This document shows, in pieces, positions 1-64,000 of a stretch of DNA of 64,000 nt; within the stretch, counting starts at the first letter, position 1; each line of letters begins with the position of its first letter. Made by a program: the position numbers and the translations under genes. This DNA is from Candidatus Kapaibacterium sp. GTDB lineage: Bacteria; Bacteroidota; Ignavibacteria; OLB7. The notes under the pieces are model-generated. The model was not told the origin of the DNA. It saw only the letters and a list, made by a program, of their open reading frames with translations, and made no database searches. The stretch covers positions 265 through 64,264 of the forward strand of contig DASZRW010000059.1 in NCBI GenBank assembly GCA_035549015.1, read 5' to 3'.

Positions 1-107
1 ACGAACCGCCGTATGCCGAACGGCACGTACGGTGGTGTGGTAGCCGGGGGAGGGTGACCTCCCCCGGCTACCCGATTCCCGCTTCTCTTCACAGTTGGAA
101 CTCAGCG

Positions 108-2171
108 ATGCAAGCCGACGCCGATCGTACCCCGAACAGATTGATTCACGAGAAGTCACCCTATCTCCAGCAACATGCCTACAACCCTGTTGACTGGTAT
201 CCATGGGGTGAGGAGGCGTTCGAGCGTGCCCGGCGCGAGGAGAAGCCGATCTTTCTCTCGATCGGCTATTCCACCTGCCACTGGTGTCACGTGATGGAGC
301 GGGAATCGTTCGAGGACCCCGGGACGGCGCTGCTGATGAACCAGCTCTTCGTCAACATCAAGGTGGATCGAGAGGAGCGGCCGGATGTTGACCAGGTGTA
401 CATGACCGCGGCGCAGGCACTCAACGGAAACGGCGGCTGGCCTCTGTCGGCATGGTTGACGCCCGATCTGGTTCCGTTCTACGTGGGCACCTACTTTCCT
501 CCACGGCCGGCGTTCGGCCGGCCCGGTTTCAGCGATGCACTCCGCTCGCTCCACGATGCCTGGACCAACGAGCGGGAGAAGGTGGTGCGCACATCGCAGG
601 CAATTCTGCGAGCGGTGGAGAAGGGCTCCGTGATCGCTGCGCCGGCGTCCGAGCCGCTTCCGCTGGATCCGATCGTGGAGAGATGCCTGGAGCAGCTGGA
701 ACGGAGCTACGATCCCCGTCATGGCGGGTTCAGCGGCGCTCCGAAGTTCCCGCGCCCGTCGATCCTGGAGTTCCTGCTCCGGTATCATACCGTGCACGGC
801 AGCAAGCGCGCCTTCACGATGACCCGCGATACCATGCACCGCATGGCCTCCGGAGGAATGTACGATCAGCTTGGCGGGGGCTTCGCCCGATACTCCGTGG
901 ATGCCGAATGGCGCGTCCCCCACTTTGAGAAGATGCTGTACGACCAGGGGCAGCTCGTGGCCGCCTGCGCGGACGCCGTTCGCGTTGAACCGGATCCCTT
1001 TCTCGAAGGAATCATCCGCCAGACAATTGCCTATCTGGGGCGCGACCTGATGAACGCCGACGGACTGTTCTATTCTGCCGAGGATGCGGACAGCGAAGGA
1101 GAGGAGGGAACGTTCTACGTGTGGACGCTTCGGCAGCTTGCGGAGCTTCTCACGGAGAATGAACAGATTGCGATGCAACTGCGGTACGGGCTTACGGCCG
1201 AGGGAAATTTCGAGCACGGTCGCAACGTCCTCCATACGAGCGCGTCCATCCAGCAGGTGGCCGCCCGCATCGGTATTACGGTGCCGGAGGCGGAGGACCT
1301 GCTTGCCGGCGCGCATGCCAGGCTCTTCGAGGCACGAAGCCTGCGTCCGCGGCCCCACCGCGATGAGAAGATCCTCTCCTCGTGGAACGGGCTGATGCTG
1401 TCCGGGCTTGCGCGTGCTGCAATGGCGCTCGACGCGCCGGCATACGCTGCAACCGCACGTACGGCTGCGGATCTGCTTCTCGGCTCCATGGTCGTCGATG
1501 GCCGCCTGATGCACCGGCTGAAGGATGGCGAGGTGAGGATCGACGGCTATCTGGATGACTATGCATTCCTTTCGGCCGGGCTGCTCGATCTCTACGAGGC
1601 CACGTTCGAAGTGCGATATCTCCGCGAGGCCGATCGTCTCGTGCGCCTGGCCGGGACGCTCTTCTGGGATAATGAGTCCGGCGGGTATTTCATGACGAGC
1701 GGCGCCGATCCAAGCGTGCTTGTCCGCTCCAAGAGCGATCACGACGGCGCAGAGCCTTCGGGCAATTCGGTGATGGCGATGAACCTGCTCCGCCTCGGCA
1801 ATCTGTTCCACGATGAGGAGCTTCTCCTGAAGGCGGAGCGGACCATCGCACTCTTCATGGCCCGTATTGCCGAGTATCCGATCATGATGCCCCTGATGGC
1901 TGCCGCTGCGCTGATGCAGGCCCAGCCGCCGCGCCAGATCGTCATCGCCGCGTCCGCCAACCCGGAGGAGACGGCGCACTTGATCCGGCAGGCACGGGCA
2001 CGTTATCGTCCGGGCACGTCTCTGCTTCTGGTGCCGCACGAAGGGCTTGATCCCTGGCTGGCCGGACGCCTGCCGGCGCTGGAGGGGATGGTTCCGCTGG
2101 AAGGCCATGCAGCAGCCTATGTCTGCGAGCGCTTCGTGTGCCAGCGCCCGGTGACCGAACTCGTGGAGTGA
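108..2171 (+). CDS. Thioredoxin-domain protein of the DUF255 / YyaL / N-acylglucosamine-2-epimerase-like family
   Basis: N-terminal thioredoxin-like region with motif [12 protein letters not shown]. The remainder resembles a six-hairpin glycosidase fold. The first ATG after a likely spurious GTG at 54 gives [12 protein letters not shown]..., typical of YyaL N-termini. Confidence 0.8.
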
Positions 2172-2269
2172 CCGGCGACGGCGAACCCCGATGCGACGTT
2201 CCGCCGATCGATGTGCCGATACCTGGTGGTGTCGATGTCTCGTGGCGACAGTACATATCGTGAACCGAC

Positions 2270-2716
2270 ATGAATAGTGGAACTCTGCTGCTGGCACTGC
2301 TTGCTGCGCTGATGGTTGCGCAGCAGGGTGTGCATCCCGGAAAGAAGAAGGGAGGCCGGGCGGACAGGAAGCCTGTTGCGATGAAGATCGTAGACAGCGC
2401 AGCGCTTCGAACCGGGATTGCCGGTGAGGTGGTGATGCGCCCAACCAGACCTGTGGAGGCGGACGGCGTTATTGCCACGGCTCCGCTTGCGGGAGCCACC
2501 ATTCTTGTTCAGGATGCCGACCACGGTGTGCTGGGGAAGGTGACCAGCGACAGCGCCGGCCGCTTCTACCTTCAACTTCTTCCCGGCACGCATTATCTCT
2601 ATCCGCAGGCGCTCGGCAGGAAGATGTTCCCGCATCCGCTGGACTCGAAGCGCGTGTATGTGAACGAAGGGAAGGCCGTGCACGTTGTGCTCGAGTACGA
2701 TACCGGCATTCGCTGA
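2270..2716 (+). CDS. Small secreted protein with carboxypeptidase-regulatory-like (prealbumin-fold) domain
   Basis: N-terminal hydrophobic signal-like segment LLLALLAALMVAQQ. The segment ATILVQDADHGVLGKVTSDSAGRFYL resembles CarboxypepD_reg beta-sandwich domains. Confidence 0.45.
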   Translation: MNSGTLLLALLAALMVAQQGVHPGKKKGGRADRKPVAMKIVDSAALRTGIAGEVVMRPTRPVEADGVIATAPLAGATILVQDADHGVLGKVTSDSAGRFYLQLLPGTHYLYPQALGRKMFPHPLDSKRVYVNEGKAVHVVLEYDTGIR

Positions 2717-2909
2717 TCTGCTCGAACGGGTCCGCCGGCGGTAGTGGAGTGCTGAACGGATCCGCGGTGTTGGTGCCGGAATCCGGTGCGTCTTAAGTTG
2801 CACGTTCCGACGGGCGCCGACCGACGGGCGCCGAAACCGGCGTGGCCGAAGCCGGCGTGGCCGGTCGGCATGCAAGGATGCGTTTCATACTGGAGAGCAA
2901 CATTCGTCG

Positions 2910-3749
2910 ATGCCTGGTACATCCATGAGTTCCACCGGAGATCCTGCCGCCAGCGGCATACAGGGTGCGGCAGTGGCCGGGGAGGCGCTTCCCGTCAGCG
3001 TCTGCATCGTGGCGTACAACGAGGCGCCGAACATTGCGGAGGCGATCACGCCAGTGATTGGATGGGCCAGTGAGGTTGTGGTGCTCAACTGTGAAAGCAC
3101 GGACGATACCGCGGAGGTTGCGCGCGCGGCCGGGGCGGTTGTGTTCGACGTCCCGAACGTTCTCCCGGAGATCAACAAGAACATCGCCTTCGAGCGTGCC
3201 CGGAGCGAATGGGTGTTCAGCCTGGATGCGGACGAGGTGGTGACCGAGGAGTTGAAGGCGGAGATCGCGCGGACGATTACCGCAAACCCTGTTGAGAATG
3301 GTTTTCGTATGCCGCGCCGTAATCATTATTTTGGGGTCCCGCTCACCTACGGCGGGCAATGGCCGAACCGGCAGTTGAGATTGTTCCGCCGCGGCCGCGG
3401 CCGTTTCCCCGGGATCGGTCCGCATGAGGTAGTGGCGATCGATGGAGCGATCGGCGAGTTGTCATCGCCGATGGATCATCACCCATATCCGACGTTCGAC
3501 GTCTGGCTGCGCAAGTTCGATTTCTACACGCGCCTCGGGGCGGATGTGCTGGCGCAGCGCCAGGTTCCGTTCACGGTACGCTCGATACGCCATCACATGA
3601 TCTGGCGGCCGTTGCGACGCTGGTTGGAACGTCTGTTGCTGCAGCGTGGTCTGCGCGACGGAGTGCCCGGCATCTTTGCCGCCACGGCCGATCTCATCAC
3701 GAACGTCGCCTCGTTCCTCAGGTACTGGATGGCGTCGCGGGGAGGCTGA
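2910..3749 (+). CDS. Family 2 glycosyltransferase (LPS/cell-envelope type)
   Basis: VSVCIVAYNEAPNI ... WVFSLDADEVV matches the GT2 fold with the DxD region. It also resembles lipopolysaccharide core glycosyltransferases. Confidence 0.75.
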   Translation: MPGTSMSSTGDPAASGIQGAAVAGEALPVSVCIVAYNEAPNIAEAITPVIGWASEVVVLNCESTDDTAEVARAAGAVVFDVPNVLPEINKNIAFERARSEWVFSLDADEVVTEELKAEIARTITANPVENGFRMPRRNHYFGVPLTYGGQWPNRQLRLFRRGRGRFPGIGPHEVVAIDGAIGELSSPMDHHPYPTFDVWLRKFDFYTRLGADVLAQRQVPFTVRSIRHHMIWRPLRRWLERLLLQRGLRDGVPGIFAATADLITNVASFLRYWMASRGG

Positions 3750-3972
3750 TCGCCCCCGAAAGTTTTACATTCGCCCCACGGCCGGTTCTGCGGGGCGATA
3801 CACCAACACGTCGCAACGTCCCGGACGGCGGCCCGCCACGGTTGCTCCCGGGGAAGTGCACGTGATCCATTCAGAGTTCCGGCTATTCCGTGCCGCTGGG
3901 GCCTTGGCCCCGGGAGTGCAGCTTCGGGATGCGGGAACTGTAAATCACAACCGCTGAAAAAGAGATAGGGAC

Positions 3973-4317
3973 ATGAATACTCCATCGGAAAAATCGACGT
4001 TGATGTTCGCCACGCTTGTGTCCATGTTCAGCACGCAGGCGATGATGGCCATGGGCAAGCTGGCCAACCCCGCAACCGGAAAGGTGGATCGCAACCTTCA
4101 GGGAGCGCAGTTCATGATAGACATGCTGGAGGTCGTGGACGAGCGCACGCAGGGGAACCTGACAAGCGATGAGGCGCGCATGCTCTCCGCCGCGTTGAGC
4201 GATCTGCGCCTGAATTTCGTGGCCGAGATGCAGCGCGATGCCAATCCGGCATCGCCGGCGGCGGACACGGCGCCTCCCGAGTTGGATGCGGATGGAACGC
4301 CCGACAACGTTGCCTGA
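3973..4317 (+). CDS. DUF1844-family small protein
   Basis: Pattern MFATLVSMFSTQAMMAMGKLANPATGK...DLEGAQFMIDMLEVVDERTQGNLTSDEARML... is typical of DUF1844. Confidence 0.6.
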   Translation: MNTPSEKSTLMFATLVSMFSTQAMMAMGKLANPATGKVDRNLQGAQFMIDMLEVVDERTQGNLTSDEARMLSAALSDLRLNFVAEMQRDANPASPAADTAPPELDADGTPDNVA

Positions 4318-4428
4318 GCGCTCCTCGTACCCGGGCGGTCCCTGTCGAAATCAGACGGCGGCCCGCCCGCAGGGCTCGCGACACTCGGGGACGGAGAAGC
4401 ACCAACCTCTTCACCAGCTGGAGACTGA

Positions 4429-5328
4429 ATGGTCGTAGGTATCATCGGAAATACGTTGAAGCCGGAAACCGAGGCAGGGATTCGCCTGCTTGCATCGATC
4501 CTCGAGAGACGGCGGATGCCGTTCATCCTCGAGGAGTCGCTCCCGGTGACGTTTGGTGGACTGAAGGGTCTAGCAGAAGTAGTCCCGGCCGAAGCCATGC
4601 GAACCCGTGCTTCCGTTGTGGTTGCATTTGGCGGCGATGGAACGATGCTCGGTGCCGGCCGTCTGCTTGCCGGATCCGGAGTGCCGCTTCTCGGTGTCAA
4701 CCTCGGAAAGCTCGGCTTCCTCGCCGAGTATTCCGTGGACGATCTGGATCAGGCGATCGGCGAATTCGTTGAGGGGAGTTGCAGAATCGTGGAACGAGCC
4801 CTTCTGGAGGCAACGTTTCCGGACAATCCCGATCTCGCGCCGCTGCTCGGCCTGAACGACATCGTGATAGACAAGCGGGACGTCTCGTTGATGCTTCGTC
4901 TGGAGACGCGGATCAACGGCGACTATCTGGGCACCTACAACTCGGACGGCCTGATCATTGCCACGCCGACCGGGTCAACCGCCTACGCCCTTGCGGCGGG
5001 AGGTCCGGTGGTGGTGCCGAGTGCACACGTCACGGTGATCGCTCCCATCGCTCCGCACATGCTTACCGCGCGGCCGGTGGTGGTGCCGGACACGGCGTTG
5101 ATCGAGGTGCGGCCCCGTTCGCACCGGCATGAGGAGGACGTTCGCGTCCTTGCCGACGGCCAGAACGCACGCCATCTCCCCATGGGCGCGCGTGTTGCGG
5201 TGACGCGGCATCGCAACGTCGTATGCCTTGTGAAACGATCGGCGACAACATATTTTGATGTCCTCCGCGCAAAGCTGCTCTGGGGAATCGAGCCCACGTT
5301 GAATGCCAAGAAATCAGGCTTCGAATGA
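4429..5328 (+). CDS. nadK: NAD(+) kinase
   Basis: GGDGTML motif and the overall PpnK/NadK fold in a ~299 aa protein. Confidence 0.9.
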   Translation: MVVGIIGNTLKPETEAGIRLLASILERRRMPFILEESLPVTFGGLKGLAEVVPAEAMRTRASVVVAFGGDGTMLGAGRLLAGSGVPLLGVNLGKLGFLAEYSVDDLDQAIGEFVEGSCRIVERALLEATFPDNPDLAPLLGLNDIVIDKRDVSLMLRLETRINGDYLGTYNSDGLIIATPTGSTAYALAAGGPVVVPSAHVTVIAPIAPHMLTARPVVVPDTALIEVRPRSHRHEEDVRVLADGQNARHLPMGARVAVTRHRNVVCLVKRSATTYFDVLRAKLLWGIEPTLNAKKSGFE

Positions 5329-5341
5329 CGAAGCGAAGGAG

Positions 5342-5896
5342 ATGAACAGACAGATGCGTACGCTGCTTACATCCGCGCTGTGCGCGCTTGCCCTTGTGAT
5401 TGCCGGGTGCAACGATTCGCCCACGTCCACAACGGTGACCAAGATCGGTACTTCCTCCATCGAGGAAATTCAGGCCGTGCCTGCCTACAAGGCGTGGTTC
5501 GATATCGGGTACAACGGATATCCGCTTGCCGTCGACTCCAGCGCGTTCGATGCCGCGGTCTCCACGATCAAGGCGGAGTTCAACCCGGATGAGCACATGG
5601 TGGTGATGGTGGTGAAGCCGAACTGCGGCTGCCAGATCACTCAGGTGTGGATGCCGCGTGTTGCAAAGACTCTCGATGCAGCCGGCATTCCGCACGCGAA
5701 CGTTCTGGTGTTCGTCACGGACTCGCGGCTTACCGGCGTCGATACGCTGAACACCCGCTTCAACACCAAGATCACGACGGCTCCTGTCTTCATGATCGTT
5801 CGCAAGAATGCCGTGATGGACAACATCGATCCGGTAACCCTTCCGGCAAACCGTCCTATCGAGCAGGAGATCGCAGCCGGGTTCGGCAAGCAGTGA
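5342..5896 (+). CDS. Putative lipoprotein
   Basis: Start MNRQMRTLL is preceded by an AAGGAG Shine-Dalgarno. The signal peptide ends in lipobox-like IAGC. Confidence 0.55.
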   Translation: MNRQMRTLLTSALCALALVIAGCNDSPTSTTVTKIGTSSIEEIQAVPAYKAWFDIGYNGYPLAVDSSAFDAAVSTIKAEFNPDEHMVVMVVKPNCGCQITQVWMPRVAKTLDAAGIPHANVLVFVTDSRLTGVDTLNTRFNTKITTAPVFMIVRKNAVMDNIDPVTLPANRPIEQEIAAGFGKQ

Positions 5897-6059
5897 TGCC
5901 TGCCGGCGGGTAGTGCACAACGCTCCTGGAATAATGCAACGGGGCCTCCGCAATTGCGGAGGCCCCGTTCCCATGTCTGCCCGGACAGTCGGGTATCGAA
6001 CGAACGATGCCGGCGGTCGCAGCGAACGGCGTGCGCCGGCATCCTTGCGCCGGCGCCCC

Positions 6060-6764
6060 CTACATCACGCGCACCGGTTTCTCCTTGGCCGCCCATGAGG
6101 TAAGGATCGCCTCCGCGCGCTTGAAGTCCTCCGGCACCGTGATCTTGATGTTGTCGAGCGATCCATCCACAACCTGTACCCTGGCTCCGTAGGCCTCGAC
6201 GAGCGAGGCGTCATCCGTTCCCACGATTCCGCGCAGTGCCGCATGCCTGTATGCCGAGGCGAGAAGCTCGCGCCGGAATCCCTGCGGGGTCTGCACGGCC
6301 CGAAGATTGCCGCGTTCGATCGTCTCGGTAACCCTGCCGTCGTCATTGACGCGCTTCACCGTTTCGGTGATCGCCGTCGCAGGGACGGCGGCACCGTATT
6401 CGTTCGCGGCGCGCAATACACGCTCCACCATTGCACGCGGCACACAGGGCCGCGCGGCATCATGTACCAGAACCAGTTCCGGATTGCCTCCGAGATCGCG
6501 CAGCGCGTTGGCGATCGAGTACTGACGCTCCTCGCCTCCCGGGACGAATCGCACGTGGGCGATTCCATCGGCGCACTGCTCTGCGGTCGCGCGCCAGGTT
6601 CTGTCGATCGCAATCACGATCTCCTCGCATTCCTTCATCGTTGCGAACGCACGCAACGTATGTGCCAACACCGGGACCCCGAGCAGCTCCACGTATTGTT
6701 TGGGAATGTGCTGCCCGCTTCGTGTACCGCTGCCTGCCGCCGGTATGATCAACGCAAATTTCAT
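6060..6764 (-). CDS. ispD: 2-C-methyl-D-erythritol 4-phosphate cytidylyltransferase
   Basis: N-terminal IIPAAGSGTRSG nucleotide-binding motif. Length ~234 aa with the IspD family pattern. Confidence 0.9.
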   Translation of the reverse strand: MKFALIIPAAGSGTRSGQHIPKQYVELLGVPVLAHTLRAFATMKECEEIVIAIDRTWRATAEQCADGIAHVRFVPGGEERQYSIANALRDLGGNPELVLVHDAARPCVPRAMVERVLRAANEYGAAVPATAITETVKRVNDDGRVTETIERGNLRAVQTPQGFRRELLASAYRHAALRGIVGTDDASLVEAYGARVQVVDGSLDNIKITVPEDFKRAEAILTSWAAKEKPVRVM

Positions 6765-7114
6765 GGCTGTTCGTTTTGTTGAAATGGACCGCTCAACAAC
6801 GTAGACGTGTGCCAGTTGGAATGATCGAGGGGCAGGGGTGATGTCATCCAGACTGCGTTCCAGGGACGGACATCCTGGAATCGTGTGTGTAAGATCGATC
6901 CGGAACCCTGTACGACGTTGTAAAAAGAAGAAAACATCAGGGTAGTTCCGGCATGCCGCCGGTGCCCGGAGCTACTGAGCGGCCGTGCCGTGTGTGCGGG
7001 CCGTGCAGCAGACGATGTTGTTCATCCGTAGTTCTATCTCAACACATATCGCCCTGCCAACGTTACAGCGCCGTGGGGGTATTCGCCGGGACCTTCATGG
7101 CGAACGGCATATCC

Positions 7115-7621
7115 TCAGGCTCCGGTGCCGCCCGGGGGGCGTCGTATTGCGGATCCGAGACCCAGCTTCCGTGCCAGGCGCGTGCCAAGCACCACGCCTC
7201 CCACGGCCTCGCACAGCACGATGACGGCGGTGAGATCGAGCGCATTGGCGGAGCGATTGAATATCGGCATCCCGATGAGCCAGGCGATCACGAGGCTGAC
7301 CAGGATGGAGACCGCAGAGGCCACTCCTACAAGGAAGAGCCACGAGCCGAGCGGGCGTGCAAGGAATGCCGCGTTCCGGCGGCGCATCGTTACCACCGCG
7401 GTCACCGTGGCCAGCGAGGCCTGGAGCGAGGCCGGGATGGCGACCGCGAAGACCAGGATGAAGATCGAGATGAGGGATTGAATCATTCCCTCGCTTCCTG
7501 AAATCGACGGAATGATTGCCACCACTGCCGCTGCTGCGGTTGCGAGTGCGGAGAGAATGCACGCCCCGGCAACATTGCGGAGGTAATCGAACGGGGAACG
7601 GAACTGTGTCAACTGATTCAT
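7115..7621 (-). CDS. Multi-pass membrane protein of unknown function
   Basis: Four or more hydrophobic helices. The start is set at MNQLTQ; the upstream ORF extension is low-complexity Arg/Ala-rich. Confidence 0.5.
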   Translation of the reverse strand: MNQLTQFRSPFDYLRNVAGACILSALATAAAAVVAIIPSISGSEGMIQSLISIFILVFAVAIPASLQASLATVTAVVTMRRRNAAFLARPLGSWLFLVGVASAVSILVSLVIAWLIGMPIFNRSANALDLTAVIVLCEAVGGVVLGTRLARKLGLGSAIRRPPGGTGA

Positions 7622-7707
7622 CACAGCGAATATAGATGGTCCGGATGAATTCATTCGCTCACTTTCACGCCGTACATTTGCCTGCCGCTTGTAGATTACG
7701 CGCCGTG

Positions 7708-8655
7708 ATGAAGCAGTTCCCCGCAGCACGGGCCGTTGCCCGCACCTGTTTTCCGCCTGCCGCACTCCTGCTGATGGTGCTGGCCGCATTGCCGCGCCCG
7801 CTTGCGGCGCAGGACCTTCCGTCTGCCGCAACGCCGCGCGGACTGGTGTTTGCATTCCTGACGGAGACCGCTTCACATCTCGATTCGGTGAACCGCACCG
7901 CGTTCCGCAACCGTCTGGTTGGGGAGATGGCGCATACCGATCCCAAGAGTTTCAAGGGATTGGTGCCTGCCGGCACGCGGCTCCGGATAGACTCCATCCC
8001 GAACCTCCGGCCCCTGCCGGACGGCACGCGCCGGGCCCTGGCCTATGTCACCGTTGATATCAGCGGCGAGCGCGAGAACTGGTCGGTCTTCTGCCGCGGC
8101 GATTCCATCTGGAGGATCGAGGCGCTGCGCCGTTTTCCCAACCCGATGCAGCGGGCACAGATAAAGCAGTCGCTCAGGACGCTGGACACTACCACCTATG
8201 CCTATCGTACCCTTCGCTCGGAGCTGGCCCATTCGCTCTGTTCCGACGACAGCCTTCGCAGTCTCTTCCGCCGCGGGCGCACCGATGCGTCCCGTCTGGT
8301 TGATCTGCTCCGGCGCGGCAACCATTGGAGCAGCATCGCGCTGAACGAGGTGGACTTCGGGAAGCTGGAGGAATACCGCGAGCTGGATGACGACATCGAG
8401 CCGAGCCAGTTGATCTTCTACACCCTTGACCGGAAGCTTCTGCAGGGGCTGGAACAGCAGCTGGGACCGGTGAGCATCGAACGGGACTCGCGCAATCCGG
8501 ACCTGGTCTATCTGGTGATGGGAACGCTGGAGAAGCAGACGTTCGGCTTTCTGAACGCGCCGGATCCAACGAAGCTTCCCGAGCTCTCACCGGATGGCTT
8601 CATCGTGCTCAAGCCGGTGGACAAGGGGTGGTGGCTGTACAAGCGCATGCGGTAG
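7708..8655 (+). CDS. Secreted hypothetical protein
   Basis: Signal-peptide-like MKQFPAARAVARTCFPPAALLLMVLAALPRPLAAQ. No recognisable catalytic motifs. Confidence 0.5.
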   Translation: MKQFPAARAVARTCFPPAALLLMVLAALPRPLAAQDLPSAATPRGLVFAFLTETASHLDSVNRTAFRNRLVGEMAHTDPKSFKGLVPAGTRLRIDSIPNLRPLPDGTRRALAYVTVDISGERENWSVFCRGDSIWRIEALRRFPNPMQRAQIKQSLRTLDTTTYAYRTLRSELAHSLCSDDSLRSLFRRGRTDASRLVDLLRRGNHWSSIALNEVDFGKLEEYRELDDDIEPSQLIFYTLDRKLLQGLEQQLGPVSIERDSRNPDLVYLVMGTLEKQTFGFLNAPDPTKLPELSPDGFIVLKPVDKGWWLYKRMR

Positions 8656-8873
8656 CGGAGTGCCGGACGGCATCATTCGCATCGGCGGGCGCTTCTGAAA
8701 TCTCCCACTTCGTCGTACTTTTACAGTCCTGCATCCGATTGGTTGGGAGAGTAGGATTTCTCGTGGCGGCGGTGCTATTGTTGTGGCTTTCCCACATCGG
8801 CCCGCGCTCACGCGCGTCTTCGTGCCTGGGCCAATCAGCAACCCGACTTCGTCATTCGTAGCCGAATACATTT

Positions 8874-10604
8874 ATGCCGACAATCACGATCGATGGCAAG
8901 GTGATCGAGTGTGCCTCCGGAAAGATGATCATCGAGGCAGCACTCGAGAATGGCATCGATGTTCCCCACTTCTGCTGGCACCCCGCACTCTCGGTTTCCG
9001 GCAACTGCCGCATGTGCCTGGTGGAGTTGGAGAAGACGCCGAAGCTGGCGATTGCATGCTCCACCGTCGTGGCCGACGGCCAGGTGGTTCACACCAACAA
9101 CGAGCGCGTGGTGAAGGCCCGCGAGGCGATCATGGAGTTCCTCCTGATCAACCATCCGCTCGATTGCCCCATCTGCGACGAGGCCGGGCAGTGCAAGCTG
9201 CAGGACTACGCGTTCGAGCATGGCCGCACGGCCAGCCGCTTCAGCGAGATGAAGGAGCACAAGGACAAGCGCGTGCCGCTCGGTCCGGAGGTGATGTTCG
9301 ACGGCGAGCGCTGCATTTCCTGTTCCCGCTGCATCCGATTCGCCGATGAGATCGGCGAGCAGCCGGTGCTGACATTCGTCAATCGCGGTGACCATGTCAC
9401 CATCGACACCTTCCCCGGCACGCAGCTGGACAATCCCTACGCAATGAATGTAGTGGATATCTGCCCGGTGGGCGCGCTTACCTCGCGCGACTTCCGGTTC
9501 AAGGCGCGCGTGTGGGACATGTCCTTCAACGACAGCATCTGCCCCGGCTGCGCGCGGGGCTGCAACATTCAGGTGGGCGTTCGCAACAACGAGATCCTTC
9601 GTCTGGAGCCGCGCACCAACATGAAGGTGAACGAGTACTGGATGTGCGACCCTGGGCGTCTGGGCGAATTCAGGTATGTGAACGAGAATCGTGTTGCCGT
9701 TCCGATGGTGCGTGAGGCGGAGGGCTTCGCGGAGTCGTCGTGGGATGAGGCATACCAGCGAGTCACCACGAAGCTGCGCGCGTTGAAGCCGGCGGAGATC
9801 GCATTCATCGGTTCCGCCTACGCCACCTGCGAGGAGAACTATGCGCTCGCGAAGTTCGCGCGCGAGGTGGTGGGGACGCCGAACATCGATCTGGTGCCGC
9901 ACAGCGATCCCGCCTTCGCGGACAACCGCCTGCGCGTTGCCGATCGTACGCCGAACACGCGCGGCGCCCGCGAAGTGGGTGTTGCTCCGGACAAGGCCGG
10001 CCTGGCGCTCGACGCCATCATCGCCGGTGTGATTCACGGCCGCATCAAGGCGCTCTACCTCCTGGATCACACACTCCCTGTGAACGATGAGCTGGCGGCC
10101 GCACTGGCGAAGCTCGATCTCCTGGTTGTGCACGCCTGGAACATGACGCCCGCTGCCGACGCGGCGCATGTGATCTTCCCTGCCTCCACGTATGCCGAGA
10201 AGGAGGGAACGTTCGTGAATGTGAACGGGATGGTGCAGCATTTCATCCCCGCGGTGGTCACGCGCGAGAACGAGCGGATCATGGGAATGCGGATGTCGCG
10301 GCTGGACCGGTTCGGTGCGGAGAACGATCGCTGGACTCACGGCCTGCGACGCGACGCACGCCCGGCATGGCAGATCGTGCAGAGCCTGGCGAAGGCGTCC
10401 GGTTTCAACTGGGGCTTCGGATGGAGCGAGGATCTCTTCGAGGAGATGGCGAGAAAGATTGCGCCGTTCCGCTCCATGACCTACGAGATGCTGGATACCT
10501 ATCGCGGCGTCGAGCTCGGCAGGGGCGATCGCCCCACGCCGCACGGCTTCACCTACGTTGCGCACAGCCTCCGTCCGCAGACCCTTGCGGAGCACGAGGT
10601 GTAG
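8874..10604 (+). CDS. nuoG: NADH-quinone oxidoreductase subunit G (75 kDa, short form)
   Basis: N-terminal 2Fe-2S ferredoxin region (CRMCLVE), 4Fe-4S motif (CISCSRCIRF), and a molybdopterin-oxidoreductase-like region. Confidence 0.9.
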   Translation: MPTITIDGKVIECASGKMIIEAALENGIDVPHFCWHPALSVSGNCRMCLVELEKTPKLAIACSTVVADGQVVHTNNERVVKAREAIMEFLLINHPLDCPICDEAGQCKLQDYAFEHGRTASRFSEMKEHKDKRVPLGPEVMFDGERCISCSRCIRFADEIGEQPVLTFVNRGDHVTIDTFPGTQLDNPYAMNVVDICPVGALTSRDFRFKARVWDMSFNDSICPGCARGCNIQVGVRNNEILRLEPRTNMKVNEYWMCDPGRLGEFRYVNENRVAVPMVREAEGFAESSWDEAYQRVTTKLRALKPAEIAFIGSAYATCEENYALAKFAREVVGTPNIDLVPHSDPAFADNRLRVADRTPNTRGAREVGVAPDKAGLALDAIIAGVIHGRIKALYLLDHTLPVNDELAAALAKLDLLVVHAWNMTPAADAAHVIFPASTYAEKEGTFVNVNGMVQHFIPAVVTRENERIMGMRMSRLDRFGAENDRWTHGLRRDARPAWQIVQSLAKASGFNWGFGWSEDLFEEMARKIAPFRSMTYEMLDTYRGVELGRGDRPTPHGFTYVAHSLRPQTLAEHEV

Positions 10605-10743
10605 CAGCCCCGGCACGTTCGGCTCCGGATGCCTCTCTGCATCTCCGGTGCGCCGTTGCCTGCATGCCCTGCGGCGCTGCATGAAGCGCCCTTCCCGATA
10701 GCCATCGGATATCGGGTTCGAAACCTACAACCGACGTTCAACC

Positions 10744-11799
10744 ATGGAATTGATAGACGTTATCGTCCTCGTCGTCAAGATTCTCATCGTTCTCCACATC
10801 TTCCTGATCGGAGCGGCATATGTGGTGCTTCTGGAGCGGAAAGTCTCCGCATGGATCCAGGACCGCGTAGGCCCGAACCGTGTGGGATGGCGCGGCTCGC
10901 TGCAGTCGTTCGCCGATGTGTTGAAGCTGGTGCTGAAGGAGGATATCGTTCCGGGGCATGCGAACAAGTTCTTCCACTTCCTCGCGCCGGTGATCTCGAT
11001 CGCCATTGCGATCTCCGTCTGGGCGGTGATTCCGTTCTGCTCTCCGTTCACCGTGTTCGGAGTGGAGATCCAGCCCACGATCGCTCCCAATCTCAACATC
11101 GGCATCCTGCTCCTGCTGGCTCTCTCCTCGCTCGGCGTCTACGGCATCACGCTCGCCGGCTGGGCCTCCAACAACAAGTACTCGCTGCTGGGCGGCCTCC
11201 GCTCCTCCGCGCAGATGATCAGCTACGAACTCTCGATGGGGCTCTCGCTGATCGGCATGATGCTGGTGATGGGTTCGGTGAATATCACCACCATCGTCGC
11301 GCAGCAGGGTGGCTACTGGTTCGGCTGGCTTCCGAAGTGGAATATCTTCGTGCAGCCGGTTGGATTTCTGATCTTCCTGGTTGCAGCGTTCGCCGAGACG
11401 AATCGCGCGCCGTTCGATCTTGCGGAGGCGGAGCCGGAACTGGTTGGCGGCTTCCATACGGAGTACACCGGATTGAAGTTCGGCCTCTTCTTCCTCGCCG
11501 AATACGGCAACGTTATCCTGATGTCGGCGTTGATGACCACGCTCTTCTTCGGCGGATATCATCTGCCGTGGGTGGAGGATCTGCCGTTCTTCAAGGACCA
11601 CACCGGTCTGCTTGCGCTGGCACAGTTCGGAGCGCTCTTCGTGAAGGCGCTCTTCTGGATCTTCTTCTTCGTCTGGGTTCGCTGGTCGATTCCGCGCTTC
11701 CGCTACGACCAGCTCATGAACCTCGGCTGGCGGGTGATGTTCCCGCTTGCGCTGCTGAACACCGTGATCACGGCCATCGTGCTCGCGGCGATGAAGTAG
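10744..11799 (+). CDS. nuoH: NADH-quinone oxidoreductase subunit H
   Basis: Highly conserved NuoH/ND1 motifs: LLERKVSAWIQDRVGPNRVG, ETNRAPFDLAEAE, and the GGF.TEYTGLKF-type segment. Confidence 0.95.
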   Translation: MELIDVIVLVVKILIVLHIFLIGAAYVVLLERKVSAWIQDRVGPNRVGWRGSLQSFADVLKLVLKEDIVPGHANKFFHFLAPVISIAIAISVWAVIPFCSPFTVFGVEIQPTIAPNLNIGILLLLALSSLGVYGITLAGWASNNKYSLLGGLRSSAQMISYELSMGLSLIGMMLVMGSVNITTIVAQQGGYWFGWLPKWNIFVQPVGFLIFLVAAFAETNRAPFDLAEAEPELVGGFHTEYTGLKFGLFFLAEYGNVILMSALMTTLFFGGYHLPWVEDLPFFKDHTGLLALAQFGALFVKALFWIFFFVWVRWSIPRFRYDQLMNLGWRVMFPLALLNTVITAIVLAAMK

Positions 11800-11850
11800 G
11801 TGCGCCAACGGCGCGGAACCAATTCCCGGAACAACGTTTTTGCTCGATAC

Positions 11851-12357
11851 ATGGCTACCAAAACCGTAATCGCCTCCTCCACGAAGAGGATGACATTCTG
11901 GGAGAAGCTCTACCTCCCGGAGATCGCCAAAGGCATGGGCCTTACGCTGAAGCAGATGTTTCAGCCGAAGTTCACCCGCGAATACCCCGAGGAACGCTAC
12001 GAGCCGGCCGCCAGCTATCGCGGCCGCCCGGTGCTGGTGCAGGAGGACTACGGCGAGCGGTGCGTTGCGTGCGGGCTCTGCTCGCGCGTGTGCCCCGCCA
12101 TCGCCATCGAGGTGCAGGCTGCCGAGACTGAGCAGGAGAAGGAGCGCTATCCCTCGCTCTTCGAAATCAACATGCTCCGCTGCATCTTCTGCGCCTTCTG
12201 TGAGGAGGCCTGTCCCGAGGAGGCGATCGTGATGTCCAAGGACTACGAGCTCACCTTCCGGCGGCCTGAGGATGCAATCTTCGGCAAGGACAGGCTGCTT
12301 GTTCCCGTTGCGAAACTGCAGGACCGCCTGGAATACCTGCGGCTGTACAAGGGATAA
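11851..12357 (+). CDS. nuoI: NADH-quinone oxidoreductase subunit I
   Basis: Two 4Fe-4S ferredoxin motifs, [12 protein letters not shown] and [12 protein letters not shown]. The start is set at MATKTV. Confidence 0.9.
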
Positions 12358-12580
12358 CCGTTCGCTTCCGGCAGGCGCTTGAGCAATCGTTCACGCACGC
12401 TGTGCAACGCGTTGGCCGATGCATGAATGAAACGATGCAACGGGGCATGCCCCGGCACCTCGAGGGCTCCGAATGTTCGGGGCCTTCGTTGTTCGTGGTG
12501 ATGGATTCGGGACCCGATCGGGTGGATGATACGTGCGGTGCCTCCCGCGCCGTTGAGGCCATGAACAAGCATATGATGCC

Positions 12581-13516
12581 ATGCTTACAACCGAACAGAT
12601 CGATGGAGCGATTGTCGGGCTCCTTGTGGGGGATGCGCTCGGCGTTCCATACGAATTCCATCCGCCCGGGAGGATTCCAAGCCAGCATCTGATCGAGTTT
12701 GCACCTCCTGCCGGCTTCTTCCGTTCACACTCCGGTGTTCCAATCGGAACCTGGTCCGACGATGGTGCGCTCGCACTCTGCCTGCTTGCCTCGCTCGTGG
12801 AATGCAACGAACTGAACGTGGATGACCTTGCGTTGCGGATGACACGCTGGTTGAACAGCGGATACATGGCCGTGCGCAACCAGGTGTTCGATGTAGGAAT
12901 CGTGACGGCTGAGGCGATCGAGAGCTTGGATGCCGGTGCCGATCCGGTGCGCGCCGGCAGAACCGATGTGATGAGCAACGGGAATGGTTCGTTGATGCGT
13001 GTGCTTCCGCTTGCGCTGTGGCACCGGGGAAGCGATGCGGAGCTTGCGCGCGACGCGGAGCTGCAGTCTCGTCTTACGCATGGGCATCGCCGGGCACGCC
13101 TCTGCTGCGCACTCTATGTGCTCTGGGCCCGCCGCACGGCAGCCGGCGCTGCCGATCCGTGGTTCGATGCCGCCGATACGTTGATGGAGATCCATGCGGA
13201 TGATCCCGAGGCGCTCGAGGAACTGGAGGATGCGATTCGTCCGTACGAGGAGCGTGCAGTCAACGGCAGCGGCTACGTTGTCGATGCGCTGCACTCGGCA
13301 CGGTGGGCCGTTGAACAGGGGCCGTACGAGGTTGTGGTGAAGGCGGCGGTCTCGCTCGGGAACGACACGGATACAACGGCGTGCATTGCCGGCGGCATCG
13401 CCGGTCTGCGCGACGGCATCGATGCGATACCGTCACGCTGGAGGAATGCATTGCGCGGCCGCGAGATACTGGACCCGCTGCTCGAGGCATTCCATGCACA
13501 ACGATCGGCCGTGTGA
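12581..13516 (+). CDS. ADP-ribosylglycohydrolase family protein
   Basis: GAIVGLLVGDALGVPYEF at the N-terminus and NGSLMR...GNDTDTTACIAGGIAG at the C-terminus match the ARH/DraG family signature. Confidence 0.8.
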   Translation: MLTTEQIDGAIVGLLVGDALGVPYEFHPPGRIPSQHLIEFAPPAGFFRSHSGVPIGTWSDDGALALCLLASLVECNELNVDDLALRMTRWLNSGYMAVRNQVFDVGIVTAEAIESLDAGADPVRAGRTDVMSNGNGSLMRVLPLALWHRGSDAELARDAELQSRLTHGHRRARLCCALYVLWARRTAAGAADPWFDAADTLMEIHADDPEALEELEDAIRPYEERAVNGSGYVVDALHSARWAVEQGPYEVVVKAAVSLGNDTDTTACIAGGIAGLRDGIDAIPSRWRNALRGREILDPLLEAFHAQRSAV

Positions 13517-13635
13517 TTGCCCTGCAGATACTGTCGCTCCGTGCATGGCACAGACGGCCGCAGGGTGCACCATTGCCGGCGGGCCCGTACCACCGTCGTT
13601 GACGGTCTGCGGCATGGCCGCAATTCAACAGGCCC

Positions 13636-15324
13636 CTACAGCCCCGCGAGAAACGTCCCCAGATTTGCTCCGGTGTCCAGCTCCAGCTTCTTCCGGATGT
13701 TGTACTTGTGTGCGTGGATGGTGCGGATGGAGGTGTAGAGCAGATTGGCGATATCCTTCGTGGAGAGGTCAATCCGCACGAGCGAGCAGACCCGGATCTC
13801 CGTTGGCGTGAGCGAGGGATAGCGTTCCGCCAGCGTGTGCACGAAGTCGTGATGCAGCGTGCCGAGCTGCTCCTCGAAGCGCTTCCAGTCCTCGTCACCG
13901 TGCTTGGCGCTCTCGATCTTCGAGAGCATTTCGTTGATCGTGGCGCGTTCATGCTGCCCGCCTCCCAACAGCCCGGACACCTGCGCCTTCATCTCATCGA
14001 TCAGCTCCTTCTTCTGCACCAGGTTCAACGCCATCGCCGTGAGCTCGTTCTGCTTCAGCCGCATCTCCGCCTCCAACTGTGCCGTTCGCAGGCGATACAG
14101 CTCGCGCTCGCGTTCGGCCTTCTCCAGGTCGAAGCGAACCTGAATCTCCGCCAGCGCCTTCTGCCGTTCCTCCCCTGCGATCTCCTCGCGCAGGCGTGCA
14201 TGGCGTTTGAAGTGAACGAGCGCGCGGGTGGGGTCGCCAAGCGATTCGTACGTGCCGGCGATCGCGTGGTGCAACTCGTGCTGCAGATGTGGCTGGTCCA
14301 GTTCGTGCGCGATGCGCAGCGCCTGATCGAACACGAAGAGCGCCTCCTCGTGTGCACCGAGACGTGAACGGATGCCGCCGATCGCGAGCAGCGCGCGGGC
14401 CCGGAGCGCATCGTCCGATCCCGAGTCCAGCAATGCGTACGCGCGAACCGCAAACCCGAGCGCGATATCGTCGTGCCGCAGCTCGCTCTGGATGCCGGCA
14501 ATGGCCATCAACGCGCGCGCCACATTCTCCGGATCGCCCAGCGCCTCGTAGATCGCTATCGAGCGCAGCGCGTGCTCCATCGCCGTCTCCAGGTTGCCGG
14601 CCGCATGGTACAGGTCGCCGAGCGCCGTGAGCGCGCGCACCTCCTGATAGCGGTTGCCGCTCTCGCGGAACGCCGCGATGCTTCGGTTGAGACAGTCGAA
14701 CGCGGCATCGCGATTCCCCACGCGGCGATACAGCGTCCCAACCGCAAGGAGTGCCGCACCGGCTCCATCCAGATCGCCCAGCCCCTCGCGGATTGCAAGC
14801 GCTTCGAGTTGCAGATCGAGCGCGAGCGGGAAGTCCCCGATATCGGCGCGCATGGTTCCAAGCGCTGCAAGCACGGCGCTCTCATGCGCGGCAAGGCCGT
14901 GCTGCCGTGCAGCCGCATGTGCCGATCGATACCACCCCAGTGCCTGCTGCGGATCGCCTGCAGCGGCGAACGCGTCGCCAAGCATGGTGGCGGTGGCAAC
15001 CTCCCCGGCATGATCGCCAAGCTCGCCGAACATCTCGTGTGCCTCACCGAGATGCCGTACCCCGTCCGCATGACGGCCGGACGCGATTGCGCATCGCCCC
15101 TGCCAGCGCGTGAGCTCCGCAAGCGCCTCGGCATCGCGAAGCTCCGTTGCCAGCCGTACGCCGTTCCCGGCAAGCCCGAGGGCGTAGTCCGGATCGTGCG
15201 CGGCCGCCTCCGCAATCGAGCCGCGTATCGTCTCCAGGCGCCGCGCGGAATCGCGCGCCATCCGCAGGCGCTGCTCGATTGCACCAACTACCTCGTGTTG
15301 CGATGTGCTGATACCTGCCCTCAT
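13636..15324 (-). CDS. TPR-repeat transcriptional regulator with C-terminal LuxR-type HTH (paralog 1)
   Basis: Multiple TPR-like repeats, a central coiled coil, and a C-terminal LuxR/GerE HTH (LTPTEIRVCSLVRIDLSTKDIANLLYTSIRTIHAHKYNIRKKL). Confidence 0.85.
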   Translation of the reverse strand: MRAGISTSQHEVVGAIEQRLRMARDSARRLETIRGSIAEAAAHDPDYALGLAGNGVRLATELRDAEALAELTRWQGRCAIASGRHADGVRHLGEAHEMFGELGDHAGEVATATMLGDAFAAAGDPQQALGWYRSAHAAARQHGLAAHESAVLAALGTMRADIGDFPLALDLQLEALAIREGLGDLDGAGAALLAVGTLYRRVGNRDAAFDCLNRSIAAFRESGNRYQEVRALTALGDLYHAAGNLETAMEHALRSIAIYEALGDPENVARALMAIAGIQSELRHDDIALGFAVRAYALLDSGSDDALRARALLAIGGIRSRLGAHEEALFVFDQALRIAHELDQPHLQHELHHAIAGTYESLGDPTRALVHFKRHARLREEIAGEERQKALAEIQVRFDLEKAERERELYRLRTAQLEAEMRLKQNELTAMALNLVQKKELIDEMKAQVSGLLGGGQHERATINEMLSKIESAKHGDEDWKRFEEQLGTLHHDFVHTLAERYPSLTPTEIRVCSLVRIDLSTKDIANLLYTSIRTIHAHKYNIRKKLELDTGANLGTFLAGL

Positions 15325-15390
15325 TGCTCTCTGAATGGAATGGCATAATATACGGCCCCTCTGTATCCAGCCTCTCCCTCAACAACCAGG

Positions 15391-15825
15391 ATGAATGCCA
15401 TGGACGAAAGCATCGCAGTTGGAACCACGTCGCCAACCATTATCGTTCCGGTTCCCTCGGGGAGCGAGATATTCGTCTATACCCGCTTCGTGGGCACGGG
15501 TGCGAAGTCCGTGACGATCACGCCCGACACGCAGCCCCCCATGGTTGTCTCGAACTGTCCGGAGAACATCACTTCCAACACGTACTCCTTCCGGAACAAC
15601 TCCTCCTCCTCGATCAATATCACCATCGCGTCCGTTGGCTATCTGGTGCCGTGCGGCCAGGCGCCCATGGCACAGGCGTCCATGACGCCGATCGCCGCTT
15701 CATGGTGCAGCCAGGACGGCAAGGTGGGCAACACCCTCTACGGCATCGGGCCGTCGCCGTACCAGGATACGATCGGGATTACCGTGGTGGTGCAGATCGG
15801 CGTCCCCATCAACGCCGTTCCGTAA
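15391..15825 (+). CDS. Small protein, member of a 5-copy paralogous family (S1)
   Basis: 144 aa, divergent from regulator paralog 1. C-terminal motif IGITVVVQIG is shared with four other small proteins in the window. Confidence 0.55.
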   Translation: MNAMDESIAVGTTSPTIIVPVPSGSEIFVYTRFVGTGAKSVTITPDTQPPMVVSNCPENITSNTYSFRNNSSSSINITIASVGYLVPCGQAPMAQASMTPIAASWCSQDGKVGNTLYGIGPSPYQDTIGITVVVQIGVPINAVP

Positions 15826-15923
15826 TAGACATTCGAGCACCATCCTCGATGCCGGTGCATCGGTATCCGTGCACTCTTCTACGTCTTCCGGCAGGGTGTG
15901 TCAGCCGTCGTGACACTCTGAAT

Positions 15924-18866
15924 TCAGGCTGTCCGTACGGTTTCGGCATTGATGCTCCGAAGCCGAAGAACGTCGTTGTGGTTGGCGCCAAGAGTCTGCT
16001 CCATCATCCGGATGGCCTGCTGCATGAGTGACTCGCCGGCCGCCGCATCACCGGCGGCATGCAGTGTCCATCCCAGGCGAAAGGTGCTGTTGATCGTTTC
16101 AACATTGTCGTCTCCAAGCGCGTAGCGTCGTATCTGCAGCGCACGCCGAAAGAGCGTAATCGCCTCCGGCATTTCATCGCGGCCTCGCATGACTCCGGCG
16201 AGATTCGTCACTGCCACTGCCACCATCGGATGATTCGGGCCCAGCGTTCGTTCGTAGATGCCGATCGCCTCGCGATACAGGCGGTCGGCATCCTCCGTGA
16301 TGCCCTGGCTGTGAAGCGCGAACGCCATGTTCGTGATGTTCGATGCCGCCTCCGGATGCTCCGCTCCCAGCGTTGCCCGGTTCAGTTCGAGTGCCTGCGA
16401 GAAGAATGCATGGGCCGCCTGGTGCTCGCCGGTTGCCGTCCGGACCGCGCCGAGCGTGTTGAAGACCATCGCCATGAGCAGCGGTTCCCGCGCAACATGT
16501 GCGTTGCAGAGCGCCAGTGCCTGCTGCAGTTCCTCCTCCGCCTCGGCGAAACGTCCCACGGCATAGAGCAGGGCGCCGAGATCCGCCATGTTGCGCGCCA
16601 CGTCGGGATGATACTCCCCGAGCGAGCGGCGGCGAACCGCGAGGGCGCGCCGCGATGACTCGATCGCCTCGTCGCTGCGGAAGACGTGATACAGGAGGGT
16701 GACAAGCGTATCGAGCGCCCCCGTCATCTCCAGCGTATCGCCCTGCCCATCGCCGGCGCGCATCCGCAGCGAGCGGCGGCAGAGCGCCTCGGCATCGGCA
16801 TAGCGTCCGGCCTCGAAGAGAAATCGTGCGATGGCATCGAGCGTGGCGGGAAGCGCCGACGGATCGGCCGTGCGCTCGTATTCCTTCAGACTCTGTGCGT
16901 ACGCAGGGCCCATCTCCACACGCTCGCCGATCTCCAGCCAGTAGTCGAGAAGATCGTACCCCCCGTCTGCGCCGAGAAGCGTTGTGGCGATCGGAATCGA
17001 TTCGATGCAGGCGGCAAGCTCCTCCCGGCGCCCGGCCTGCAGCCACTGCCACGGCTCCTCGAACGCCCGGCGTGCGGATACCGGTTGCGACCGGAAGAAT
17101 GTTGCAATGCGCACGTGCACATCGCCGGCCGCGTTGCCATTCTCCGCCGCCAGATATCGCGCCGCCACGGCATCGCGCAGATAGTCGTGGTAGAAGGTGA
17201 GAAGATTGTCGCGCTGAATCAGATGATGATCCATCGCCGTGAGCAGGAGATCGAGCCGGCCGGCATCGGCGCCGGTGATCGCGTGCAGCTCGGCGCGGCC
17301 CAGCCCCTGGCGCGACGCCCTGATAAGCGTGGCGACGTCGCGAACAAGCGCCTCGCCGTGCTCCGCTTCCAGACGGCGCAGCACACGGTCGAACAACTCC
17401 GTGAGATTGTGCGCCTCCAGATAGTACTCGATGCGATCGTTCACCTCGGCGCTCGTGCGGGCGCGCCGCATCTCCTCCGCGCCGGTGCGGAGGAAGAGTG
17501 GCGTGGCGCCCGCGCTGCTCTCGGAGAGCCTCGTGAGCTGCGTGCCGGAGATGGTGCCGCCGAACTCCTCGATGTAGCCGCGCAGCACCTCACGCCGTTC
17601 GCGCAGCGTGAGCGGGCGTACATCCAGCTCCGGCCATCCGCGAGCGCGCAGCCGCGCAAGGCTTTCGCCTCCGGTGGTGGAAACGATCAACCGCACCTTC
17701 GGCTGAAGATATTCGGGCAGCCAGCCCAGCGACTGCGACTCCAGGTCCAACTGGTTCAATGCATCGATGGCAAGCACAAGCTCCTCGTTCTGCACGTTGG
17801 CCAGCCAGACCGGAAACGCCTCCTCGATCTCCGCGCTTCGTTCCGGCAACGCCGTCTCCAGCGCGTACCGTTGCCGGATCTCCTCCATCACGCGCCGCAT
17901 GAGCGCATGATGGCTGCCGCCCCCCGTTCCGCAGCCAACGTAATGTTCGATCACGAACGCGTCCGGATGGCGCTCGCGGTAGCGGCTGCACCAGTGTGCG
18001 ATCAGCGCGCTCTTCCCTCCTCCTGAAACCCCGGTGATCACCATGCCCGGATTGCCGCCGGCCTCTCCGCTCCCTTCCCGGTGCGCCTTCCCCTGCTCCT
18101 CCAGATGCCGGTTGAGGCGTGCCACATAGTCATCCACATCCAGATAACTCCGGCGCCGCGTGAGTGCGTAGGCCTGGTGCGCTCGACGCTCCGCTTCGAT
18201 TGTTCCGGTACTCTCCATCGATGAGAGCGATGCCTCGATCACCCCCATGAGATCGTTCTGTATCCACCGCGCAAGCACTTCCGGTTCGGCGGCCCGCTCC
18301 CGTACGGGGAATCCGCTCCTCCTGATGCGTGCCTTCAATGCGGCAAGGCGTTCGGCGCCCGTCCCGCTTCCGGCGTCGAACCCCTCTGCGTCAGCCGCGC
18401 GTTCCGTATTCGCGCCGATCCCCTCCTCATCCTCCACGATGTAGAAGAATGCCCGCGACTCCATGGGCGGATGTCGAAGCGCGCCTTCGATCATCAACAT
18501 CTCGAGCAGCCCCATCCCTTCCTGCAGCGCTCCGTGCAGCCACGGGTGGCGGAGAAGCAGGCCGGTATTCTCCACGTCCGCATGTGTGGGAACCCATCCG
18601 TACGATCTCCCGGCAAGCCCGAGCAGGATGGGCCGTTCCCGCTGCAGCAGATCGAGCGCGAGTGCCAGGCGTCCCCCGTGCGGCATACCGGCCCGCGATG
18701 CCGGGCTGCAGGGATCGATCACCACGAGTTGTGCCTCCCGCTCGCGGCAGATCCGTTGGAGTTCCGGAAATGTCTGCGTGAGAAGATGGTCCGGAAGCGG
18801 ACCGGCTTCATCGCCGGAGCGGGCGAGAACGATCGTGATGGTTGGATGGGCACCGGTTGGTTGCAT
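15924..18866 (-). CDS. STAND NTPase (NB-ARC-like) with C-terminal TPR repeats (paralog 1)
   Basis: Walker A GVSGGGKSAL and Walker B LVLAIDALNQLD. The IVSTTG and GATPLFL (GxPL) motifs are typical of AP-ATPase/NB-ARC. The C-terminal repeats are TPR_12-like. The start is inferred at MQPTGAHP. Confidence 0.85.
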   Translation of the reverse strand: MQPTGAHPTITIVLARSGDEAGPLPDHLLTQTFPELQRICREREAQLVVIDPCSPASRAGMPHGGRLALALDLLQRERPILLGLAGRSYGWVPTHADVENTGLLLRHPWLHGALQEGMGLLEMLMIEGALRHPPMESRAFFYIVEDEEGIGANTERAADAEGFDAGSGTGAERLAALKARIRRSGFPVRERAAEPEVLARWIQNDLMGVIEASLSSMESTGTIEAERRAHQAYALTRRRSYLDVDDYVARLNRHLEEQGKAHREGSGEAGGNPGMVITGVSGGGKSALIAHWCSRYRERHPDAFVIEHYVGCGTGGGSHHALMRRVMEEIRQRYALETALPERSAEIEEAFPVWLANVQNEELVLAIDALNQLDLESQSLGWLPEYLQPKVRLIVSTTGGESLARLRARGWPELDVRPLTLRERREVLRGYIEEFGGTISGTQLTRLSESSAGATPLFLRTGAEEMRRARTSAEVNDRIEYYLEAHNLTELFDRVLRRLEAEHGEALVRDVATLIRASRQGLGRAELHAITGADAGRLDLLLTAMDHHLIQRDNLLTFYHDYLRDAVAARYLAAENGNAAGDVHVRIATFFRSQPVSARRAFEEPWQWLQAGRREELAACIESIPIATTLLGADGGYDLLDYWLEIGERVEMGPAYAQSLKEYERTADPSALPATLDAIARFLFEAGRYADAEALCRRSLRMRAGDGQGDTLEMTGALDTLVTLLYHVFRSDEAIESSRRALAVRRRSLGEYHPDVARNMADLGALLYAVGRFAEAEEELQQALALCNAHVAREPLLMAMVFNTLGAVRTATGEHQAAHAFFSQALELNRATLGAEHPEAASNITNMAFALHSQGITEDADRLYREAIGIYERTLGPNHPMVAVAVTNLAGVMRGRDEMPEAITLFRRALQIRRYALGDDNVETINSTFRLGWTLHAAGDAAAGESLMQQAIRMMEQTLGANHNDVLRLRSINAETVRTA

Positions 18867-19235
18867 GTGTCGGAGCGCGGACTCTCGGGGAAATTGACGA
18901 CGGTTCGGCGAACGTGGGAGGGAACGGAATGTCCGGTGGGCCGGGTGTTCCGCTGCGAACTTATGGGAAATGTGCGCGTTGTACCAGAGTCCGGGAAGGG
19001 GACGGCGCCGCAAAGCCGTTGCACCCGGATGTGATCATATGCCATCCCGGCGATGCTACCAACCTTTCACAGAGAGGCGGCGGTTTTTTTGGCTGGTATT
19101 CCAGCCGGATAGCAGGGGCAGAAGTCCCCACGCGAGGCGATTGCGGCGGCGGCATTCATCCGGATTGCGCCGCCGGAGTCACGGAGATGGAGCGATGCGG
19201 GGAACACGGTCATCGATTCAATTGTCGATCCCATT

Positions 19236-19502
19236 GTGATGATTACTCCGTCTGAAGAAATCGCCGGCAACGGGACGCCGCGCCCTGATCCGGCATCGAC
19301 GCTCGGTGAACTCACCGCGCTCCGCGCATCGATGGCGCTGGCGATGAAGACGTTGATGGAGGTTGGCTACTCGGACTTCTTCAACACGCCGTCCCGTCTG
19401 AAGAAATCGGAGGATACGCTCTACCTCATGTATCTCGCCGTGCGTTCGCCGATCGCCGCCGATCTCTGGAACCACGACGGCAGCGTGCGCTGCATCTCGT
19501 GA
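19236..19502 (+). CDS. Possible small protein (88 aa), unknown
   Basis: The ORF has strong GC3 bias and sits in an otherwise empty 0.6 kb gap. No homology recognised. Confidence 0.3.
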   Translation: MMITPSEEIAGNGTPRPDPASTLGELTALRASMALAMKTLMEVGYSDFFNTPSRLKKSEDTLYLMYLAVRSPIAADLWNHDGSVRCIS

Positions 19503-19603
19503 CGCCGGTCACGGCGCCGGAACGTACGCGGGCCGGACAACCACTCGATGGCGGTGCCCGGCCCTGCGTTGCTGCATGCGCCTCGCGTTGTGATGTGAAG
19601 CTT

Positions 19604-19852
19604 CTATTTGAAGTCGCTCGTGGCTCCGGCGTGAACGCACTTCACGCCGGGGAACTCATAGGTTTTGCCATCGCCATCGAACACCCCATTGATGTTGTAG
19701 AACTGGTCCACCGTTGGAAGGTCGCCGGAGTCGAATGTTCCGGCCGAGAAGACGCCGAAGGAACTGTACGTTCCGGTTCCCTTCACAAGCCTGCCCGATC
19801 CCTGGATCGGGTTGACGTAGACGTTCGAGTAATGGCCTTCGGGATTTGGCAT
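19604..19852 (-). CDS. 82-aa conserved small protein (copy 1)
   Basis: Near-identical paralog of 31038..31286 (shared GVFSAG...DLPTV...GVFDGDGKTYEFPGV...SDFK). It lies directly upstream of STAND paralog 1 and is followed by a GC hairpin. Confidence 0.6.
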   Translation of the reverse strand: MPNPEGHYSNVYVNPIQGSGRLVKGTGTYSSFGVFSAGTFDSGDLPTVDQFYNINGVFDGDGKTYEFPGVKCVHAGATSDFK

Positions 19853-19961
19853 GGGTTGAATCTCCGTGGTTGGATTGGTTCGTGATCTGTTCTTCGATCG
19901 ATGTTCCGAACGGCGTGCCGCGTGGGAGGACCCTTCGCGACACGGCGCATCGGTTCCGTTG

Positions 19962-20177
19962 CTACAGGCATTCCTTGATGCAGGTGAATGCGGCGGGGCC
20001 GGCGCAGAGAAGCCAGCACGCCGGATTCGGGCCGCACAGCACGCAGCCCAGGGCGGCGGCGCCGCATTTCAGGATGCAGCTCAGGTCCAGCATCGGTGCG
20101 ATTTCCTCGCGCCGGTTCTGTGTGATGCGTGACGATCGGTCGATACTGTTGCCGGCAGAGAGCTTCGGAATCTTCAT
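19962..20177 (-). CDS. Cys-rich precursor-like peptide 1 (71 aa)
   Basis: AAGGAG RBS 7-8 nt upstream of the ATG. The N-terminal ~33 aa are hydrophilic (MKIPKLSAGNSIDRSSRITQNRREEIAPMLDLS). The C-terminal 38 aa are hydrophobic with 8 Cys: CILKCGAAALGCVLCGPNPACWLLCAGPAAFTCIKECL. Confidence 0.65.
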   Translation of the reverse strand: MKIPKLSAGNSIDRSSRITQNRREEIAPMLDLSCILKCGAAALGCVLCGPNPACWLLCAGPAAFTCIKECL

Positions 20178-20347
20178 GCGATACTCCTTCGTGGTATGAA
20201 CGTTGATGGTGGGGGTCCGTTCTGCCGCTACGTGATCCGCCCGTTCAACGATCGCCACGCCCCGGCACGAGGCCGGGACGTGGATCGATCATTGCGAAGC
20301 GCACATGGGCGGTAACGTATCGGCGCTTCGAACCATGTCCGCGGTTG

Positions 20348-20581
20348 CTAGCTCAGGCAGCGGGTAATACAGCCGATGGCAGACGGACCCGCGCACGTTG
20401 CCCAGCAGCCCAGATTGGTGCCGCATGGCAGACACTTCAGCACGCCGATTCCGCAACCGAGAAGACATGTGATGTTGATCATTGCAGTGATGCTCTGTGC
20501 CTCACTGCGCGAGGTGGTACCGGCCTGTACACCGCTACCGTTGCGGACGCTGCGGTCCGCGGAAAACCGAGGCAACTTCAT
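20348..20581 (-). CDS. Cys-rich precursor-like peptide 2 (77 aa)
   Basis: AAGGAG RBS. Leader-like MKLPRFSADRSVRNG... N-terminus. C-terminal CLLGCGIGVLKCLPCGTNLGCWATCAGPSAIGCITRCLS has Cys spacing identical to peptide 1. Confidence 0.65.
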   Translation of the reverse strand: MKLPRFSADRSVRNGSGVQAGTTSRSEAQSITAMINITCLLGCGIGVLKCLPCGTNLGCWATCAGPSAIGCITRCLS

Positions 20582-20627
20582 GGCCTACTCCTTGGGTTTG
20601 ATTGAGTGTATGATGAGTGGGGGGGAT

Positions 20628-21641
20628 TTATCCGATGCCGTAGTATCTCTGGAATGGAGCGTTGATGAACGGGAACTGGCCGGTTACATCCACGCTGCAA
20701 TACCACTGCTGCACAAGTCCGGTTTGCAGGCCGGTGAAGGAGAAGATCACGTCGAGCACCTTGTTCTTTCCCTGCACGGCGGAAGGGGCTGTGCGGATGC
20801 CGGTCAGTGAGTACGGCTCCTGTGTCGGGAGCTCCGATGTCGGCTGGCTCTGAGAAGGATATCGGAGGTTGTAGACCTGGGCATATGCCGATATGTATTG
20901 CAGCACGACATAGTTGATGGCGCGCTGCGGGTCCGTGTTGCCGGCATTGATCGCGAACCCGAACACCTGCGCGAAGATCGGCAGGACATTCTGCGGAGTG
21001 CCGTTCGTCAACTCGGTGATGGCACTCAGATAGCTCTGGCTGGAGGCGATGTATACCTCCTTCGCCGTCAGAACGGGAAGCCCGCCGCCGACGCGACCAT
21101 CGTCCGGAAGAGCCGTGCCTTCGGTTCCGCGAACGATGCCCCAGATCAACGAGCCCACGTCCGAAAGCGTGGGATCGTACAGCAACGCCACCAGATTCTG
21201 CAGCTCGTAGTTCGATTGCGGGTGGATCACATATACATCCGTGTTCCCCTGCTGAAACAGCCACGTCATTTCACGAGCGATGTACAGATTGTCCGTCTGT
21301 TTCAGATACCGTGCCACCAACCAGTCGATGTTCCTGTCCTGATCGGACTCGTCCAGTGTTTGAAGGAACTCCTTCTCGAGGCTGAGTGATGGAAACCGAG
21401 CAGCGATGCCGCCTACCGAGAAGACGTTCACCGCCGGAGCTGCGGCCTGCGCGCCGCTGCCGGCCGTAGCGTTCGCTGCGGAGGTGCAGGAGCAGTACGG
21501 TGCGATCTCGGATTGCATCGCGTAGTGTGTGATCGCGGTCATGCCGAGGCCTGCCTGCCACTCGCCTGCAAGGCCGCGCGCCGGTGTGCTGCCTGCAATC
21601 GTGCGAAGACTGCCTCCGGCCGTGAGTTGTGGTAGATTCAT
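20628..21641 (-). CDS. Hypothetical protein, paralog A of an unknown two-member family
   Basis: Shares CxC, LYIARE..W, A[IL]NY[VI][VI]L.Y and the C-terminal W[YF]C.VDVTGQFPF motifs with 22684..23718. The start is set at MNLPQL. The ORF-track N-terminal extension is Arg/Ser low complexity. Confidence 0.6.
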   Translation of the reverse strand: MNLPQLTAGGSLRTIAGSTPARGLAGEWQAGLGMTAITHYAMQSEIAPYCSCTSAANATAGSGAQAAAPAVNVFSVGGIAARFPSLSLEKEFLQTLDESDQDRNIDWLVARYLKQTDNLYIAREMTWLFQQGNTDVYVIHPQSNYELQNLVALLYDPTLSDVGSLIWGIVRGTEGTALPDDGRVGGGLPVLTAKEVYIASSQSYLSAITELTNGTPQNVLPIFAQVFGFAINAGNTDPQRAINYVVLQYISAYAQVYNLRYPSQSQPTSELPTQEPYSLTGIRTAPSAVQGKNKVLDVIFSFTGLQTGLVQQWYCSVDVTGQFPFINAPFQRYYGIG

Positions 21642-21786
21642 GATTCTCTCCTGTATCGAGCGTTGATGTCGAGTTACGTTGTCGCGGAACCTTGCTGGCT
21701 GCGCATCGCGGAAGCGCACGCGAAGGCGCGCCGGCCTCGGGGCCTTTCTCCTGAGCGCCTGCCGACGGGCATGAATGGCCCCAGCC

Positions 21787-22647
21787 CTATGCCTGCTTCT
21801 CGGATGGCACAGCCTGCTGCTGATTTGAATGGCGGTAGCGGCTTGGCGGCACGGATGATGTCTGCTTCGCGATCGCGTTCGCTGTGGGATCGGTGCTGAT
21901 GAAGATCGGCTCCTGCGGAAGCGTGGAGATGTACCACTGGGGTTGTGACTTCTGGGAGCCGTTGCCCAGCCTGCCGTTGCTTGTGCCCGAGTAGTCGTAG
22001 GCGTGGTCGCCATAGCCCTCGTTCGCCCGCCAGTTGTGGCGCAGTCGCGCGACAACCGTTCCCTCGGCCGTTCGGATCGTGAAGTTGCCGGAGAAGTCGA
22101 AGTAGTTCAGGCGGCTGAGATCCTCCTGCCGTATGATGCCCTGCCAGATGCGGACATATCCCAGCGAACCCCTGAAGTAGTTGGTGATGGTTGCGCAACT
22201 GCGGGTCTCCTTCCATGCGCCAAGGAGGGCAGGCCCCACGATGAACGGCTTGGACGTCGCAAGCGGCTTCGTCTCTCCGGGAACCGCGGCATTCACATAG
22301 AGCGTTGCAGCTGCCCCGTCCATCGTGATCGCGACATAGTACCAGGTGCCTGGGGTGAACGTCTCCGTGAACGTGAGCGTCGTTGGGCTGCCTCCATCCA
22401 CCGTCAGCTCGAGGTTGCTGCCGTTGAGCCCGATGCGGAAGCTTCCGGCGCCGCTTTCGCCGTCGTCGGCAAACAGCGACTGCTTTCCTTCGAGACGTTC
22501 GGCATAGAACCAGATCTCCACCGTGATCCTGTCGATCGCTTCGGCTTCCGGAATCTCCACGAGGCTCTTCTCGCCATCATAGCGGAGCACGGAAACTCCC
22601 AGCGGGGCATAGCGCGGAATTGTTATGGACATAGTCATCTCTCCCAT
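21787..22647 (-). CDS. Concanavalin-A-like / LamG-fold domain protein
   Basis: VEIWFYAERLEGKQSLFADDG...FRIGLNGSNLELTVDGG...GTWYYVAITMDG...TLYVNA resembles the LamG/jelly-roll lectin fold. Confidence 0.6.
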   Translation of the reverse strand: MGEMTMSITIPRYAPLGVSVLRYDGEKSLVEIPEAEAIDRITVEIWFYAERLEGKQSLFADDGESGAGSFRIGLNGSNLELTVDGGSPTTLTFTETFTPGTWYYVAITMDGAAATLYVNAAVPGETKPLATSKPFIVGPALLGAWKETRSCATITNYFRGSLGYVRIWQGIIRQEDLSRLNYFDFSGNFTIRTAEGTVVARLRHNWRANEGYGDHAYDYSGTSNGRLGNGSQKSQPQWYISTLPQEPIFISTDPTANAIAKQTSSVPPSRYRHSNQQQAVPSEKQA

Positions 22648-22683
22648 GTATTGAGTTCGTTATGCACGTGATGGTGTTGGCTG

Positions 22684-23718
22684 TTATGGATGTGGGTAGT
22701 ACCGGGCAAGCGGCCGTACCAGGAACGGGAACTGCCCGGTGACGTCCACCTTGCAGAACCAGTACACCGGCTCTCCCGTCTCGCGGTACTCGTAGTGGAA
22801 GATCACGTCCACGATCCTGCGTACGCCCTGTACGTTCGCGCCGTGCACGGAGACTTCCACCAGCGAGCAGGAGCGGTAGGGATCGATCGGTATGGCGCCG
22901 TCTGCGGCCGAGGACTGAACCGAGACAACGCCCCGGAGCATGTTCACCGCCATCTGATACAGATCCGGATAGCGCAGGATGATGTAGTTCAGTGCACGAT
23001 GCTCGTCGGTCTCGCCGGCGTTGTCGCCCAGATCGAGGAACTGCTCGAAGATGTACTTGGCCGTGGTGGTGTCGGTTCCCGTGCGCTCGGCGATTGCGGC
23101 TACGAATGCCGTCTCGGTGAAGCTGTAGATGTGATTGGCAACCACCAGCGGAAGCTGCAGTCCTGCGCAATAGTCCACCGGCGCGATCGGTCCGCGCGGG
23201 CCGATGATCACATCGAAGCGGCGGTCAGAGGTGCTGATCGGTTCCAGCCCGGAAACCATGTCGTACAGTTCCACATAGGAGCGCGGCTTTACGATGTAGG
23301 CGTCCACACTGGCGCCGGAGTTGGAGCCGTCGATCTGCAATACCCAGCAGACCTCGCGGGCGATATAGAGATACTGCCCCTGGCTCAGAACCTCGTACGG
23401 AAGCTCACCGTTGGGGAGCCAGTTGCGGAGCGAGGAGACGGCGAAACCGAATTCCTTGGAGAGTCCCGGTGTTGGCTCCACCGTCCGGAGCGATCCGATG
23501 GCATAGATGAATCCCGGTGCGGCCGGTGCCGCCTCCGCTGCTGCGCCATTGTTGCCGCCGCAGGCACAATCGTGCGGAACGATCGTTACCACTGGCTGCG
23601 CGGACTGTGCGATGGTTGCAAGCGATGTGGATGCCGGCGCCGCATGCGAAGGGGCAAGCACGGCCAGCGACTCCAACTGCGATGTTCCGGCCTCGTGCAG
23701 GACAGGTGTTTCTTCCAT
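22684..23718 (-). CDS. Hypothetical protein, paralog B of the unknown family
   Basis: Homologous to 20628..21641 across the whole length. C-terminus WFCKVDVTGQFPFLVRPLARYY. Confidence 0.6.
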   Translation of the reverse strand: MEETPVLHEAGTSQLESLAVLAPSHAAPASTSLATIAQSAQPVVTIVPHDCACGGNNGAAAEAAPAAPGFIYAIGSLRTVEPTPGLSKEFGFAVSSLRNWLPNGELPYEVLSQGQYLYIAREVCWVLQIDGSNSGASVDAYIVKPRSYVELYDMVSGLEPISTSDRRFDVIIGPRGPIAPVDYCAGLQLPLVVANHIYSFTETAFVAAIAERTGTDTTTAKYIFEQFLDLGDNAGETDEHRALNYIILRYPDLYQMAVNMLRGVVSVQSSAADGAIPIDPYRSCSLVEVSVHGANVQGVRRIVDVIFHYEYRETGEPVYWFCKVDVTGQFPFLVRPLARYYPHP

Positions 23719-23777
23719 GATGGTTATCCTCTCGGTCTAGGTGTATGTGTTGTTCCGCGCCGTGGGCGCAGGAGTGA

Positions 23778-24743
23778 TTACAGCGATTGCAGTGCCGCGA
23801 GGCTCGCGGCCGCGTTCAGCGTTGGCGGAACGATGCTGCGGCGGCGTATGCCGGGAATCAGCAGAGCCCGGCGTATCGTGGCGGCCGTTGCCGATGGCTT
23901 CACCGACCACAGAAGCGCCGCGGTTGCGGTTACGAAGGGAGCCGCCACGCTGGTGCCGCTCATCGTGGTGTACCCCTGTCCGGGAACCGTACTGAGCACG
24001 CCGGTGCCGGGTGCCGCAAGCCCGCGCCGTCCGATCCAGGCGCCGAGGTTGCTCTGGCGCAGGAGCGATCCGCCGGCGTCGCACGCCGCCACCGGCACCA
24101 GCCAGGGATGGTCGAACAGATCCGCCCGTCCGATTCGCCCGTGATTTCCCGCGGCAACAACGATCAGCACGCCGCTGCTGCGGGCGCGGTTGAAGGCGGC
24201 TGTGAGTGTCGGACTCTCTTCGATGGCGGTGCTGTTGGCGCCGAGGCTGAGGTTGATGATCGCGGCTCCTGCGTCGATCGTGTCGTGGAGCGCTTCGGCG
24301 AGATCGGTGGGACGGACGGCGGGACATTGGCGGGGATCGGGGGCTTCGCAGAAGATCGTTCGCACCAGCATCGTACAGCCGGGAGCGATCGCCGGGGCCT
24401 GCGATCCGCGTTGCGCGCCGATGATGCCCGCAACGAACGTTCCATGCATGCAGGCGAAACTGCTCGGTGCCGTACAACCCGCCGGTGTGGCGGTTCCAAC
24501 GGGCGATATCCTCGTCTCGCGCAGATCGGGATGTCCGGTGTCCACCGGGCCGTCGATGATGCCTACCACGATCTCCGGTCGCCCCTCGGTGAGCGATGTC
24601 AACGAATCCAGTGCAATGATGCCGGGTAACGACGCCATGATGTGTTCGCTTCCGTTTGCGCACGGCACGGCCATTGCGTGCAGCGCGCATGATTGAATGA
24701 TGTTGATGTTCGGGGGTTGGGATGGTGCCGACGGGGAATGCAC
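23778..24743 (-). CDS. Subtilisin-like serine peptidase (S8 family), apparently leaderless
   Basis: Catalytic Asp (VGIIDGPVD), His (HGTFVAGII) and Ser (GTSVAAP) motifs in the canonical order. No obvious signal peptide. ~300 aa. Confidence 0.85.
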   Translation of the reverse strand: MHSPSAPSQPPNINIIQSCALHAMAVPCANGSEHIMASLPGIIALDSLTSLTEGRPEIVVGIIDGPVDTGHPDLRETRISPVGTATPAGCTAPSSFACMHGTFVAGIIGAQRGSQAPAIAPGCTMLVRTIFCEAPDPRQCPAVRPTDLAEALHDTIDAGAAIINLSLGANSTAIEESPTLTAAFNRARSSGVLIVVAAGNHGRIGRADLFDHPWLVPVAACDAGGSLLRQSNLGAWIGRRGLAAPGTGVLSTVPGQGYTTMSGTSVAAPFVTATAALLWSVKPSATAATIRRALLIPGIRRRSIVPPTLNAAASLAALQSL

Positions 24744-24959
24744 CTCTGCTCAGCGTTGCCGGCCGGGGAAGCCGCGTCCGTTGAACGGCTGCAAAGTTCG
24801 GACCGATGCACCCGGCACGCGTTACTGAATTCGTACGTAGCCGTATGCACTCTGCATTCCCTTTCAGCGCATGCCGGCCCGGTATGCATGGCCGGCCGGC
24901 CGCTCCGGGCAGGCGCGGCGGGGAGGCGTGGACGAGTCAAGCGATGGTGGTATCAGATA

Positions 24960-26681
24960 TTACGTAGGCCGGGCTCCGTGAAGGCCGGCGAGGAATGTGG
25001 TGAGGTTCATCCTCGGGCTCAGGCCAAGCTTCCTGCGGATGTTGTGGCGGTGCGTATGAACGGTGCGCACCGATGTGAACAGGAGGTTCGCGATTTCCCT
25101 GGTGGAGAGGTTGATGCGGGTGAGCGAGCAGATGCGAAGCTCCGTTGGCGTCAGCGCCGGCCATTGCTGCGAGAGATGCTGCAGGAAATCCTGATGCGGC
25201 GTATCCAGCTGTCCCTCGAATGCAAGCCAGTCGCTTTCTCCCCCGGAGGCGTGGCGCAGCTCGGCGATCATCCTCTCCACGGAATCATCTCCGCTTCCTT
25301 CCTGATTCCCGGCCCGTGCCGCCCGTGTGGTGTGCTGCAGTTTCTGCAGGCGCCGCTCCAGCGTTTCAAGCAGCTCGTTCTTCTGAACCAGGCGCAGGGA
25401 CATCGCAGCGATCTCGCTCTGCCGCGCGCGCGCCTCGGCCTCCAACGTCTCGGCGCGCAGACGGTAGGCCTCCCGCTCGCGGTCCGAACGTTCCAGATCG
25501 AATCGTACCTGCAACTCCGCCAGAGCGCGTTGCTTCTCGACGCCGGCCAGCTCCTCGCGCAGCGCTCCATGGAGCCTGCAATGTTCCAGCGCGCGCTCGC
25601 TGCGCCCAAGCCGGTGATACAGCGCCGAGAGCGCGGCATGCGCTTCCGCCTGTTGCTGAAGCGCGCCGGTTGCTCGTGCCAGGCCCAGCACCTGATCGAA
25701 AATGAAGAGCGCGCGATCGTATTCTCCGATGCCGGCATGCAGCCGGCCAAGCGCCAGAAGAATGCGAACGCGCAGAGCGTCATCGGAGCCGTCGCGCAAC
25801 GAGGCATAGGCGCGCATCGCCATCGCGAGCGCCGCGGCGGGTTCTCCCATCTGTTCGTGAATCTCGCTTATCAGGATCATCACGGCGCAGGCGCTCTGCG
25901 CGTCGTTCAACATGTCGTAAATTGTCAGCGCACGTAGTGCATGGTCGATCGCGCGCCGAGGCTCGCCGCGCCAGAGGTCGATCTCCGCCATGCGCGTACG
26001 CGCCTCAATTTCCCCCAACCGATTCCCCGTCTCCCGACATAGAACGATGCTGCGTTCCAGCGCCTCGATTGCGCCCGGTGCGTCGTGTGTGCGCATGTGG
26101 AGCGCAGCCAGCGATGCAAGGATGCGTGCGGCCGCATGGCGATCGCCCTGCATCTCCTGCAGAGCAAGGCTTTCCAGGTAGCGCTCCATCGCCTGTGCGT
26201 AATCGCCGATCGATGCGTACAGGTCGCCCAGCGATTCGAGCGCGGCGGCGCGGGTCGCCGGGGCCTGGCTGCCGGCCTCCTCCAGCGCCGTGTGGTACCA
26301 TCGATGGGCCTGCGTGCGATCGCCCGCGCCCGTGAACGCCTGCGCAGCGGCAAGGGCGCAGGAGGATGCGCTGTCGTGCCGTTGAAGCTCGGAGAATATT
26401 CCATGTGCCTCGCGGAGATCCTCCAGTGCCGCGGTATGCTGCTCCAGCCGTTGCAACGCGCAGCCGCGTAGATACAGCAGCATTGCGGAGGAGGCGATAT
26501 TCCGCAGGCGTACGGAGATCGCGTACCCTTCGGATGCCAGGCCGGCTGCATACGATGGCTGCTCGCGGACGAGAGCCGGGAGCGATGCCAGGATCAACTC
26601 CAGCTTCCGCGCGGCATCGCTCGTCATCAGCAGGCGTTGCTCGATCTGCCCGGTATCCGTGGTTCCCATTTCGATCTGCAT
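24960..26681 (-). CDS. TPR-repeat transcriptional regulator with C-terminal LuxR-type HTH (paralog 2)
   Basis: Same architecture as paralog 1. C-terminal LTPTELRICSLTRINLSTREIANLLFTSVRTVHTHRHNIRRKL. The start is inferred at MQIEMGTTD. Confidence 0.85.
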   Translation of the reverse strand: MQIEMGTTDTGQIEQRLLMTSDAARKLELILASLPALVREQPSYAAGLASEGYAISVRLRNIASSAMLLYLRGCALQRLEQHTAALEDLREAHGIFSELQRHDSASSCALAAAQAFTGAGDRTQAHRWYHTALEEAGSQAPATRAAALESLGDLYASIGDYAQAMERYLESLALQEMQGDRHAAARILASLAALHMRTHDAPGAIEALERSIVLCRETGNRLGEIEARTRMAEIDLWRGEPRRAIDHALRALTIYDMLNDAQSACAVMILISEIHEQMGEPAAALAMAMRAYASLRDGSDDALRVRILLALGRLHAGIGEYDRALFIFDQVLGLARATGALQQQAEAHAALSALYHRLGRSERALEHCRLHGALREELAGVEKQRALAELQVRFDLERSDREREAYRLRAETLEAEARARQSEIAAMSLRLVQKNELLETLERRLQKLQHTTRAARAGNQEGSGDDSVERMIAELRHASGGESDWLAFEGQLDTPHQDFLQHLSQQWPALTPTELRICSLTRINLSTREIANLLFTSVRTVHTHRHNIRRKLGLSPRMNLTTFLAGLHGARPT

Positions 26682-26806
26682 GGCGGAAATCGTTTCGGTT
26701 GCAGACTCCGGTACCGCGCGTGTTCGTGCCGATGGTCCGGACACGAGGCGCGGCGATGCCGGAGCCTGTTGATGTTCGTTCAACTCATTCCCAGGAGCGT
26801 TGCGCT

Positions 26807-27268
26807 ATGGATTCCCCATCCACACCGGCCGGCTCTGTTGCCCGGTCGGTTATCGATTTCAAGCTCCCGGTGGCGAAGAACCAGCAGGCGTTGGTGCTGG
26901 TTCGGTTCACCGGGACGTTGGCGAAGTGGGTCTCCGTGTACTTCCCGAACCGCATCAAGGTGGTGTCCAGTTGCGAAGCCGGCACCACCGCCGTGCCCAT
27001 CGTGCTGGACAATCACGGCGAGGAGCCGATGGATCTGCAGCTCGTGCCGGAATGCAGCGAGAAGGAGTGTCCCGATCAGAATCCCTCCGCGCAGCTGAAC
27101 GTGATTCTCCAGTACGAATCGTCCAGCCCGATGCGCCACTGGCTGCTCTCCGCATCGGAGATATCGGAATCCGATACGATCTCCATCACCATCATCGTGC
27201 AACCCGGCATCATCATCGACCCCGGAAGCGGAGATGCAGTACGTATTCCGGCCCGCACCATGCCGTGA
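26807..27268 (+). CDS. Small protein, paralogous family member (S2a)
   Basis: 153 aa. ATG preceded by a GGAG-like RBS. C-terminal ISITIIVQPGIII motif. Confidence 0.5.
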   Translation: MDSPSTPAGSVARSVIDFKLPVAKNQQALVLVRFTGTLAKWVSVYFPNRIKVVSSCEAGTTAVPIVLDNHGEEPMDLQLVPECSEKECPDQNPSAQLNVILQYESSSPMRHWLLSASEISESDTISITIIVQPGIIIDPGSGDAVRIPARTMP

Positions 27269-27357
27269 TTCGAACTCCACATGTCCGGGAACGGCACGGC
27301 AGCCGTTCCGCGCTCGATAAATTCAACCGAACCAACAATCGAATTCCGAGGTATCTC

Positions 27358-27765
27358 ATGCTGCAATCCGACAATCCAGCCTTCCCCGCTGCTCTGCCTG
27401 TTCCAACGTTCCCCATGGTAGGGACGTCGGACGCCAATCTGATCTGTCTTGTCCATGTCGCGTTTCTGGGGCCTACTGAAAAGGTCGTCACCTTCACTCT
27501 CGTCGGTCGCAGCGCCCCCTGGATCACCGTGAACTCCGGCGATGGTCCGTTCTGGAGCCGCATATTCCAGCCGAAGGACGGGCTGAGCCTGATAGGGGTG
27601 CCCGATGTGGCGAACTGCGCGTGGTGGTCGCCGCTCGGTGCCTGCGCCGGCAGCATATACTCCGCCTTCACCTACGGATATTCGCTCAACACCGGCATCG
27701 ATCAGGATGCCGTGCTGATCACCATTATCGTGCAGCCGGGAATCATCGCTCCCATTCCACTGTAG
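27358..27765 (+). CDS. Small protein, paralogous family member (S2b)
   Basis: 135 aa. C-terminal VLITIIVQPGIIAPIPL motif. Confidence 0.5.
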   Translation: MLQSDNPAFPAALPVPTFPMVGTSDANLICLVHVAFLGPTEKVVTFTLVGRSAPWITVNSGDGPFWSRIFQPKDGLSLIGVPDVANCAWWSPLGACAGSIYSAFTYGYSLNTGIDQDAVLITIIVQPGIIAPIPL

Positions 27766-27786
27766 CCGGCGCTCGATGGCGTCGTG

Positions 27787-30700
27787 TTACAGTGCGAACT
27801 CCATCCGGTACGCCAGTTGTGCCTGGATCTCGTTGCAGATCGCATGCAGGGAGATGATGTCCGGATGGGTTGCGCCCAGGTGCGCCTCGTGAATCGGAAT
27901 GGCCCGGCTGTAGATCTCGAACGCCTCGCCCAGACGTCCCTGCATGCGCAGCGCCCCGGCCAGGCGGGTAGCGCTGCCGGCCGTTTCCAATGCGTCCGCT
28001 CCGAACAGATCGCGGCGGATAACATACGCGCGCCGCAGCAGCTGCTCCCCCTCCTCCAGCTCGCCGCTGTCGCGCAGCATCATGCCGAAGCTGGTCAGGA
28101 AGAGAGCGGTCCTTGGATGCCGTGCGCCGAGAATCCGCTCGGCGCACGCAAGCGCATGCCGGTAGTGCACGGCTGCTGCGGAGGTATTGCCCATCTGTTG
28201 AAGCGCGAATCCCAGGTTCACCCGGTTCGATGCCGTCTCCAGATGTCCCTCTCCCAGCAGGCAGCCGTTCACCGCAAGGGCGCGTTCGAAGTACATGGCT
28301 GCCTCGGCGAAGTCCCCGCGAGCCACCCGCATCGCGCCGAGATTGTTCACGATCATCGCAACCGCAGCCTCGTCCGCGTCGTTGGCGAGGCAGAGCGCCT
28401 CCAGCAGGTGGATGTCCGCCTCCGCATGGTCCCCGCATGCATGGTACATCGCACCCAGCGCGGCCAGATTGCGTGCACGGTGCTTCGCATCCATTCCAGA
28501 CGCAGCTTCGCGCAGGCGCAGCGCGCGTTCGGAGACGCGGATCGCCCGCTCCCACTCTCCCGTGTGATAGAGCAGCGTTGCGTACGAATCCAGTGCCGGG
28601 AGCATCGTGGGGTTGTCCTCACCGTGAGCAGCGCCGCGCTCCTCCAGTGCCGTGCGGCACAGGTGCTCCGCCTCGGCGTAGTGCCCGGCGTGAAGCAGAA
28701 GGCCGGCAATGGCCTCGCGTGCTGCGACGAGATCCAGCGAAGGGTTCGCTTCCAGCTGGCAGGCCTGCATCGCAGTGCGATACGTTTCCACCATGCCGTA
28801 CCGATTCTCCAGCGCCCTCCAGTATTGCAGCAGTTCGTACGGGTCGCCGTCGGCAAGCAGCATCGATGCCGTCCGGATATCCGCGATGGCGGTGTGAAGC
28901 TTCCGCCATGCGCCGGCATGCATTGCCTGCCACGGTATCTCCTCCACGTGGCGGCGTGCAATGGGCTGGGATGCAAACCAGTCCGCGATCCGCTCGCGGA
29001 TCTCCGGGATGCGTCCGGGGCGTTCCACCAGATAGCGCCGCTCCACGGCTCTGCGGAATCCGTCGTGGTGGAAGCGGAACAGTCCCTCGTGGCCGATCAG
29101 ATGGCAGCCGAGCGACGCCAGCACCTCCTCCGTCTCCCCTTCGTCCAACAGGCCGATCGCCGCGATCTCCTGCCGCGCAAGGCCGCGGCGGGCCGCCCAT
29201 AGCAGGGTGAGCACCGTGCGCATCCGTGCCACGCCATGCCGGCCTTCCAGTTGTTCCAGTACGCGATCGAACAGCTCCGGCAGCGTCTCCGCCGCGAGAA
29301 GGCGATTCAGGAGAGCCGGTTCATCTGCGCCGGAAGCGGTTGCGTTCAGCCTCTCCAGTTGCGTTCTCAGATAGAGGGGGTTGCCTCCTGCCGTCCCCGC
29401 CCCGATGCGTGCGTACCAGTCGCCGTAGCGTGCCTCCCCGAACTCGCGAACGTATCGGGTTATCAGGTCGCGCCGTTGCTTCTGCGTAAGCTGCACCATG
29501 CGAAGCTCCGGCCAGGCTCGCGCGTGCAACGCCGCCAACGGTTCGGTATCGGTGGTGGAGACGATCAGCAGCACATGCGGCGGAATATGTTCAGGAAGCC
29601 AGGAGAGATCCCGGGAAGCTTCGTCGAGCTGATCGAGGCCGTCCACCACCAGCACCAGGTTCTCATGTTGAAGATGTCCCAGCCAGAGCGGAAACGCCTC
29701 ACGAATGCCGGCGGCATCCGTTGGGAGCGGATCGTCCACGCCGAGGCGTTCCCGTATCTCCGCCATGATGTGGCGCAGCACCGTGGCGCCGTCGTTGCCG
29801 GCGGATGCGGCCGCCACGTGATGCTGCACGATGAAGAGGTGGGGATGCTCGCTCCTGATCCGTTCGCACCAGTATGCCAGGAGTGCGCTCTTTCCCGCGC
29901 CCGATTCACCGGACACCACCAGCCCGGCATTGCGCTCCGGCTCGTCCCTCTCCGCAGCCGCCGTTCCGGGCTGGTTGTTCAGGAAATCGTCCAGGCGCTC
30001 CAGGTATCCCGGAATCTCCATGTAGGCATGCGTGCGCGAACGCGCGAACGATCGGTGCATCCGGCGCTCCGCATCGAGAGGCGAGCCGGTGGCAGCGGGA
30101 AAGAGGCGGTTGATCAGGTCCATCAGGTCGCGGCGAACGAGGTCGAGCAACTGCTCCCGCGTATGCACTGTGTGGTGCAGCGTCTGCCCGCTGGATCGGA
30201 TCATGTCCAGGATGCGCTCGCGTGCGGCGGCCGCAACGTTGCGCCGGCGCCGCGGCATCGCATCGTAGTACGACATTTCCTTCTCCGCCTGCGTACCGGA
30301 GACCGATGGAGGGGGTGCGGTGGCGTAGGCCTCCGGATGTTCCGGAGCCGGGTCATAGGGGAAGAACAACATCCTTCCGGCGAGCGCCGGGTTCCGGAGC
30401 GCGCCTGCGAGCGCCTCCATCGAAAGAAGGAACGGTGAGCCGGCAGTCCCTGCGCTGCGCCAGCGATACGGGTCGGTGCGGGCATCGCGGCCATCTGCGG
30501 CAGGGGGGCCCTCTACCGCCGGGTTGCTTCCAACGATCACCAGCACATAGATCCGCTGCCCGGTGTGCGCTGCAGGGGGGTGGTTGAAGATCGTCTCACC
30601 GTATGCCCCGGCTGTATCTGTGCCTGCAAGCTCGCACGTGGCGATATCTCCGCCGCGCGCGCGGCAGATGCCGCTCAGCTCCGGCAGCAGCGCCTGAGCC

Positions 30701-30804
30701 AGCCATGCTCGTTCCGCATCGATATCGCACTGTATGCCGACGATCGCGATCCGGATCAACGGGAACGCATCGTGCGGCGATGGTGCCGAGGGCTCGCAAC
30801 TCAT
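27787..30804 (-). CDS. STAND NTPase (NB-ARC-like) with C-terminal TPR repeats (paralog 2)
   Basis: Walker A GESGAGKSAL, Walker B LVLVVDGLDQLDE, IVSTTD and GGNPLYL motifs, and a TPR_12-like C-terminal array. The start is inferred at MSCEPSAP. Confidence 0.85.
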   Translation of the reverse strand: MSCEPSAPSPHDAFPLIRIAIVGIQCDIDAERAWLAQALLPELSGICRARGGDIATCELAGTDTAGAYGETIFNHPPAAHTGQRIYVLVIVGSNPAVEGPPAADGRDARTDPYRWRSAGTAGSPFLLSMEALAGALRNPALAGRMLFFPYDPAPEHPEAYATAPPPSVSGTQAEKEMSYYDAMPRRRRNVAAAARERILDMIRSSGQTLHHTVHTREQLLDLVRRDLMDLINRLFPAATGSPLDAERRMHRSFARSRTHAYMEIPGYLERLDDFLNNQPGTAAAERDEPERNAGLVVSGESGAGKSALLAYWCERIRSEHPHLFIVQHHVAAASAGNDGATVLRHIMAEIRERLGVDDPLPTDAAGIREAFPLWLGHLQHENLVLVVDGLDQLDEASRDLSWLPEHIPPHVLLIVSTTDTEPLAALHARAWPELRMVQLTQKQRRDLITRYVREFGEARYGDWYARIGAGTAGGNPLYLRTQLERLNATASGADEPALLNRLLAAETLPELFDRVLEQLEGRHGVARMRTVLTLLWAARRGLARQEIAAIGLLDEGETEEVLASLGCHLIGHEGLFRFHHDGFRRAVERRYLVERPGRIPEIRERIADWFASQPIARRHVEEIPWQAMHAGAWRKLHTAIADIRTASMLLADGDPYELLQYWRALENRYGMVETYRTAMQACQLEANPSLDLVAAREAIAGLLLHAGHYAEAEHLCRTALEERGAAHGEDNPTMLPALDSYATLLYHTGEWERAIRVSERALRLREAASGMDAKHRARNLAALGAMYHACGDHAEADIHLLEALCLANDADEAAVAMIVNNLGAMRVARGDFAEAAMYFERALAVNGCLLGEGHLETASNRVNLGFALQQMGNTSAAAVHYRHALACAERILGARHPRTALFLTSFGMMLRDSGELEEGEQLLRRAYVIRRDLFGADALETAGSATRLAGALRMQGRLGEAFEIYSRAIPIHEAHLGATHPDIISLHAICNEIQAQLAYRMEFAL

Positions 30805-30887
30805 TGCCGGTTCCGAAAGAATGGTTGACACGAACTGCTGCAATCGCATGCGGCGGCCTGGCCCATGCGGTTGCCGGACATATCGCG

Positions 30888-30962
30888 TGCAGGGGAGTGT
30901 GCAGGCGTTGTGGGATCACGAGAGGGATGCAAAAGTAGCAGGGAATGCGCTTCATGTCAAAC
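30888..30962 (-). promoter_or_regulatory. Conserved promoter plus leader element upstream of STAND paralog 2
   Basis: On the minus strand: TTGACA, 17 nt, then TACTTTTG (a Bacteroidota-type -7 TAnnTTTG), followed by a conserved leader. It is ~85% identical over ~65-75 bp to 38793..38867. Confidence 0.45.
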
Positions 30963-31003
30963 GGGCCGGGTAATGCCTCAACGGCAATTCCCGGCCCGTT
31001 CCT
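30963..31003 (-). terminator. Putative intrinsic terminator hairpin after the 82-aa gene
   Basis: Perfect 11-bp stem AACGGGCCGGG / CCCGGCCCGTT with a 20-nt loop immediately downstream of 31038..31286. A comparable GGGCCGG/CCGGCCC hairpin follows copy 1 near 19515-19560. Confidence 0.4.
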
Positions 31004-31037
31004 GTTGTGGTGCAGTTTCGCTGCGACAATGAGAATA

Positions 31038-31286
31038 CTACTTGAAGTCGCTGGTCTTGCCCGAGTGGGTGCACTGTACTCCGGGGAACTCATAGGTCTT
31101 GCCATCGCCATCGAACACACCGCTGATGTTGTAGTGGTGCCCCACCGTTGGAAGGTCTCCGGCGCTGAATGGGCCGGCGGAGAATACTCCGAACTCGGAA
31201 TATGTTCCCGTGCCGTCCGTCAGGTCGCCAGATCCCTGAATCGAACGAACAATGACGCGTGTGTAGTGACCGACAGGATTCGCCAT
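31038..31286 (-). CDS. 82-aa conserved small protein (copy 2)
   Basis: Paralog of 19604..19852 with the same length and ~75% amino-acid identity. It sits upstream of STAND paralog 2. Confidence 0.6.
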   Translation of the reverse strand: MANPVGHYTRVIVRSIQGSGDLTDGTGTYSEFGVFSAGPFSAGDLPTVGHHYNISGVFDGDGKTYEFPGVQCTHSGKTSDFK

Positions 31287-31584
31287 GTCTTGATTCTCCT
31301 CTGATTGAAGGTGATAGATATCGGTAGCGCCCTCGGCGGCAAGTGGCCGTTGCCACTTCAGGCGCTACGTGCGAAACGGCTGCGTTGCGATGGCTGCATC
31401 CCTCCGGATGTATCGCGACGAGACGATTGCTCGTAACGCGAGTACGTGGATTCGAGGTGCGCCCGGTCGCTCAGTTCCGTTTCGCGATTCCGTAACGGCA
31501 TGCCGGGAGGAGGTTGCTCCAACCGCCCCTCCGCCCGGCGATGCCACTGCTGCCACTCGTTGAGGTCGATGCGAGTTGCGGCTG

Positions 31585-32217
31585 CTACGATTGAACGAAC
31601 GTTCCGGAAGCGCTGTTGAACTTGAGAGAGACGCTTGTGACCGTGCCACCGAACGTCACCTTGGTATAACTGGTATTGATCTGAGAGATCATCGTCTCGC
31701 TTGCGAAGTTTGCCTGCAGCCACACATAGACAACCGTGAACGGTGTGAGCGTGTCGTAGGCCTGGCTCAATACCATGTCGGCGTTCAAGGCATTGAATCC
31801 GCCCGGAACGCCGTTGATGATGGCCGGCTGCGTAAGTCCGAACGTGAGCGCCCGGTACTTGCTTGCCGGCATGGCGTTATCGATGCGATAGCTGGTGAGC
31901 GGAACGTCGGATGTGGCGACGCCCTGGGAAAAGATTGCGTTGGGCAGGAAGGTGTACGTTGATCCGCCTTCGGCCGGCGAGAATGTGCTGAGCTTGGAGA
32001 TCGTGGCGCCATGCTCCACGGTGCTCGTTGCCGCGTAGATGCCGTACTGCTCCGTCCACGATACGGTGTTGTTCTCGAACGGATCGAAGCTCTGCCAGAT
32101 CACGTTGGGCGCGGCGCCTCCCACCGGCTTCGCGAGCGTGATGTTCATGCCGGCAGCGCTGATAACGGCCAGTTCGGTCGGGTCGATCTGCAGTGAAAGT
32201 TCATAGTTGTTAGCCAT
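31585..32217 (-). CDS. Hypothetical protein (210 aa)
   Basis: ORF with GC3 bias. The start is set at MANNYELSLQIDP. No recognisable motifs. Confidence 0.45.
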   Translation of the reverse strand: MANNYELSLQIDPTELAVISAAGMNITLAKPVGGAAPNVIWQSFDPFENNTVSWTEQYGIYAATSTVEHGATISKLSTFSPAEGGSTYTFLPNAIFSQGVATSDVPLTSYRIDNAMPASKYRALTFGLTQPAIINGVPGGFNALNADMVLSQAYDTLTPFTVVYVWLQANFASETMISQINTSYTKVTFGGTVTSVSLKFNSASGTFVQS

Positions 32218-32828
32218 GTCGCTTGTTCCTGAGTTGATTGATACGTGAAGAGTGATTGCTCCGGCCGATCGTGAGCGCCTGCATGCGCCGCTGTGCACAC
32301 GGCTGCATCAAGCCTCGGAGTGCGCGGCCACGCGAGATGTTGAGGCGCGGCTGCATGTGTCACGATCGGCCTTGCGGTTGTGTTGTCCGTCATGACGTTC
32401 ATGCAAAGGTCGCTGCACCGTGCGGCCGCAGATCTACTGAGGTATTACCGAGTTTATTCGCCCCACGCCGGGCCCTTGCTCTGCATGCGCTGCAGGGCGA
32501 ACGCGCGCAATCGGGCGCAGTCTGCGGGAAGTTCAAGGGGGTGCGGCCACGCAGCCCGTTTCGTGCAGGGGATTGAAGTCGGCGTCGACATCCGGCTGGC
32601 GCATCTTCGGTACTGAACTTCTACCGAGGCGGCGCCGTTCATGAGCCGACGGCGCGAAGGAATTGCGCGGCTGCGATGCGGAACGCACGGCCCGGCAGGC
32701 GGAAAGCCGCGGCCGTGTATGGCAGGCAGGGAGCAGTGATGCGGCGGAGATCGACTGCCGGGCAGGCGGCCGTCCACCCGGGAATGAGAGGGGAGAGAGT
32801 GATGATGATTCGAGCACCCGGCCGTGGA

Positions 32829-34511
32829 CTAGAGCGAGGCGAGGAAGGTAGTGAGGCTCACCTTCGAGTCCAGGCGAAGTTTGCGGCGGATGTTGTACTT
32901 GTGCGAGTCCACCGTGCGAACGGAGGTGCAGAGAATTGCGGCGACATCCTTGGTGGAGAGATTGATGCGGGCAAGCGAGCAGATCTTCAACTCCGTCGGC
33001 GTCAGCAGCGGGCAGCGCTCCGAAAGGAGCCGGATGAAGTCCTGATGGAGATGATCGAGCTGCTGCTCGAATATCTTCCAGTCCGCATCGGCATGCTTCG
33101 TGCTGGTGATCTCGCTGATCATCCGTTCAACCGTATCGGTGCCGGAGCGGCGGCTCTCGCCGTGCAGCTTCTCGAGTTGATACTGCATGTCGGCGAGCAG
33201 TTCCTTCTTCTGCAGAAGGTTTACCGCCATGGCCGTGAGCTCGTTCTGCTTCAGTCGCATCTCGGCGCGGAGCCCTTCAACCTGCAGGCGATACATTTCC
33301 CGCTCGCGCTCCGCCTTCTCCAGATCGAACCGAACCTGCAGTTCGGCGATTGCATGCTGCTTCTCGCGACCGGCCAGTTCGTTCCGGAGTTCCGCGAAAT
33401 GGCGATAGTGTTCGAATGCCCATTCAATCTGTCCAAGGTGGTGATAGGCATGCGAGATGGCGCCGTGCACCTCGTACTGAAGACGCCGATCGTCGATCGC
33501 GCGCGCCAGTGCCAGCGCCTGATCCAGCACGAAGACGGCGTCGTCCATCGCGCCGAGTGCGGTGTGCAGGCGCCCCATGTCCAGCAGAAGCTCCACGCGC
33601 CGCGTGTCGTCGGGCGACTGGCCCAGCAGCGAGTAGGCGCGCATTGTGAGGCCCAGCGCGGCATCGTACTCATGCCGTGCCGCATGAACGCGTCCCAGCA
33701 TCGCCAGCACGGTCCCCACATTCTGCAGGTCCCCCAGCGTCTCGTAGATCGTGAGCGCCCGAAGTCCGTGTTCGGCTGCGCTCTCGCCGTTGCCGGTGGC
33801 GAGATCTATTTCGGCGAGATGCCGCAGTGCGTCCACTTCACGGAGACGATTCCCGGATTCCCGGAACACCTCGGCGCTTCGGCGCAGATATTCGCGGGCG
33901 GTCGTGTGGTCGTTCGTGCGTCCGTACAGGATGCCGACCGCGGCCAGGGCATGCCCCACACCGTCGTGTACATCGCTCGATTCATACAGCCGGAGAGCGT
34001 CCAGATAATATCCGAGCGCCTTCGGGTAGTCGCCGATGCTCATTCTCAGATCGCCGATGGAGAGTGCCGCCGCGGCCTGGAGGTCCGATGCCCCGGCATG
34101 CATTGCCCGTTCGAGTGCCGTATGCAGCCAGTCGATCGCATGCGGGGCCATGCCGGCGGCGAGGTGCGCCCGGCCTGCCTGCAGTGCGCAGACGGCGGCT
34201 TCCGAGTCGTGGCCAAGATCCACATTGATGCAGTACGCCTCCACAAGGTCGGCAGCCCCCGCATCGTGATTTCCGAGAACAACGTATGCCTCGCCGCGAC
34301 GGCGCAGAATGCGTGCAGCTGCCGCCATGTTGCGCGACGAGGCGGCGAGGCGATACCCCTCGCTCGCCAGGCCGACACTGTACGGCGCGGCGCCGGCCGC
34401 GGCCTCGTCGAGAAATTCCAGAATCAGATCGAGCTTCCGATTCCGATCCTGCGCCATCAACAGCCGGCGTTCGATCGCCTCGATAATTCGTTCCTGGTCT
34501 GCTGTCCCCAT
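32829..34511 (-). CDS. TPR-repeat transcriptional regulator with C-terminal LuxR-type HTH (paralog 3)
   Basis: Same architecture. The C-terminal 200 aa are nearly identical to paralog 1. The start is inferred at MGTADQERIIEAIERR (561 aa), which matches the paralog lengths. The ORF-track 5' extension overlaps the opposite-strand genes. Confidence 0.85.
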   Translation of the reverse strand: MGTADQERIIEAIERRLLMAQDRNRKLDLILEFLDEAAAGAAPYSVGLASEGYRLAASSRNMAAAARILRRRGEAYVVLGNHDAGAADLVEAYCINVDLGHDSEAAVCALQAGRAHLAAGMAPHAIDWLHTALERAMHAGASDLQAAAALSIGDLRMSIGDYPKALGYYLDALRLYESSDVHDGVGHALAAVGILYGRTNDHTTAREYLRRSAEVFRESGNRLREVDALRHLAEIDLATGNGESAAEHGLRALTIYETLGDLQNVGTVLAMLGRVHAARHEYDAALGLTMRAYSLLGQSPDDTRRVELLLDMGRLHTALGAMDDAVFVLDQALALARAIDDRRLQYEVHGAISHAYHHLGQIEWAFEHYRHFAELRNELAGREKQHAIAELQVRFDLEKAEREREMYRLQVEGLRAEMRLKQNELTAMAVNLLQKKELLADMQYQLEKLHGESRRSGTDTVERMISEITSTKHADADWKIFEQQLDHLHQDFIRLLSERCPLLTPTELKICSLARINLSTKDVAAILCTSVRTVDSHKYNIRRKLRLDSKVSLTTFLASL

Positions 34512-34727
34512 GATCCGTTGCCATAACGATGAAAGAATACATCCGGCACGAACGCGCGGTGCGGAGTGCGGCGGTGTTCGTCTGCGCCGCCGGTCAACTC
34601 GGTAATTCCTCAGTAGTGCGGAAGCCCGTCCATCTCGATACCATTGCACCAACCAACACCGGGCCGTGCAACGCAGCGGCCCGCCAACATCAGCCGGCAT
34701 GTTTGCCGCAACCAGGAGGATCTCATC

Positions 34728-35150
34728 ATGACAGGTGCAGGTATCGTCACCATCGAGGAACTCGAAGCGATCACATCCATTCCGATCACCGAATTCCTTC
34801 CGGACTCCTACTGCCAGATCGTAGTCGAGTCCACGTTGAACGAGACCGTCGTGGTTTCGATCGTTGATGCCAAACTCATCGCAGTCGAAGGCGACAAGCT
34901 GGCCGGCGGGGAATCGTATACAACGCGCATCTCCGGCGAGGATATGTCGCTCCAGCCCTACACGCTGAACATCCTCTCGCGAACCGCGATGATTCATACC
35001 TGCAAGACCGGCTACTACACACTCCCGGACGACGAGACGAATTATCAGATCGAACTGTGCCGCATGGTGCCGTTTCCCGACACGACAACGGACGGGCAGA
35101 TCAACATCACGATCATCCTCCAGCCCACGGACATCCTCACGGAGCCGTAG
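34728..35150 (+). CDS. Small protein, paralogous family member (S3a)
   Basis: 140 aa. AGGAGG RBS before the ATG. C-terminal INITIILQPTDIL motif. Confidence 0.5.
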   Translation: MTGAGIVTIEELEAITSIPITEFLPDSYCQIVVESTLNETVVVSIVDAKLIAVEGDKLAGGESYTTRISGEDMSLQPYTLNILSRTAMIHTCKTGYYTLPDDETNYQIELCRMVPFPDTTTDGQINITIILQPTDILTEP

Positions 35151-35229
35151 CTGGTTTCCCGGGAAGTGCATTCAGGCTGCGGTTGCGGGTTCGTGCAGCA
35201 TGCGCGGTCAACATTCAACGAGAGAAACA

Positions 35230-35658
35230 ATGGCGGAACACTGGCATGCTCGTCATGGAGGACCCATTCGTGTACCGGTATTTCCCGTAATCGATCCCGG
35301 CGTCGGACTCTATGTGGTTATTCATATCGTGTTCAACGGGTCCGGGCTGAAGAGGGTGACATTCACACGCCCGGGAGAAACGATGCCGTGGCTTGTGGCG
35401 GAATTGCCGGGGACCGGTTTCTGGAATCATGTATACCGTCATCAGGATGGCATCAGCCGCCTTGCGATATCCGGAATGGACTCGATGCCGGATTGGACGT
35501 TCCTCGGCCAGAAGAAAATGACGAGCGACGGCGTCGTCTCCGCGTACACGTGCCAGTATCTCCTTGCGGAGAGCCCGCATGAGTCCGTGCTCGTCACCAT
35601 TCTTCAACTGCCCGGATCGCCGGGCGGAGCTGCTGAAGCGCCGCGCCGTGTAGTGTGA
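35230..35658 (+). CDS. Small protein, paralogous family member (S3b)
   Basis: 142 aa. C-terminal VLVTILQLPGSPG motif. Confidence 0.5.
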   Translation: MAEHWHARHGGPIRVPVFPVIDPGVGLYVVIHIVFNGSGLKRVTFTRPGETMPWLVAELPGTGFWNHVYRHQDGISRLAISGMDSMPDWTFLGQKKMTSDGVVSAYTCQYLLAESPHESVLVTILQLPGSPGGAAEAPRRVV

Positions 35659-35795
35659 TGCTTCCGACGGAGTATGCACCGGGCCATGCCGCCCACGATG
35701 CCGATCGAATCACGACGGAAGGTGTCGTGGGCGGCATGCACAATAGCTTCCTTCCATGTTTTCGTGTCGATCGGATCATGCGGCCGGCAGCGCGT

Positions 35796-38747
35796 TCACT
35801 GCTGCTCGGCGCGCTCTTCGATTTCATCCATGATTCTGAATATCTGGATTATCTCCGGATGGTCGCCTCCAAGCACCGGCTCCTGCACCACGATCGCCTC
35901 CCTGTACAGCGCCAGCGCCTCGCCGTACCGTTCCTGCCGGCAGAGCGCACCGGCCAGGCGTGTCATGCTGGTTGCCGTTTCGATCGCATCCGGACCGAAC
36001 GTCTCGCGGCGAATATCTGCGGCGCGCATCAGCAGATCCGTTGCCTCGTCAAGCTGGCTGGTCTCCCGCAACAACATGCCGAGGTTGGTGAGGAAGAGCG
36101 CAACGTGGGGATGCTGCGAGCCAAGTACGCGTTCGGCGATGCCGAGTGCCTCGCGATACTGCGCAGTTGCGGCGGCAGTGTTGCCGGTGCGCTGCAGCGC
36201 GAAGCCAATGTTCACCAGATTCGACGCCACCTCCAGATGTTCGGCGCCCAGCAGCCGCCGGTTCAACTGCAATGCATGTTCGAAGAAGCGGGCCGCCTCC
36301 TCGAAGTGGCCAAGGGTTGCCCGAAGCGCGCCGAGATTGTTGGCGGCGAGGGCCAGGATTGTGTCGTCCGTATCGTTGGCAATGGTGAGGGCGCGCATCA
36401 GATAATCCTCGGCGTCGTCGTAGGCATGCATGGCATGGCACACGGCTCCGAGATCGGCGAGGTTCTTCGCGATCTCCGGGCCGGTGATGCCGTCTCCCGT
36501 CTCGCGAACGGCCAGTGCGCGGCGCGATATCTCGATCGCCTCGGTGTAGCGTCCGGTGTGGTACAGCAATGCTGCGAGCGAGTCCAGCGTCCCCAGGGAG
36601 TCGCGCCAATCGGGCCGGCCGGCCGTGTGGTGCACGGAGAGTGCGCTGCGGCAGAATCGTTCGGCGGCCTCGTATTCTCCGGCCTGCACGAAGAACTCCG
36701 CCATCGTACGAAGCGCGGCAACCAGCGCGCGTGGCGAGGTGTCCGCCTGCCGGTATCGCTCCATGGCAGTGAAGTATGCCTGCGCCATCTCACCACGATT
36801 CCCCACAACCAGCCAGTAGTGGAGGAGCTGGTAGGGATCGTTATCCTTCAGCAATTCCATCGCAAGCGGGATATCCGTGATCGCGGCGCGCAGCTCCTCC
36901 ACCTCACCGATGGCGGCGAGCTGCCACGGCAACTCCTCTGCGCGGCGGGGCGTCTCCTGCTCGGAGCCGAAGTAGCCGGCGATGCGCCAGCGCACGCGTT
37001 TCAACTCATCGCGACGCCCGAACAGATATCGCCGGTCCACGGCCCGGCGCATGTGGTCGTGATAGTAGGTCAGCAGCCCCTCGCGCTCCATGAGATGATA
37101 GTTCAGTGCCTGCACGATCGCGGCAAGCTCCTCGCGTTCGATGCCGCTGGCTCCGGCCAGTTCCGTTTCCGAGAGTCCGCGCCGCGATGCAAGAATCAAC
37201 GTCAGCACCGTGCGGAGATTCTCCCGGCCGAAACGTTCCTCCAGCCGCACAAGCACGCGTTCGAACAACTCGGGGAGATCGCGTGCCGTGAGGTAGTAGT
37301 CGATGTGCTCGTTCAGTTCCGCGGCCGATCCGCCGCGGCCGCTCTCCTCCAACTGTGTTCGCAGATGCAGCGGGTTTCCTCCCGTGCTCGGCAGGCTGAT
37401 GCGATCCAGTTGCGCAAGGTTGTGGCGCCTGCCGAACTCCGCAGCGTACCGGTGCGCGAGATCGCGGCGCTGCTCGAGCGTGAGCGGTTGAACGTGCAAC
37501 TCCTCCCACTCGCGCTCGCGCAATACTTCCAGCGCGTGCGACTCCGTGGTGGAGACGATCACCGTTACACGGGGCGGTATGTAGAGCGGCAGCCATGCCA
37601 GATCCTGCGACTCCGGTTGAAGCTGGTCCAGCCCGTCGATGATCAGCACCAGATTCTCGTTCTGCACGTGGCCAAGCCAGAGCGGCAACGCCTTCTCGAT
37701 CTCCGCGCCGTCTGCAGGCACGGCATCGGCAAGTGCGTAGCGTTCGCGCAGCTCCATCATCACATGGCGCAGCAGTGGAACATGGTCGCTTCCGGACGAT
37801 GTGATGGCAACGTGGTGGAGAACGATGAACGCCTCACGACGTTCGTGTTGCAGCCTGCCGGTCCAGTATGCCAGGAGGGCGCTCTTGCCGCAGCCGGAGG
37901 GGCCCGCAACAACCAGCCCCGTTCTGCCGGAACGTTGCTCTGCGGATCTCCGGCGGTTCTCCGTCCTGCCGAACGCGAATTGCTCCAGCCGTTCCAGATA
38001 TTCCGGAATCTCCACATATGCCCGCGTGCGCGAGAGGGCGAACGCCTCATGCGCCCGTCGTTCCAGCGCAAGCGGCGTGAGCGTTCTGCAGGCTGGGAGG
38101 AGCCTGTCGATGACGGCTTCGAGATCAGCGCGGATATGGGCAACGAGTTCGTCGCGGCTCTCGATCCCGTCGCGCAGCGGATGCCGGCTGGAACGAATCA
38201 GCATCGCCGCTTCTTCGGCGGCGCGCAGCGCATGTTCCGCCGCGCGGGTCTCCGGCTCGATCCCCCCATGCCGTGCCGGCATGTAGAAGAACAGCCTGCC
38301 GACGGTTGCGGTATTGGAAAGGACGTACGGCAGCAGCGACGCGGGCACAACGCCCGCACCGCCGCCGGATGCGCGTTGCCACGGAAAGCGCCTGCTCGTC
38401 TCACCGTTCGATCCGGTTTGCAACCCGGCACTGTCCGTCCCGACGATTGCAATCACATATGCATGCCTGGCCGCCACCTCATCGAGCTGGCGCTGCAGCA
38501 ATGCCTCGGACTGTGCCGCCTCCGTTCCCGCTCCGGTGTCGGCGGCGAATTTCATCTCGGCGAAGTCGCCCCCGCGTGCCCGGCAGATATCCCGCAGTTC
38601 ATCGAAGAGATGCATCGAGAGATGCGCACGCTCCGCGGTCACATCCCCAAGGACTCCGATTACGGCAACACGCAGACGATTCGATTGATCGAGCGGGGAT
38701 GGCTCCAATGGTATACCACTCAACTCCAGCTCCTTACGGCTTGGCAT
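35796..38747 (-). CDS. STAND NTPase (NB-ARC-like) with C-terminal TPR repeats (paralog 3)
   Basis: Walker A GPSGCGKSAL, Walker B LVLIIDGLDQLQPE, IVSTTE and GGNPLHL motifs, and a TPR_12-like C-terminus. Confidence 0.85.
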   Translation of the reverse strand: MPSRKELELSGIPLEPSPLDQSNRLRVAVIGVLGDVTAERAHLSMHLFDELRDICRARGGDFAEMKFAADTGAGTEAAQSEALLQRQLDEVAARHAYVIAIVGTDSAGLQTGSNGETSRRFPWQRASGGGAGVVPASLLPYVLSNTATVGRLFFYMPARHGGIEPETRAAEHALRAAEEAAMLIRSSRHPLRDGIESRDELVAHIRADLEAVIDRLLPACRTLTPLALERRAHEAFALSRTRAYVEIPEYLERLEQFAFGRTENRRRSAEQRSGRTGLVVAGPSGCGKSALLAYWTGRLQHERREAFIVLHHVAITSSGSDHVPLLRHVMMELRERYALADAVPADGAEIEKALPLWLGHVQNENLVLIIDGLDQLQPESQDLAWLPLYIPPRVTVIVSTTESHALEVLREREWEELHVQPLTLEQRRDLAHRYAAEFGRRHNLAQLDRISLPSTGGNPLHLRTQLEESGRGGSAAELNEHIDYYLTARDLPELFERVLVRLEERFGRENLRTVLTLILASRRGLSETELAGASGIEREELAAIVQALNYHLMEREGLLTYYHDHMRRAVDRRYLFGRRDELKRVRWRIAGYFGSEQETPRRAEELPWQLAAIGEVEELRAAITDIPLAMELLKDNDPYQLLHYWLVVGNRGEMAQAYFTAMERYRQADTSPRALVAALRTMAEFFVQAGEYEAAERFCRSALSVHHTAGRPDWRDSLGTLDSLAALLYHTGRYTEAIEISRRALAVRETGDGITGPEIAKNLADLGAVCHAMHAYDDAEDYLMRALTIANDTDDTILALAANNLGALRATLGHFEEAARFFEHALQLNRRLLGAEHLEVASNLVNIGFALQRTGNTAAATAQYREALGIAERVLGSQHPHVALFLTNLGMLLRETSQLDEATDLLMRAADIRRETFGPDAIETATSMTRLAGALCRQERYGEALALYREAIVVQEPVLGGDHPEIIQIFRIMDEIEERAEQQ

Positions 38748-38792
38748 GATGTGCCGTCAACAACAGGCGGTTGGCGGCCTCGCATGCAGGGG

Positions 38793-38867
38793 GCTGCAGG
38801 CGTTGTGGGAGAATGAGAGGACTGCAAAAGTAGCAGGGAATACGGTGGATGTCAACAATGCCGCATT
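38793..38867 (-). promoter_or_regulatory. Conserved promoter plus leader element upstream of STAND paralog 3
   Basis: Same TTGACA, 17 nt, TACTTTTG arrangement and a conserved downstream leader, as at 30888..30962. Confidence 0.45.
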
Positions 38868-38934
38868 GAACGCAACGCCGCGAGCGGGCTATATTGGGCC
38901 CGCTCCGGTCGGTTGTCCCTACATGTACATTCCC

Positions 38935-39354
38935 ATGGCCATGCGCACAATGCACTTCCCGTTCATCCTCGCGTCCGTTCTTCTTGCAACCTCGGCTCCG
39001 CTTGTCTCGTGCAACGGCACGAAGGCGCCCGATGCGAAGCAGCCTGCACAGACCCCCTCTCCGGTGCAGACCCCGCCGCCTGCCGAAACGCACCAGGCGC
39101 GATCGCCGGAGATGATGCCCAGCTTCGACGAGACGGTGTTGCGCGAGTATGCGCGCCGTGCCGTGGCGATACCGAAGCGCATCACCGACAGCATCATCAA
39201 GGCGCAGGGAAAGAACATCGCGGCCGTGCAGACCGAACTGAGCAGATACCTGAAGCGCCAGGATTCGATTGCGAGGATCAGCCTCTCGAAGCAGTTCAAC
39301 ATTCCGCTCGATTCGATCAACGCAATCATCAACCGCAAGAACAACGCCGAGTAG
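38935..39354 (+). CDS. Putative lipoprotein (139 aa)
   Basis: MAMRTMHFPFILASVLLATSAPLVSC signal with lipobox. Pro/Gln/Thr-rich linker. Confidence 0.5.
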   Translation: MAMRTMHFPFILASVLLATSAPLVSCNGTKAPDAKQPAQTPSPVQTPPPAETHQARSPEMMPSFDETVLREYARRAVAIPKRITDSIIKAQGKNIAAVQTELSRYLKRQDSIARISLSKQFNIPLDSINAIINRKNNAE

Positions 39355-39410
39355 CGCATGCGGAACCGCGGCCGCGATCGGCATTCACACTGAACAGCTA
39401 CACATTTCGT

Positions 39411-39881
39411 ATGACAGCAGAGGACGTTCGTGGACGTTTCTCGTGGCTCGAGTATACCGAGCGAGCCACGGCGAAGATGATGGAGATGATTCCCGAGGAT
39501 GCATGGGATTTCCGTCCGGCGGAGGGATGCCGTACCGTCGGCGAGCTTGCGGCGCATCTCTACGGCGCGGAGCGGGCCACACTGCTTGGCCTGGAGCGCG
39601 GCTCGATGACGCAGGAGGAATACAGTCGCGATCAGGGGCCGGCGATTGCGGCGCGCAAAGATGTTCATGATCTGATGGAGAGCGCACGCCAGGCGCGTGC
39701 CCGGGTGCTGGAGTCGTTGACCGACGAGAGCCTGAACGTGCCGATCAAGCTCTTCTACGGCGAGTTCACGGCCGCTCAGGTGATCGGCTTCGTCTACGAC
39801 GAGCACTGGCATCATCGCGGGCAGCTCACGGTCTATCTCCGCGCGCTCGGCCTCGAGCCGCCGTTCATCTACGGAGAGTAG
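39411..39881 (+). CDS. DinB/YfiT-like (DinB_2) family protein
   Basis: Four-helix-bundle signature with His-rich metal site residues (HLYGAE...HWHHRGQL). Confidence 0.7.
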   Translation: MTAEDVRGRFSWLEYTERATAKMMEMIPEDAWDFRPAEGCRTVGELAAHLYGAERATLLGLERGSMTQEEYSRDQGPAIAARKDVHDLMESARQARARVLESLTDESLNVPIKLFYGEFTAAQVIGFVYDEHWHHRGQLTVYLRALGLEPPFIYGE

Positions 39882-40096
39882 GAGGGGCGGCGGCGCTGCG
39901 AAACGTGTGCAGGATGGTTCGGTACGGTGGCTTCGGATATCGCATCGGCAACTCCCGGCTCGTGTCACATCCGGTAGTGGAGCATAGGAGCACCGCGAAG
40001 GAACGCATGGGCCTGCGCCTTCCGTGAAGCCGGTAACAGGCGGGCCGCGCCGAACTGCATGTCCGGCGCGGCCCGCATGATGTTCAGCGGGGAGGG

Positions 40097-42091
40097 CTAC
40101 TTCCCCGGCACGATTTCGATCACCACCGTGCGGTTGTAGTAGCGCTGCTCCGGCAGCGTGTTGTTGAACGGCGAGCGCCGCTCATCCTCTCCGAAGCCGT
40201 ACGTGTCGAACGTCACCGTCTTTCCCGCCTTCGTCAGCTCCCGTGTGAGGATCTTCTGAACCTCGTCGGAGCGGCGCTGCGAGAGCTTGGTGTTGTAGTC
40301 CGGATCGCCCGTCACATCCGTATGTCCGTGGATGATCACGGACGAACCGTTCGGAATCGCCGGCGCCACCGTGTTCACGAGGAAGTTCTCGTAGGTCTGC
40401 ACCGTCTTGGACTCGTCGAACTCGAAGAGAATCGAGTAGCGCACGCCGGTCTGTTCGTCGCCGGCATCGGCGCGAACCAGACGGAACTCCTGCTCCGGCG
40501 ACTCCACCGTCTTGCCGTCCTTCGTCGTCAGGCTGATCCTGCTCTTGTAGCGTCCGTCGCGCCTGGAGCCGAGCAGTTCCTTGGAGTCGATGCGTGTGGA
40601 TGTCACGTCGTGGAACGGACCGTAGGTCTTCGTATTCCCGTCGCGATCGGTAACCGTGACGTTCCAGAAGGCGACGTCGTTCCGTTCCGGGATGGAGACG
40701 AGGATGTCGTTATCGATCGGTTCCTCCTGCACGGAGTTGATCGTCACCGGCTGCAGCAGGTCATCCGGCGTTGCCTCGATCTCCACGCGGTAGTTCTCCG
40801 CATCCACCAGCTTCCGGTCTTCACCCTGCGTTGCGCCGGAGCCGGAGCGGTGCGCCGGCTGGGCGGTTCCCGCGGTGGTGATACGCTTGGGATCGATGCC
40901 GAAGGCAGAGACCAGATAGCTCTTCACGTTCTCCGCCATCTGCCTGCCCGCGGCGGCGTCGCCGTTGGCGGAGCCGATCAGCTTCACGGTGGCCGCGGGG
41001 TTGCGCCGCAGACGGTCGCCGAAGACATTGATCACGTTGTAGTACACATCCATCTGGCGCTGCGAGCGCATCTTCAGCGGATCGCCGGCGTTGCCCGTCT
41101 CCGCGCCCGGCTTCACGAGCTGGTCCTCGCGGAAGTCGTTGGCCGAGGTAACGCGCTTGTAACGCGCCGGCAGTTCCGTGGAGCCCTGGTCGAAGAAGAC
41201 ATAGTTCCGCATCGGGAAGGTCTCGTTCAGCTTGCGGCTCTCGGTTACCACATTCGGTGCGCGCACAACGAAGTCGGCGGATGGGGTCACATCGGGGGGC
41301 GGCGCCTCCGGCGTCACACTGCCGAACTTCAACTCCACGCCGGCGCGGATCGTGCTCACCTTCATTGTGTTGCGGGTCGAGGGATCGTCCAGGAGATCCT
41401 GCGTGATGTGGAACTGTGCAAACGGCGTCAGCACCATCTGCGTGGTTGCTGCAGGATCGCTGAGCGGGATATCGTAGCCCAGCCCTGCCTGTCCGCCAAC
41501 AACGAAGCTGCGGATATTCGGAAAGTTGCCGCTCTGTGTGGAGGCCTGATTGTTGTTCACCACGTCGGTGAAGCCGTAGTCGAAGCTCTTCGCCACGAGG
41601 ATGCGGAAGCTGGGGCCAACCATCAGGTGGAAGAGACGGTTGCCGAGATTGACGCGCACGTTCGGCTCGATGGTCACGTATGCAAGGTGCGCCGCCAGCG
41701 TCTCGTCCGTTCTGGTTGTTGCGCCGTCCACTGCCGACGTGCGCGTATCGAACCCGACGCTGCGGTTGTCGTAGCCAACCATGAGATTGCCGCCGAGGAG
41801 GTTGCCGGAGTTGTACTCCAGGATGCCGCCAAGCGCAAGGCCCAGCCCGGATGCCTTGTCGAAGCCGGTGCTGTCCGCAACGTTCGTGAGCGGAGCGTTG
41901 GTGCCGAGGTCGTGCACGGCTCCGCTGAAGAGATTGATGTTCGCGCCGCCGTAAACACCGTACCACCACTTTGGCCAGCGTTCACCGGTCTCCTGTGCGA
42001 ACAATGCGTCCGAGAGCGCGAGGAGCGCGACGAGCTGCAACGCGAGCGTTGCGCCGATACGAATCGCGCGAGCGATCGGGCGTTGATACAT
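40097..42091 (-). CDS. OmpA-family outer-membrane protein (beta-barrel plus C-terminal OmpA domain)
   Basis: Signal peptide, a long beta-rich N-terminal region, and a C-terminal OmpA-like peptidoglycan-binding domain (HGHTDVTGDPDYNTKLSQRRSDEV). Confidence 0.8.
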   Translation of the reverse strand: MYQRPIARAIRIGATLALQLVALLALSDALFAQETGERWPKWWYGVYGGANINLFSGAVHDLGTNAPLTNVADSTGFDKASGLGLALGGILEYNSGNLLGGNLMVGYDNRSVGFDTRTSAVDGATTRTDETLAAHLAYVTIEPNVRVNLGNRLFHLMVGPSFRILVAKSFDYGFTDVVNNNQASTQSGNFPNIRSFVVGGQAGLGYDIPLSDPAATTQMVLTPFAQFHITQDLLDDPSTRNTMKVSTIRAGVELKFGSVTPEAPPPDVTPSADFVVRAPNVVTESRKLNETFPMRNYVFFDQGSTELPARYKRVTSANDFREDQLVKPGAETGNAGDPLKMRSQRQMDVYYNVINVFGDRLRRNPAATVKLIGSANGDAAAGRQMAENVKSYLVSAFGIDPKRITTAGTAQPAHRSGSGATQGEDRKLVDAENYRVEIEATPDDLLQPVTINSVQEEPIDNDILVSIPERNDVAFWNVTVTDRDGNTKTYGPFHDVTSTRIDSKELLGSRRDGRYKSRISLTTKDGKTVESPEQEFRLVRADAGDEQTGVRYSILFEFDESKTVQTYENFLVNTVAPAIPNGSSVIIHGHTDVTGDPDYNTKLSQRRSDEVQKILTRELTKAGKTVTFDTYGFGEDERRSPFNNTLPEQRYYNRTVVIEIVPGK

Positions 42092-42223
42092 ATAGAGGTC
42101 CTCCTGATTGAGAGTAGGGATGCTCGTAGGTAAACGAAACTCCGGTGTGCAGGGTTAGCCCCTGCCGGCATGAAGCCCGGGGCAGAACTCCTCTCACGAT
42201 GTATATGCGCGAAAAGGGTTCCG

Positions 42224-43678
42224 TTACCGCACAATCGTCAATTTCAAATGCTCGGTGCGGCCATCGTGTCGTAGTGCGACATGGTAGATGCCTGCGGGGT
42301 ATGCCTCAGCGTTCCACTCCACCGTATGTGTGCCATCGGCCACATTCGTTACCAGCAGCGCCTGCCCGAGGTTGTCGGTGATCACAAGCGCACCGTTGGC
42401 AGGTGTCCCCGGCACAAGCGTTACCGTACCCGTGAACGGGTTCGGGTAGGCGCGAAGCCCCGCTGCGCCGGATGGGGTGCGTCGGCCGCCGTCGCTCACA
42501 GCGGAGGCGCTCACGAATGGAGTGGTTCCACCAACGTCGCGATATCGCGCCGCGAACTCCTGGAGATACTGATTTGCCGCCAACGAGTCCGTGATGGCGA
42601 TCATGTTCTCATCGTTTCTCGTCTCGGCGGAGGATGTCCAGTTGTGCGAGCCGGTGATCACCCGGGCGCCGCTGCCGTGCCCGAACGGGAGCGCGTCAAG
42701 CACGGCGTACTTGTGATGCAGCAGGCCGTCCAGCTGCCAGTCGTACGCCTCGGCGAACGTTCCGAGGAATCCGAACTGGCTTCCGGCATCGTCCACGTTG
42801 TCGATGATGGAGCGTACGTTCACGCCGTTCGCCGCGCGATCGCGGAGCGTGCGTGCGAACAACGCATAGGTGAATGTCAGGTTCGCGGTGAGGATGGAGC
42901 TGCCGCATGCGGCCAGATGGCCATTGATCGCGCGTGAGGTGGAGTCCGTCGGCGAGAAGCGAAGTTCGAGCCGGCTGCCGTCCGCAAGTGTGAAGAAGTG
43001 CTCCGTGTTGTTCCGTTTGGCGCGGCCGAATCTGGCCGCCACGGTGTCCGGGGTGTCCGCGGCGGAGCCCCACATCTCCTGGAACTCCACCAGGTAGGCA
43101 TGCGCAACGGCGGAGTCACGAACGATCACCAGGTTGTTCGCATCCAGATAGGTCTGCTGCTGCGTCGCATTCCAGCTTCCGGTAATCACCACCGGATGCG
43201 CATCGTGCGGCGCTGCGCTGCGCGCATCGATCACGAAGAACTTGTCGTGCATCAGCGGCTGTATCTCGCCCGGGGCTGCCTTCGGATTCGTGATGATGGG
43301 AATGCCCGCCTGCGCAAGATCACCGAAGCGGTTGGTGGAATCGCTCAGATTCTCCACATGGGCAATCACGCGCACCTTCACGCCGCGCGCCCGCGCAGCA
43401 ACCAGCGCGTTCACCACGCGCGGCGTGTTCAGGCTGTACATCGCCATGTCGATGGAGCTCTTCGCGGCGTTCAACTCCTGAAGCGTGATCGCGGAGAAGT
43501 CGCTTCCGCCCCTGGCAGCGTTTCCCGCGGGCCATGCGAGCGAGGTGTCCACGCTCCTGTTGAAGTAGATCTCCAGTTGTGCCGGAGCGCCGATCGGATC
43601 CGCCATCAGAAGCAGAAGCGGCAGCAGCCACATTACCGAACGGCCTGGTGATATCGGATGCATGTTCATCAACGGCAA
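42224..43678 (-). CDS. Secreted phospholipase-D-superfamily protein with T9SS C-terminal sorting domain
   Basis: Two HKD motifs (HDKFFVID, HHKYAVLD). Signal peptide. C-terminal ~80 aa YPNPFTGTVTL...LKLTIVR resemble Por/T9SS CTDs. Confidence 0.75.
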   Translation of the reverse strand: MPLMNMHPISPGRSVMWLLPLLLLMADPIGAPAQLEIYFNRSVDTSLAWPAGNAARGGSDFSAITLQELNAAKSSIDMAMYSLNTPRVVNALVAARARGVKVRVIAHVENLSDSTNRFGDLAQAGIPIITNPKAAPGEIQPLMHDKFFVIDARSAAPHDAHPVVITGSWNATQQQTYLDANNLVIVRDSAVAHAYLVEFQEMWGSAADTPDTVAARFGRAKRNNTEHFFTLADGSRLELRFSPTDSTSRAINGHLAACGSSILTANLTFTYALFARTLRDRAANGVNVRSIIDNVDDAGSQFGFLGTFAEAYDWQLDGLLHHKYAVLDALPFGHGSGARVITGSHNWTSSAETRNDENMIAITDSLAANQYLQEFAARYRDVGGTTPFVSASAVSDGGRRTPSGAAGLRAYPNPFTGTVTLVPGTPANGALVITDNLGQALLVTNVADGTHTVEWNAEAYPAGIYHVALRHDGRTEHLKLTIVR

Positions 43679-43711
43679 GATACACCGGCATGGAGGGGAG
43701 CGCGAGGGTTG

Positions 43712-46700
43712 TCACGCTTCGTTATTGATGCGCATCCGCGCCGCTTCCAGATGCTCGCCGGCGGCGAGGAGCGCGTCGTGCAGAAGCTCGCCGATCTCGC
43801 CGTCGCCGGGGAGCGCCTGAAGTCCTGCACGCAGGAGATCCGCGGCGTTCTCCGCATCCTCCTCGCGGAGCAGGCGCACGGCGATATCAACCAGCAGGCC
43901 GCGCAATGTGTGTTCGAAGTCCTCACGTGCCGCCTCGAAGAAGCGATCGTACAATCCCGGAAAGGGAACCTCACCACGCGATATCTCCATGGCCAGCATC
44001 AGTGCGCTGCGAGCGCGGATCAACTGCCGGTCGTTGGTTGCCGCGCGCGCCTCCGCCATTGCCCGGTAAGCGTCCAGGAGATCCACCTGCACACGCGCCA
44101 GGTTCAACGCGGGCACCGGCTCCTCGGTACGTATCGCATCGCGACCGATCGCATCGCGCAGCCTGTGAACGGCCAGGTTCATGGCCTTGCGAGCCCGTTC
44201 CTGATCCGGCTCGCCGCCCGACGCAACGTGGCAGAACTCCCGGTAGGAGAGTGGCCGGGCGGAGATGCTGTTGGCAACCAGCAGGCCCAGGAATGTGCGA
44301 AGGCGTTCGCCCCGAAGCGGCAGCGGGCCCTCTCCCGGGCGCGATACCCCGATGACGCCGAGCATCGATATCCGCAACGGAGCATCGGGCACATCCGCGT
44401 TGCTGCTCTCCTTCAGTTCGTACGCGCGTTGAAGCGACGCGTGCAGCGTCTGCCATCGGTGACGGGCCTCCGGCGGGATCAGATCGCCGCAGCGGTTCAG
44501 AAGGGCCGCCATGTATGCAACAAGCGATCGCTCGGCAAGCCAGTCCAGCATTCGCTCGATCGGCTGCTGCAACTGCGTGCATCGCGCGGCTGCCTGCGGC
44601 GCCAGTCCCGGGCGTTCGGCCGCCATGCGCATCAGCTCCACGCCGATCGTATGCGCCATCACGGCAGGGAGTTGCAGGATCGGTTCATGCATCATCTCCC
44701 ACAGGGCTTCCACCGTTGCGGCATCGGGCGTTCCGGCGGTCAGTGCCTCCGCCATCGCACGCAGCTCCCGCGGCGCGCCGTCGTTGGCCGCGATCTCCTG
44801 CAGCGCCCCTTCGCGATCGCCGTGCATGATCAGAAGCATCGCCTGTTGGGCATACCATGCTCCCCGGCCGCCGAGCATGGTTGCCGCAATGCGCCGGGCG
44901 GCGTCGGCCTCGCCCCGCAGGATGGCGATCTCCGCCAGGCGTGCACCGGCGTTGCGCTGCAGCCGTTCCGCTGCGTGCGCCGGTGCCTCCGCGATAATCG
45001 CACCTGCCTTCTCCTCGACCGTTGCAAGCTCCGCGCCGCGGGCGGCGGCGGCCCAGAGCGGGATCATCCGGAACGTGCGCTGGATGTGTGCCTGCCCGCG
45101 GATGCGTGCGCGATCCACGACGCGTTCCGCCCACAGGCATGCAGTATCCAGCTCGCCGATCTTGTCGTAGAGCAGCGTTCCCCAGGTGAGCACATCCAGA
45201 TCGTCCACGTTCTGTGCCGGATCGAACTGCCGGAGAAATTCCAGGCGCCGGCCAAGCTCCTCGGGGGTATCGAACAGCCAGAGCAGATTGGCGCCGATCT
45301 TCCGATATGCGCGGGCGCCGGCTGCGGCGTCCCCTGCGGCAATGATGGCATCCATCCGCGCCTCAACCTCCCGCCCCAGATCCTCGTGCGGGCCGGTGGG
45401 AGAAAGCCGCGCCACAACGGCGAGAAAGTCCACGGCTACCGGCGAGCCGGCCAGTTCCGGGTATCGCTCCATCACCTCGTCGAACTGCGCCAGCTCCCGC
45501 TCCGGATAGGTGCCGTGCCGGCGGATGCTCTCCCAGAGTTGATGCTGAAGCGCCCGAAGGCGATGAACCGCGAACTGCCGGCTCTCCAGGTTCGCCGTCA
45601 GTTCCATCAGCCGGTTCCTCAGCGCGGCATGTTCCGGGCCGGCGACATCGCGCGCGAGAAACTCCAGCCGGCATGCCGTGAGCGCTGCATCGAGAGCGCG
45701 GGAGGAGTCCGGGCTCACCCCTTCCCTCGTTCCGCTGAAGAGCGCCGCGGCCGCATCCAGCAGCCGAAGCCCAAGCTCCCAGTCCGCCGTAGTCTGCAGG
45801 CCTTCCGCCGCACGGACAAGCTGGGCCACCACCTCGGCGGCCAACTCCGGAGGAAGGGGGGCGGCGTTGCACTCGGCGAGGATCTGCACGGGGAGTGTTG
45901 AGTGAAGCGGCAGGCGTGCGGCGATCAGTTGTGCTATCGTCTCCACCTCCAGCGAGCGGCGCTCCGCAAGCTGGCGGTGGAGCAGCGTGTGGGTGAATGC
46001 GAGAAGTGAGGCGGCTCCCTCCCCACCCGACAGCGGCCGCCGCGCAGTTGGCGAGCCGGCGATGATTCCCTTGAACGAGAGCACGCTCAGCATGGCTGCG
46101 GCATTTCCGAGCACCGCTGCGGCGGCATCGCGTGCGAAGATCTCTCCCAGCACGGCCAGCCGTTCCGCCGCATTCAACTCCTCCTGTGTGAGATGTGCGG
46201 CAAGGCCATCGGCGAGGAAGCGGACGTGACGTTCGACAACCGCACGGAACCCGGCCGCGGGGAGCCGCACATGCCCGGCTTCGCCGTCGCCGGCGGCCAC
46301 GGCGCCGGCGTTGATTGCGCCGCGGATGGCTGAGCGCAGAGCGAGCGCATTGCCGAGCGTCGTGCTGTGAAGCAGCCGTGCGTGTTCCTCATCCAGCACG
46401 GTGTTGAACAGCGAACTCCAGAGCTCCGCAATCCCCTCCATCGCGATCCCATGAAGCCGGAGCTCGTCCACGAGAAATCGTTCCAGGAGTCCGCGGGCGC
46501 GATCATCCACAGGGCGGGCGGCGCAGAGGAGAGCGATCGATTCATCCGCGAGCGACTCCAGCAGGGCCGCGAGTTCCCCCAGCGCATCGCCGGCAAGCAG
46601 ATGCAGATCCTCGATCACGAGCAGCGTGGGCCGCAGGCGGCAGAGCCGCCGCAGCGCGGCGAGAACCGGAAGAAGCCTCCCCTCCGGCTCGCCCTTCAGC

Positions 46701-46999
46701 AGATGCCGCCCCGCTCCGGAGTCCCAGATGCTGCGTGCGATCAGCGGTGCGAGCGATGTGGCGGAATCCGGATACAGCCGGATATGTATCACCGCGCCGC
46801 CGCGCGAACCGATCCGTGCAAGCGACTCCTCCAGAAGGCGGCTCTTGCCGATACCTGCCTCCCCGGCCACCAGCATCGCGCGCAGCCCGTTGGAGTCCGG
46901 CGTTCCCTCCCAGAAGCGGACGATCCGGTCGATCTCCTCCCGGCGCTCCACGAACGGCAGTGTGCCGTGATTCAGGAAGTCCACGCGCGCGTTCGGCAT
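43712..46999 (-). CDS. Large ATP-binding regulator: N-terminal AAA_16-type NTPase plus C-terminal BTAD/SARP-like domain
   Basis: Walker A LVAGEAGIGKSRL, a long helical TPR-like middle, and a C-terminal bacterial-transcriptional-activator-like region. The start is set at MPNARVDF. Confidence 0.7.
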   Translation of the reverse strand: MPNARVDFLNHGTLPFVERREEIDRIVRFWEGTPDSNGLRAMLVAGEAGIGKSRLLEESLARIGSRGGAVIHIRLYPDSATSLAPLIARSIWDSGAGRHLLKGEPEGRLLPVLAALRRLCRLRPTLLVIEDLHLLAGDALGELAALLESLADESIALLCAARPVDDRARGLLERFLVDELRLHGIAMEGIAELWSSLFNTVLDEEHARLLHSTTLGNALALRSAIRGAINAGAVAAGDGEAGHVRLPAAGFRAVVERHVRFLADGLAAHLTQEELNAAERLAVLGEIFARDAAAAVLGNAAAMLSVLSFKGIIAGSPTARRPLSGGEGAASLLAFTHTLLHRQLAERRSLEVETIAQLIAARLPLHSTLPVQILAECNAAPLPPELAAEVVAQLVRAAEGLQTTADWELGLRLLDAAAALFSGTREGVSPDSSRALDAALTACRLEFLARDVAGPEHAALRNRLMELTANLESRQFAVHRLRALQHQLWESIRRHGTYPERELAQFDEVMERYPELAGSPVAVDFLAVVARLSPTGPHEDLGREVEARMDAIIAAGDAAAGARAYRKIGANLLWLFDTPEELGRRLEFLRQFDPAQNVDDLDVLTWGTLLYDKIGELDTACLWAERVVDRARIRGQAHIQRTFRMIPLWAAAARGAELATVEEKAGAIIAEAPAHAAERLQRNAGARLAEIAILRGEADAARRIAATMLGGRGAWYAQQAMLLIMHGDREGALQEIAANDGAPRELRAMAEALTAGTPDAATVEALWEMMHEPILQLPAVMAHTIGVELMRMAAERPGLAPQAAARCTQLQQPIERMLDWLAERSLVAYMAALLNRCGDLIPPEARHRWQTLHASLQRAYELKESSNADVPDAPLRISMLGVIGVSRPGEGPLPLRGERLRTFLGLLVANSISARPLSYREFCHVASGGEPDQERARKAMNLAVHRLRDAIGRDAIRTEEPVPALNLARVQVDLLDAYRAMAEARAATNDRQLIRARSALMLAMEISRGEVPFPGLYDRFFEAAREDFEHTLRGLLVDIAVRLLREEDAENAADLLRAGLQALPGDGEIGELLHDALLAAGEHLEAARMRINNEA

Positions 47000-47223
47000 A
47001 TCGGTCAGGCGTAGAATGTGAACGAAGCCCCGGATGCAACCGCGCCGGAGGCTCTTTGCAACCATCGGCCGCTAGATTGGCATCGAATGTATCCCCCGTC
47101 GCGTTGCGACGAGAACTTACCGCAAATCCGTTGAACGCGATCTCACGGCTCGTTGCTGCAGGCCGGGCCACGCATGAAGGCGATCACGGACCCGCATCAA
47201 TTATCCCCTCCGGAGGAGTAGCC

Positions 47224-47697
47224 ATGAGCACACGCAGATACTTCCTGATGCCCACGCTCGCCATCGGCCTCGTTGTCCTTGTTGCATGCAGGCGCGGCGG
47301 CGCCGGGAGCACGCCGAATCCGGACAGCACGTCGGCCCGGAGCGCGGCCGCTCAGGCTCCGCAGCAGCCGGTGACCTCCCCCACGCTGGACGGTAGAACA
47401 TTTGCCGGCGAGTCCGTGGAGCATGGCAGGACGGCCGCCGAGAAGGACGAGCTCGCGTTCGCCAACGGGCGGATGCATTCCAAGGGATGCGACCCGTATG
47501 GATTCGGCGACGCACCCTACACGGCAACCGCCTCCGGTGACTCCATTCACTTCACAGCAACCACCACCAGCCCGAAGGAGGGATCCATTGCATGGAGCGG
47601 GACGGTTGTGGGGGAGACGCTTGCAGGAACGTTCATCTGGACGAAGCAGGGGCAGGACCCCATCACCTATGAGATGAAGGGGATGCTGAAGAAGTGA
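47224..47697 (+). CDS. Putative lipoprotein (157 aa)
   Basis: MSTRRYFLMPTLAIGLVVLVACRRGG signal with lipobox. Confidence 0.5.
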   Translation: MSTRRYFLMPTLAIGLVVLVACRRGGAGSTPNPDSTSARSAAAQAPQQPVTSPTLDGRTFAGESVEHGRTAAEKDELAFANGRMHSKGCDPYGFGDAPYTATASGDSIHFTATTTSPKEGSIAWSGTVVGETLAGTFIWTKQGQDPITYEMKGMLKK

Positions 47698-47852
47698 TCG
47701 CGATGCGATCGCTGCTGCGATCGGAGCGGCGAGCCGCCATGCTCCGATCGGCGATGAGGCCCGGAGTATTCCGCGCTCCCATCACGCGGGCGATCGCGGG
47801 AGCGATGATCGTGCCGGCGATGGCGGATTGCGCACCATACAGGAGAAGGACG

Positions 47853-48224
47853 ATGAGCGACAACCATGTACCCGATGCAGATGAAACCATGAGCATGCTC
47901 CGCCGGGGTGTGGAGGGCCGCGACGCGGAACTCCTTGTGCGGCTGTACGGCATCGACGCGGAGTTGCTGATCGTGGACGAGAGCAACCCGCCCAGCCGGC
48001 CCAGGGTGCTGCGGGGGATCAATGCCATCGCGGGCTATCTGCGCGATGTCTGCGCACGCGACATGAGCCACAGCATCGAGAACGTGATCGCCTCCGGTAG
48101 TCGTATGGCGTTCACGCAGTCGTGCCGGTACGCCGACGGCACCTGCGTACTGGCGGCGAACATCGCCGATCTCGAGGATGGCGTGATCGTAAGCCAGACG
48201 GTGGTGCAGGCGTGGGACTCGTAG
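47853..48224 (+). CDS. NTF2-like / SnoaL-like small protein
   Basis: ~123 aa. AGGAGAAGGA RBS. Alpha+beta cone-like pattern. Weak assignment. Confidence 0.4.
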   Translation: MSDNHVPDADETMSMLRRGVEGRDAELLVRLYGIDAELLIVDESNPPSRPRVLRGINAIAGYLRDVCARDMSHSIENVIASGSRMAFTQSCRYADGTCVLAANIADLEDGVIVSQTVVQAWDS

Positions 48225-48332
48225 GCGATTCCGACGGACCGGCGTGGCAGTGCTCTCCGGGATAATCCCGGCTGCGTGTGTCGTGAACGGCACTCCGGAG
48301 TCTCTTCATTCAACACATACACGGAGTTCGTG

Positions 48333-48629
48333 ATGTTTGTCGTACGCGACATCTTCTATCTCAAGTTCGGCGCCGCGCGCGATGCGCGGGCAGCGCTCCA
48401 GGGCCTGCGCGCCTTGAACGACCAGCTCGGTTACGGCAACACGCGTGCCTTGAACGACTTCACCGGCCACTCCTACCGGCTGATTCTGGAGTCCACTTTT
48501 GCAACACTGGCGGAGTACGAGGAACGCCTTGCCGCAACGATGGCCATGCCGGACTGGAGAGAGGGCTATGCGAAGTTCGTGCCGCTGGTGGAGCGATCGG
48601 AGCGCGAGATCCTGAGGTTGATCGAGTAG
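48333..48629 (+). CDS. Dabb-like (dimeric alpha/beta barrel) small protein
   Basis: ~98 aa. MFVVRDIFYLKFG...YRLILESTFATLAEYEE pattern. Weak assignment. Confidence 0.35.
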   Translation: MFVVRDIFYLKFGAARDARAALQGLRALNDQLGYGNTRALNDFTGHSYRLILESTFATLAEYEERLAATMAMPDWREGYAKFVPLVERSEREILRLIE

Positions 48630-48892
48630 TTGCCGCAACCCGCTATCGTGCGGCGACCGGCATGCACGGCAGTTGCGGCCTGCGGTGCATGCCGGCTCGA
48701 TCCCGTTGCCGAATCGAACGCGGCATCCACGCCGTACCGGCGTGCGTTTCCGGATGCTACGCCGGAGCCGCCGTGAGATCGGAACGGCGCGGCAATCCTT
48801 CCTGCATCCACCCCGGAAACGAAGCAGGGCGCCGGTTATGACAACCAACGCCCCGCTGTACATTTCATCGAGAGATCCCGAACCGTACGGCC

Positions 48893-49885
48893 TTACGCCG
48901 TTGCGAGAAGCCCGCTCACCGCCTCGCGCTCCTCCTCAAGCTCCTTCACGGAGGCCATGAACTTCTCGTGGCTGAACTCGTTGTGCGTGATACCCTGCAC
49001 AACCTCCCACGAGCCGTCGGCCTTGGTGCGGACCGGGAAGCCGATCATCAGCCCTTCCGGTGTTCCGTACTCGCCGGTGGAGCAGACCGCCACCGAATGC
49101 CAGTCCCCTTCCGGAGTCGGGTTGAGGAGGGAGACAACGGTATCGAGTGCCGCGTTGGCGGCGGAGGCAGCGGAGCTGAGCCCGCGCGCCTCGATGATGG
49201 CCGCGCCGCGCTTCTGTACCGTGCTGATGAACGCCCCCTTCAGCCACTCCTCGTCGTGGATCAGGCTGGTTGCCGGCTGCCCGCCGATCTTCGTGTTGTA
49301 GAAGTCCGGATACTGCGTCGACGAATGATTCCCCCAGATGCCCAGGTTCGTCACTTCGGCAACCGGGCGACCGGCCTTGTGCGCGAGCTGCGACATGGCA
49401 CGGTTCTGATCCAGGCGGGTCATGGCGAAGAAACGGTCGCGCGGCACGTCCGGCGCGCTGTTCAAGGCGATCATGGCGTTCGTATTGCACGGGTTGCCCA
49501 CCACCAGCACGCGGACGTCGCTCGCGGCGTTGTCGTTGATGGCGCGACCCTGCAGCGTGAAGATGCCACCGTTGATGTTGAGCAGATCGCTCCGCTCCAT
49601 TCCCGCCTTGCGCGGCACCGAACCGATCAGCAGCGCCCAGTTCACATCCTTGAAGCCGACGTTGATGTCGGAGGTCTGGACGATGTCCTGCACCAGCGGG
49701 AACGCGCAGTCCTCAATCTCCATGACCACGCCCCGCAGAGCGTTCATTGCCTGCGGCAGCTCGATCAGGTTCAATGAAACCGTTGTGTCGGGGCCGAACA
49801 TCTGTCCCGAAGCGATGCGGAAAAGGATTGCATAGCCGATCTGTCCGGCGGCTCCGGTGACGGCAACTCGAACGTGCTTGCTCAT
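48893..49885 (-). CDS. mdh: Malate dehydrogenase (NAD-dependent, LDH/MDH superfamily)
   Basis: [14 protein letters not shown] Rossmann motif, catalytic [15 protein letters not shown] and [10 protein letters not shown] regions. 330 aa. Confidence 0.95.
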
Positions 49886-50060
49886 GACGGTCTGGCCTTC
49901 GTGCGTTTATGTATGTGAGACGTCTGTAAGAAGTGGCGCAAGATACCGAAACACGGTATTGCAGCGGGAGTGATTTCGATTGCGTTCTGTGATTGCCGCA
50001 CAGAGGGCGCTCCGCAGGCGCGGGGCCGTTGAATGCGGGCTACTGGCCGTTGAATGCGCG

Positions 50061-50627
50061 CTACTGGAAGGAGCGCCACCCGCTGAGATTCTTCACGTCG
50101 ATCTCTACAACGGGGTAGCGCTTGGAGACCCGCTCCGCGTAGACCCACTCGATCAGTCCGCCGAGCGTCGCCGCGCCCTGTTCCACGCGGCCGATGGCGC
50201 AATCGCTGGCGTCGATGTCGTAGCAGAAGTACCACCAGTGGCGGGCCGAGCTGCCGATCACGTGAATCACCGTGCCGAATTCGTGGAAGTGCGTGTAGAA
50301 GCGGTTCGACATCGAGATATGCCGTTCCTCCTCCTCAGGGTCGCGCTCCGTGATAACGGCGTGCAGGTCCACATAGTTGATGTAGCAGTTCAGCACATCC
50401 ACGGAGACGAACTCCAGCAGTGCGCCCACCGGAAGGATATCGTCCGTGAGAAGCGACGGCGTGTTCTGGGAGACGCGGCGCGTGAACGGCGCCGGGCGTG
50501 CAGGCTGCATGGATGCCTGCACCGCGGGGCGTTCCTGCGGTTCGGAGGGCCTGGTGCCCGGCGATGGTATTTGCTTGACTGCGCGCACGGGTTGTCTGCA
50601 CGGGAGCGATGCCCGGCGCGGATTCAC
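50061..50627 (-). CDS. Hypothetical protein
   Basis: ORF with coding-like GC3 bias. The true start is possibly at MQPARP (50510). No recognised motifs. Confidence 0.35.
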   Translation of the reverse strand: MNPRRASLPCRQPVRAVKQIPSPGTRPSEPQERPAVQASMQPARPAPFTRRVSQNTPSLLTDDILPVGALLEFVSVDVLNCYINYVDLHAVITERDPEEEERHISMSNRFYTHFHEFGTVIHVIGSSARHWWYFCYDIDASDCAIGRVEQGAATLGGLIEWVYAERVSKRYPVVEIDVKNLSGWRSFQ

Positions 50628-50901
50628 CGCCCTGCCGGCCGCCCATTCACAACGGCGGCCAACGCCGGGGGCTCAACATAACCAATGTGCGGAACATGGT
50701 TGGAGGGTGGGAGGTGCCGGGCAGGGATGGTGACCCCCGGGCCTGTGCTCCAAGCTCAGCCCTGTGAGCCTCTCCGGGCAGATAGGAAGCAGAGCGATAG
50801 AACGGTATCGGCGGTTGGTCGGGGACCCGGATGAACGTCGGGCAGGGAGCCCTGCATGGGCGACAGGATCCAGCCCGGGGCCTGAGCCCCGGAGGGCTCG
50901 G

Positions 50902-51705
50902 TCACTGCAGCTTGAACGTGAACGGTATGATGGCGGTCTGCGCCACCTGCGGCGCATCGTCCGGCAGGGGGCGCGCCTTCGCACGGCGCATCCCGGCCAT
51001 CGCGGCGTTCACCAGCGCCTGATCGGCGCGCTTCACCGGTGTGATGTTGGTGATGTCGCCGTTCGGCAGCACCGTGAACCGTAGTGTGACAACGCCGGTG
51101 ACGTTGGTTCCGCTCGGGTACGTTGCGTGCGGGCGCACCACCCAGCCGCGGCTGCCGAGGCCGTCCGCTGAGCCGATCCCCACGCCCGGGCCGCCGCTGC
51201 CGCCGGAGGGATGGTCGCCGGTGCCGTGCGGATTCTGCCCGTGTGTGCCGATAACATTGCTTCTGGAGGTGTCGCTCGTGTTGCCGGCAACCTTCGGCGC
51301 CTTCGGCTCCGTCTTCACCACGTGAATATTATCCGGGTTCTTCGGCACCACCGAACGCGACGGATCCTTCAAGTTGCGCGAGTGGTCCGGCGTTGCCTGC
51401 TCATGTCCCTTGCTCGACGGGCCTTCCGGGGCCTGCACGTCGGGCGAGCCGCCACCCGGCTTCTGCGTGCTCGGATGCTTCGGCTCATCCATCCGGATCT
51501 CCGTCCACACCGTGTCCATGCGTGGGCGCGGAAGATCGTTGAGCACAACGCGCGACGGGAGGTCGACATCGCCGGTGAGTGCGTAGAAGAGAATCACCGC
51601 AACGTGCAGCAGGAGCGAGATCGCAAAGGCGATCGCAAGATTTCTGTTGAACGCCTCTCTCAGCTCGGCGCGTCCGGTGCTATGGTTCTCGCTGCGGTCC
51701 ATCAT
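50902..51705 (-). CDS. TonB-family energy transducer
   Basis: N-terminal TM anchor, Pro/Lys-rich spacer, and a C-terminal TonB_C-like domain (VTLRFTVLPNGDITNITPVK). Confidence 0.7.
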   Translation of the reverse strand: MMDRSENHSTGRAELREAFNRNLAIAFAISLLLHVAVILFYALTGDVDLPSRVVLNDLPRPRMDTVWTEIRMDEPKHPSTQKPGGGSPDVQAPEGPSSKGHEQATPDHSRNLKDPSRSVVPKNPDNIHVVKTEPKAPKVAGNTSDTSRSNVIGTHGQNPHGTGDHPSGGSGGPGVGIGSADGLGSRGWVVRPHATYPSGTNVTGVVTLRFTVLPNGDITNITPVKRADQALVNAAMAGMRRAKARPLPDDAPQVAQTAIIPFTFKLQ

Positions 51706-51919
51706 TGAGCGTATCGGTACGACGTTTCCTCCATGCCAGTGTATCATCACGCGCCGCCCGCAACGCCGTTACTCGGATGACGCATGTGAATGGTCCGATA
51801 CCGTCTCCCGCCGTCCGGGCCCGCCGGCTCCATCCTCCGATCCTCCGTGAACCGGATCTGCCGGGCCTGCCGCTCGGCGACGGCATGCCGCGGACGTTCT
51901 ACAGGGCGCCGGCCACGAA

Positions 51920-53587
51920 CTACAGCGCTATCCGAATCCCGCCGCGGACTTCGAACCCGGGCGCGGAGTAGTTGTACCAGAGATCATAACGGTAGTTCAG
52001 CAGGTTCGTTATCCCGGCGAACGCCTGAAGATTCCGCAATACCTGGTACGATGCCCCGCATCCAACCAGTACGCGGGAGGTAAGGCGATCATCGGCGGCC
52101 GCGATTGCATTGGGGGCGCCGCTCAGCGAAGCCGATATGCCGGTCTGGAAGGCGATCGATGCGAAGAGATTGAACGATCGCGCCGCCGGATCGATAACGT
52201 AGTCCGCGCGCGCGCGCAGATCGGCCGTCGGCGTCATCGGAAGCTTCTCGCCGCCGGGCGTCGTTGCCGATTGCACCGTCGCGTCCGCGGTCATCGAAAG
52301 CCGGTCCCCAACGGCAATCCGTGCGCTTGCCGACGCTCCGGCGATATGTGCGTCCGTATACACCCAGGCCAGCGACGTCGGGCCGGCAACCGCCGCAACC
52401 ACCGGGTGGTTCCCGGACTGCTGGTAGAACGCCCGAACCTCCAGCATCAGCGCGGATGTATCGCTGAACAGCCGTGCCCCCGCGGTCAGATTCACCGGAA
52501 CGCGCTCCGGCGTGAGCGTGATATCACGGCCTACGTAGGGGGCCGTCATTGTCCGGTCGTCGTAGGAGGCAGTGCGAAGCTCCGGACGGAACCATGCGAA
52601 GAGCATCAGGGTTTCGTTCAGCCGGTACTGCGCCGAGATGCGCGGCATCAGGAGCGAACTGGAGCCGGAGTCCGAATGCTGGCTGCTTGCGTAGATGATT
52701 CCCCCCGCAAGCGTCAGCACCGGCGACGGATGCCACGTCACCTCGCCGAGCACGGACATCGAGGCCGGTGTCTGCGTGGGCGTGCCGTAGCGGAGCGAGG
52801 TGCTGGAGAAGTGGAAGCGAAGCGCCGCCGCGATCGTTGAGTCGATATCCGTTCCAAGTCCCAGATTGAAGCGCGGCGTAAGTGCGGAGGCGTCGCTCGA
52901 TCCGCCGGACTGCTGGTCCGTTATCGAGGCGTTCACCAGCGAGAGCGCGAGGCCGTATCGCACGGCGGCTCGTTCGTCTCCCTGCATGCCGAGTGTGAAA
53001 CGGTCCGCGGCGCGCGTACGGTCGAAGGGATTTGCCTCGCCGTAGAGCCGGTAGTCATCGCTCTCATGCTCGGCAGCCAGCGAGAGCCTGAAGTGTCCGA
53101 ACGGCGTATCCTCTGCGCCCACGGCCACGCTGCCGTGCGCCCCGGCAAGGAAGGAGGTTGCACCGGCGCCATCGGTGTGTCCGGCCGTGTTGCGGAAGTC
53201 CACGATGCCGCCAACGTCGTAGGTGTTGCGCACATACTCGGCGCGCAGCATGGCGCGCGGCGACGTGTAGCTGCCGATGCTGGCCTCCGCATCGAGCTTG
53301 AGCGGCGTCTGGAACTCCGCGTAGCCGGGAAGCGTGCCTCCCGAGCCGCCGAGATTGGAGATGCGCTGCGCGAAGAGAAGAGTATCGCCCGCGGGAAGAA
53401 CGTAGGCGGCCGTATCCAGCACCTCGCCCTTGCGGGCCTTGGGCAGCACCACGTTGCGCTTGCCGATCACCGTCACGTTCTCGAGCTCGAGTGTAGGGAG
53501 CGAGCCGGAGCCCGGGCCCTGCGCGAACGCGGGGCCGGCAATCACCAGCGCGATCAATGCTATCAGGATGCGATGTGTCATCACCAT
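51920..53587 (-). CDS. Outer-membrane beta-barrel protein (TonB-dependent-receptor-like/porin-like)
   Basis: Signal peptide ILIALIALVIAGPAFAQ. Alternating beta-strand pattern. Terminal aromatic residue. Confidence 0.6.
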   Translation of the reverse strand: MVMTHRILIALIALVIAGPAFAQGPGSGSLPTLELENVTVIGKRNVVLPKARKGEVLDTAAYVLPAGDTLLFAQRISNLGGSGGTLPGYAEFQTPLKLDAEASIGSYTSPRAMLRAEYVRNTYDVGGIVDFRNTAGHTDGAGATSFLAGAHGSVAVGAEDTPFGHFRLSLAAEHESDDYRLYGEANPFDRTRAADRFTLGMQGDERAAVRYGLALSLVNASITDQQSGGSSDASALTPRFNLGLGTDIDSTIAAALRFHFSSTSLRYGTPTQTPASMSVLGEVTWHPSPVLTLAGGIIYASSQHSDSGSSSLLMPRISAQYRLNETLMLFAWFRPELRTASYDDRTMTAPYVGRDITLTPERVPVNLTAGARLFSDTSALMLEVRAFYQQSGNHPVVAAVAGPTSLAWVYTDAHIAGASASARIAVGDRLSMTADATVQSATTPGGEKLPMTPTADLRARADYVIDPAARSFNLFASIAFQTGISASLSGAPNAIAAADDRLTSRVLVGCGASYQVLRNLQAFAGITNLLNYRYDLWYNYSAPGFEVRGGIRIAL

Positions 53588-53697
53588 TCAACGTGGAAGA
53601 TGTGCCGCGATGCGCGCTCCAGGTCGCGGCCGGACATGCGGCATCGCTGCCGGGCGTTCCGGGGGCCGGTTGTCCGTCACTGCCGGATCTCGCCTCG

Positions 53698-56600
53698 CTA
53701 TTTCTTCAACTTCTTCAACCGCGCCTCCGCCTCGGCCTTCAGCGCGGCATTCTGCGTTGAGGCGCTCAACTGCGTGTAGATGTCGCGCGCCGCGGCATAG
53801 TTGGTAAGCTGCTCGTACGCGGTTCCGATTGAAAGCATGCCCGGCTCGGCATACTCCGGGAACGTGTTGAAATCGGTTGTCAGGCGGCGCAGTTCCGCGA
53901 GGGCGCCGGAGTAGTCGTGCGATGCGAGAAGAAGGTTCCCGCGCAGTAGAAGAGCCTCCGCGGCAACATCGTCCATGCGCCGGGCAACCACCGTTGCCAG
54001 CAGATCGATTGCCTGGTCGTTGGCTCCCCGCGCACCCAGCACGCGCGCGTAGGCAATCCGGCTCCTGTCCACGAAGAGATCGTTGTCGCTCTCCCGGTGT
54101 GCTCCGCCGGAGTCCAGCACCATCTTCAACTGCGCCACGGCGGCCGCGGTATCCTTCAACTCCAGTTGCGCGCGCGCCAGTCCGTAGCGTGCCTCGCCGA
54201 TCCGCTCGGAGGCCGGGAACGATTCGGTGAAGTGCCGGTACCCGGCCGCAGCCAGGCTCCACTCGTTCTGCCGAAGCCTGAGCCCCGCACTCTCAATCGA
54301 TGCCTTCTCCGCCGCGGCGCTTGTGGGATACGTGTCCAGAACCTGCCGGTAGAACAGGAGGGCGCTGTCGCGATGGCCCATGTACTCGTGTGCCCGCCCG
54401 ATGCCGAACGTGGCGTCCGGTGCAAGCGTGCTGTTCGGGAAGTCGGAGAGGAGGTTTGCGAAGCGTGCCGCGGCATCGGCGAAGTTGCCGCTCTCCAGCA
54501 CGATCATCGCCTTGCGATAGTTCAGTGAGTCCGGAGGGATCCGGCTCGGGTTCTTCGCCTGGAACGAATCGATTACCGCAACGGCCTCTCCCTCGCGCCC
54601 CAGCGCATTCAGCGTGAAGCGAACCGCGTCCAGCGCCTCCGGAACGATGATGCTGTTCGGATACTCGTCCAGCACGCGCCGGTAGTATGTGAGCGCGCTG
54701 TCGAACTGCTCCATGTTGTAGTAGGCGTCGCCAATCGTGAACGTGACCTGCGGCCGCAGCGCGCTGTTGGGATATGCGGAATCGAACGGCTTCAGCTCGC
54801 GGATCGCCAGCGAATCCATATCCTTCTCGTGATAGATGGAGCCGATGTTGTAGGCATAGGCATCACGAACCGGGGAGTTGGGATAATCCTTGATCAGGGT
54901 GCGGAACGTCTCCACGGCCCGATCGATCTCCCCCATCTGCAGGAAGACATCGGCCAGACGGAAACGGGCCTCCTCGTCGCGTGCTCCCTTCCCGGCGATG
55001 CCGCCGATGGACTCGTACGTCGCGATCGCCTTGTCGAACTGTCCCATCAGCCGATAGCAGTCCGCCTGGCGAATCGTTGCCTCCACCGCGAGCGCGCTCC
55101 CCTTGTTGTTCTTCACGAAGTCGCCGAAGGCAAGCGCTGCTCCCTTGAAATCCTTCTGCTGGAAGCGGGACCATGCCAGGCCGTAGAGTGCCTGGTCGCG
55201 CCAGCGCGCAGTGCCGCCGGCTTTCTCCAGGTAGACGCCGTAGTAGCGCTCCGCCTCGTCGTAGGTCCTGTTCTGGTAGAGCGCCTCACCCAGCCAGAAC
55301 GTTGCATCGGCGATGTCCGCTCCCTTCGGATATCCCGCGACATAGGCGCGGAAGCGGTCGATGGCGCTGGCGAAGCGGCCTACCGTGTAGAGCATCACTC
55401 CCTCGCGATAGAGCGCACGCTCCGCGAGCGGGCTTGCCGCGCCGGTGCTGCGTGCACGTGCGAATGCGTTCTGGGCGTTCGTTGGGTCCCCAAGGGCGGC
55501 GTACGATTCGCCGAGCAGATAGTAGGAGTCCGGGCGAAGCTCGCTCTCGGGGAACTGCCGCGCCGCGATCAACAGGTAGTGCCGCGCGGAGTCGTAGCTC
55601 CTGCGGCGGTAGAACGCGCTCCCCAACTCGTAGTAGGCGTTGTCGCTGAAGGACTCGTAGGGGAGTCGCGCAAGCATTTTCTCGAACGTGGCGATCGCTC
55701 CCGTCGTATCGCCGCTCGTGATCTGGATTGCCCCGATCTGATAGGACGATGCCGCCGCGATGGAATCGATGCCGTTCTCCAGGCCGCGGAACGTGGCGAT
55801 GGCTTCCGGGTAGCGCTTCGTTTGAAGCTGCGACCAGCCGATGCCGTAGCGTGCCTGCCGGATGCGCGGGCTGGCGGGATAGTCGCGAACGTACTCCGTG
55901 TAGTAGCGCAGCGCCTCATCGTGCCGTGCAAGCGCGGAGCTCACCTCCGCGAGGTAGAACGTCTGCTCCTCCTGCTGCCGGTCGCTGCGCGGGGTGAGCG
56001 ATGTGAGAAGCCGGAGCGCTCCCTCGTAGTTGCCGCGACGCGCATCGATCACCCCCAGCCGAAGGCGCGCGTCCAGGGCGAGATCCAGGCCGGATGCCGG
56101 CGAGCTCAGCACGGCCTGATACTGCGCGGCGGCGGAGTCCAGCTGGTCGTGCCCCTCGTAGATCCAGCCGAGCAGATAGATGGACTCCGCAGCGTTTGGA
56201 AGACCGTTCGGCACGCGGAGCGGACCGGTTGTCAGCGTTCCCTCGTCCGGATCGTGCACCACCTGGCTGGCGTAGTGAAGGGCGGAGTCCAGCCTGCCAT
56301 GATCCGCATGGATCCGGGCAAGCCATTGTTTCGCCGCATGGTACCGGAGAATGGGACGGAACGAACGGAGCGCCTCCGCGGTGTCGCCGGTCTGGTAGGC
56401 GGCAACGCCATTGATGTAGCGGATGGTGCTGGAGTAGATATCCTCGGCGTTGTAGTCGGCGAGGAATCGGCGGCTGGCCGCACGCGTGGGTTCGTAGCGG
56501 CGGATGGCGAAGTTGGCGCGAGCCTGCAGATAGAGTGCGTCCGCCATCGGCTCGCCGGATGCGGCGGAATCGATCGCCGGTTCCAACTCGGCCAGCGCCG

Positions 56601-56757
56601 CTCCCCAGTCGCCGTTGGATTCATGCAGCTCTGCGGCACGCACCGCCAGCATCAGCGGACGGGGTGCGTTTACATGGGGCTGCGCCGCCAGCAAAGCCGG
56701 CAGGAGAGCCAGAACAAGGGAAACCGTCGCGAGAAGCTTCACGATAGCCGAATCCAT
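53698..56757 (-). CDS. Large periplasmic TPR-repeat protein (~1019 aa)
   Basis: Signal peptide and more than 20 TPR-like repeats of the YbgF/Tol-Pal-associated type (..YY.LG.AYY....Y..A...F...). Confidence 0.75.
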   Translation of the reverse strand: MDSAIVKLLATVSLVLALLPALLAAQPHVNAPRPLMLAVRAAELHESNGDWGAALAELEPAIDSAASGEPMADALYLQARANFAIRRYEPTRAASRRFLADYNAEDIYSSTIRYINGVAAYQTGDTAEALRSFRPILRYHAAKQWLARIHADHGRLDSALHYASQVVHDPDEGTLTTGPLRVPNGLPNAAESIYLLGWIYEGHDQLDSAAAQYQAVLSSPASGLDLALDARLRLGVIDARRGNYEGALRLLTSLTPRSDRQQEEQTFYLAEVSSALARHDEALRYYTEYVRDYPASPRIRQARYGIGWSQLQTKRYPEAIATFRGLENGIDSIAAASSYQIGAIQITSGDTTGAIATFEKMLARLPYESFSDNAYYELGSAFYRRRSYDSARHYLLIAARQFPESELRPDSYYLLGESYAALGDPTNAQNAFARARSTGAASPLAERALYREGVMLYTVGRFASAIDRFRAYVAGYPKGADIADATFWLGEALYQNRTYDEAERYYGVYLEKAGGTARWRDQALYGLAWSRFQQKDFKGAALAFGDFVKNNKGSALAVEATIRQADCYRLMGQFDKAIATYESIGGIAGKGARDEEARFRLADVFLQMGEIDRAVETFRTLIKDYPNSPVRDAYAYNIGSIYHEKDMDSLAIRELKPFDSAYPNSALRPQVTFTIGDAYYNMEQFDSALTYYRRVLDEYPNSIIVPEALDAVRFTLNALGREGEAVAVIDSFQAKNPSRIPPDSLNYRKAMIVLESGNFADAAARFANLLSDFPNSTLAPDATFGIGRAHEYMGHRDSALLFYRQVLDTYPTSAAAEKASIESAGLRLRQNEWSLAAAGYRHFTESFPASERIGEARYGLARAQLELKDTAAAVAQLKMVLDSGGAHRESDNDLFVDRSRIAYARVLGARGANDQAIDLLATVVARRMDDVAAEALLLRGNLLLASHDYSGALAELRRLTTDFNTFPEYAEPGMLSIGTAYEQLTNYAAARDIYTQLSASTQNAALKAEAEARLKKLKK

Positions 56758-56937
56758 GAGCGTGGTATGCCACCTTCCGGGATGCTCTGCAGCAGGAATG
56801 CATACGGAGGCGTTGAATCTGTATGACGCAATAAAGATAAAGAATAACTTTAGAAGGATCGCCGCAAGGCCATAACCATTCGATCGTTGCGGCTTTTGTC
56901 TCTATGCTTCCATTCCCTTCCTGCTGGAGGATTCACC

Positions 56938-57783
56938 ATGTCTGTTGCCGATACCATCCTTTCCGATCAGGCTCCGCAATCCCCCTACCTTCGCGCGCGC
57001 CGCTGGACATACAATCTCCTGTTGAGTCACGATGTTCATACGCCCACGGTGCACATTCTCCACTGTCTCGAAGCGGCGTTGATCGCGCTGAACGTGATAG
57101 CCATCGTTCTCGAAACGGTGCAGGAGATCGATGCAGTGCTCCATGGACTGTTCTACTGGTTCGAGGTTGTATCCGTGGTGATATTCAGCGCGGAATATCT
57201 CGCGCGGCTGTGGGCTTCGGTCGAGAACGAGAAGTACTGGCATCCGCTGTATGGACGCATCCGCTACGCCTTCACCTTCTTCGCGCTCATCGATCTGCTC
57301 GCCATCGTTCCCTTCTTCATGCACGGGTTCGGCGCGTTCGACCTGCGATTCATTCGCGGCCTGCGGCTGATGCGGTTGCTGCGTGTACTGAAGCTGGGGC
57401 GCTACTCGGAATCGCTCTCGCTCTTCGTCAAGGTATGGCACGCCAAACGTGACGATATCCTGGTGTCGCTCTTCGTGATTCTCCTCATGCTCCTGCTCTC
57501 CTCATCGTTGATGTACTTCCTCGAGCACGATGCGCAGCCCAAGGCATTCCCAAGCATTCCTGCCGCGCTCTGGTGGGGCGTTGCCACGCTTACCACGGTT
57601 GGATACGGCGACATCTATCCCATAACGCCCATCGGGAAGGTCTGCTCCTCCATCATCGCACTTCTCAGCATCGGGTTGGTGGCGCTTCCTTCCGGGGTGA
57701 TTGCCGCTGCCTTCGTCGAGGAGTTGCATGCAAAGCGAAAGCCCCCCTCCTGTCCGCACTGCGGCCGGGAGATCGTGCACTGA
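56938..57783 (+). CDS. Voltage-gated potassium channel (6TM, Ion_trans family)
   Basis: S4 segment RGLRLMRLLRVLKLGR with Arg at every third position. Selectivity filter TVGYGD. Confidence 0.85.
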   Translation: MSVADTILSDQAPQSPYLRARRWTYNLLLSHDVHTPTVHILHCLEAALIALNVIAIVLETVQEIDAVLHGLFYWFEVVSVVIFSAEYLARLWASVENEKYWHPLYGRIRYAFTFFALIDLLAIVPFFMHGFGAFDLRFIRGLRLMRLLRVLKLGRYSESLSLFVKVWHAKRDDILVSLFVILLMLLLSSSLMYFLEHDAQPKAFPSIPAALWWGVATLTTVGYGDIYPITPIGKVCSSIIALLSIGLVALPSGVIAAAFVEELHAKRKPPSCPHCGREIVH

Positions 57784-58066
57784 AGGTTCCTGCCAAACGG
57801 CCTCGAACACCTTCAGCGGCCGTGCGCAGCAGGGGGGCCGGTTCTTGGGAGCCTCGCCTTCGGCTCGCTGTCGTTCTCGGCCGGTAGCAGGAATACATCG
57901 CGCGGAACAGGGCTTCATCCTGTTCTGCCAGAGGCACTGAATTCCCGGGCCGCAACGCTCGAACGCGGAAGCAGAACGCCCTCGCAATCGGCATCGAAGC
58001 GGATGCCGTGCGAGGGCGTTCACAACTACGGGCGATGGTATACCCGGTCCGGGACCGGGGCCAGCG

Positions 58067-59584
58067 TTATTCCTTCACGCGCATCTCCACGCGGCGGTTG
58101 CGGGCGCGTCCCTCATCGGTGCCGTTGTCGTCGATCGGTGCATCCTCACCGTAGCCGATCGAGACAAGGCGCTTTCCATCGACTCCCTGTTCGATCAGAT
58201 ACTGCCGCACGGCATCGGCGCGGTTCTGCGACAGGGTCTTGTTGTACTGGCTGGAGCCGAGCGAGTCCGTGTGGCCGGCAATCTCCGCCCTGATCTCCGG
58301 ATGCGACCGGAAGAACTCCACCACGCGGTTCAGCTCCGGCTTGGACTCCGGCCGGAGATCGGATTTGTTGTAGTCGAAGTAGACAAGCAGGCGCACGGTG
58401 CCGTTGCCGGCGCGGTACAGGTCGATGTTCTTCTTCACGTCGCGTCCCTCGGCGTTCGGCGGCACGGAGTATTCATCCGAGTAGAAGATGTAGTCCGGCG
58501 CGCTTGCCGTGATCGAGTAGCGATGGCCGCGCGCAAGGAGCACGTAGTAATCGCCCGTGCGGTCATCCGTGTTGTACGTGGCCACCACCTCGCCGGAGTT
58601 CAGATCGGTGACGATGATCTTCGCGGCAACCGGCTTTCTGGTTGTGGCATCGGTAACCACGCCGGAGACCGAGACCATTGCATCGGGCGGGAACGGGTTC
58701 GGGTAGGCGACGTAGATATCCAGGTCGCCGGCGCGATCGCTGGTGAAGTATCCGTTCTTCGCATTGGCGAGCGAGATGAAGTAGTACTCGTTCGATGCGG
58801 AGTTGATCGGCGTTCCCATGTTCGTGAGCGAGCCCCAGTTGGTGCCGCGCTCGTTGCCGCCGGTGACCACGAAGAGATCGAACCCGCCGGCGCCGCCGTG
58901 GCCGTTGCTGGAGAAGAAGAGCGACCTGCCGTCCGGCGCGATGCTCGGGCTCATCTCATCCATCGGCGTATTCACCGGCTGTCCCACGTTGGTTGGGCGC
59001 GACCATCCGGAGGCCGTGCGCTGCGAGACGTAGATGTCCGTGCCGCCGGAGCCTCCCGGCCGGTCGCTCGCGAAGAAGAGCAGGTGCCCGTCCGTGCTGA
59101 GCGATGGCTGCGACTCCCACGAGCTGCTGTTCACGTCGGGGCCGAGATTTCTGATGTTGCTCCACACGCCGCCGACGAGTTTGGCGGAGTAGAGATCGGT
59201 ACGTCCCTGCGCGTGATCCGCGTCGTCGCCGTCCCACTCATAGGCAGCGAAGATCATCTGCGTGCCGTCCGGCGTGAGCGTGGCGGCGCCGAGCTGCTCG
59301 GCGTGGTTCAGTGCCTCCCCCTCGCTCATCGGCGCGCTCCAGCCGCCCGTGGAGCGAACCGTGCGCCACAGCCGCTGCGAGCCGGAGCGCGAGGAGGTGA
59401 ATACCAGGATCTCGCCGCCGCGCAGTGCGGAGGGAGCGAAGTCATCGTCGCCCGAGGAGTTGATCGACATCGATGTTGCCGATACGTCCGGACGGTTCGG
59501 CACCGGGGGCGTCTGCGCATGCAGTGCAGGAGTGAAGCCCACAGCGCACGCAAGTATCGTAGTGAGATAGAGTATGCGTCTCAT
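58067..59584 (-). CDS. OmpA-family protein with TolB-like PD40 beta-propeller repeats
   Basis: Signal peptide, repeated PD40-like motifs (LFFASDRPGGSGGTDIYVS, LFFSSNGHGGAGGFDLFVV), and a C-terminal OmpA domain (AGHTDSLGSSQYNKTLSQNRADAV). Confidence 0.8.
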   Translation of the reverse strand: MRRILYLTTILACAVGFTPALHAQTPPVPNRPDVSATSMSINSSGDDDFAPSALRGGEILVFTSSRSGSQRLWRTVRSTGGWSAPMSEGEALNHAEQLGAATLTPDGTQMIFAAYEWDGDDADHAQGRTDLYSAKLVGGVWSNIRNLGPDVNSSSWESQPSLSTDGHLLFFASDRPGGSGGTDIYVSQRTASGWSRPTNVGQPVNTPMDEMSPSIAPDGRSLFFSSNGHGGAGGFDLFVVTGGNERGTNWGSLTNMGTPINSASNEYYFISLANAKNGYFTSDRAGDLDIYVAYPNPFPPDAMVSVSGVVTDATTRKPVAAKIIVTDLNSGEVVATYNTDDRTGDYYVLLARGHRYSITASAPDYIFYSDEYSVPPNAEGRDVKKNIDLYRAGNGTVRLLVYFDYNKSDLRPESKPELNRVVEFFRSHPEIRAEIAGHTDSLGSSQYNKTLSQNRADAVRQYLIEQGVDGKRLVSIGYGEDAPIDDNGTDEGRARNRRVEMRVKE

Positions 59585-59605
59585 GTTCGTTCTGCTCCTG
59601 ATCGG

Positions 59606-60460
59606 CTAGAGGTTGATGCGAAGACCGAGCGACAACTGCAATGCGCTGAGCCGCATCGCCCCATTGATGATATCGCCGTTGAAGGCCGTGCCGGAGGCTT
59701 TCGAGTGGAAGACATCCTGCTCGTTGGCCTTCAGCAGATCGGAGAACCCGATGTCGTACGCAATCTGCGGCACCAGGCTGATCTTCTTCGTGAGCTCGAA
59801 CGTGTAGCCGGCGCCAAGCTTGAGCGAGACGCGGCTGGCGAGGTTGGCGTCGTTGTCCAGTGCGCCATCCAGTTCCTTCGTGCTGTCAGGGGTACCGAAC
59901 AGGAGATAGCATGCCGAGGCGCTGTCCAGGATACGATCGGTTTCGGTAACGCGATGGCGTATCGGTATCGAGAAGGTGGGCCCGAGAAATACGAACGCCT
60001 TGCCGAAGCGGAAGTTCGCCATCAGCGGCAGCGAGACATAGGTGGCCAGCACCTCGTAGCTCTTGCGTTCGGTTGTGGTGCCGAGCGTTGTGTCGCCGGT
60101 GATGGGGTTGATCATCGGGCAGGGATCCACCACGTCCGCCGAACGGCTCACATAGCGCGAGTCGTAGTCCAGGCCCAGGCTCAGGGCGAAGCGGTCGGAG
60201 AACGCATAGCCAACGGTGACGCCGAAGAGCGGGCCAACGCCGCTTGCGGAGTTGAACAGGTCCGTGGGGTTTTCGCTGGAGGTCAGTTGGCGAAATGCCG
60301 GGTTACCGTTCAGGAAGGAGTAGTTGATCCCGAGATCGAACTGCAGATACCACATGCCCGGGCTTTCGAAGTGAGGCCGTTGAACATCCTCGCCGGGAGG
60401 ATCGGCCAATGCATACGACGCCGACACGAGGAATAGAATCGTCGCGAGAAGCCTTCTCAT
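59606..60460 (-). CDS. Outer-membrane beta-barrel protein (porin-like)
   Basis: Signal peptide LATILFLVSASYALA. Amphipathic beta strands. C-terminal LSLGLRINL. Confidence 0.6.
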   Translation of the reverse strand: MRRLLATILFLVSASYALADPPGEDVQRPHFESPGMWYLQFDLGINYSFLNGNPAFRQLTSSENPTDLFNSASGVGPLFGVTVGYAFSDRFALSLGLDYDSRYVSRSADVVDPCPMINPITGDTTLGTTTERKSYEVLATYVSLPLMANFRFGKAFVFLGPTFSIPIRHRVTETDRILDSASACYLLFGTPDSTKELDGALDNDANLASRVSLKLGAGYTFELTKKISLVPQIAYDIGFSDLLKANEQDVFHSKASGTAFNGDIINGAMRLSALQLSLGLRINL

Positions 60461-60716
60461 AATGTCTGTCCGTGAAAGTTGTTGAAGCTGCGGCCCGTGG
60501 GGGGCACCGCACCTGTGCGTGCGGTACGAATGAAGTTCGCGGGGAGTGAGGGCTCGCCAAAGTTAGCGCATGGACGGCAATGCGGACTCATGGTTTCATG
60601 GAATTTGTGCGCGGTTGTGAGATTCCTCTTCGAATGAAAACGGGCCGCCCGGCAAACCAGGCGGCCCATTGAACTGTGCGATTGTCTGCGCGGCCCAGTG
60701 CCGTGCGTGCGATGGC

Positions 60717-62372
60717 TCAGCCGTCCTTGTGCTTCACGTCGTACACGCGAAGCTCATCTCCCTTCGGCTTCTGCTGCTTTGCCGGGGTCTGCTGTTTGGC
60801 CGGTGACTGCTGTTTGGCCGGCGTCTTCGGTTTTGCCTGGGCGCCATCGGCCGCCTTCATATCCTGCACCTTCGGCTCGGAGGCCTTCGGTTCCGCGGCT
60901 TTCGGCTCGGAGGCCTTGGGGTCCTGCGCCTTCGGCTCCGCGTGCTTCGCTCCCTCCTGTTGCGGGCTTGCTACATCATGAACCGCCTGGCCGTTGCTCC
61001 CCTGCGCTCCATCGCCGTTTCCGGACGCGTCCCCAACCTGTGTGGTCGATGGCTCCTGCGGTTCGATGTGTGTCTGCTTCTGATGGATGTCGTCCTGCCG
61101 CGCGCGCGCCGCGGCAACGGAATCGAGCGGCTGCGCCTTGGCATGATGCGGCGGCACGTTCCTCCGTCCATAGGCGAACTGCCGTGTCTCCCGCTCCACG
61201 TCGTGGAAGGCCTGGCGCTCCTCGTCCATGTACTTCTTCACCGCTGCGGCCTTGTCCTGCTTCTTCGTGCCGTTGTAGGCGTTCACCATCAGATGCTCCA
61301 CGCGGTTGCGAAGCTCCTGCCGCTGCGGGCGCTCCTGCACCTGCAGCCATGCCTTCTGTTCGTATACCGGCTCCATGATTGCGAGCACGGCGCGATCGTT
61401 CTTCTGCTGTGCCTCGGCGTGGTGCAGGATCTCGTTCAGGCGCGGGTAGGGATTGTAGCGCCCGAGGTCGTCGATCTGCTCGCCGGTGCGGCGCACCAGG
61501 CTGTTGACAACGGAAGCCATCTGGTCCGGCTCCGGGATCTCCACGCCGTCCACCCGTTCCAGGTTGATGCGCGGACGCATCGTCTGCGTGATGTGCGCGG
61601 AGTCCAGCGCGTTGCCGTTCTTCAACACGTACACCAGCGCCTGCGCGGTGTTGAAGTCGATGTCCGTATCCACCATGCCGAGACCCATGCGGAGCATCAG
61701 GTCGCCCTTGGCTCCGGTGAGAAGATCGGCGCGGCGAATCAACTGCGTCCGGATGAACTTCCCCTGATTGTAGCTGCGCTGCACGTCGCCAAGCGGATAC
61801 GACTTGCGATGCCGCAGGAACTGCAGTGCCGTTGCCGGGTCCTTGTAGCCAAGCAGTTCCAGCACGCCCATCACCTGGCTGAACGAGACCTCCACATAGT
61901 AGTTGATCTTCTTGCCGGTGAGCTTGGAGATAGCCTTGATGAAGGTGTTGCGTCCTCTGAGCGCCCGAACGTTCGCCATGAACGCGAGATCGTCCTCGAT
62001 GCCGTAGCCCGGAGCCTCCGTCCCGCGCGGCACGGACGTGATCACGGCTCCCACGGAGTCCTTCGTGCGGATGGTGATCAGATGAATCGCATCGGCATGG
62101 TTGTCGTGCGAGGCCAGCCTGTTGTCCAGGCCAACCAGCAGAATGTTCACCTCGGCGGGAAGTTCGGCGGCGCGCTTCTTGATCGATTCGTCGAACACCA
62201 CCTCGTACGCCTTGTCGGTGACGGCAGCGGCCGTGGCAAGCGGCGTAGGGACCGGTGTAAGCCAGGAGACAACCTGCCACGCCATCAGTCCCAGTATGCC
62301 GAATCCCAGATACCAATGCCACCTCCGTTTACGGCGCGGCTTCTCGGTCTCGGTCGGTTCCTGTGTGTTCAT
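60717..62372 (-). CDS. LytR-CpsA-Psr (LCP) family protein with Lys/Pro/Ala-rich repetitive C-terminal tail
   Basis: N-terminal TM helix. LCP core (ILLVGLDNR...ADAIHLITI...INYYVEVSFS). C-terminal repeats AEPKAQDPKASEPKAAEPKASEPK and PAKQQSPAKQQTPAKQQKPK. Confidence 0.8.
   Translation of the reverse strand: MNTQEPTETEKPRRKRRWHWYLGFGILGLMAWQVVSWLTPVPTPLATAAAVTDKAYEVVFDESIKKRAAELPAEVNILLVGLDNRLASHDNHADAIHLITIRTKDSVGAVITSVPRGTEAPGYGIEDDLAFMANVRALRGRNTFIKAISKLTGKKINYYVEVSFSQVMGVLELLGYKDPATALQFLRHRKSYPLGDVQRSYNQGKFIRTQLIRRADLLTGAKGDLMLRMGLGMVDTDIDFNTAQALVYVLKNGNALDSAHITQTMRPRINLERVDGVEIPEPDQMASVVNSLVRRTGEQIDDLGRYNPYPRLNEILHHAEAQQKNDRAVLAIMEPVYEQKAWLQVQERPQRQELRNRVEHLMVNAYNGTKKQDKAAAVKKYMDEERQAFHDVERETRQFAYGRRNVPPHHAKAQPLDSVAAARARQDDIHQKQTHIEPQEPSTTQVGDASGNGDGAQGSNGQAVHDVASPQQEGAKHAEPKAQDPKASEPKAAEPKASEPKVQDMKAADGAQAKPKTPAKQQSPAKQQTPAKQQKPKGDELRVYDVKHKDG
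60760..60955. repeat. Tandem, imperfect 15-30 bp repeats inside the 3' end of the LCP gene
   Basis: Repeated ctgctgtttggccgg and gccttcggctcggaggccttcgg units that encode the repetitive tail. Confidence 0.5.
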
Positions 62373-62456
62373 GAGGATTCAAAAAAGTCGTAGGCGGCAA
62401 ATATATGGAATAATGATCCAGAGATTATCCCCTGATAATACCGGGTAGTCCGCGGT

Positions 62457-62515
62457 GATGAATGATGAATGATGAATGATGGGTTATGGATGATGGGGGT
62501 AATGAATGATGGGCG
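62457..62515. repeat. Heptanucleotide simple-sequence repeat (TGATGAA)n with degenerate extension, plus nearby inverted repeats
   Basis: tgatgaatgatgaatgatgaatgatgggttatggatgatgggggtaatgaatgatggg, followed by the GTTATGcactctCATAAC hairpin and GGGTTATG / CATAACCC inverted copies. Confidence 0.6.
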
Positions 62516-62565
62516 TGGCGTGTGTGTTATGCACTCTCATAACCCATCACCCATACCTCTCCAGC

Positions 62566-63822
62566 CTACGCAACCACGGGGATGCTCTGAACCGGTGTGT
62601 CGTGCGGCTCCTGGCTGCAGAGCGGCAGCCAGCCGGGGCGGCCGAGCATCTTCCTGTACATCCGCGGCGGAATGGAAAGGAGCGTGTCTCCCCCCTCCAT
62701 CGGCAGGCAGGTTCTGAGCGGTTCGTTTCCCGCCACTACCTTCTGCGCCCATTCCGGCTCCATCACAAGCGTCCGTCCCATCGCCACAAGGTCCGGTCCG
62801 TCGGCAAGGACGGCCTCTGCTGCGGCCGGGGAAAGAATGGACCCGACACCGATCACGGAGGTGCGATGGCGGACGCAGTCGGCAATGACCCGCGCGCGCG
62901 GGCGGCGATCCGCGTCGTCGCGCAGGCTGCCGGCGAAGTAGTCGTTGGTGGAGATATGCAGCCAGTCCGGCCGGCAGGCCACGAGGCCCTCAACCAGCTG
63001 AAGAGTGTCGGCGAGCGTGATGCCCGGATCGTCCACTTCCTCCGGCGAAAGGCGGTAGCCGATTGCGAAGGGCCGGTAGGCATTGCGGCGCACCACCTTC
63101 TGCACTTCCTCGAGAACGGCAATCGGGAAGGCGGCGCGATTCTCCAGCGAGCCTCCCCACTGGTCAGACCGGCGGTTCGCGTGGGGGGAGAAGAACTGCT
63201 GCAGCAGATAACCGTTGGCGCCATGGATCTCCACGCCGTCGTATCCCGCAACGATTGCGCGCCGCGCCGCCGCGCCGAATGCCTTTATCGTCTCCTCGAT
63301 CTCCACCTCCGTCATCGGCCGGGGCACGTCCGCGCCGGGGCGTCGCGCCGGGATGTCGCTGGGCGCCAGCGGCGCGTGGCCCAGAATGGAGGCAGGGCAC
63401 AGCCTGCCGCCGTGATGGATCTGCAGGATTGCCAGAGCGTGCCCCTCGTGAATCGCACGAGCGGCGCTCGCGAGGCTGGGGATCATCTCATCGCCTGCGC
63501 AGCTCCACTGCCCGTCGAACGCATGCCCATGATCGATCACGCGGCAGGCCGCCGTGATTGCCATCCCCACGCCGCGCGCGCGCCGGCGAAGGAATTCGAT
63601 CTCCTCCGGCGTAATCGTTCCGTCGCTGTTGGAGGAATACGTTGTCATGGGCGCAAGCACCAGACGGTTGCGCACGGCCGTGTGCCCCGCCGTGAACGTG
63701 AGCGGCGTAAAGAGCTTCGTGGACGTGGGGTCGATCTGCACGTTGGTCCGAAGTGAAAGGCTGACGATGTATAGTGGGTCCCCGGGGTCGCCGGCGGCGG
63801 GCCGTTCGATCGGGCGGCGCAA
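62566..63822 (-). CDS. NADH:flavin oxidoreductase of the Old Yellow Enzyme family
   Basis: LFTPLTFTAGHTAVRNRLVLAPMTT N-terminus and the GYDGVEIHGANGYLLQQFFSPHANRRSDQWGGSLENR TIM-barrel active-site region. The ORF-track start is TTG; an alternative GTG at ~63741 is possible. Confidence 0.85.
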   Translation of the reverse strand: MRRPIERPAAGDPGDPLYIVSLSLRTNVQIDPTSTKLFTPLTFTAGHTAVRNRLVLAPMTTYSSNSDGTITPEEIEFLRRRARGVGMAITAACRVIDHGHAFDGQWSCAGDEMIPSLASAARAIHEGHALAILQIHHGGRLCPASILGHAPLAPSDIPARRPGADVPRPMTEVEIEETIKAFGAAARRAIVAGYDGVEIHGANGYLLQQFFSPHANRRSDQWGGSLENRAAFPIAVLEEVQKVVRRNAYRPFAIGYRLSPEEVDDPGITLADTLQLVEGLVACRPDWLHISTNDYFAGSLRDDADRRPRARVIADCVRHRTSVIGVGSILSPAAAEAVLADGPDLVAMGRTLVMEPEWAQKVVAGNEPLRTCLPMEGGDTLLSIPPRMYRKMLGRPGWLPLCSQEPHDTPVQSIPVVA

Positions 63823-64000
63823 ATATCCGATAAAGTTCCCGATGCGATGCTACCGAGTTTGGTATCATCCGGTGTACGCTCACCGATTCTTCCTATTTTC
63901 GCCCCCGTTCGTCCGTCAGGGCCATATGGCCTTTGTTGAACCGGCTGCACCAAACTGCCCACAGCCCTGCAGCGCTCACCGTTGGAAGCCCAAAGGAGAA

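Follow-up and report, generated by a model that had tools for sequence, protein, structure and literature searches.

Three paralogous NACHT–TPR STAND proteins of a Candidatus Kapaibacterium appear to carry a degenerate, probably non-catalytic DUF4062-family domain

On a 64,000-nucleotide stretch of Candidatus Kapaibacterium sp. DNA (hereafter the window), three large STAND proteins are encoded that each start with a region to which Pfam assigns nothing. What is this region, and does it act as an effector? Sequence comparison leads us to regard it, with good probability, as a degenerate DUF4062-family domain that is no longer catalytic and now works in the manner of scaffolding TIR domains, as a proximity-driven surface for assembly or adaptor contacts.

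The three long minus-strand open reading frames (paralogs 1, 2, and 3; Table 1) are real and lie where a sequence-only reading of the window had placed them, as seen from the ORF list and its translations. The start of paralog 1 (ATG 18866) is backed by that of its ortholog, and the database entry identical to paralog 3 is annotated as coming from Candidatus Kapabacteria. For paralog 2 the start codon is uncertain (ATG 30849, a database version six residues later, or Met16 at 30804 as chosen in the earlier reading); its N-terminal domain starts near residue 29 whichever of these holds. According to Pfam, all three share one architecture, namely an unassigned N-terminus followed by NACHT/AAA_16, HTH_NWD1, TPR_NPHP3, and TPR_10/12. 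The NACHT cut-off (26.7 bits) is exceeded by paralogs 2 (27.6) and 3 (30.3), with paralog 1 below it (20.3), and the AAA_16 cut-off (32.6) only by paralog 2 (39.3). TPR_NPHP3, with a cut-off of 100 bits, scores 130 in paralog 1, 141 in paralog 3, and 92 in paralog 2, and HTH_NWD1 matches each protein under its cut-off. Walker A is intact throughout; Walker B follows the pattern hhhhDGLDQL in paralogs 2 and 3 and was read by eye in paralog 1 (LVLAIDALNQL). Judging by these Walker motifs, the ATPases look functional. The succession of DUF4062, NACHT, winged helix, and TPR identifies the proteins, at the level of sequence, as bacterial NPHP3/NWD1-like NACHT-TPR STAND NTPases. In a NACHT-WH tree they form one clade (77/100) in which paralogs 2 and 3 are joined at 95/100, with the canonical protein P0019 as sister; by this phylogeny they have a single origin.

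The STAND genes were duplicated together with genes for regulators that combine TPRs with a GerE/LuxR-type domain. Further cassette members are beta-rich proteins ~140 aa long and a protein of 82 aa. Genes for Cys-rich peptides at 19962–20581 are candidate targets of the GerE regulators. At the loci of canonical relatives that were checked, neither such small downstream proteins nor GerE regulators stand beside the DUF4062-NACHT-TPR genes.

Table 1. Features of the three STAND genes and their regulators, in window positions
Feature	Position	Strand	Basis
Paralog 1, STAND protein, 980 aa	15924..18866	-	ORF, translation, Pfam; exact protein recorded in MAG contig
Paralog 2, STAND protein, 1020 aa from ATG 30849	27787..30849	-	ORF, translation, Pfam; same gene called in public MAG contig
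Paralog 3, STAND protein, 983 aa	35796..38747	-	ORF, translation, Pfam; identical to database protein P0001
Paralog 1, putative degenerate DUF4062/TIR-like domain	18225..18842	-	alignment; 57 bits to canonical-core HMM
Paralog 2, putative degenerate DUF4062/TIR-like domain, ~residues 29-250	30100..30765	-	alignment, hhalign, extent of TEP1 chain match
Paralog 3, putative degenerate DUF4062/TIR-like domain	38097..38675	-	alignment; 32 bits to canonical-core HMM
Paralog 1, domain core	18429-18842	-	
Paralog 2, domain core, beta-A to beta-D	30349-30759	-	
Paralog 3, domain core	38274-38675	-	
Paralog 1, Walker A, GVSGGGKS, intact	18009-18032	-	
Paralog 2, Walker A, GESGAGKS, intact	29887..29910	-	
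Paralog 3, Walker A, GPSGCGKS, intact	37881-37904	-	
Paralog 1, Leu124, catalytic position	18495-18497	-	
Paralog 2, E145 codon, aligned with DUF4062 catalytic Glu (TEP1 E1008, KpSwz E97)	30415..30417	-	
Paralog 3, Ser137, catalytic position	38337-38339	-	
TPR + GerE/LuxR-type regulator, co-duplicated with STAND genes	24960..26681	-	gene context
Regulator paralogs, 42-47% identical	13636-15324 and 32829-34511		

The N-terminal domain comprises ~215–250 aa in each paralog. The stretches delimited beforehand (30200–30804, 18270–18866, and 38150–38747) fall inside the N-terminal region, and in paralog 2 the domain reaches slightly further, to ~nt 30100. Outside its core, this copy has a conserved helical extension, which the crystallized TIR-like construct of TEP1 also includes. 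The secondary structure predicted by AlphaFold2 for paralog 2, from shallow input alignments of 12–14 sequences, runs β31–39, α44–64, β68–71, β99–106, α144–151, and β160–165. Both the alternating strand-helix module that had been proposed and its location at the usual effector position of STAND proteins are supported, and the five-stranded parallel beta/alpha fold of TIR-like domains is probable for it. The region is homologous across the paralogs, but to an unequal degree: the cores of paralogs 2 and 3 are 34% identical (pairwise E 3e-21) and those of paralogs 1 and 3 25% (E 3e-5), whereas paralogs 1 and 2 share two short HSPs only (E 5e-4 and 0.012). The same holds for the block said to open all three proteins (h-R-[IV]-A-[IV]-[IV]-G...D..AER...ICRARGGD), which is present in paralogs 2 and 3, whereas paralog 1 reads ITIVLARSGDEAGPLPDHLLTQTFPELQRICREREAQ at this place and lacks D..AER. 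The second hydrophobic strand recurs in every copy (YVLVIVGS, YVIAIVGT, and ILLGLAGR). The alignment is uncertain for the first 25 residues of paralog 1 and the BB-loop region.

Direct scans of the three N-termini say little about descent. Pfam gave no match even at E ≤ 10, PF13271 included (gathering score 24.7 bits), and NCBIfam and PADLOC gave nothing informative. A word-indexed homolog search with the paralog 2 N-terminus alone returned 0 matches, missing paralog 2 itself, and with the 12-sequence alignment it returned two proteins only; fold searches with the domain were non-discriminating. The suspected relation to DUF4062 was nonetheless borne out by profiles and close homologs. The nearest homologs carry PF13271, align end to end, and cover 92–96% of residues 1–600 of paralog 3, and the N-terminal alignment of 12 sequences is collinear. 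A search with the profile built from the window's N-termini returned 2480 proteins at E ≤ 1e-3; once the window's own clusters are set aside, seven of the eight best matches reach 38–64 bits with PF13271 and pass its cut-off. With the comparison limited to the core, thus leaving out linker and NACHT, hhalign matches the cores of the window copies to those of canonical DUF4062 domains at 99.4% probability (E 3.6e-21, 135 columns). A family profile that includes the window sequences (A2) matches the TIR-like chain of human TEP1 (11gz_A, residues 3–218 against profile positions 7–210) at E 7e-40 and KpSwz marginally (E 0.006 over 22 residues), and a window-only profile (A3) retrieves neither TEP1 nor KpSwz from the PDB sequences at E ≤ 10. 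Against an HMM of the canonical bacterial core, the relatives' median is 204 bits and human TEP1 reaches 126, compared with 9–57 for the window copies (57 for paralog 1, E 1e-17; 32 for paralog 3, E 8e-10; 8.7 for paralog 2). The motifs FPEL..CR.RG, the beta-C Gly, PW, L.NP, and R.FFY are shared with the family in register. By these comparisons, the N-terminal domain is a strongly diverged, probably TIR-like member of the DUF4062 family, which 10.64898/2026.09.04.749371 renames 'NIR'. Annotation based on PF13271 misses the window domains altogether, and DUF4062 surveys that rely on it therefore undercount degenerate members.

That DUF4062 is a TIR-like NADase became known only in 2026, from human TEP1 and the bacterial systems Swarozyc and Evangelion. 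Activity depends on a catalytic glutamate (E97 in KpSwz, E1008 in TEP1) and is reduced in TEP1 when R908 or R976, an arginine pair that coordinates sulphate at a putative phosphate site, is changed to alanine (bioRxiv 10.64898/2026.05.01.722283). Each of 15 signature positions is conserved in 150–158 of 158 relatives (95–100%); all 15 are kept in 138 of these and the catalytic glutamate in 153, and ~3% of the close relatives sampled are degenerate too. In the window, 11 of the 15 are replaced in paralogs 1 and 2 each and 12 in paralog 3. A TIR-type glutamate, which the sequence-only reading had named as a residue to look for, is found in paralog 2 alone (E145); the column of TEP1 E1008 is occupied by leucine in paralog 1 (L124) and by serine in paralog 3 (S137). 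The scaffold positions that are kept lie in two helices, alpha-A (FPEL..ICR.RG) and alpha-C (L..AL.NP), in strand beta-D (R.FFY), at the beta-C Gly, and in the P-W motif. Gone are the pocket residues, namely F-x-S-S-T, R-Y-G, and Ser1003, the two sulphate-coordinating arginines, and the BB-loop motif D-L-R-W-G. Paralog 1 retains the YGWVP and PW motifs and lacks SST, D..ER, and DLRWG. Paralog 2 retains D42 and E46-R47 besides E145 and lacks both arginines (C41 and N109 there), SST, F902, DLRWG, RYG, and Ser1003. The near-invariant motifs F-x-S-S-T-F-R-D, D-L-R-W-G, G-x-R-Y-G, and Ser1003 are thus not preserved in any of the three, which speaks against the active effector role that the earlier reading had implied. 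The domain is probably a pseudo-enzyme variant of DUF4062. NAD+ cleavage appears unlikely for paralogs 1 and 3 and doubtful for paralog 2, where the residues retained (E145, D42, and E46-R47) may still allow residual or altered catalysis.

The uneven loss raises the question of a division of labor, in which paralog 2 would still process NAD+, perhaps through a remodelled pocket, and paralogs 1 and 3 would be its catalytically dead sensor or regulator partners, as in plant RRS1/RPS4 or NAIP/NLRC4. The exact placement of E145 in the catalytic column, together with D42 and E46-R47, fits such a paired or hetero-oligomeric arrangement, as does the fact that the three genes are neighbors and form one clade. 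TIR-type active sites arise between protomers upon oligomerization. The concentration dependence of TEP1 activity (10.64898/2026.05.01.722283) is in line with sites formed in this way. Against it, paralog 2 is the most diverged copy by its canonical-core score and lacks the pocket residues listed above. Furthermore, the stretch between the orthologs of paralogs 3 and 1 in MAG GCA_018266795.1 holds DUF1353 and pyruvate kinase genes and no copy of paralog 2, which argues against an obligatory executor, and scans of genome contigs and metagenome contigs gave no relative or ortholog of it. We consider this arrangement rather unlikely.

How fast the domain has changed, and under which constraint, bears on whether it still has a function. 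Relative to the nearest canonical protein, P0019, the cores of the window copies are 30–34% identical versus ~51% for canonical peers, and their NACHT domains 47–52% versus 53–55%; divergence has been faster in the core than in NACHT. Paralogs 1 and 3 have ~87% identical orthologs in MAG GCA_018266795.1, so the region is conserved beyond this genome. Compared with these orthologs, the core dN/dS is 0.16 for paralog 3 (bootstrap interval 0.08–0.30) and 0.20 for paralog 1 (0.12–0.35), values that cannot be told apart from those of NACHT and TPR: the core of both is under purifying selection. All three copies have retained the full-length domain and its scaffold positions after two duplications, and their reading frames are intact. 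A functionless, decaying remnant, in proteins that would act through NACHT and TPR only or be heading to pseudogenization, would explain the wholesale loss of the catalytic signature, the core divergence that outpaces NACHT, and the glutamate that replaces the one invariant glycine in the ortholog of paralog 1 (G86 to E). We nevertheless rejected this reading as improbable because of the dN/dS values of 0.16–0.20, whose upper bootstrap bounds stay at 0.30–0.35; the retained scaffold, length, and frames count against it as well. Least probable is the reading in which the domain is unrelated to DUF4062, a small alpha/beta domain of Rossmann-like or other type, and its likeness to DUF4062 an artefact of the neighboring NACHT alignment: the Pfam scan, the window-only profile, and the fold searches are compatible with it, but we dismissed it because of the core-only hhalign result, and the core-HMM scores of paralogs 1 and 3 and the family motifs in register contradict it too.

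With the active-site residues nearly all lost and selection persisting in paralogs 1 and 3, the domain is therefore probably a non-catalytic signalling or assembly module. Within this NPHP3-like architecture, an erased catalytic signature alongside continued purifying selection and persistence over two duplications argues for such an assembly or adaptor function. In canonical relatives, as STAND proteins in general and the family itself suggest, the TPR array would bind a trigger, the NACHT ATPase would oligomerize, and the TIR-like N-termini would be brought together and hydrolyze NAD+. The Kapabacteria lineage of the window has kept the scaffold positions and lost the pocket residues, and in paralogs 1 and 3 the catalytic glutamate as well. 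Its domain may instead pass a signal to partners that are specific to the lineage and were co-duplicated with the STAND genes; it is this co-duplication that suggests both the adaptor role and the partners. A bolder version, which we put forward very tentatively, is that this STAND lineage turned an NAD+-depleting TIR-like effector into a non-enzymatic adaptor and then triplicated it with dedicated partners, so that the NACHT output would be transcriptional, possibly on adjacent RiPP-like peptide genes, and not abortive infection. If true, it would be a prokaryotic counterpart to the animal TIR enzyme-to-scaffold transition and possibly a natural model for the absent NADase activity of human NWD1, NWD2, and NPHP3.

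Non-catalytic scaffolding TIR domains are known from animal TLR/MyD88/MAL and from the plant RRS1 TIR; these are members of another TIR family, and no sequence-level relation to the window domain was detected. The single-gene anti-phage systems Swarozyc (KpSwz) and Evangelion (Eva01) have the DUF4062 core family in common with it. Their effector logic is NAD+ depletion activated by oligomerization, and the catalytic glutamate, E87 in Eva01, and an aromatic motif are essential (in Eva01, F11A, E87A, and W162A each abolish defence). They are short proteins that join a DUF4062 core to a C-terminal AUX sensor region and lack NACHT and TPR, whereas the window proteins of ~1000 aa have both. A PADLOC-DB v2 scan of the window proteins returned a generic TPR model only, with Avs1b and Avs2 at E 0.02–0.06, and the locus does not lie in a recognizable defence island.

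Closer in architecture are the human DUF4062-NACHT proteins NWD1, NWD2, and NPHP3, which fall in the same class and whose HTH_NWD1 and TPR_NPHP3 models match the window proteins. Purified, they show no NADase activity in vitro (10.64898/2026.05.01.722283) and therefore set a precedent for a non-catalytic or conditionally active DUF4062, although their inactivity may mean missing activation rather than a lost active site. The TIR-like domain of the human vault-particle protein TEP1 (PDB 11gz), an active NADase, is homologous to the window domain and has the same extent. TEP1 hydrolyzes NAD+ and NADP+ and has E1008, R908, R976, SST, and DLRWG, which the window domains lack, save for E145 of paralog 2. 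Closest are the bacterial DUF4062-NACHT-TPR proteins (among them P0019, P0004, P0005, and P0022; 'nephrocystin-3' or TPR repeat protein in some sources), which have the same domain order in ~950–1050 aa, are collinear with the window proteins from the first beta-strand through the TPRs, and are their sister in the NACHT tree. They keep 15/15 signature residues, the catalytic glutamate among them, and pass PF13271, whereas the window copies have lost 11–12 and fail Pfam; and each stands as a single gene in a context unrelated to the others, whereas the window copies sit in a triplicated cassette.

The three minus-strand STAND paralogs of the window (par1, par2, and par3) have an identical C-terminal architecture in Pfam scans, namely NACHT/AAA_16, an NWD1-type winged helix, an NPHP3-type TPR region, and TPR_10/TPR_12 repeats. 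Their first ~250-300 residues received no Pfam assignment, also when scanned alone at E ≤ 10, and NCBIfam and PADLOC scans yielded nothing further for this part. In pairwise comparison, the N-terminal cores of par2 and par3 share 34% identity (E 3e-21) and those of par1 and par3 25% (E 3e-5), while par1 and par2 give just two short HSPs; the cores are homologous, with unequal similarity. The sequence-only reading had described one block common to all three. Par2 and par3 indeed carry R-[IV]-A-[IV]-[IV]-G...D..AER...ICRARGGD, but par1 lacks this motif; the observation is thus real, though overstated as regards par1.

Residues 1-600 of par3 matched 15 proteins, ten of them with PF13271 (DUF4062), and 8 of those 10 span 92-96% of the query, N-terminus included. 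The window proteins fit the consensus of these homologs (VFISSTFRDMxAERDxL..FP.LR..CR.RGV....DLRWG...CL.EI..CRPYFIGLLGERYGWVP...PW....SVTELEILHGVL.NP....AFFYFRDP) without register problems in a 12-sequence family alignment. A core-only profile-profile comparison of 4 window-type with 8 canonical sequences (bacterial DUF4062-NACHT-TPR proteins with the full signature; linker and NACHT excluded) gave 99.4% probability and E 3.6e-21 over 135 columns. The whole-family N-terminal profile matches the human TEP1 TIR-like domain (11gz_A, chain residues 3-218) at E 7e-40. With HMMER, the window-only profile retrieved 2480 proteins at E ≤ 1e-3 among 1.84 billion cluster representatives: the window's own three clusters ranked on top, followed by a gap to 186 bits, and 7 of the 8 next-best proteins reach the PF13271 gathering score. 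The core-only match, the collinear homologs, and the TEP1 match thus bear out the earlier DUF4062/TIR-like lead, and the extent of the TEP1 match makes the proposed ~200 aa one structural domain. AlphaFold2 models from shallow alignments are of low confidence (pLDDT 60.9 for the par2 N-terminus, 47.9 for the par3 core); their element order (beta-A, alpha-A, beta-B, (alpha-B), beta-C, insertion, alpha-C, beta-D, alpha-D) agrees with a TIR-like fold carrying an insertion after beta-C.

DUF4062 is a TIR-like NADase: the Klebsiella Swarozyc enzyme requires E97 and human TEP1 requires E1008, with R908 and R976 contributing, while no activity was seen for purified NWD1, NWD2, and NPHP3 (Osinski et al., bioRxiv 10.64898/2026.05.01.722283). 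Evangelion defence is abolished by F11A, E87A, and W162A (Ibarra-Chavez et al., 2026 preprint). In the 11gz chain (offset 893), R908 lies in STF-R-D, R976 in G-x-R-Y-G, and E1008 in S-V-T-E-x-E. When 158 relatives were aligned to a canonical-core HMM, 15 signature positions emerged, each kept in 150-158 of them; 138 have all 15, and the E1008 column is conserved in 153. Par1 and par2 have each lost 11 of the 15 and par3 12.

Signature residues (TEP1 numbering) and their counterparts in the window paralogs
TEP1	par1	par2	par3
F902	V13	A35	A28
S904-S905-T906	A-R-S	V-G-I	I-G-V
R908 (69% Arg; outside the 15)	D19	C41	G34
E913-R914 (R914 alone among the 15)	L-P	E-R kept	E-R kept
DLRWG 940-944	DPCSP	ELA-G	KFATG
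R976-Y977-G978	S-Y-G	N-P-A	D-S-A
S1003	G	F	G
E1008 (catalytic Glu)	L124	E145 kept	S137

The canonical-core HMM gives a median score of 204 bits for the relatives and 126 for human TEP1, as against 57 for par1, 32 for par3, and 8.7 for par2. The scaffold is still common to window and family (the alpha-A end FPEL..ICR.RG, the beta-C Gly, P-W, L..AL.NP, and R.FFY), and the helical extension IRSSG...DL..VI..L is also retained. At the level of sequence, the domain is shown to be homologous to DUF4062, with most of the catalytic signature gone. Five further DUF4062-NACHT-TPR relatives (P0050, P0055, P0026, P0031, and P0124) have lost 5-12 of the 15 residues, three of them including the Glu, and P0026 has no PF13271 match at E ≤ 1e-5. 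Signature loss has thus occurred more than once, independently, and degenerate DUF4062 domains recur and escape PF13271-based surveys.

Compared with the nearest canonical relative, P0019, the window paralogs are 47-52% identical in NACHT (canonical peers 53-55%) and 30-34% in the N-terminal core (peers about 51%), so the excess divergence is confined to the N-terminal domain. An NJ tree based on NACHT-WH places the paralogs and P0002, a par3 ortholog, in one clade (77/100), sister to P0019, with par2 and par3 paired (95/100). This single clade and the common losses (SST, R908, DLRWG, R976, and S1003) indicate that degeneration began before the duplications. It continued copy by copy: in par1, D..ER was lost and YGWVP kept, the opposite of what is seen in par2 and par3.

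A database protein annotated as coming from a Candidatus Kapabacteria MAG (GCA_964643935.1, contig CAZXUY010000009.1) has exactly the par3 sequence. A second MAG, GCA_018266795.1, encodes P0002 (87% identical, with conserved synteny around it) and a par1 ortholog (86.9% over 586 aa). Core dN/dS (Nei-Gojobori) is 0.16 for par3 (bootstrap 0.08-0.30) and 0.20 for par1 (0.12-0.35), comparable to NACHT (0.12-0.15) and TPR (0.14); the domain is not drifting but constrained in both. Scans of genome and metagenome contigs found no par2 ortholog, and these values thus cover par1 and par3. In the second MAG, DUF1353 and pyruvate kinase genes occupy the position of the par2 cassette (17161-21155 of stretch L002); par2 may be a recent lineage-specific duplicate or have been lost there. 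G86 of par1 (TEP1 G974) is the sole invariant Gly of the 12-sequence alignment; the par1 ortholog (L002 21156-22913), which reads LGLAESSYGWVP vs LGLAGRSYGWVP, has it replaced, and has Val instead of Leu in the catalytic-Glu column.

Since no DUF4062 or TIR NADase tested so far can do without the Glu, par1 and par3 should be unable to hydrolyse NAD+. Par2 keeps it, in the low-confidence model within helix 144-151 at the alpha-C position, but has lost both Arg together with the aromatic and BB-loop motifs, and hydrolysis is very probably beyond it as well. With the Glu in par2 only and 11-12 of 15 residues lost, the expectation of an effector domain was largely not borne out. The main alternative is that par2, by virtue of that Glu, still acts as the executor of a paired system; par2 is, however, the most diverged copy and is absent between the par3 and par1 orthologs of the second MAG. 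The most likely role of the N-terminal domain is that of an assembly or adaptor surface. In all three proteins, it is joined to a NACHT ATPase that looks intact; the TPR sensor would trigger NACHT oligomerisation, which would bring the N-terminal domains together as that surface.

PADLOC and the gene context around the STAND genes revealed no obvious defence island. The genes sit in a three-fold repeated cassette made up of an 82-aa protein, the STAND gene, small convergent proteins and, as its final element, a TPR+GerE/LuxR regulator. By gene neighbourhood, the LuxR-type regulators and small proteins duplicated along with the STAND genes are candidate downstream partners.

Coordinates of the paralogs and neighbouring features in the window
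Feature	Position	Strand	Remarks
par1	15924-18866	minus	long ORF, translated
par2	27787-30849	minus	long ORF, translated
par3	35796-38747	minus	long ORF, translated
Repeated cassette	13636-15825, 24960-27765, 31038-35658 (with 19604-19852)
82-aa protein	19604-19852, 31038-31286		upstream of par1 and par2; 73% identical
Small convergent proteins	15400-15825, 26807-27268, 27358-27765, 34728-35150, 35230-35658		~135-153 aa; one or two per cassette; common C-terminal ITIIVQPG-like motif; no Pfam match
TPR+GerE/LuxR regulator	13636-15324, 24960-26681, 32829-34511		560-573 aa; 42-47% identical
RiPP-like gene set	19962-24674	minus	between par2 and par1 cassettes
Peptidase_S8 (subtilase)	23778-24674	minus
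PatG_D/PatG_C proteins	22684-23718, 20628-21641	minus	32% identical
Laminin_G_3 protein	21787-22632	minus
Cys-rich peptides	19962-20177, 20348-20581	minus	71/77 aa; 42% identical
ADP-ribosylglycohydrolase (PF03747)	12581-13516	plus	directly adjoins par1 cassette's GerE regulator
P-loop protein	43712-47065	minus	1117 aa; N-terminal AAA_16, no other domain assigned
PLDc_2 protein, Por secretion tail	42224-43633	minus	follows P-loop protein
Called 201-aa gene	38749-39354	plus	abuts par3 start

The Cys-rich peptides of the RiPP-like set look like precursors (leader plus Cys-rich core). The ADP-ribosylglycohydrolase is a curious neighbour, as the canonical activity of the DUF4062 family yields ADP-ribose. 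The P-loop and PLDc_2 proteins are both kept in the second MAG. The 201-aa gene probably starts ~62 codons later, since its 139-aa ortholog there begins at the residue-63 equivalent; that ortholog has a lipoprotein-like signal (ASCG/VSCN).

The window domain is a pseudo-enzyme variant of a now characterised family, which bears on the role of DUF4062 in NPHP3/NWD1-type proteins. Unlike the window copies, canonical DUF4062-NACHT-TPR genes elsewhere are solitary and lie in unrelated neighbourhoods, without these cassette partners.

Follow-up and report, generated by a model that had tools for sequence, protein, structure and literature searches.

The 64-kb stretch of DNA analysed here (the window) has a GC content of 63% and includes three related modules, all on the minus strand. 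Each module comprises a gene for a STAND NTPase of about 1000 amino acids (NACHT/AAA_16 plus TPR) and, about 1 kb downstream, a gene for a TPR-LuxR protein with a GerE helix-turn-helix (HTH). The proteins of STAND paralogs 2 and 3 are 45% identical, and those of paralogs 1 and 2 are 36% identical. Modules 2 and 3 have their STAND and LuxR genes split by two small opposite-strand genes without Pfam matches. A further STAND gene from the same sample, paralog 5 (P0002), encodes a 38%-identical protein with DUF4062, AAA_16 and TPR Pfam domains, and has an orthologue in the MAG SZAS-92 (JAFDZV01), the closest genome available (loci L066 and L067 for the sample and SZAS-92). The paralog-5 module includes one such small gene, and the recurrence of these genes across modules suggests that they belong to the STAND/LuxR module. 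PADLOC returned generic TPR matches only. Coordinates are collected in Table 1.

Table 1. Features of the STAND modules and of the conserved upstream islands, in window positions
Feature	Position	Strand	Remarks
STAND paralog 1	15924-19013	-	
Candidate degenerate promoter, STAND paralog 1	18949-18990	-	GGTACA-N16-TAAGTTCG; tentative
Opposite-strand gene pairs, 135-153 aa	26807-27268, 27358-27765, 34728-35150, 35230-35658	+	
STAND paralog 2	27787-30849	-	NACHT/AAA_16 + TPR, 1020 aa; NCBI start 6 codons later
Island copy A	30883-30960	-	Upstream of STAND paralog 2; core promoter plus conserved ~47 nt past the -7 box
Inverted repeat / RNA hairpin, copy A	30884-30907	-	CGCCTGCA-(8 nt)-TGCACGCG; stem invariant
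-7 box, copy A	30930-30937	-	TACTTTTG
-35/-33 box, copy A	30955-30960	-	TTGACA; a T before it gives TTTG
GC-rich hairpin with 18-bp arms	30960-31000	-	Downstream of the 82-aa ORF, before the copy A -35 box
STAND paralog 3	35796-38747	-	NACHT + TPR, 983 aa
Island copy B	38780-38855	-	Upstream of STAND paralog 3; ~188-nt divergent intergenic region
Inverted repeat / hairpin, copy B	38781-38802	-	CGCCTGCAG-(4 nt)-CTGCATGCG
-7 box, copy B	38825-38832	-	TACTTTTG
-35/-33 box, copy B	38850-38855	-	TTGACA
Promoter-like sequence	38866-38895	+	TTGAAC-N18-TATATT; divergent lipoprotein gene (ATG 38935); upstream bound of copy B
Leader segment CCTCTC-to-CCCACAACG			Part of the conserved leader

A RiPP-like gene set lies between STAND modules 1 and 2 (about 19850-24750, minus strand) and includes an S8 peptidase, two PatG_D/PatG_C proteins, a LamG-domain protein and several ORFs of 70-100 amino acids, one of which (19962-20258) has a Cys-rich C-terminus (...CILKCGAAALGCVLCGPNPACWLLCAGPAAFTCIKECL). 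Downstream of the paralog-5 STAND and TPR-LuxR module are two phage-tail Collar-domain (PF07484) proteins instead of a PatG cluster. A fourth large AAA_16 NTPase (1117 amino acids; 43712-47065, minus strand), in which no TPR or NACHT Pfam match was detected, has a one-mismatch -7-like box (TACATTCG, beginning at 47091) directly upstream.

A conserved island is found upstream of STAND paralogs 2 and 3. Its two copies are identical in 64 of 78 aligned columns, with one 2-nt gap, and an ungapped core (30900-30960 vs 38795-38855; family D15 of a repeat search) is 85% identical over 61 nt. The sequence-only reading had reported about 85% identity between 30888-30962 and 38793-38867; the similarity stands, and the second interval was placed about 10 nt off. 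The counterpart of 30888-30962 is approximately 38785-38857, and 38793-38867 still covers most of the element. Both copies read TTGACA, 17 nt, TACTTTTG, GCA-NN-CCTCTC-NNNN-TCCCACAACGCCTG, a short variable stretch and CCCCTGCA-Y-GCGA. TTGACA and TAnnTT together occur only at these two sites in 64 kb (0.08 expected for TTGACA-N15-19-TANNTT), as does an 18-nt sub-pattern (0.07 expected). The match is far above chance; the identity runs of 19 and 14 nt are by themselves not improbable at 18% divergence.

The 80-nt flanks of the island are only 33% identical upstream and 45% identical downstream, and the 3.4-kb alignment of the two modules averages 54%. The best five 60-nt windows of that alignment all fall in the island, and the best coding window (29990-30049) reaches 80%. 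Homology begins exactly at the -35 hexamer. The island is collinear with the gene, at 80 nt from the ATG for paralog 2 and 77 nt for paralog 3. The GC-rich hairpin that abuts copy A, likely a terminator, marks where the homology ends on its 5' side. Extending the STAND coding sequence at the N-terminus was rejected, since a stop codon lies in frame 9 nt before the paralog-3 ATG. On the opposite strand, a public gene call (38746-39354, 201 amino acids) overlaps the island at copy B; ATG 38935 is the more likely start of this gene, whose product would then have a lipoprotein signal peptide (MAMRTMHFPFILASVLLATSAPLVSC). Next to it comes a DinB-domain gene (about 39408-39881).

The first part of the island resembles a Bacteroidota-type -33/-7 promoter, as had been proposed from the sequence, and the proposal is borne out by an exact TAnnTTTG box and the arrangement TTG-N20-TA in both copies. 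The published consensus is TTG-N17-23-TAnnTTTG, and the RpoD proteins of Chlorobi and Bacteroidetes form one cluster (bioRxiv 10.1101/172254; PMC9723704). TTG-N20-TA is also present in paralog 5, and its spacing fits the published 17-23 nt. By E. coli sigma-70 criteria the -35 hexamer matches at 6/6 positions, the -10 hexamer TACTTT matches TATAAT at 3/6 (threshold 4/6, with 16-18 nt to the -35), and a consensus scan reports neither site; the sites are better explained by the Bacteroidota reading. Upstream of paralog 5 and of its SZAS-92 orthologue, 107 nt before the ATG, is GGTTGACA-N17-TACCTTTGCA (GTTGACA-N17-TACCTTTGCA), with both boxes conserved and three spacer positions different. The host's primary sigma factor presumably belongs to the Bacteroidota/Chlorobi RpoD clade, judging from taxonomy only (Candidatus Kapabacteria).

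The number of TAnnTTTG boxes in the window (five) equals that expected by chance. All five are located 24-97 nt upstream of a plausible start codon of a long, high-GC3 ORF and in the same orientation. In an orientation-aware test, which counts a match lying from -150 to +80 of an ORF 5' boundary on the same strand, TAnnTTTG scored 5/5 versus 18/217 (8.3%) for 29 permuted control motifs. Without the two sites under test, the remaining three give P = 5.7e-4. The sample behind the box as a promoter mark in this host is 64 kb plus a few loci. The box also precedes rpsT in SZAS-92. In silico, the reading as a Bacteroidota-type sigma-A promoter is thus well supported, and at least three STAND paralogs share it. 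Another perfect TAnnTTTG promoter (TAACTTTG, 60460-60565, minus strand) has an unusually long leader (about 97 nt) with a hairpin-like GCACGCACAGGTGCGGTGC.

The island agrees with the sigma-A promoters of Bacteroides fragilis and Flavobacterium in its exact -7 box, the TTG 20 nt upstream, the absence of a Shine-Dalgarno sequence before the ATG, and the restriction of the motif to gene 5' ends in the window. It differs in that the host is a 63% GC Kapabacteria MAG rather than a member of Bacteroidia or Flavobacteriia, the perfect box precedes only about one in ten window genes, and the start site here is a predicted one. A full, E. coli-like TTGACA as the -33 element also sets it apart from the window's other TAnnTTTG promoters. 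The RpoD motif of Chlorobaculum tepidum (dRNA-seq, bioRxiv 10.1101/172254) comes from a related lineage and likewise combines a TTG -35-like element with a TA-initiated -7 box. However, that box is TA[ATC][ATC][AT]T without a TTTG tail, whereas the island boxes have the full Bacteroidota form.

The second part of the island is the conserved leader, which the sequence-only reading had correctly noted after the -7 box. It runs in both copies from CCTCTC through the TCCCACAACGCCTGCA block to a second hairpin arm, TGCAYGCGA. Only paralogs 2 and 3 have this 3' half (CCTCTC-N4-TCCCACAACGCCTGCA-loop-TGCAYGCGA). What paralog 5 has in common with the island is limited to the -35 and -7 boxes, the latter with its GCA, and a CGCCTG roughly 20 nt beyond. 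Conservation also extends into the promoter spacer, where paralogs 2 and 3 share all 9 nt adjoining the -7 box (ATTCCCTGC) and SZAS-92 differs at one. Because this spacer is conserved although it is untranscribed, its sequence points to some DNA-level constraint on the island.

Searches for the leader elsewhere were largely unproductive. An nhmmer profile of the island matched only the SZAS-92 orthologue among 62 STAND-homologue loci (GTDB species genomes, source MAG not included). A metagenome scan for CCTCTC-N4-TCCCACAACGCCTG gave one match, which falls within coding sequence on an unrelated contig of 46% GC and is therefore regarded as chance. In the rest of the window, the blocks ATTCCCTGCTAC, TCCCACAACGCCTG and CCCCTGCAYGCGA, with mismatches allowed, have scattered matches that are never combined and never upstream of a STAND or LuxR gene. 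The earlier statement that no equivalent element precedes paralog 1 is upheld, as local alignment gave scores no higher than those of shuffled sequences and a search with a five-sequence promoter profile found no match there. A degenerate promoter is tentatively proposed for this gene (Table 1). Its 42-nt block is 100% identical in SZAS-92, and the spacers of paralogs 1 and 5 match, again tentatively, at 12/13 positions.

The syntenic DNA of SZAS-92 is 85-91% identical to that of the window. This MAG has the paralog-3 orthologue (86% amino acid identity) and lacks the paralog-2 segment. The paralog-3 island is identical at 74/76 positions between the window and SZAS-92, versus 69.9% of the fourfold degenerate sites in the paralog-3 gene pair (n = 499; binomial P = 9e-10). 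The interval 38600-38990 as a whole is 90-97% identical to SZAS-92, and the island is among the top few percent of windows without being unique. Its identity, set against the 70% at fourfold sites, indicates that the island is under purifying selection, and the possibility raised at the outset, that the similarity is only a decaying remnant of the duplication, does not agree with an island above the fourfold rate in this one related genome. The evidence for constraint comprises two independent copies and one close orthologue, too few for site-by-site resolution. Protein searches found no paralog-2 orthologue and a paralog-3 orthologue in SZAS-92 only, so deeper footprinting is impossible; for paralogs 2 and 3 themselves, 45% protein identity implies that synonymous sites should be saturated.

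Two paralogous 82-aa ORFs (19604-19852 and 31038-31286, minus strand) have no Pfam match, and each is followed by a GC-rich hairpin. Their first 156 nt counted from the stop codon (19604-19759 vs 31038-31193) are 79% identical. The entire segment of about 11.7 kb between them, with STAND2, LuxR2 and the PatG cluster, is missing from SZAS-92, a pattern suggestive of its deletion or insertion through recombination between the copies of the 82-aa ORF.

We assign a probability of about 0.7 to the explanation that the island combines a sigma-A core promoter with the initial ~50 nt of the 5' leader, kept by selection since the STAND duplication. The promoter would be of the Bacteroidota/Chlorobi style TTG-N20-TAnnTTTG, here also TTGACA-N17. 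The element would have come with the gene at the ancestral STAND duplication, and purifying selection would have held it nearly unchanged while both sides, including the first ~20 codons, decayed. In Flavobacterium the -7 box spans -12 to -5 (PMC9723704). From this position relative to the start, transcription is predicted to begin about 5 nt past the -7 box, at or near CCTCTC, which would give a leader of 70-95 nt. The ATTCCCTGC spacer and the leader segment might then provide common control of paralogs 2 and 3, and paralogs 1 and 5 would be without it. The control could be a DNA-level repressor operator that overlaps the promoter and early transcribed region. Such an operator is favoured because conservation lies partly in the untranscribed spacer and because the promoter is a rare perfect consensus; a 5'-UTR hairpin that acts on mRNA stability or translation would be a near-equal alternative.

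A competing explanation for the island is a plain promoter without further function, of which about 78 nt were copied between the paralogs by recent gene conversion or partial duplication. There are just two island copies, their 18% divergence is of the same order as that between the window and SZAS-92, and the paralog-2 module is missing from SZAS-92, all of which would fit a recent event. However, the flanks are non-homologous in DNA (33-45%), which leaves no substrate for homologous conversion, so conversion limited to these 78 nt is unlikely. Also, the island is collinear with the gene and equally far from both ATGs, conservation of the paralog-3 copy between genomes far exceeds the neutral rate, and the -35 and -7 boxes are retained in a 38%-identical paralog as well. 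This explanation as a whole is therefore considered improbable. A somewhat lower standing is given to the idea, also suggested from the sequence, that the leader is an operator for the neighbouring TPR-LuxR proteins, by which the modules would regulate their own STAND genes. It draws on the TPR-LuxR gene about 1 kb downstream of each STAND gene, an inverted repeat in the leader (TGCA-N-TGCA within CGCCTGCA...TGCAYGCG), three CCTGC(A/T) repeats there, and the conservation that is partly in untranscribed spacer DNA. However, the HTH recognition helices of the three LuxR paralogs are almost identical and thus cannot single out a partner. A shared site would be expected, yet the promoters of paralogs 1 and 5 are without the motif, and its blocks recur neither in combination elsewhere in the window nor in the intergenic regions examined upstream of LuxR genes and 82-aa ORFs. 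The spacing of the dyad half-sites differs by 2 nt between copies, which is awkward for a rigid dimer, and the opposite-strand genes between STAND and LuxR show that the two are not one operon. No observed feature ties the leader to LuxR, and this part of the earlier proposal is not supported.

The leader RNA can form a hairpin of 7-9 bp (CGCCUGCA-loop-UGCAYGCG), so perhaps the segment functions in the 5' UTR, either as a hairpin for stability or translation or through a single-stranded C/U-rich 5' end (CCUCUC...UCCCACAA) that is the target of an sRNA, as the sequence-only reading had suggested, or of an RNA-binding protein. We regard this as a doubtful reading, albeit one with substance. The hairpin is possible in all three sequences, differences between copies are confined to the loop or an internal mismatch, and the 2-nt indel shortens the loop and adds a pair. 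Bacteroidota are without Shine-Dalgarno-led initiation, and mRNA structure tunes their translation (PMC6847099); structured 5' regions are also common in Flavobacterium (PMC9723704). However, 0/16 pairs covary and the alifold covariation term is unfavourable, folding energies are not beyond those of shuffled sequences (z = -0.9, +0.4 and -1.8 for the window copies, none significant), and the covariance models of Rfam 15 found no match at E<=1 in 27000-40000 on either strand. No conserved fold was found in the paralog-5 leaders, and an RNA role leaves the conserved untranscribed spacer unexplained. A transcription attenuator or riboswitch, the former suggested initially, would be in keeping with a 70-95-nt leader and a conserved hairpin. 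It is very improbable, since no U-tract follows the hairpin (the next nucleotides are AUAUGUCC in copy A and GGCCGCC in copy B), a terminator scan found no terminator-like site in either leader, there is no alternative pairing, and the fold statistics and Rfam result are as above. A leader peptide was also considered and rejected, as the sole shared reading frame starts from a TTG inside the -7 box and shifts after 11 codons, with substitutions that are not synonymous-biased. The least credible alternative is a phase-variable (invertible) promoter or site-specific recombination site, as in Bacteroides. Invertible promoters of Bacteroidales are reported to carry TAnnTTTG boxes, and paralog 2 has a 10-nt inverted repeat (TTGACATGAA / TTCGTGTCAA) around the promoter and leader. 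However, this repeat flanks only copy A and not that of paralog 3, the ON orientation is found in all three copies, that of SZAS-92 included, and the boundaries of the SZAS-92 deletion are at the 82-aa ORFs and not at the island.

Thus, the island is a real, selectively maintained control region of an ordinary kind. Its leader part is private to paralogs 2 and 3, and would act as an operator or a 5'-UTR element. A more specific proposal, which we consider tentative, is that leader and spacer constitute a lineage-specific cis-regulatory module, either a repressor operator or an RNA-protein or sRNA target, that serves as a common switch for the two modules. If so, two of at least five STAND-NTPase/TPR-LuxR sensor modules would be under one switch, atop an unusually strong consensus promoter, and paralogous STAND sensors flanking RiPP-like and tail-collar-protein gene sets would have a dedicated regulatory tier.

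MalT and other LAL-type regulators likewise couple a LuxR-type HTH in function to a STAND NTPase whose sensor repeats are TPR-like. The STAND proteins of the window match the MalT-like TPR Pfam family, below its curated cut-off. In contrast to MalT, the window encodes NTPase and HTH as two proteins, their genes lying about 1 kb apart with genes on the opposite strand in between, and no shared site resembling a MalT box is apparent. Another point of comparison is the set of structured 5' leaders in Flavobacterium psychrophilum (PMC9723704). The island leader likewise exceeds the median length, has a potential hairpin and precedes a non-Shine-Dalgarno start. However, it lacks covariation, significant folding energy and a known family, and its conservation reaches untranscribed DNA.

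The island is otherwise an ordinary promoter plus leader that overturns no expectation and opens no long-standing question. In silico, it supports the use of the Bacteroidota -33/-7 promoter grammar (TTG-N20-TAnnTTTG) by high-GC Kapabacteria, a group on which a limited literature search found no promoter study. It is also a clean case of phylogenetic footprinting between old paralogs and defines a precise 78-bp fragment for reporter or binding assays on an uncharacterised DUF4062-like/NACHT/TPR STAND family that is paired with TPR-LuxR regulators. Some of the closest STAND homologues (35-39% identity) are from MAGs labelled 'uncultured Alphaproteobacteria' (L004, L005 and L012). In L005 and L012 TAnnTTTG boxes precede the STAND gene, and in L004 there are none. 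The taxonomic labels may be wrong.
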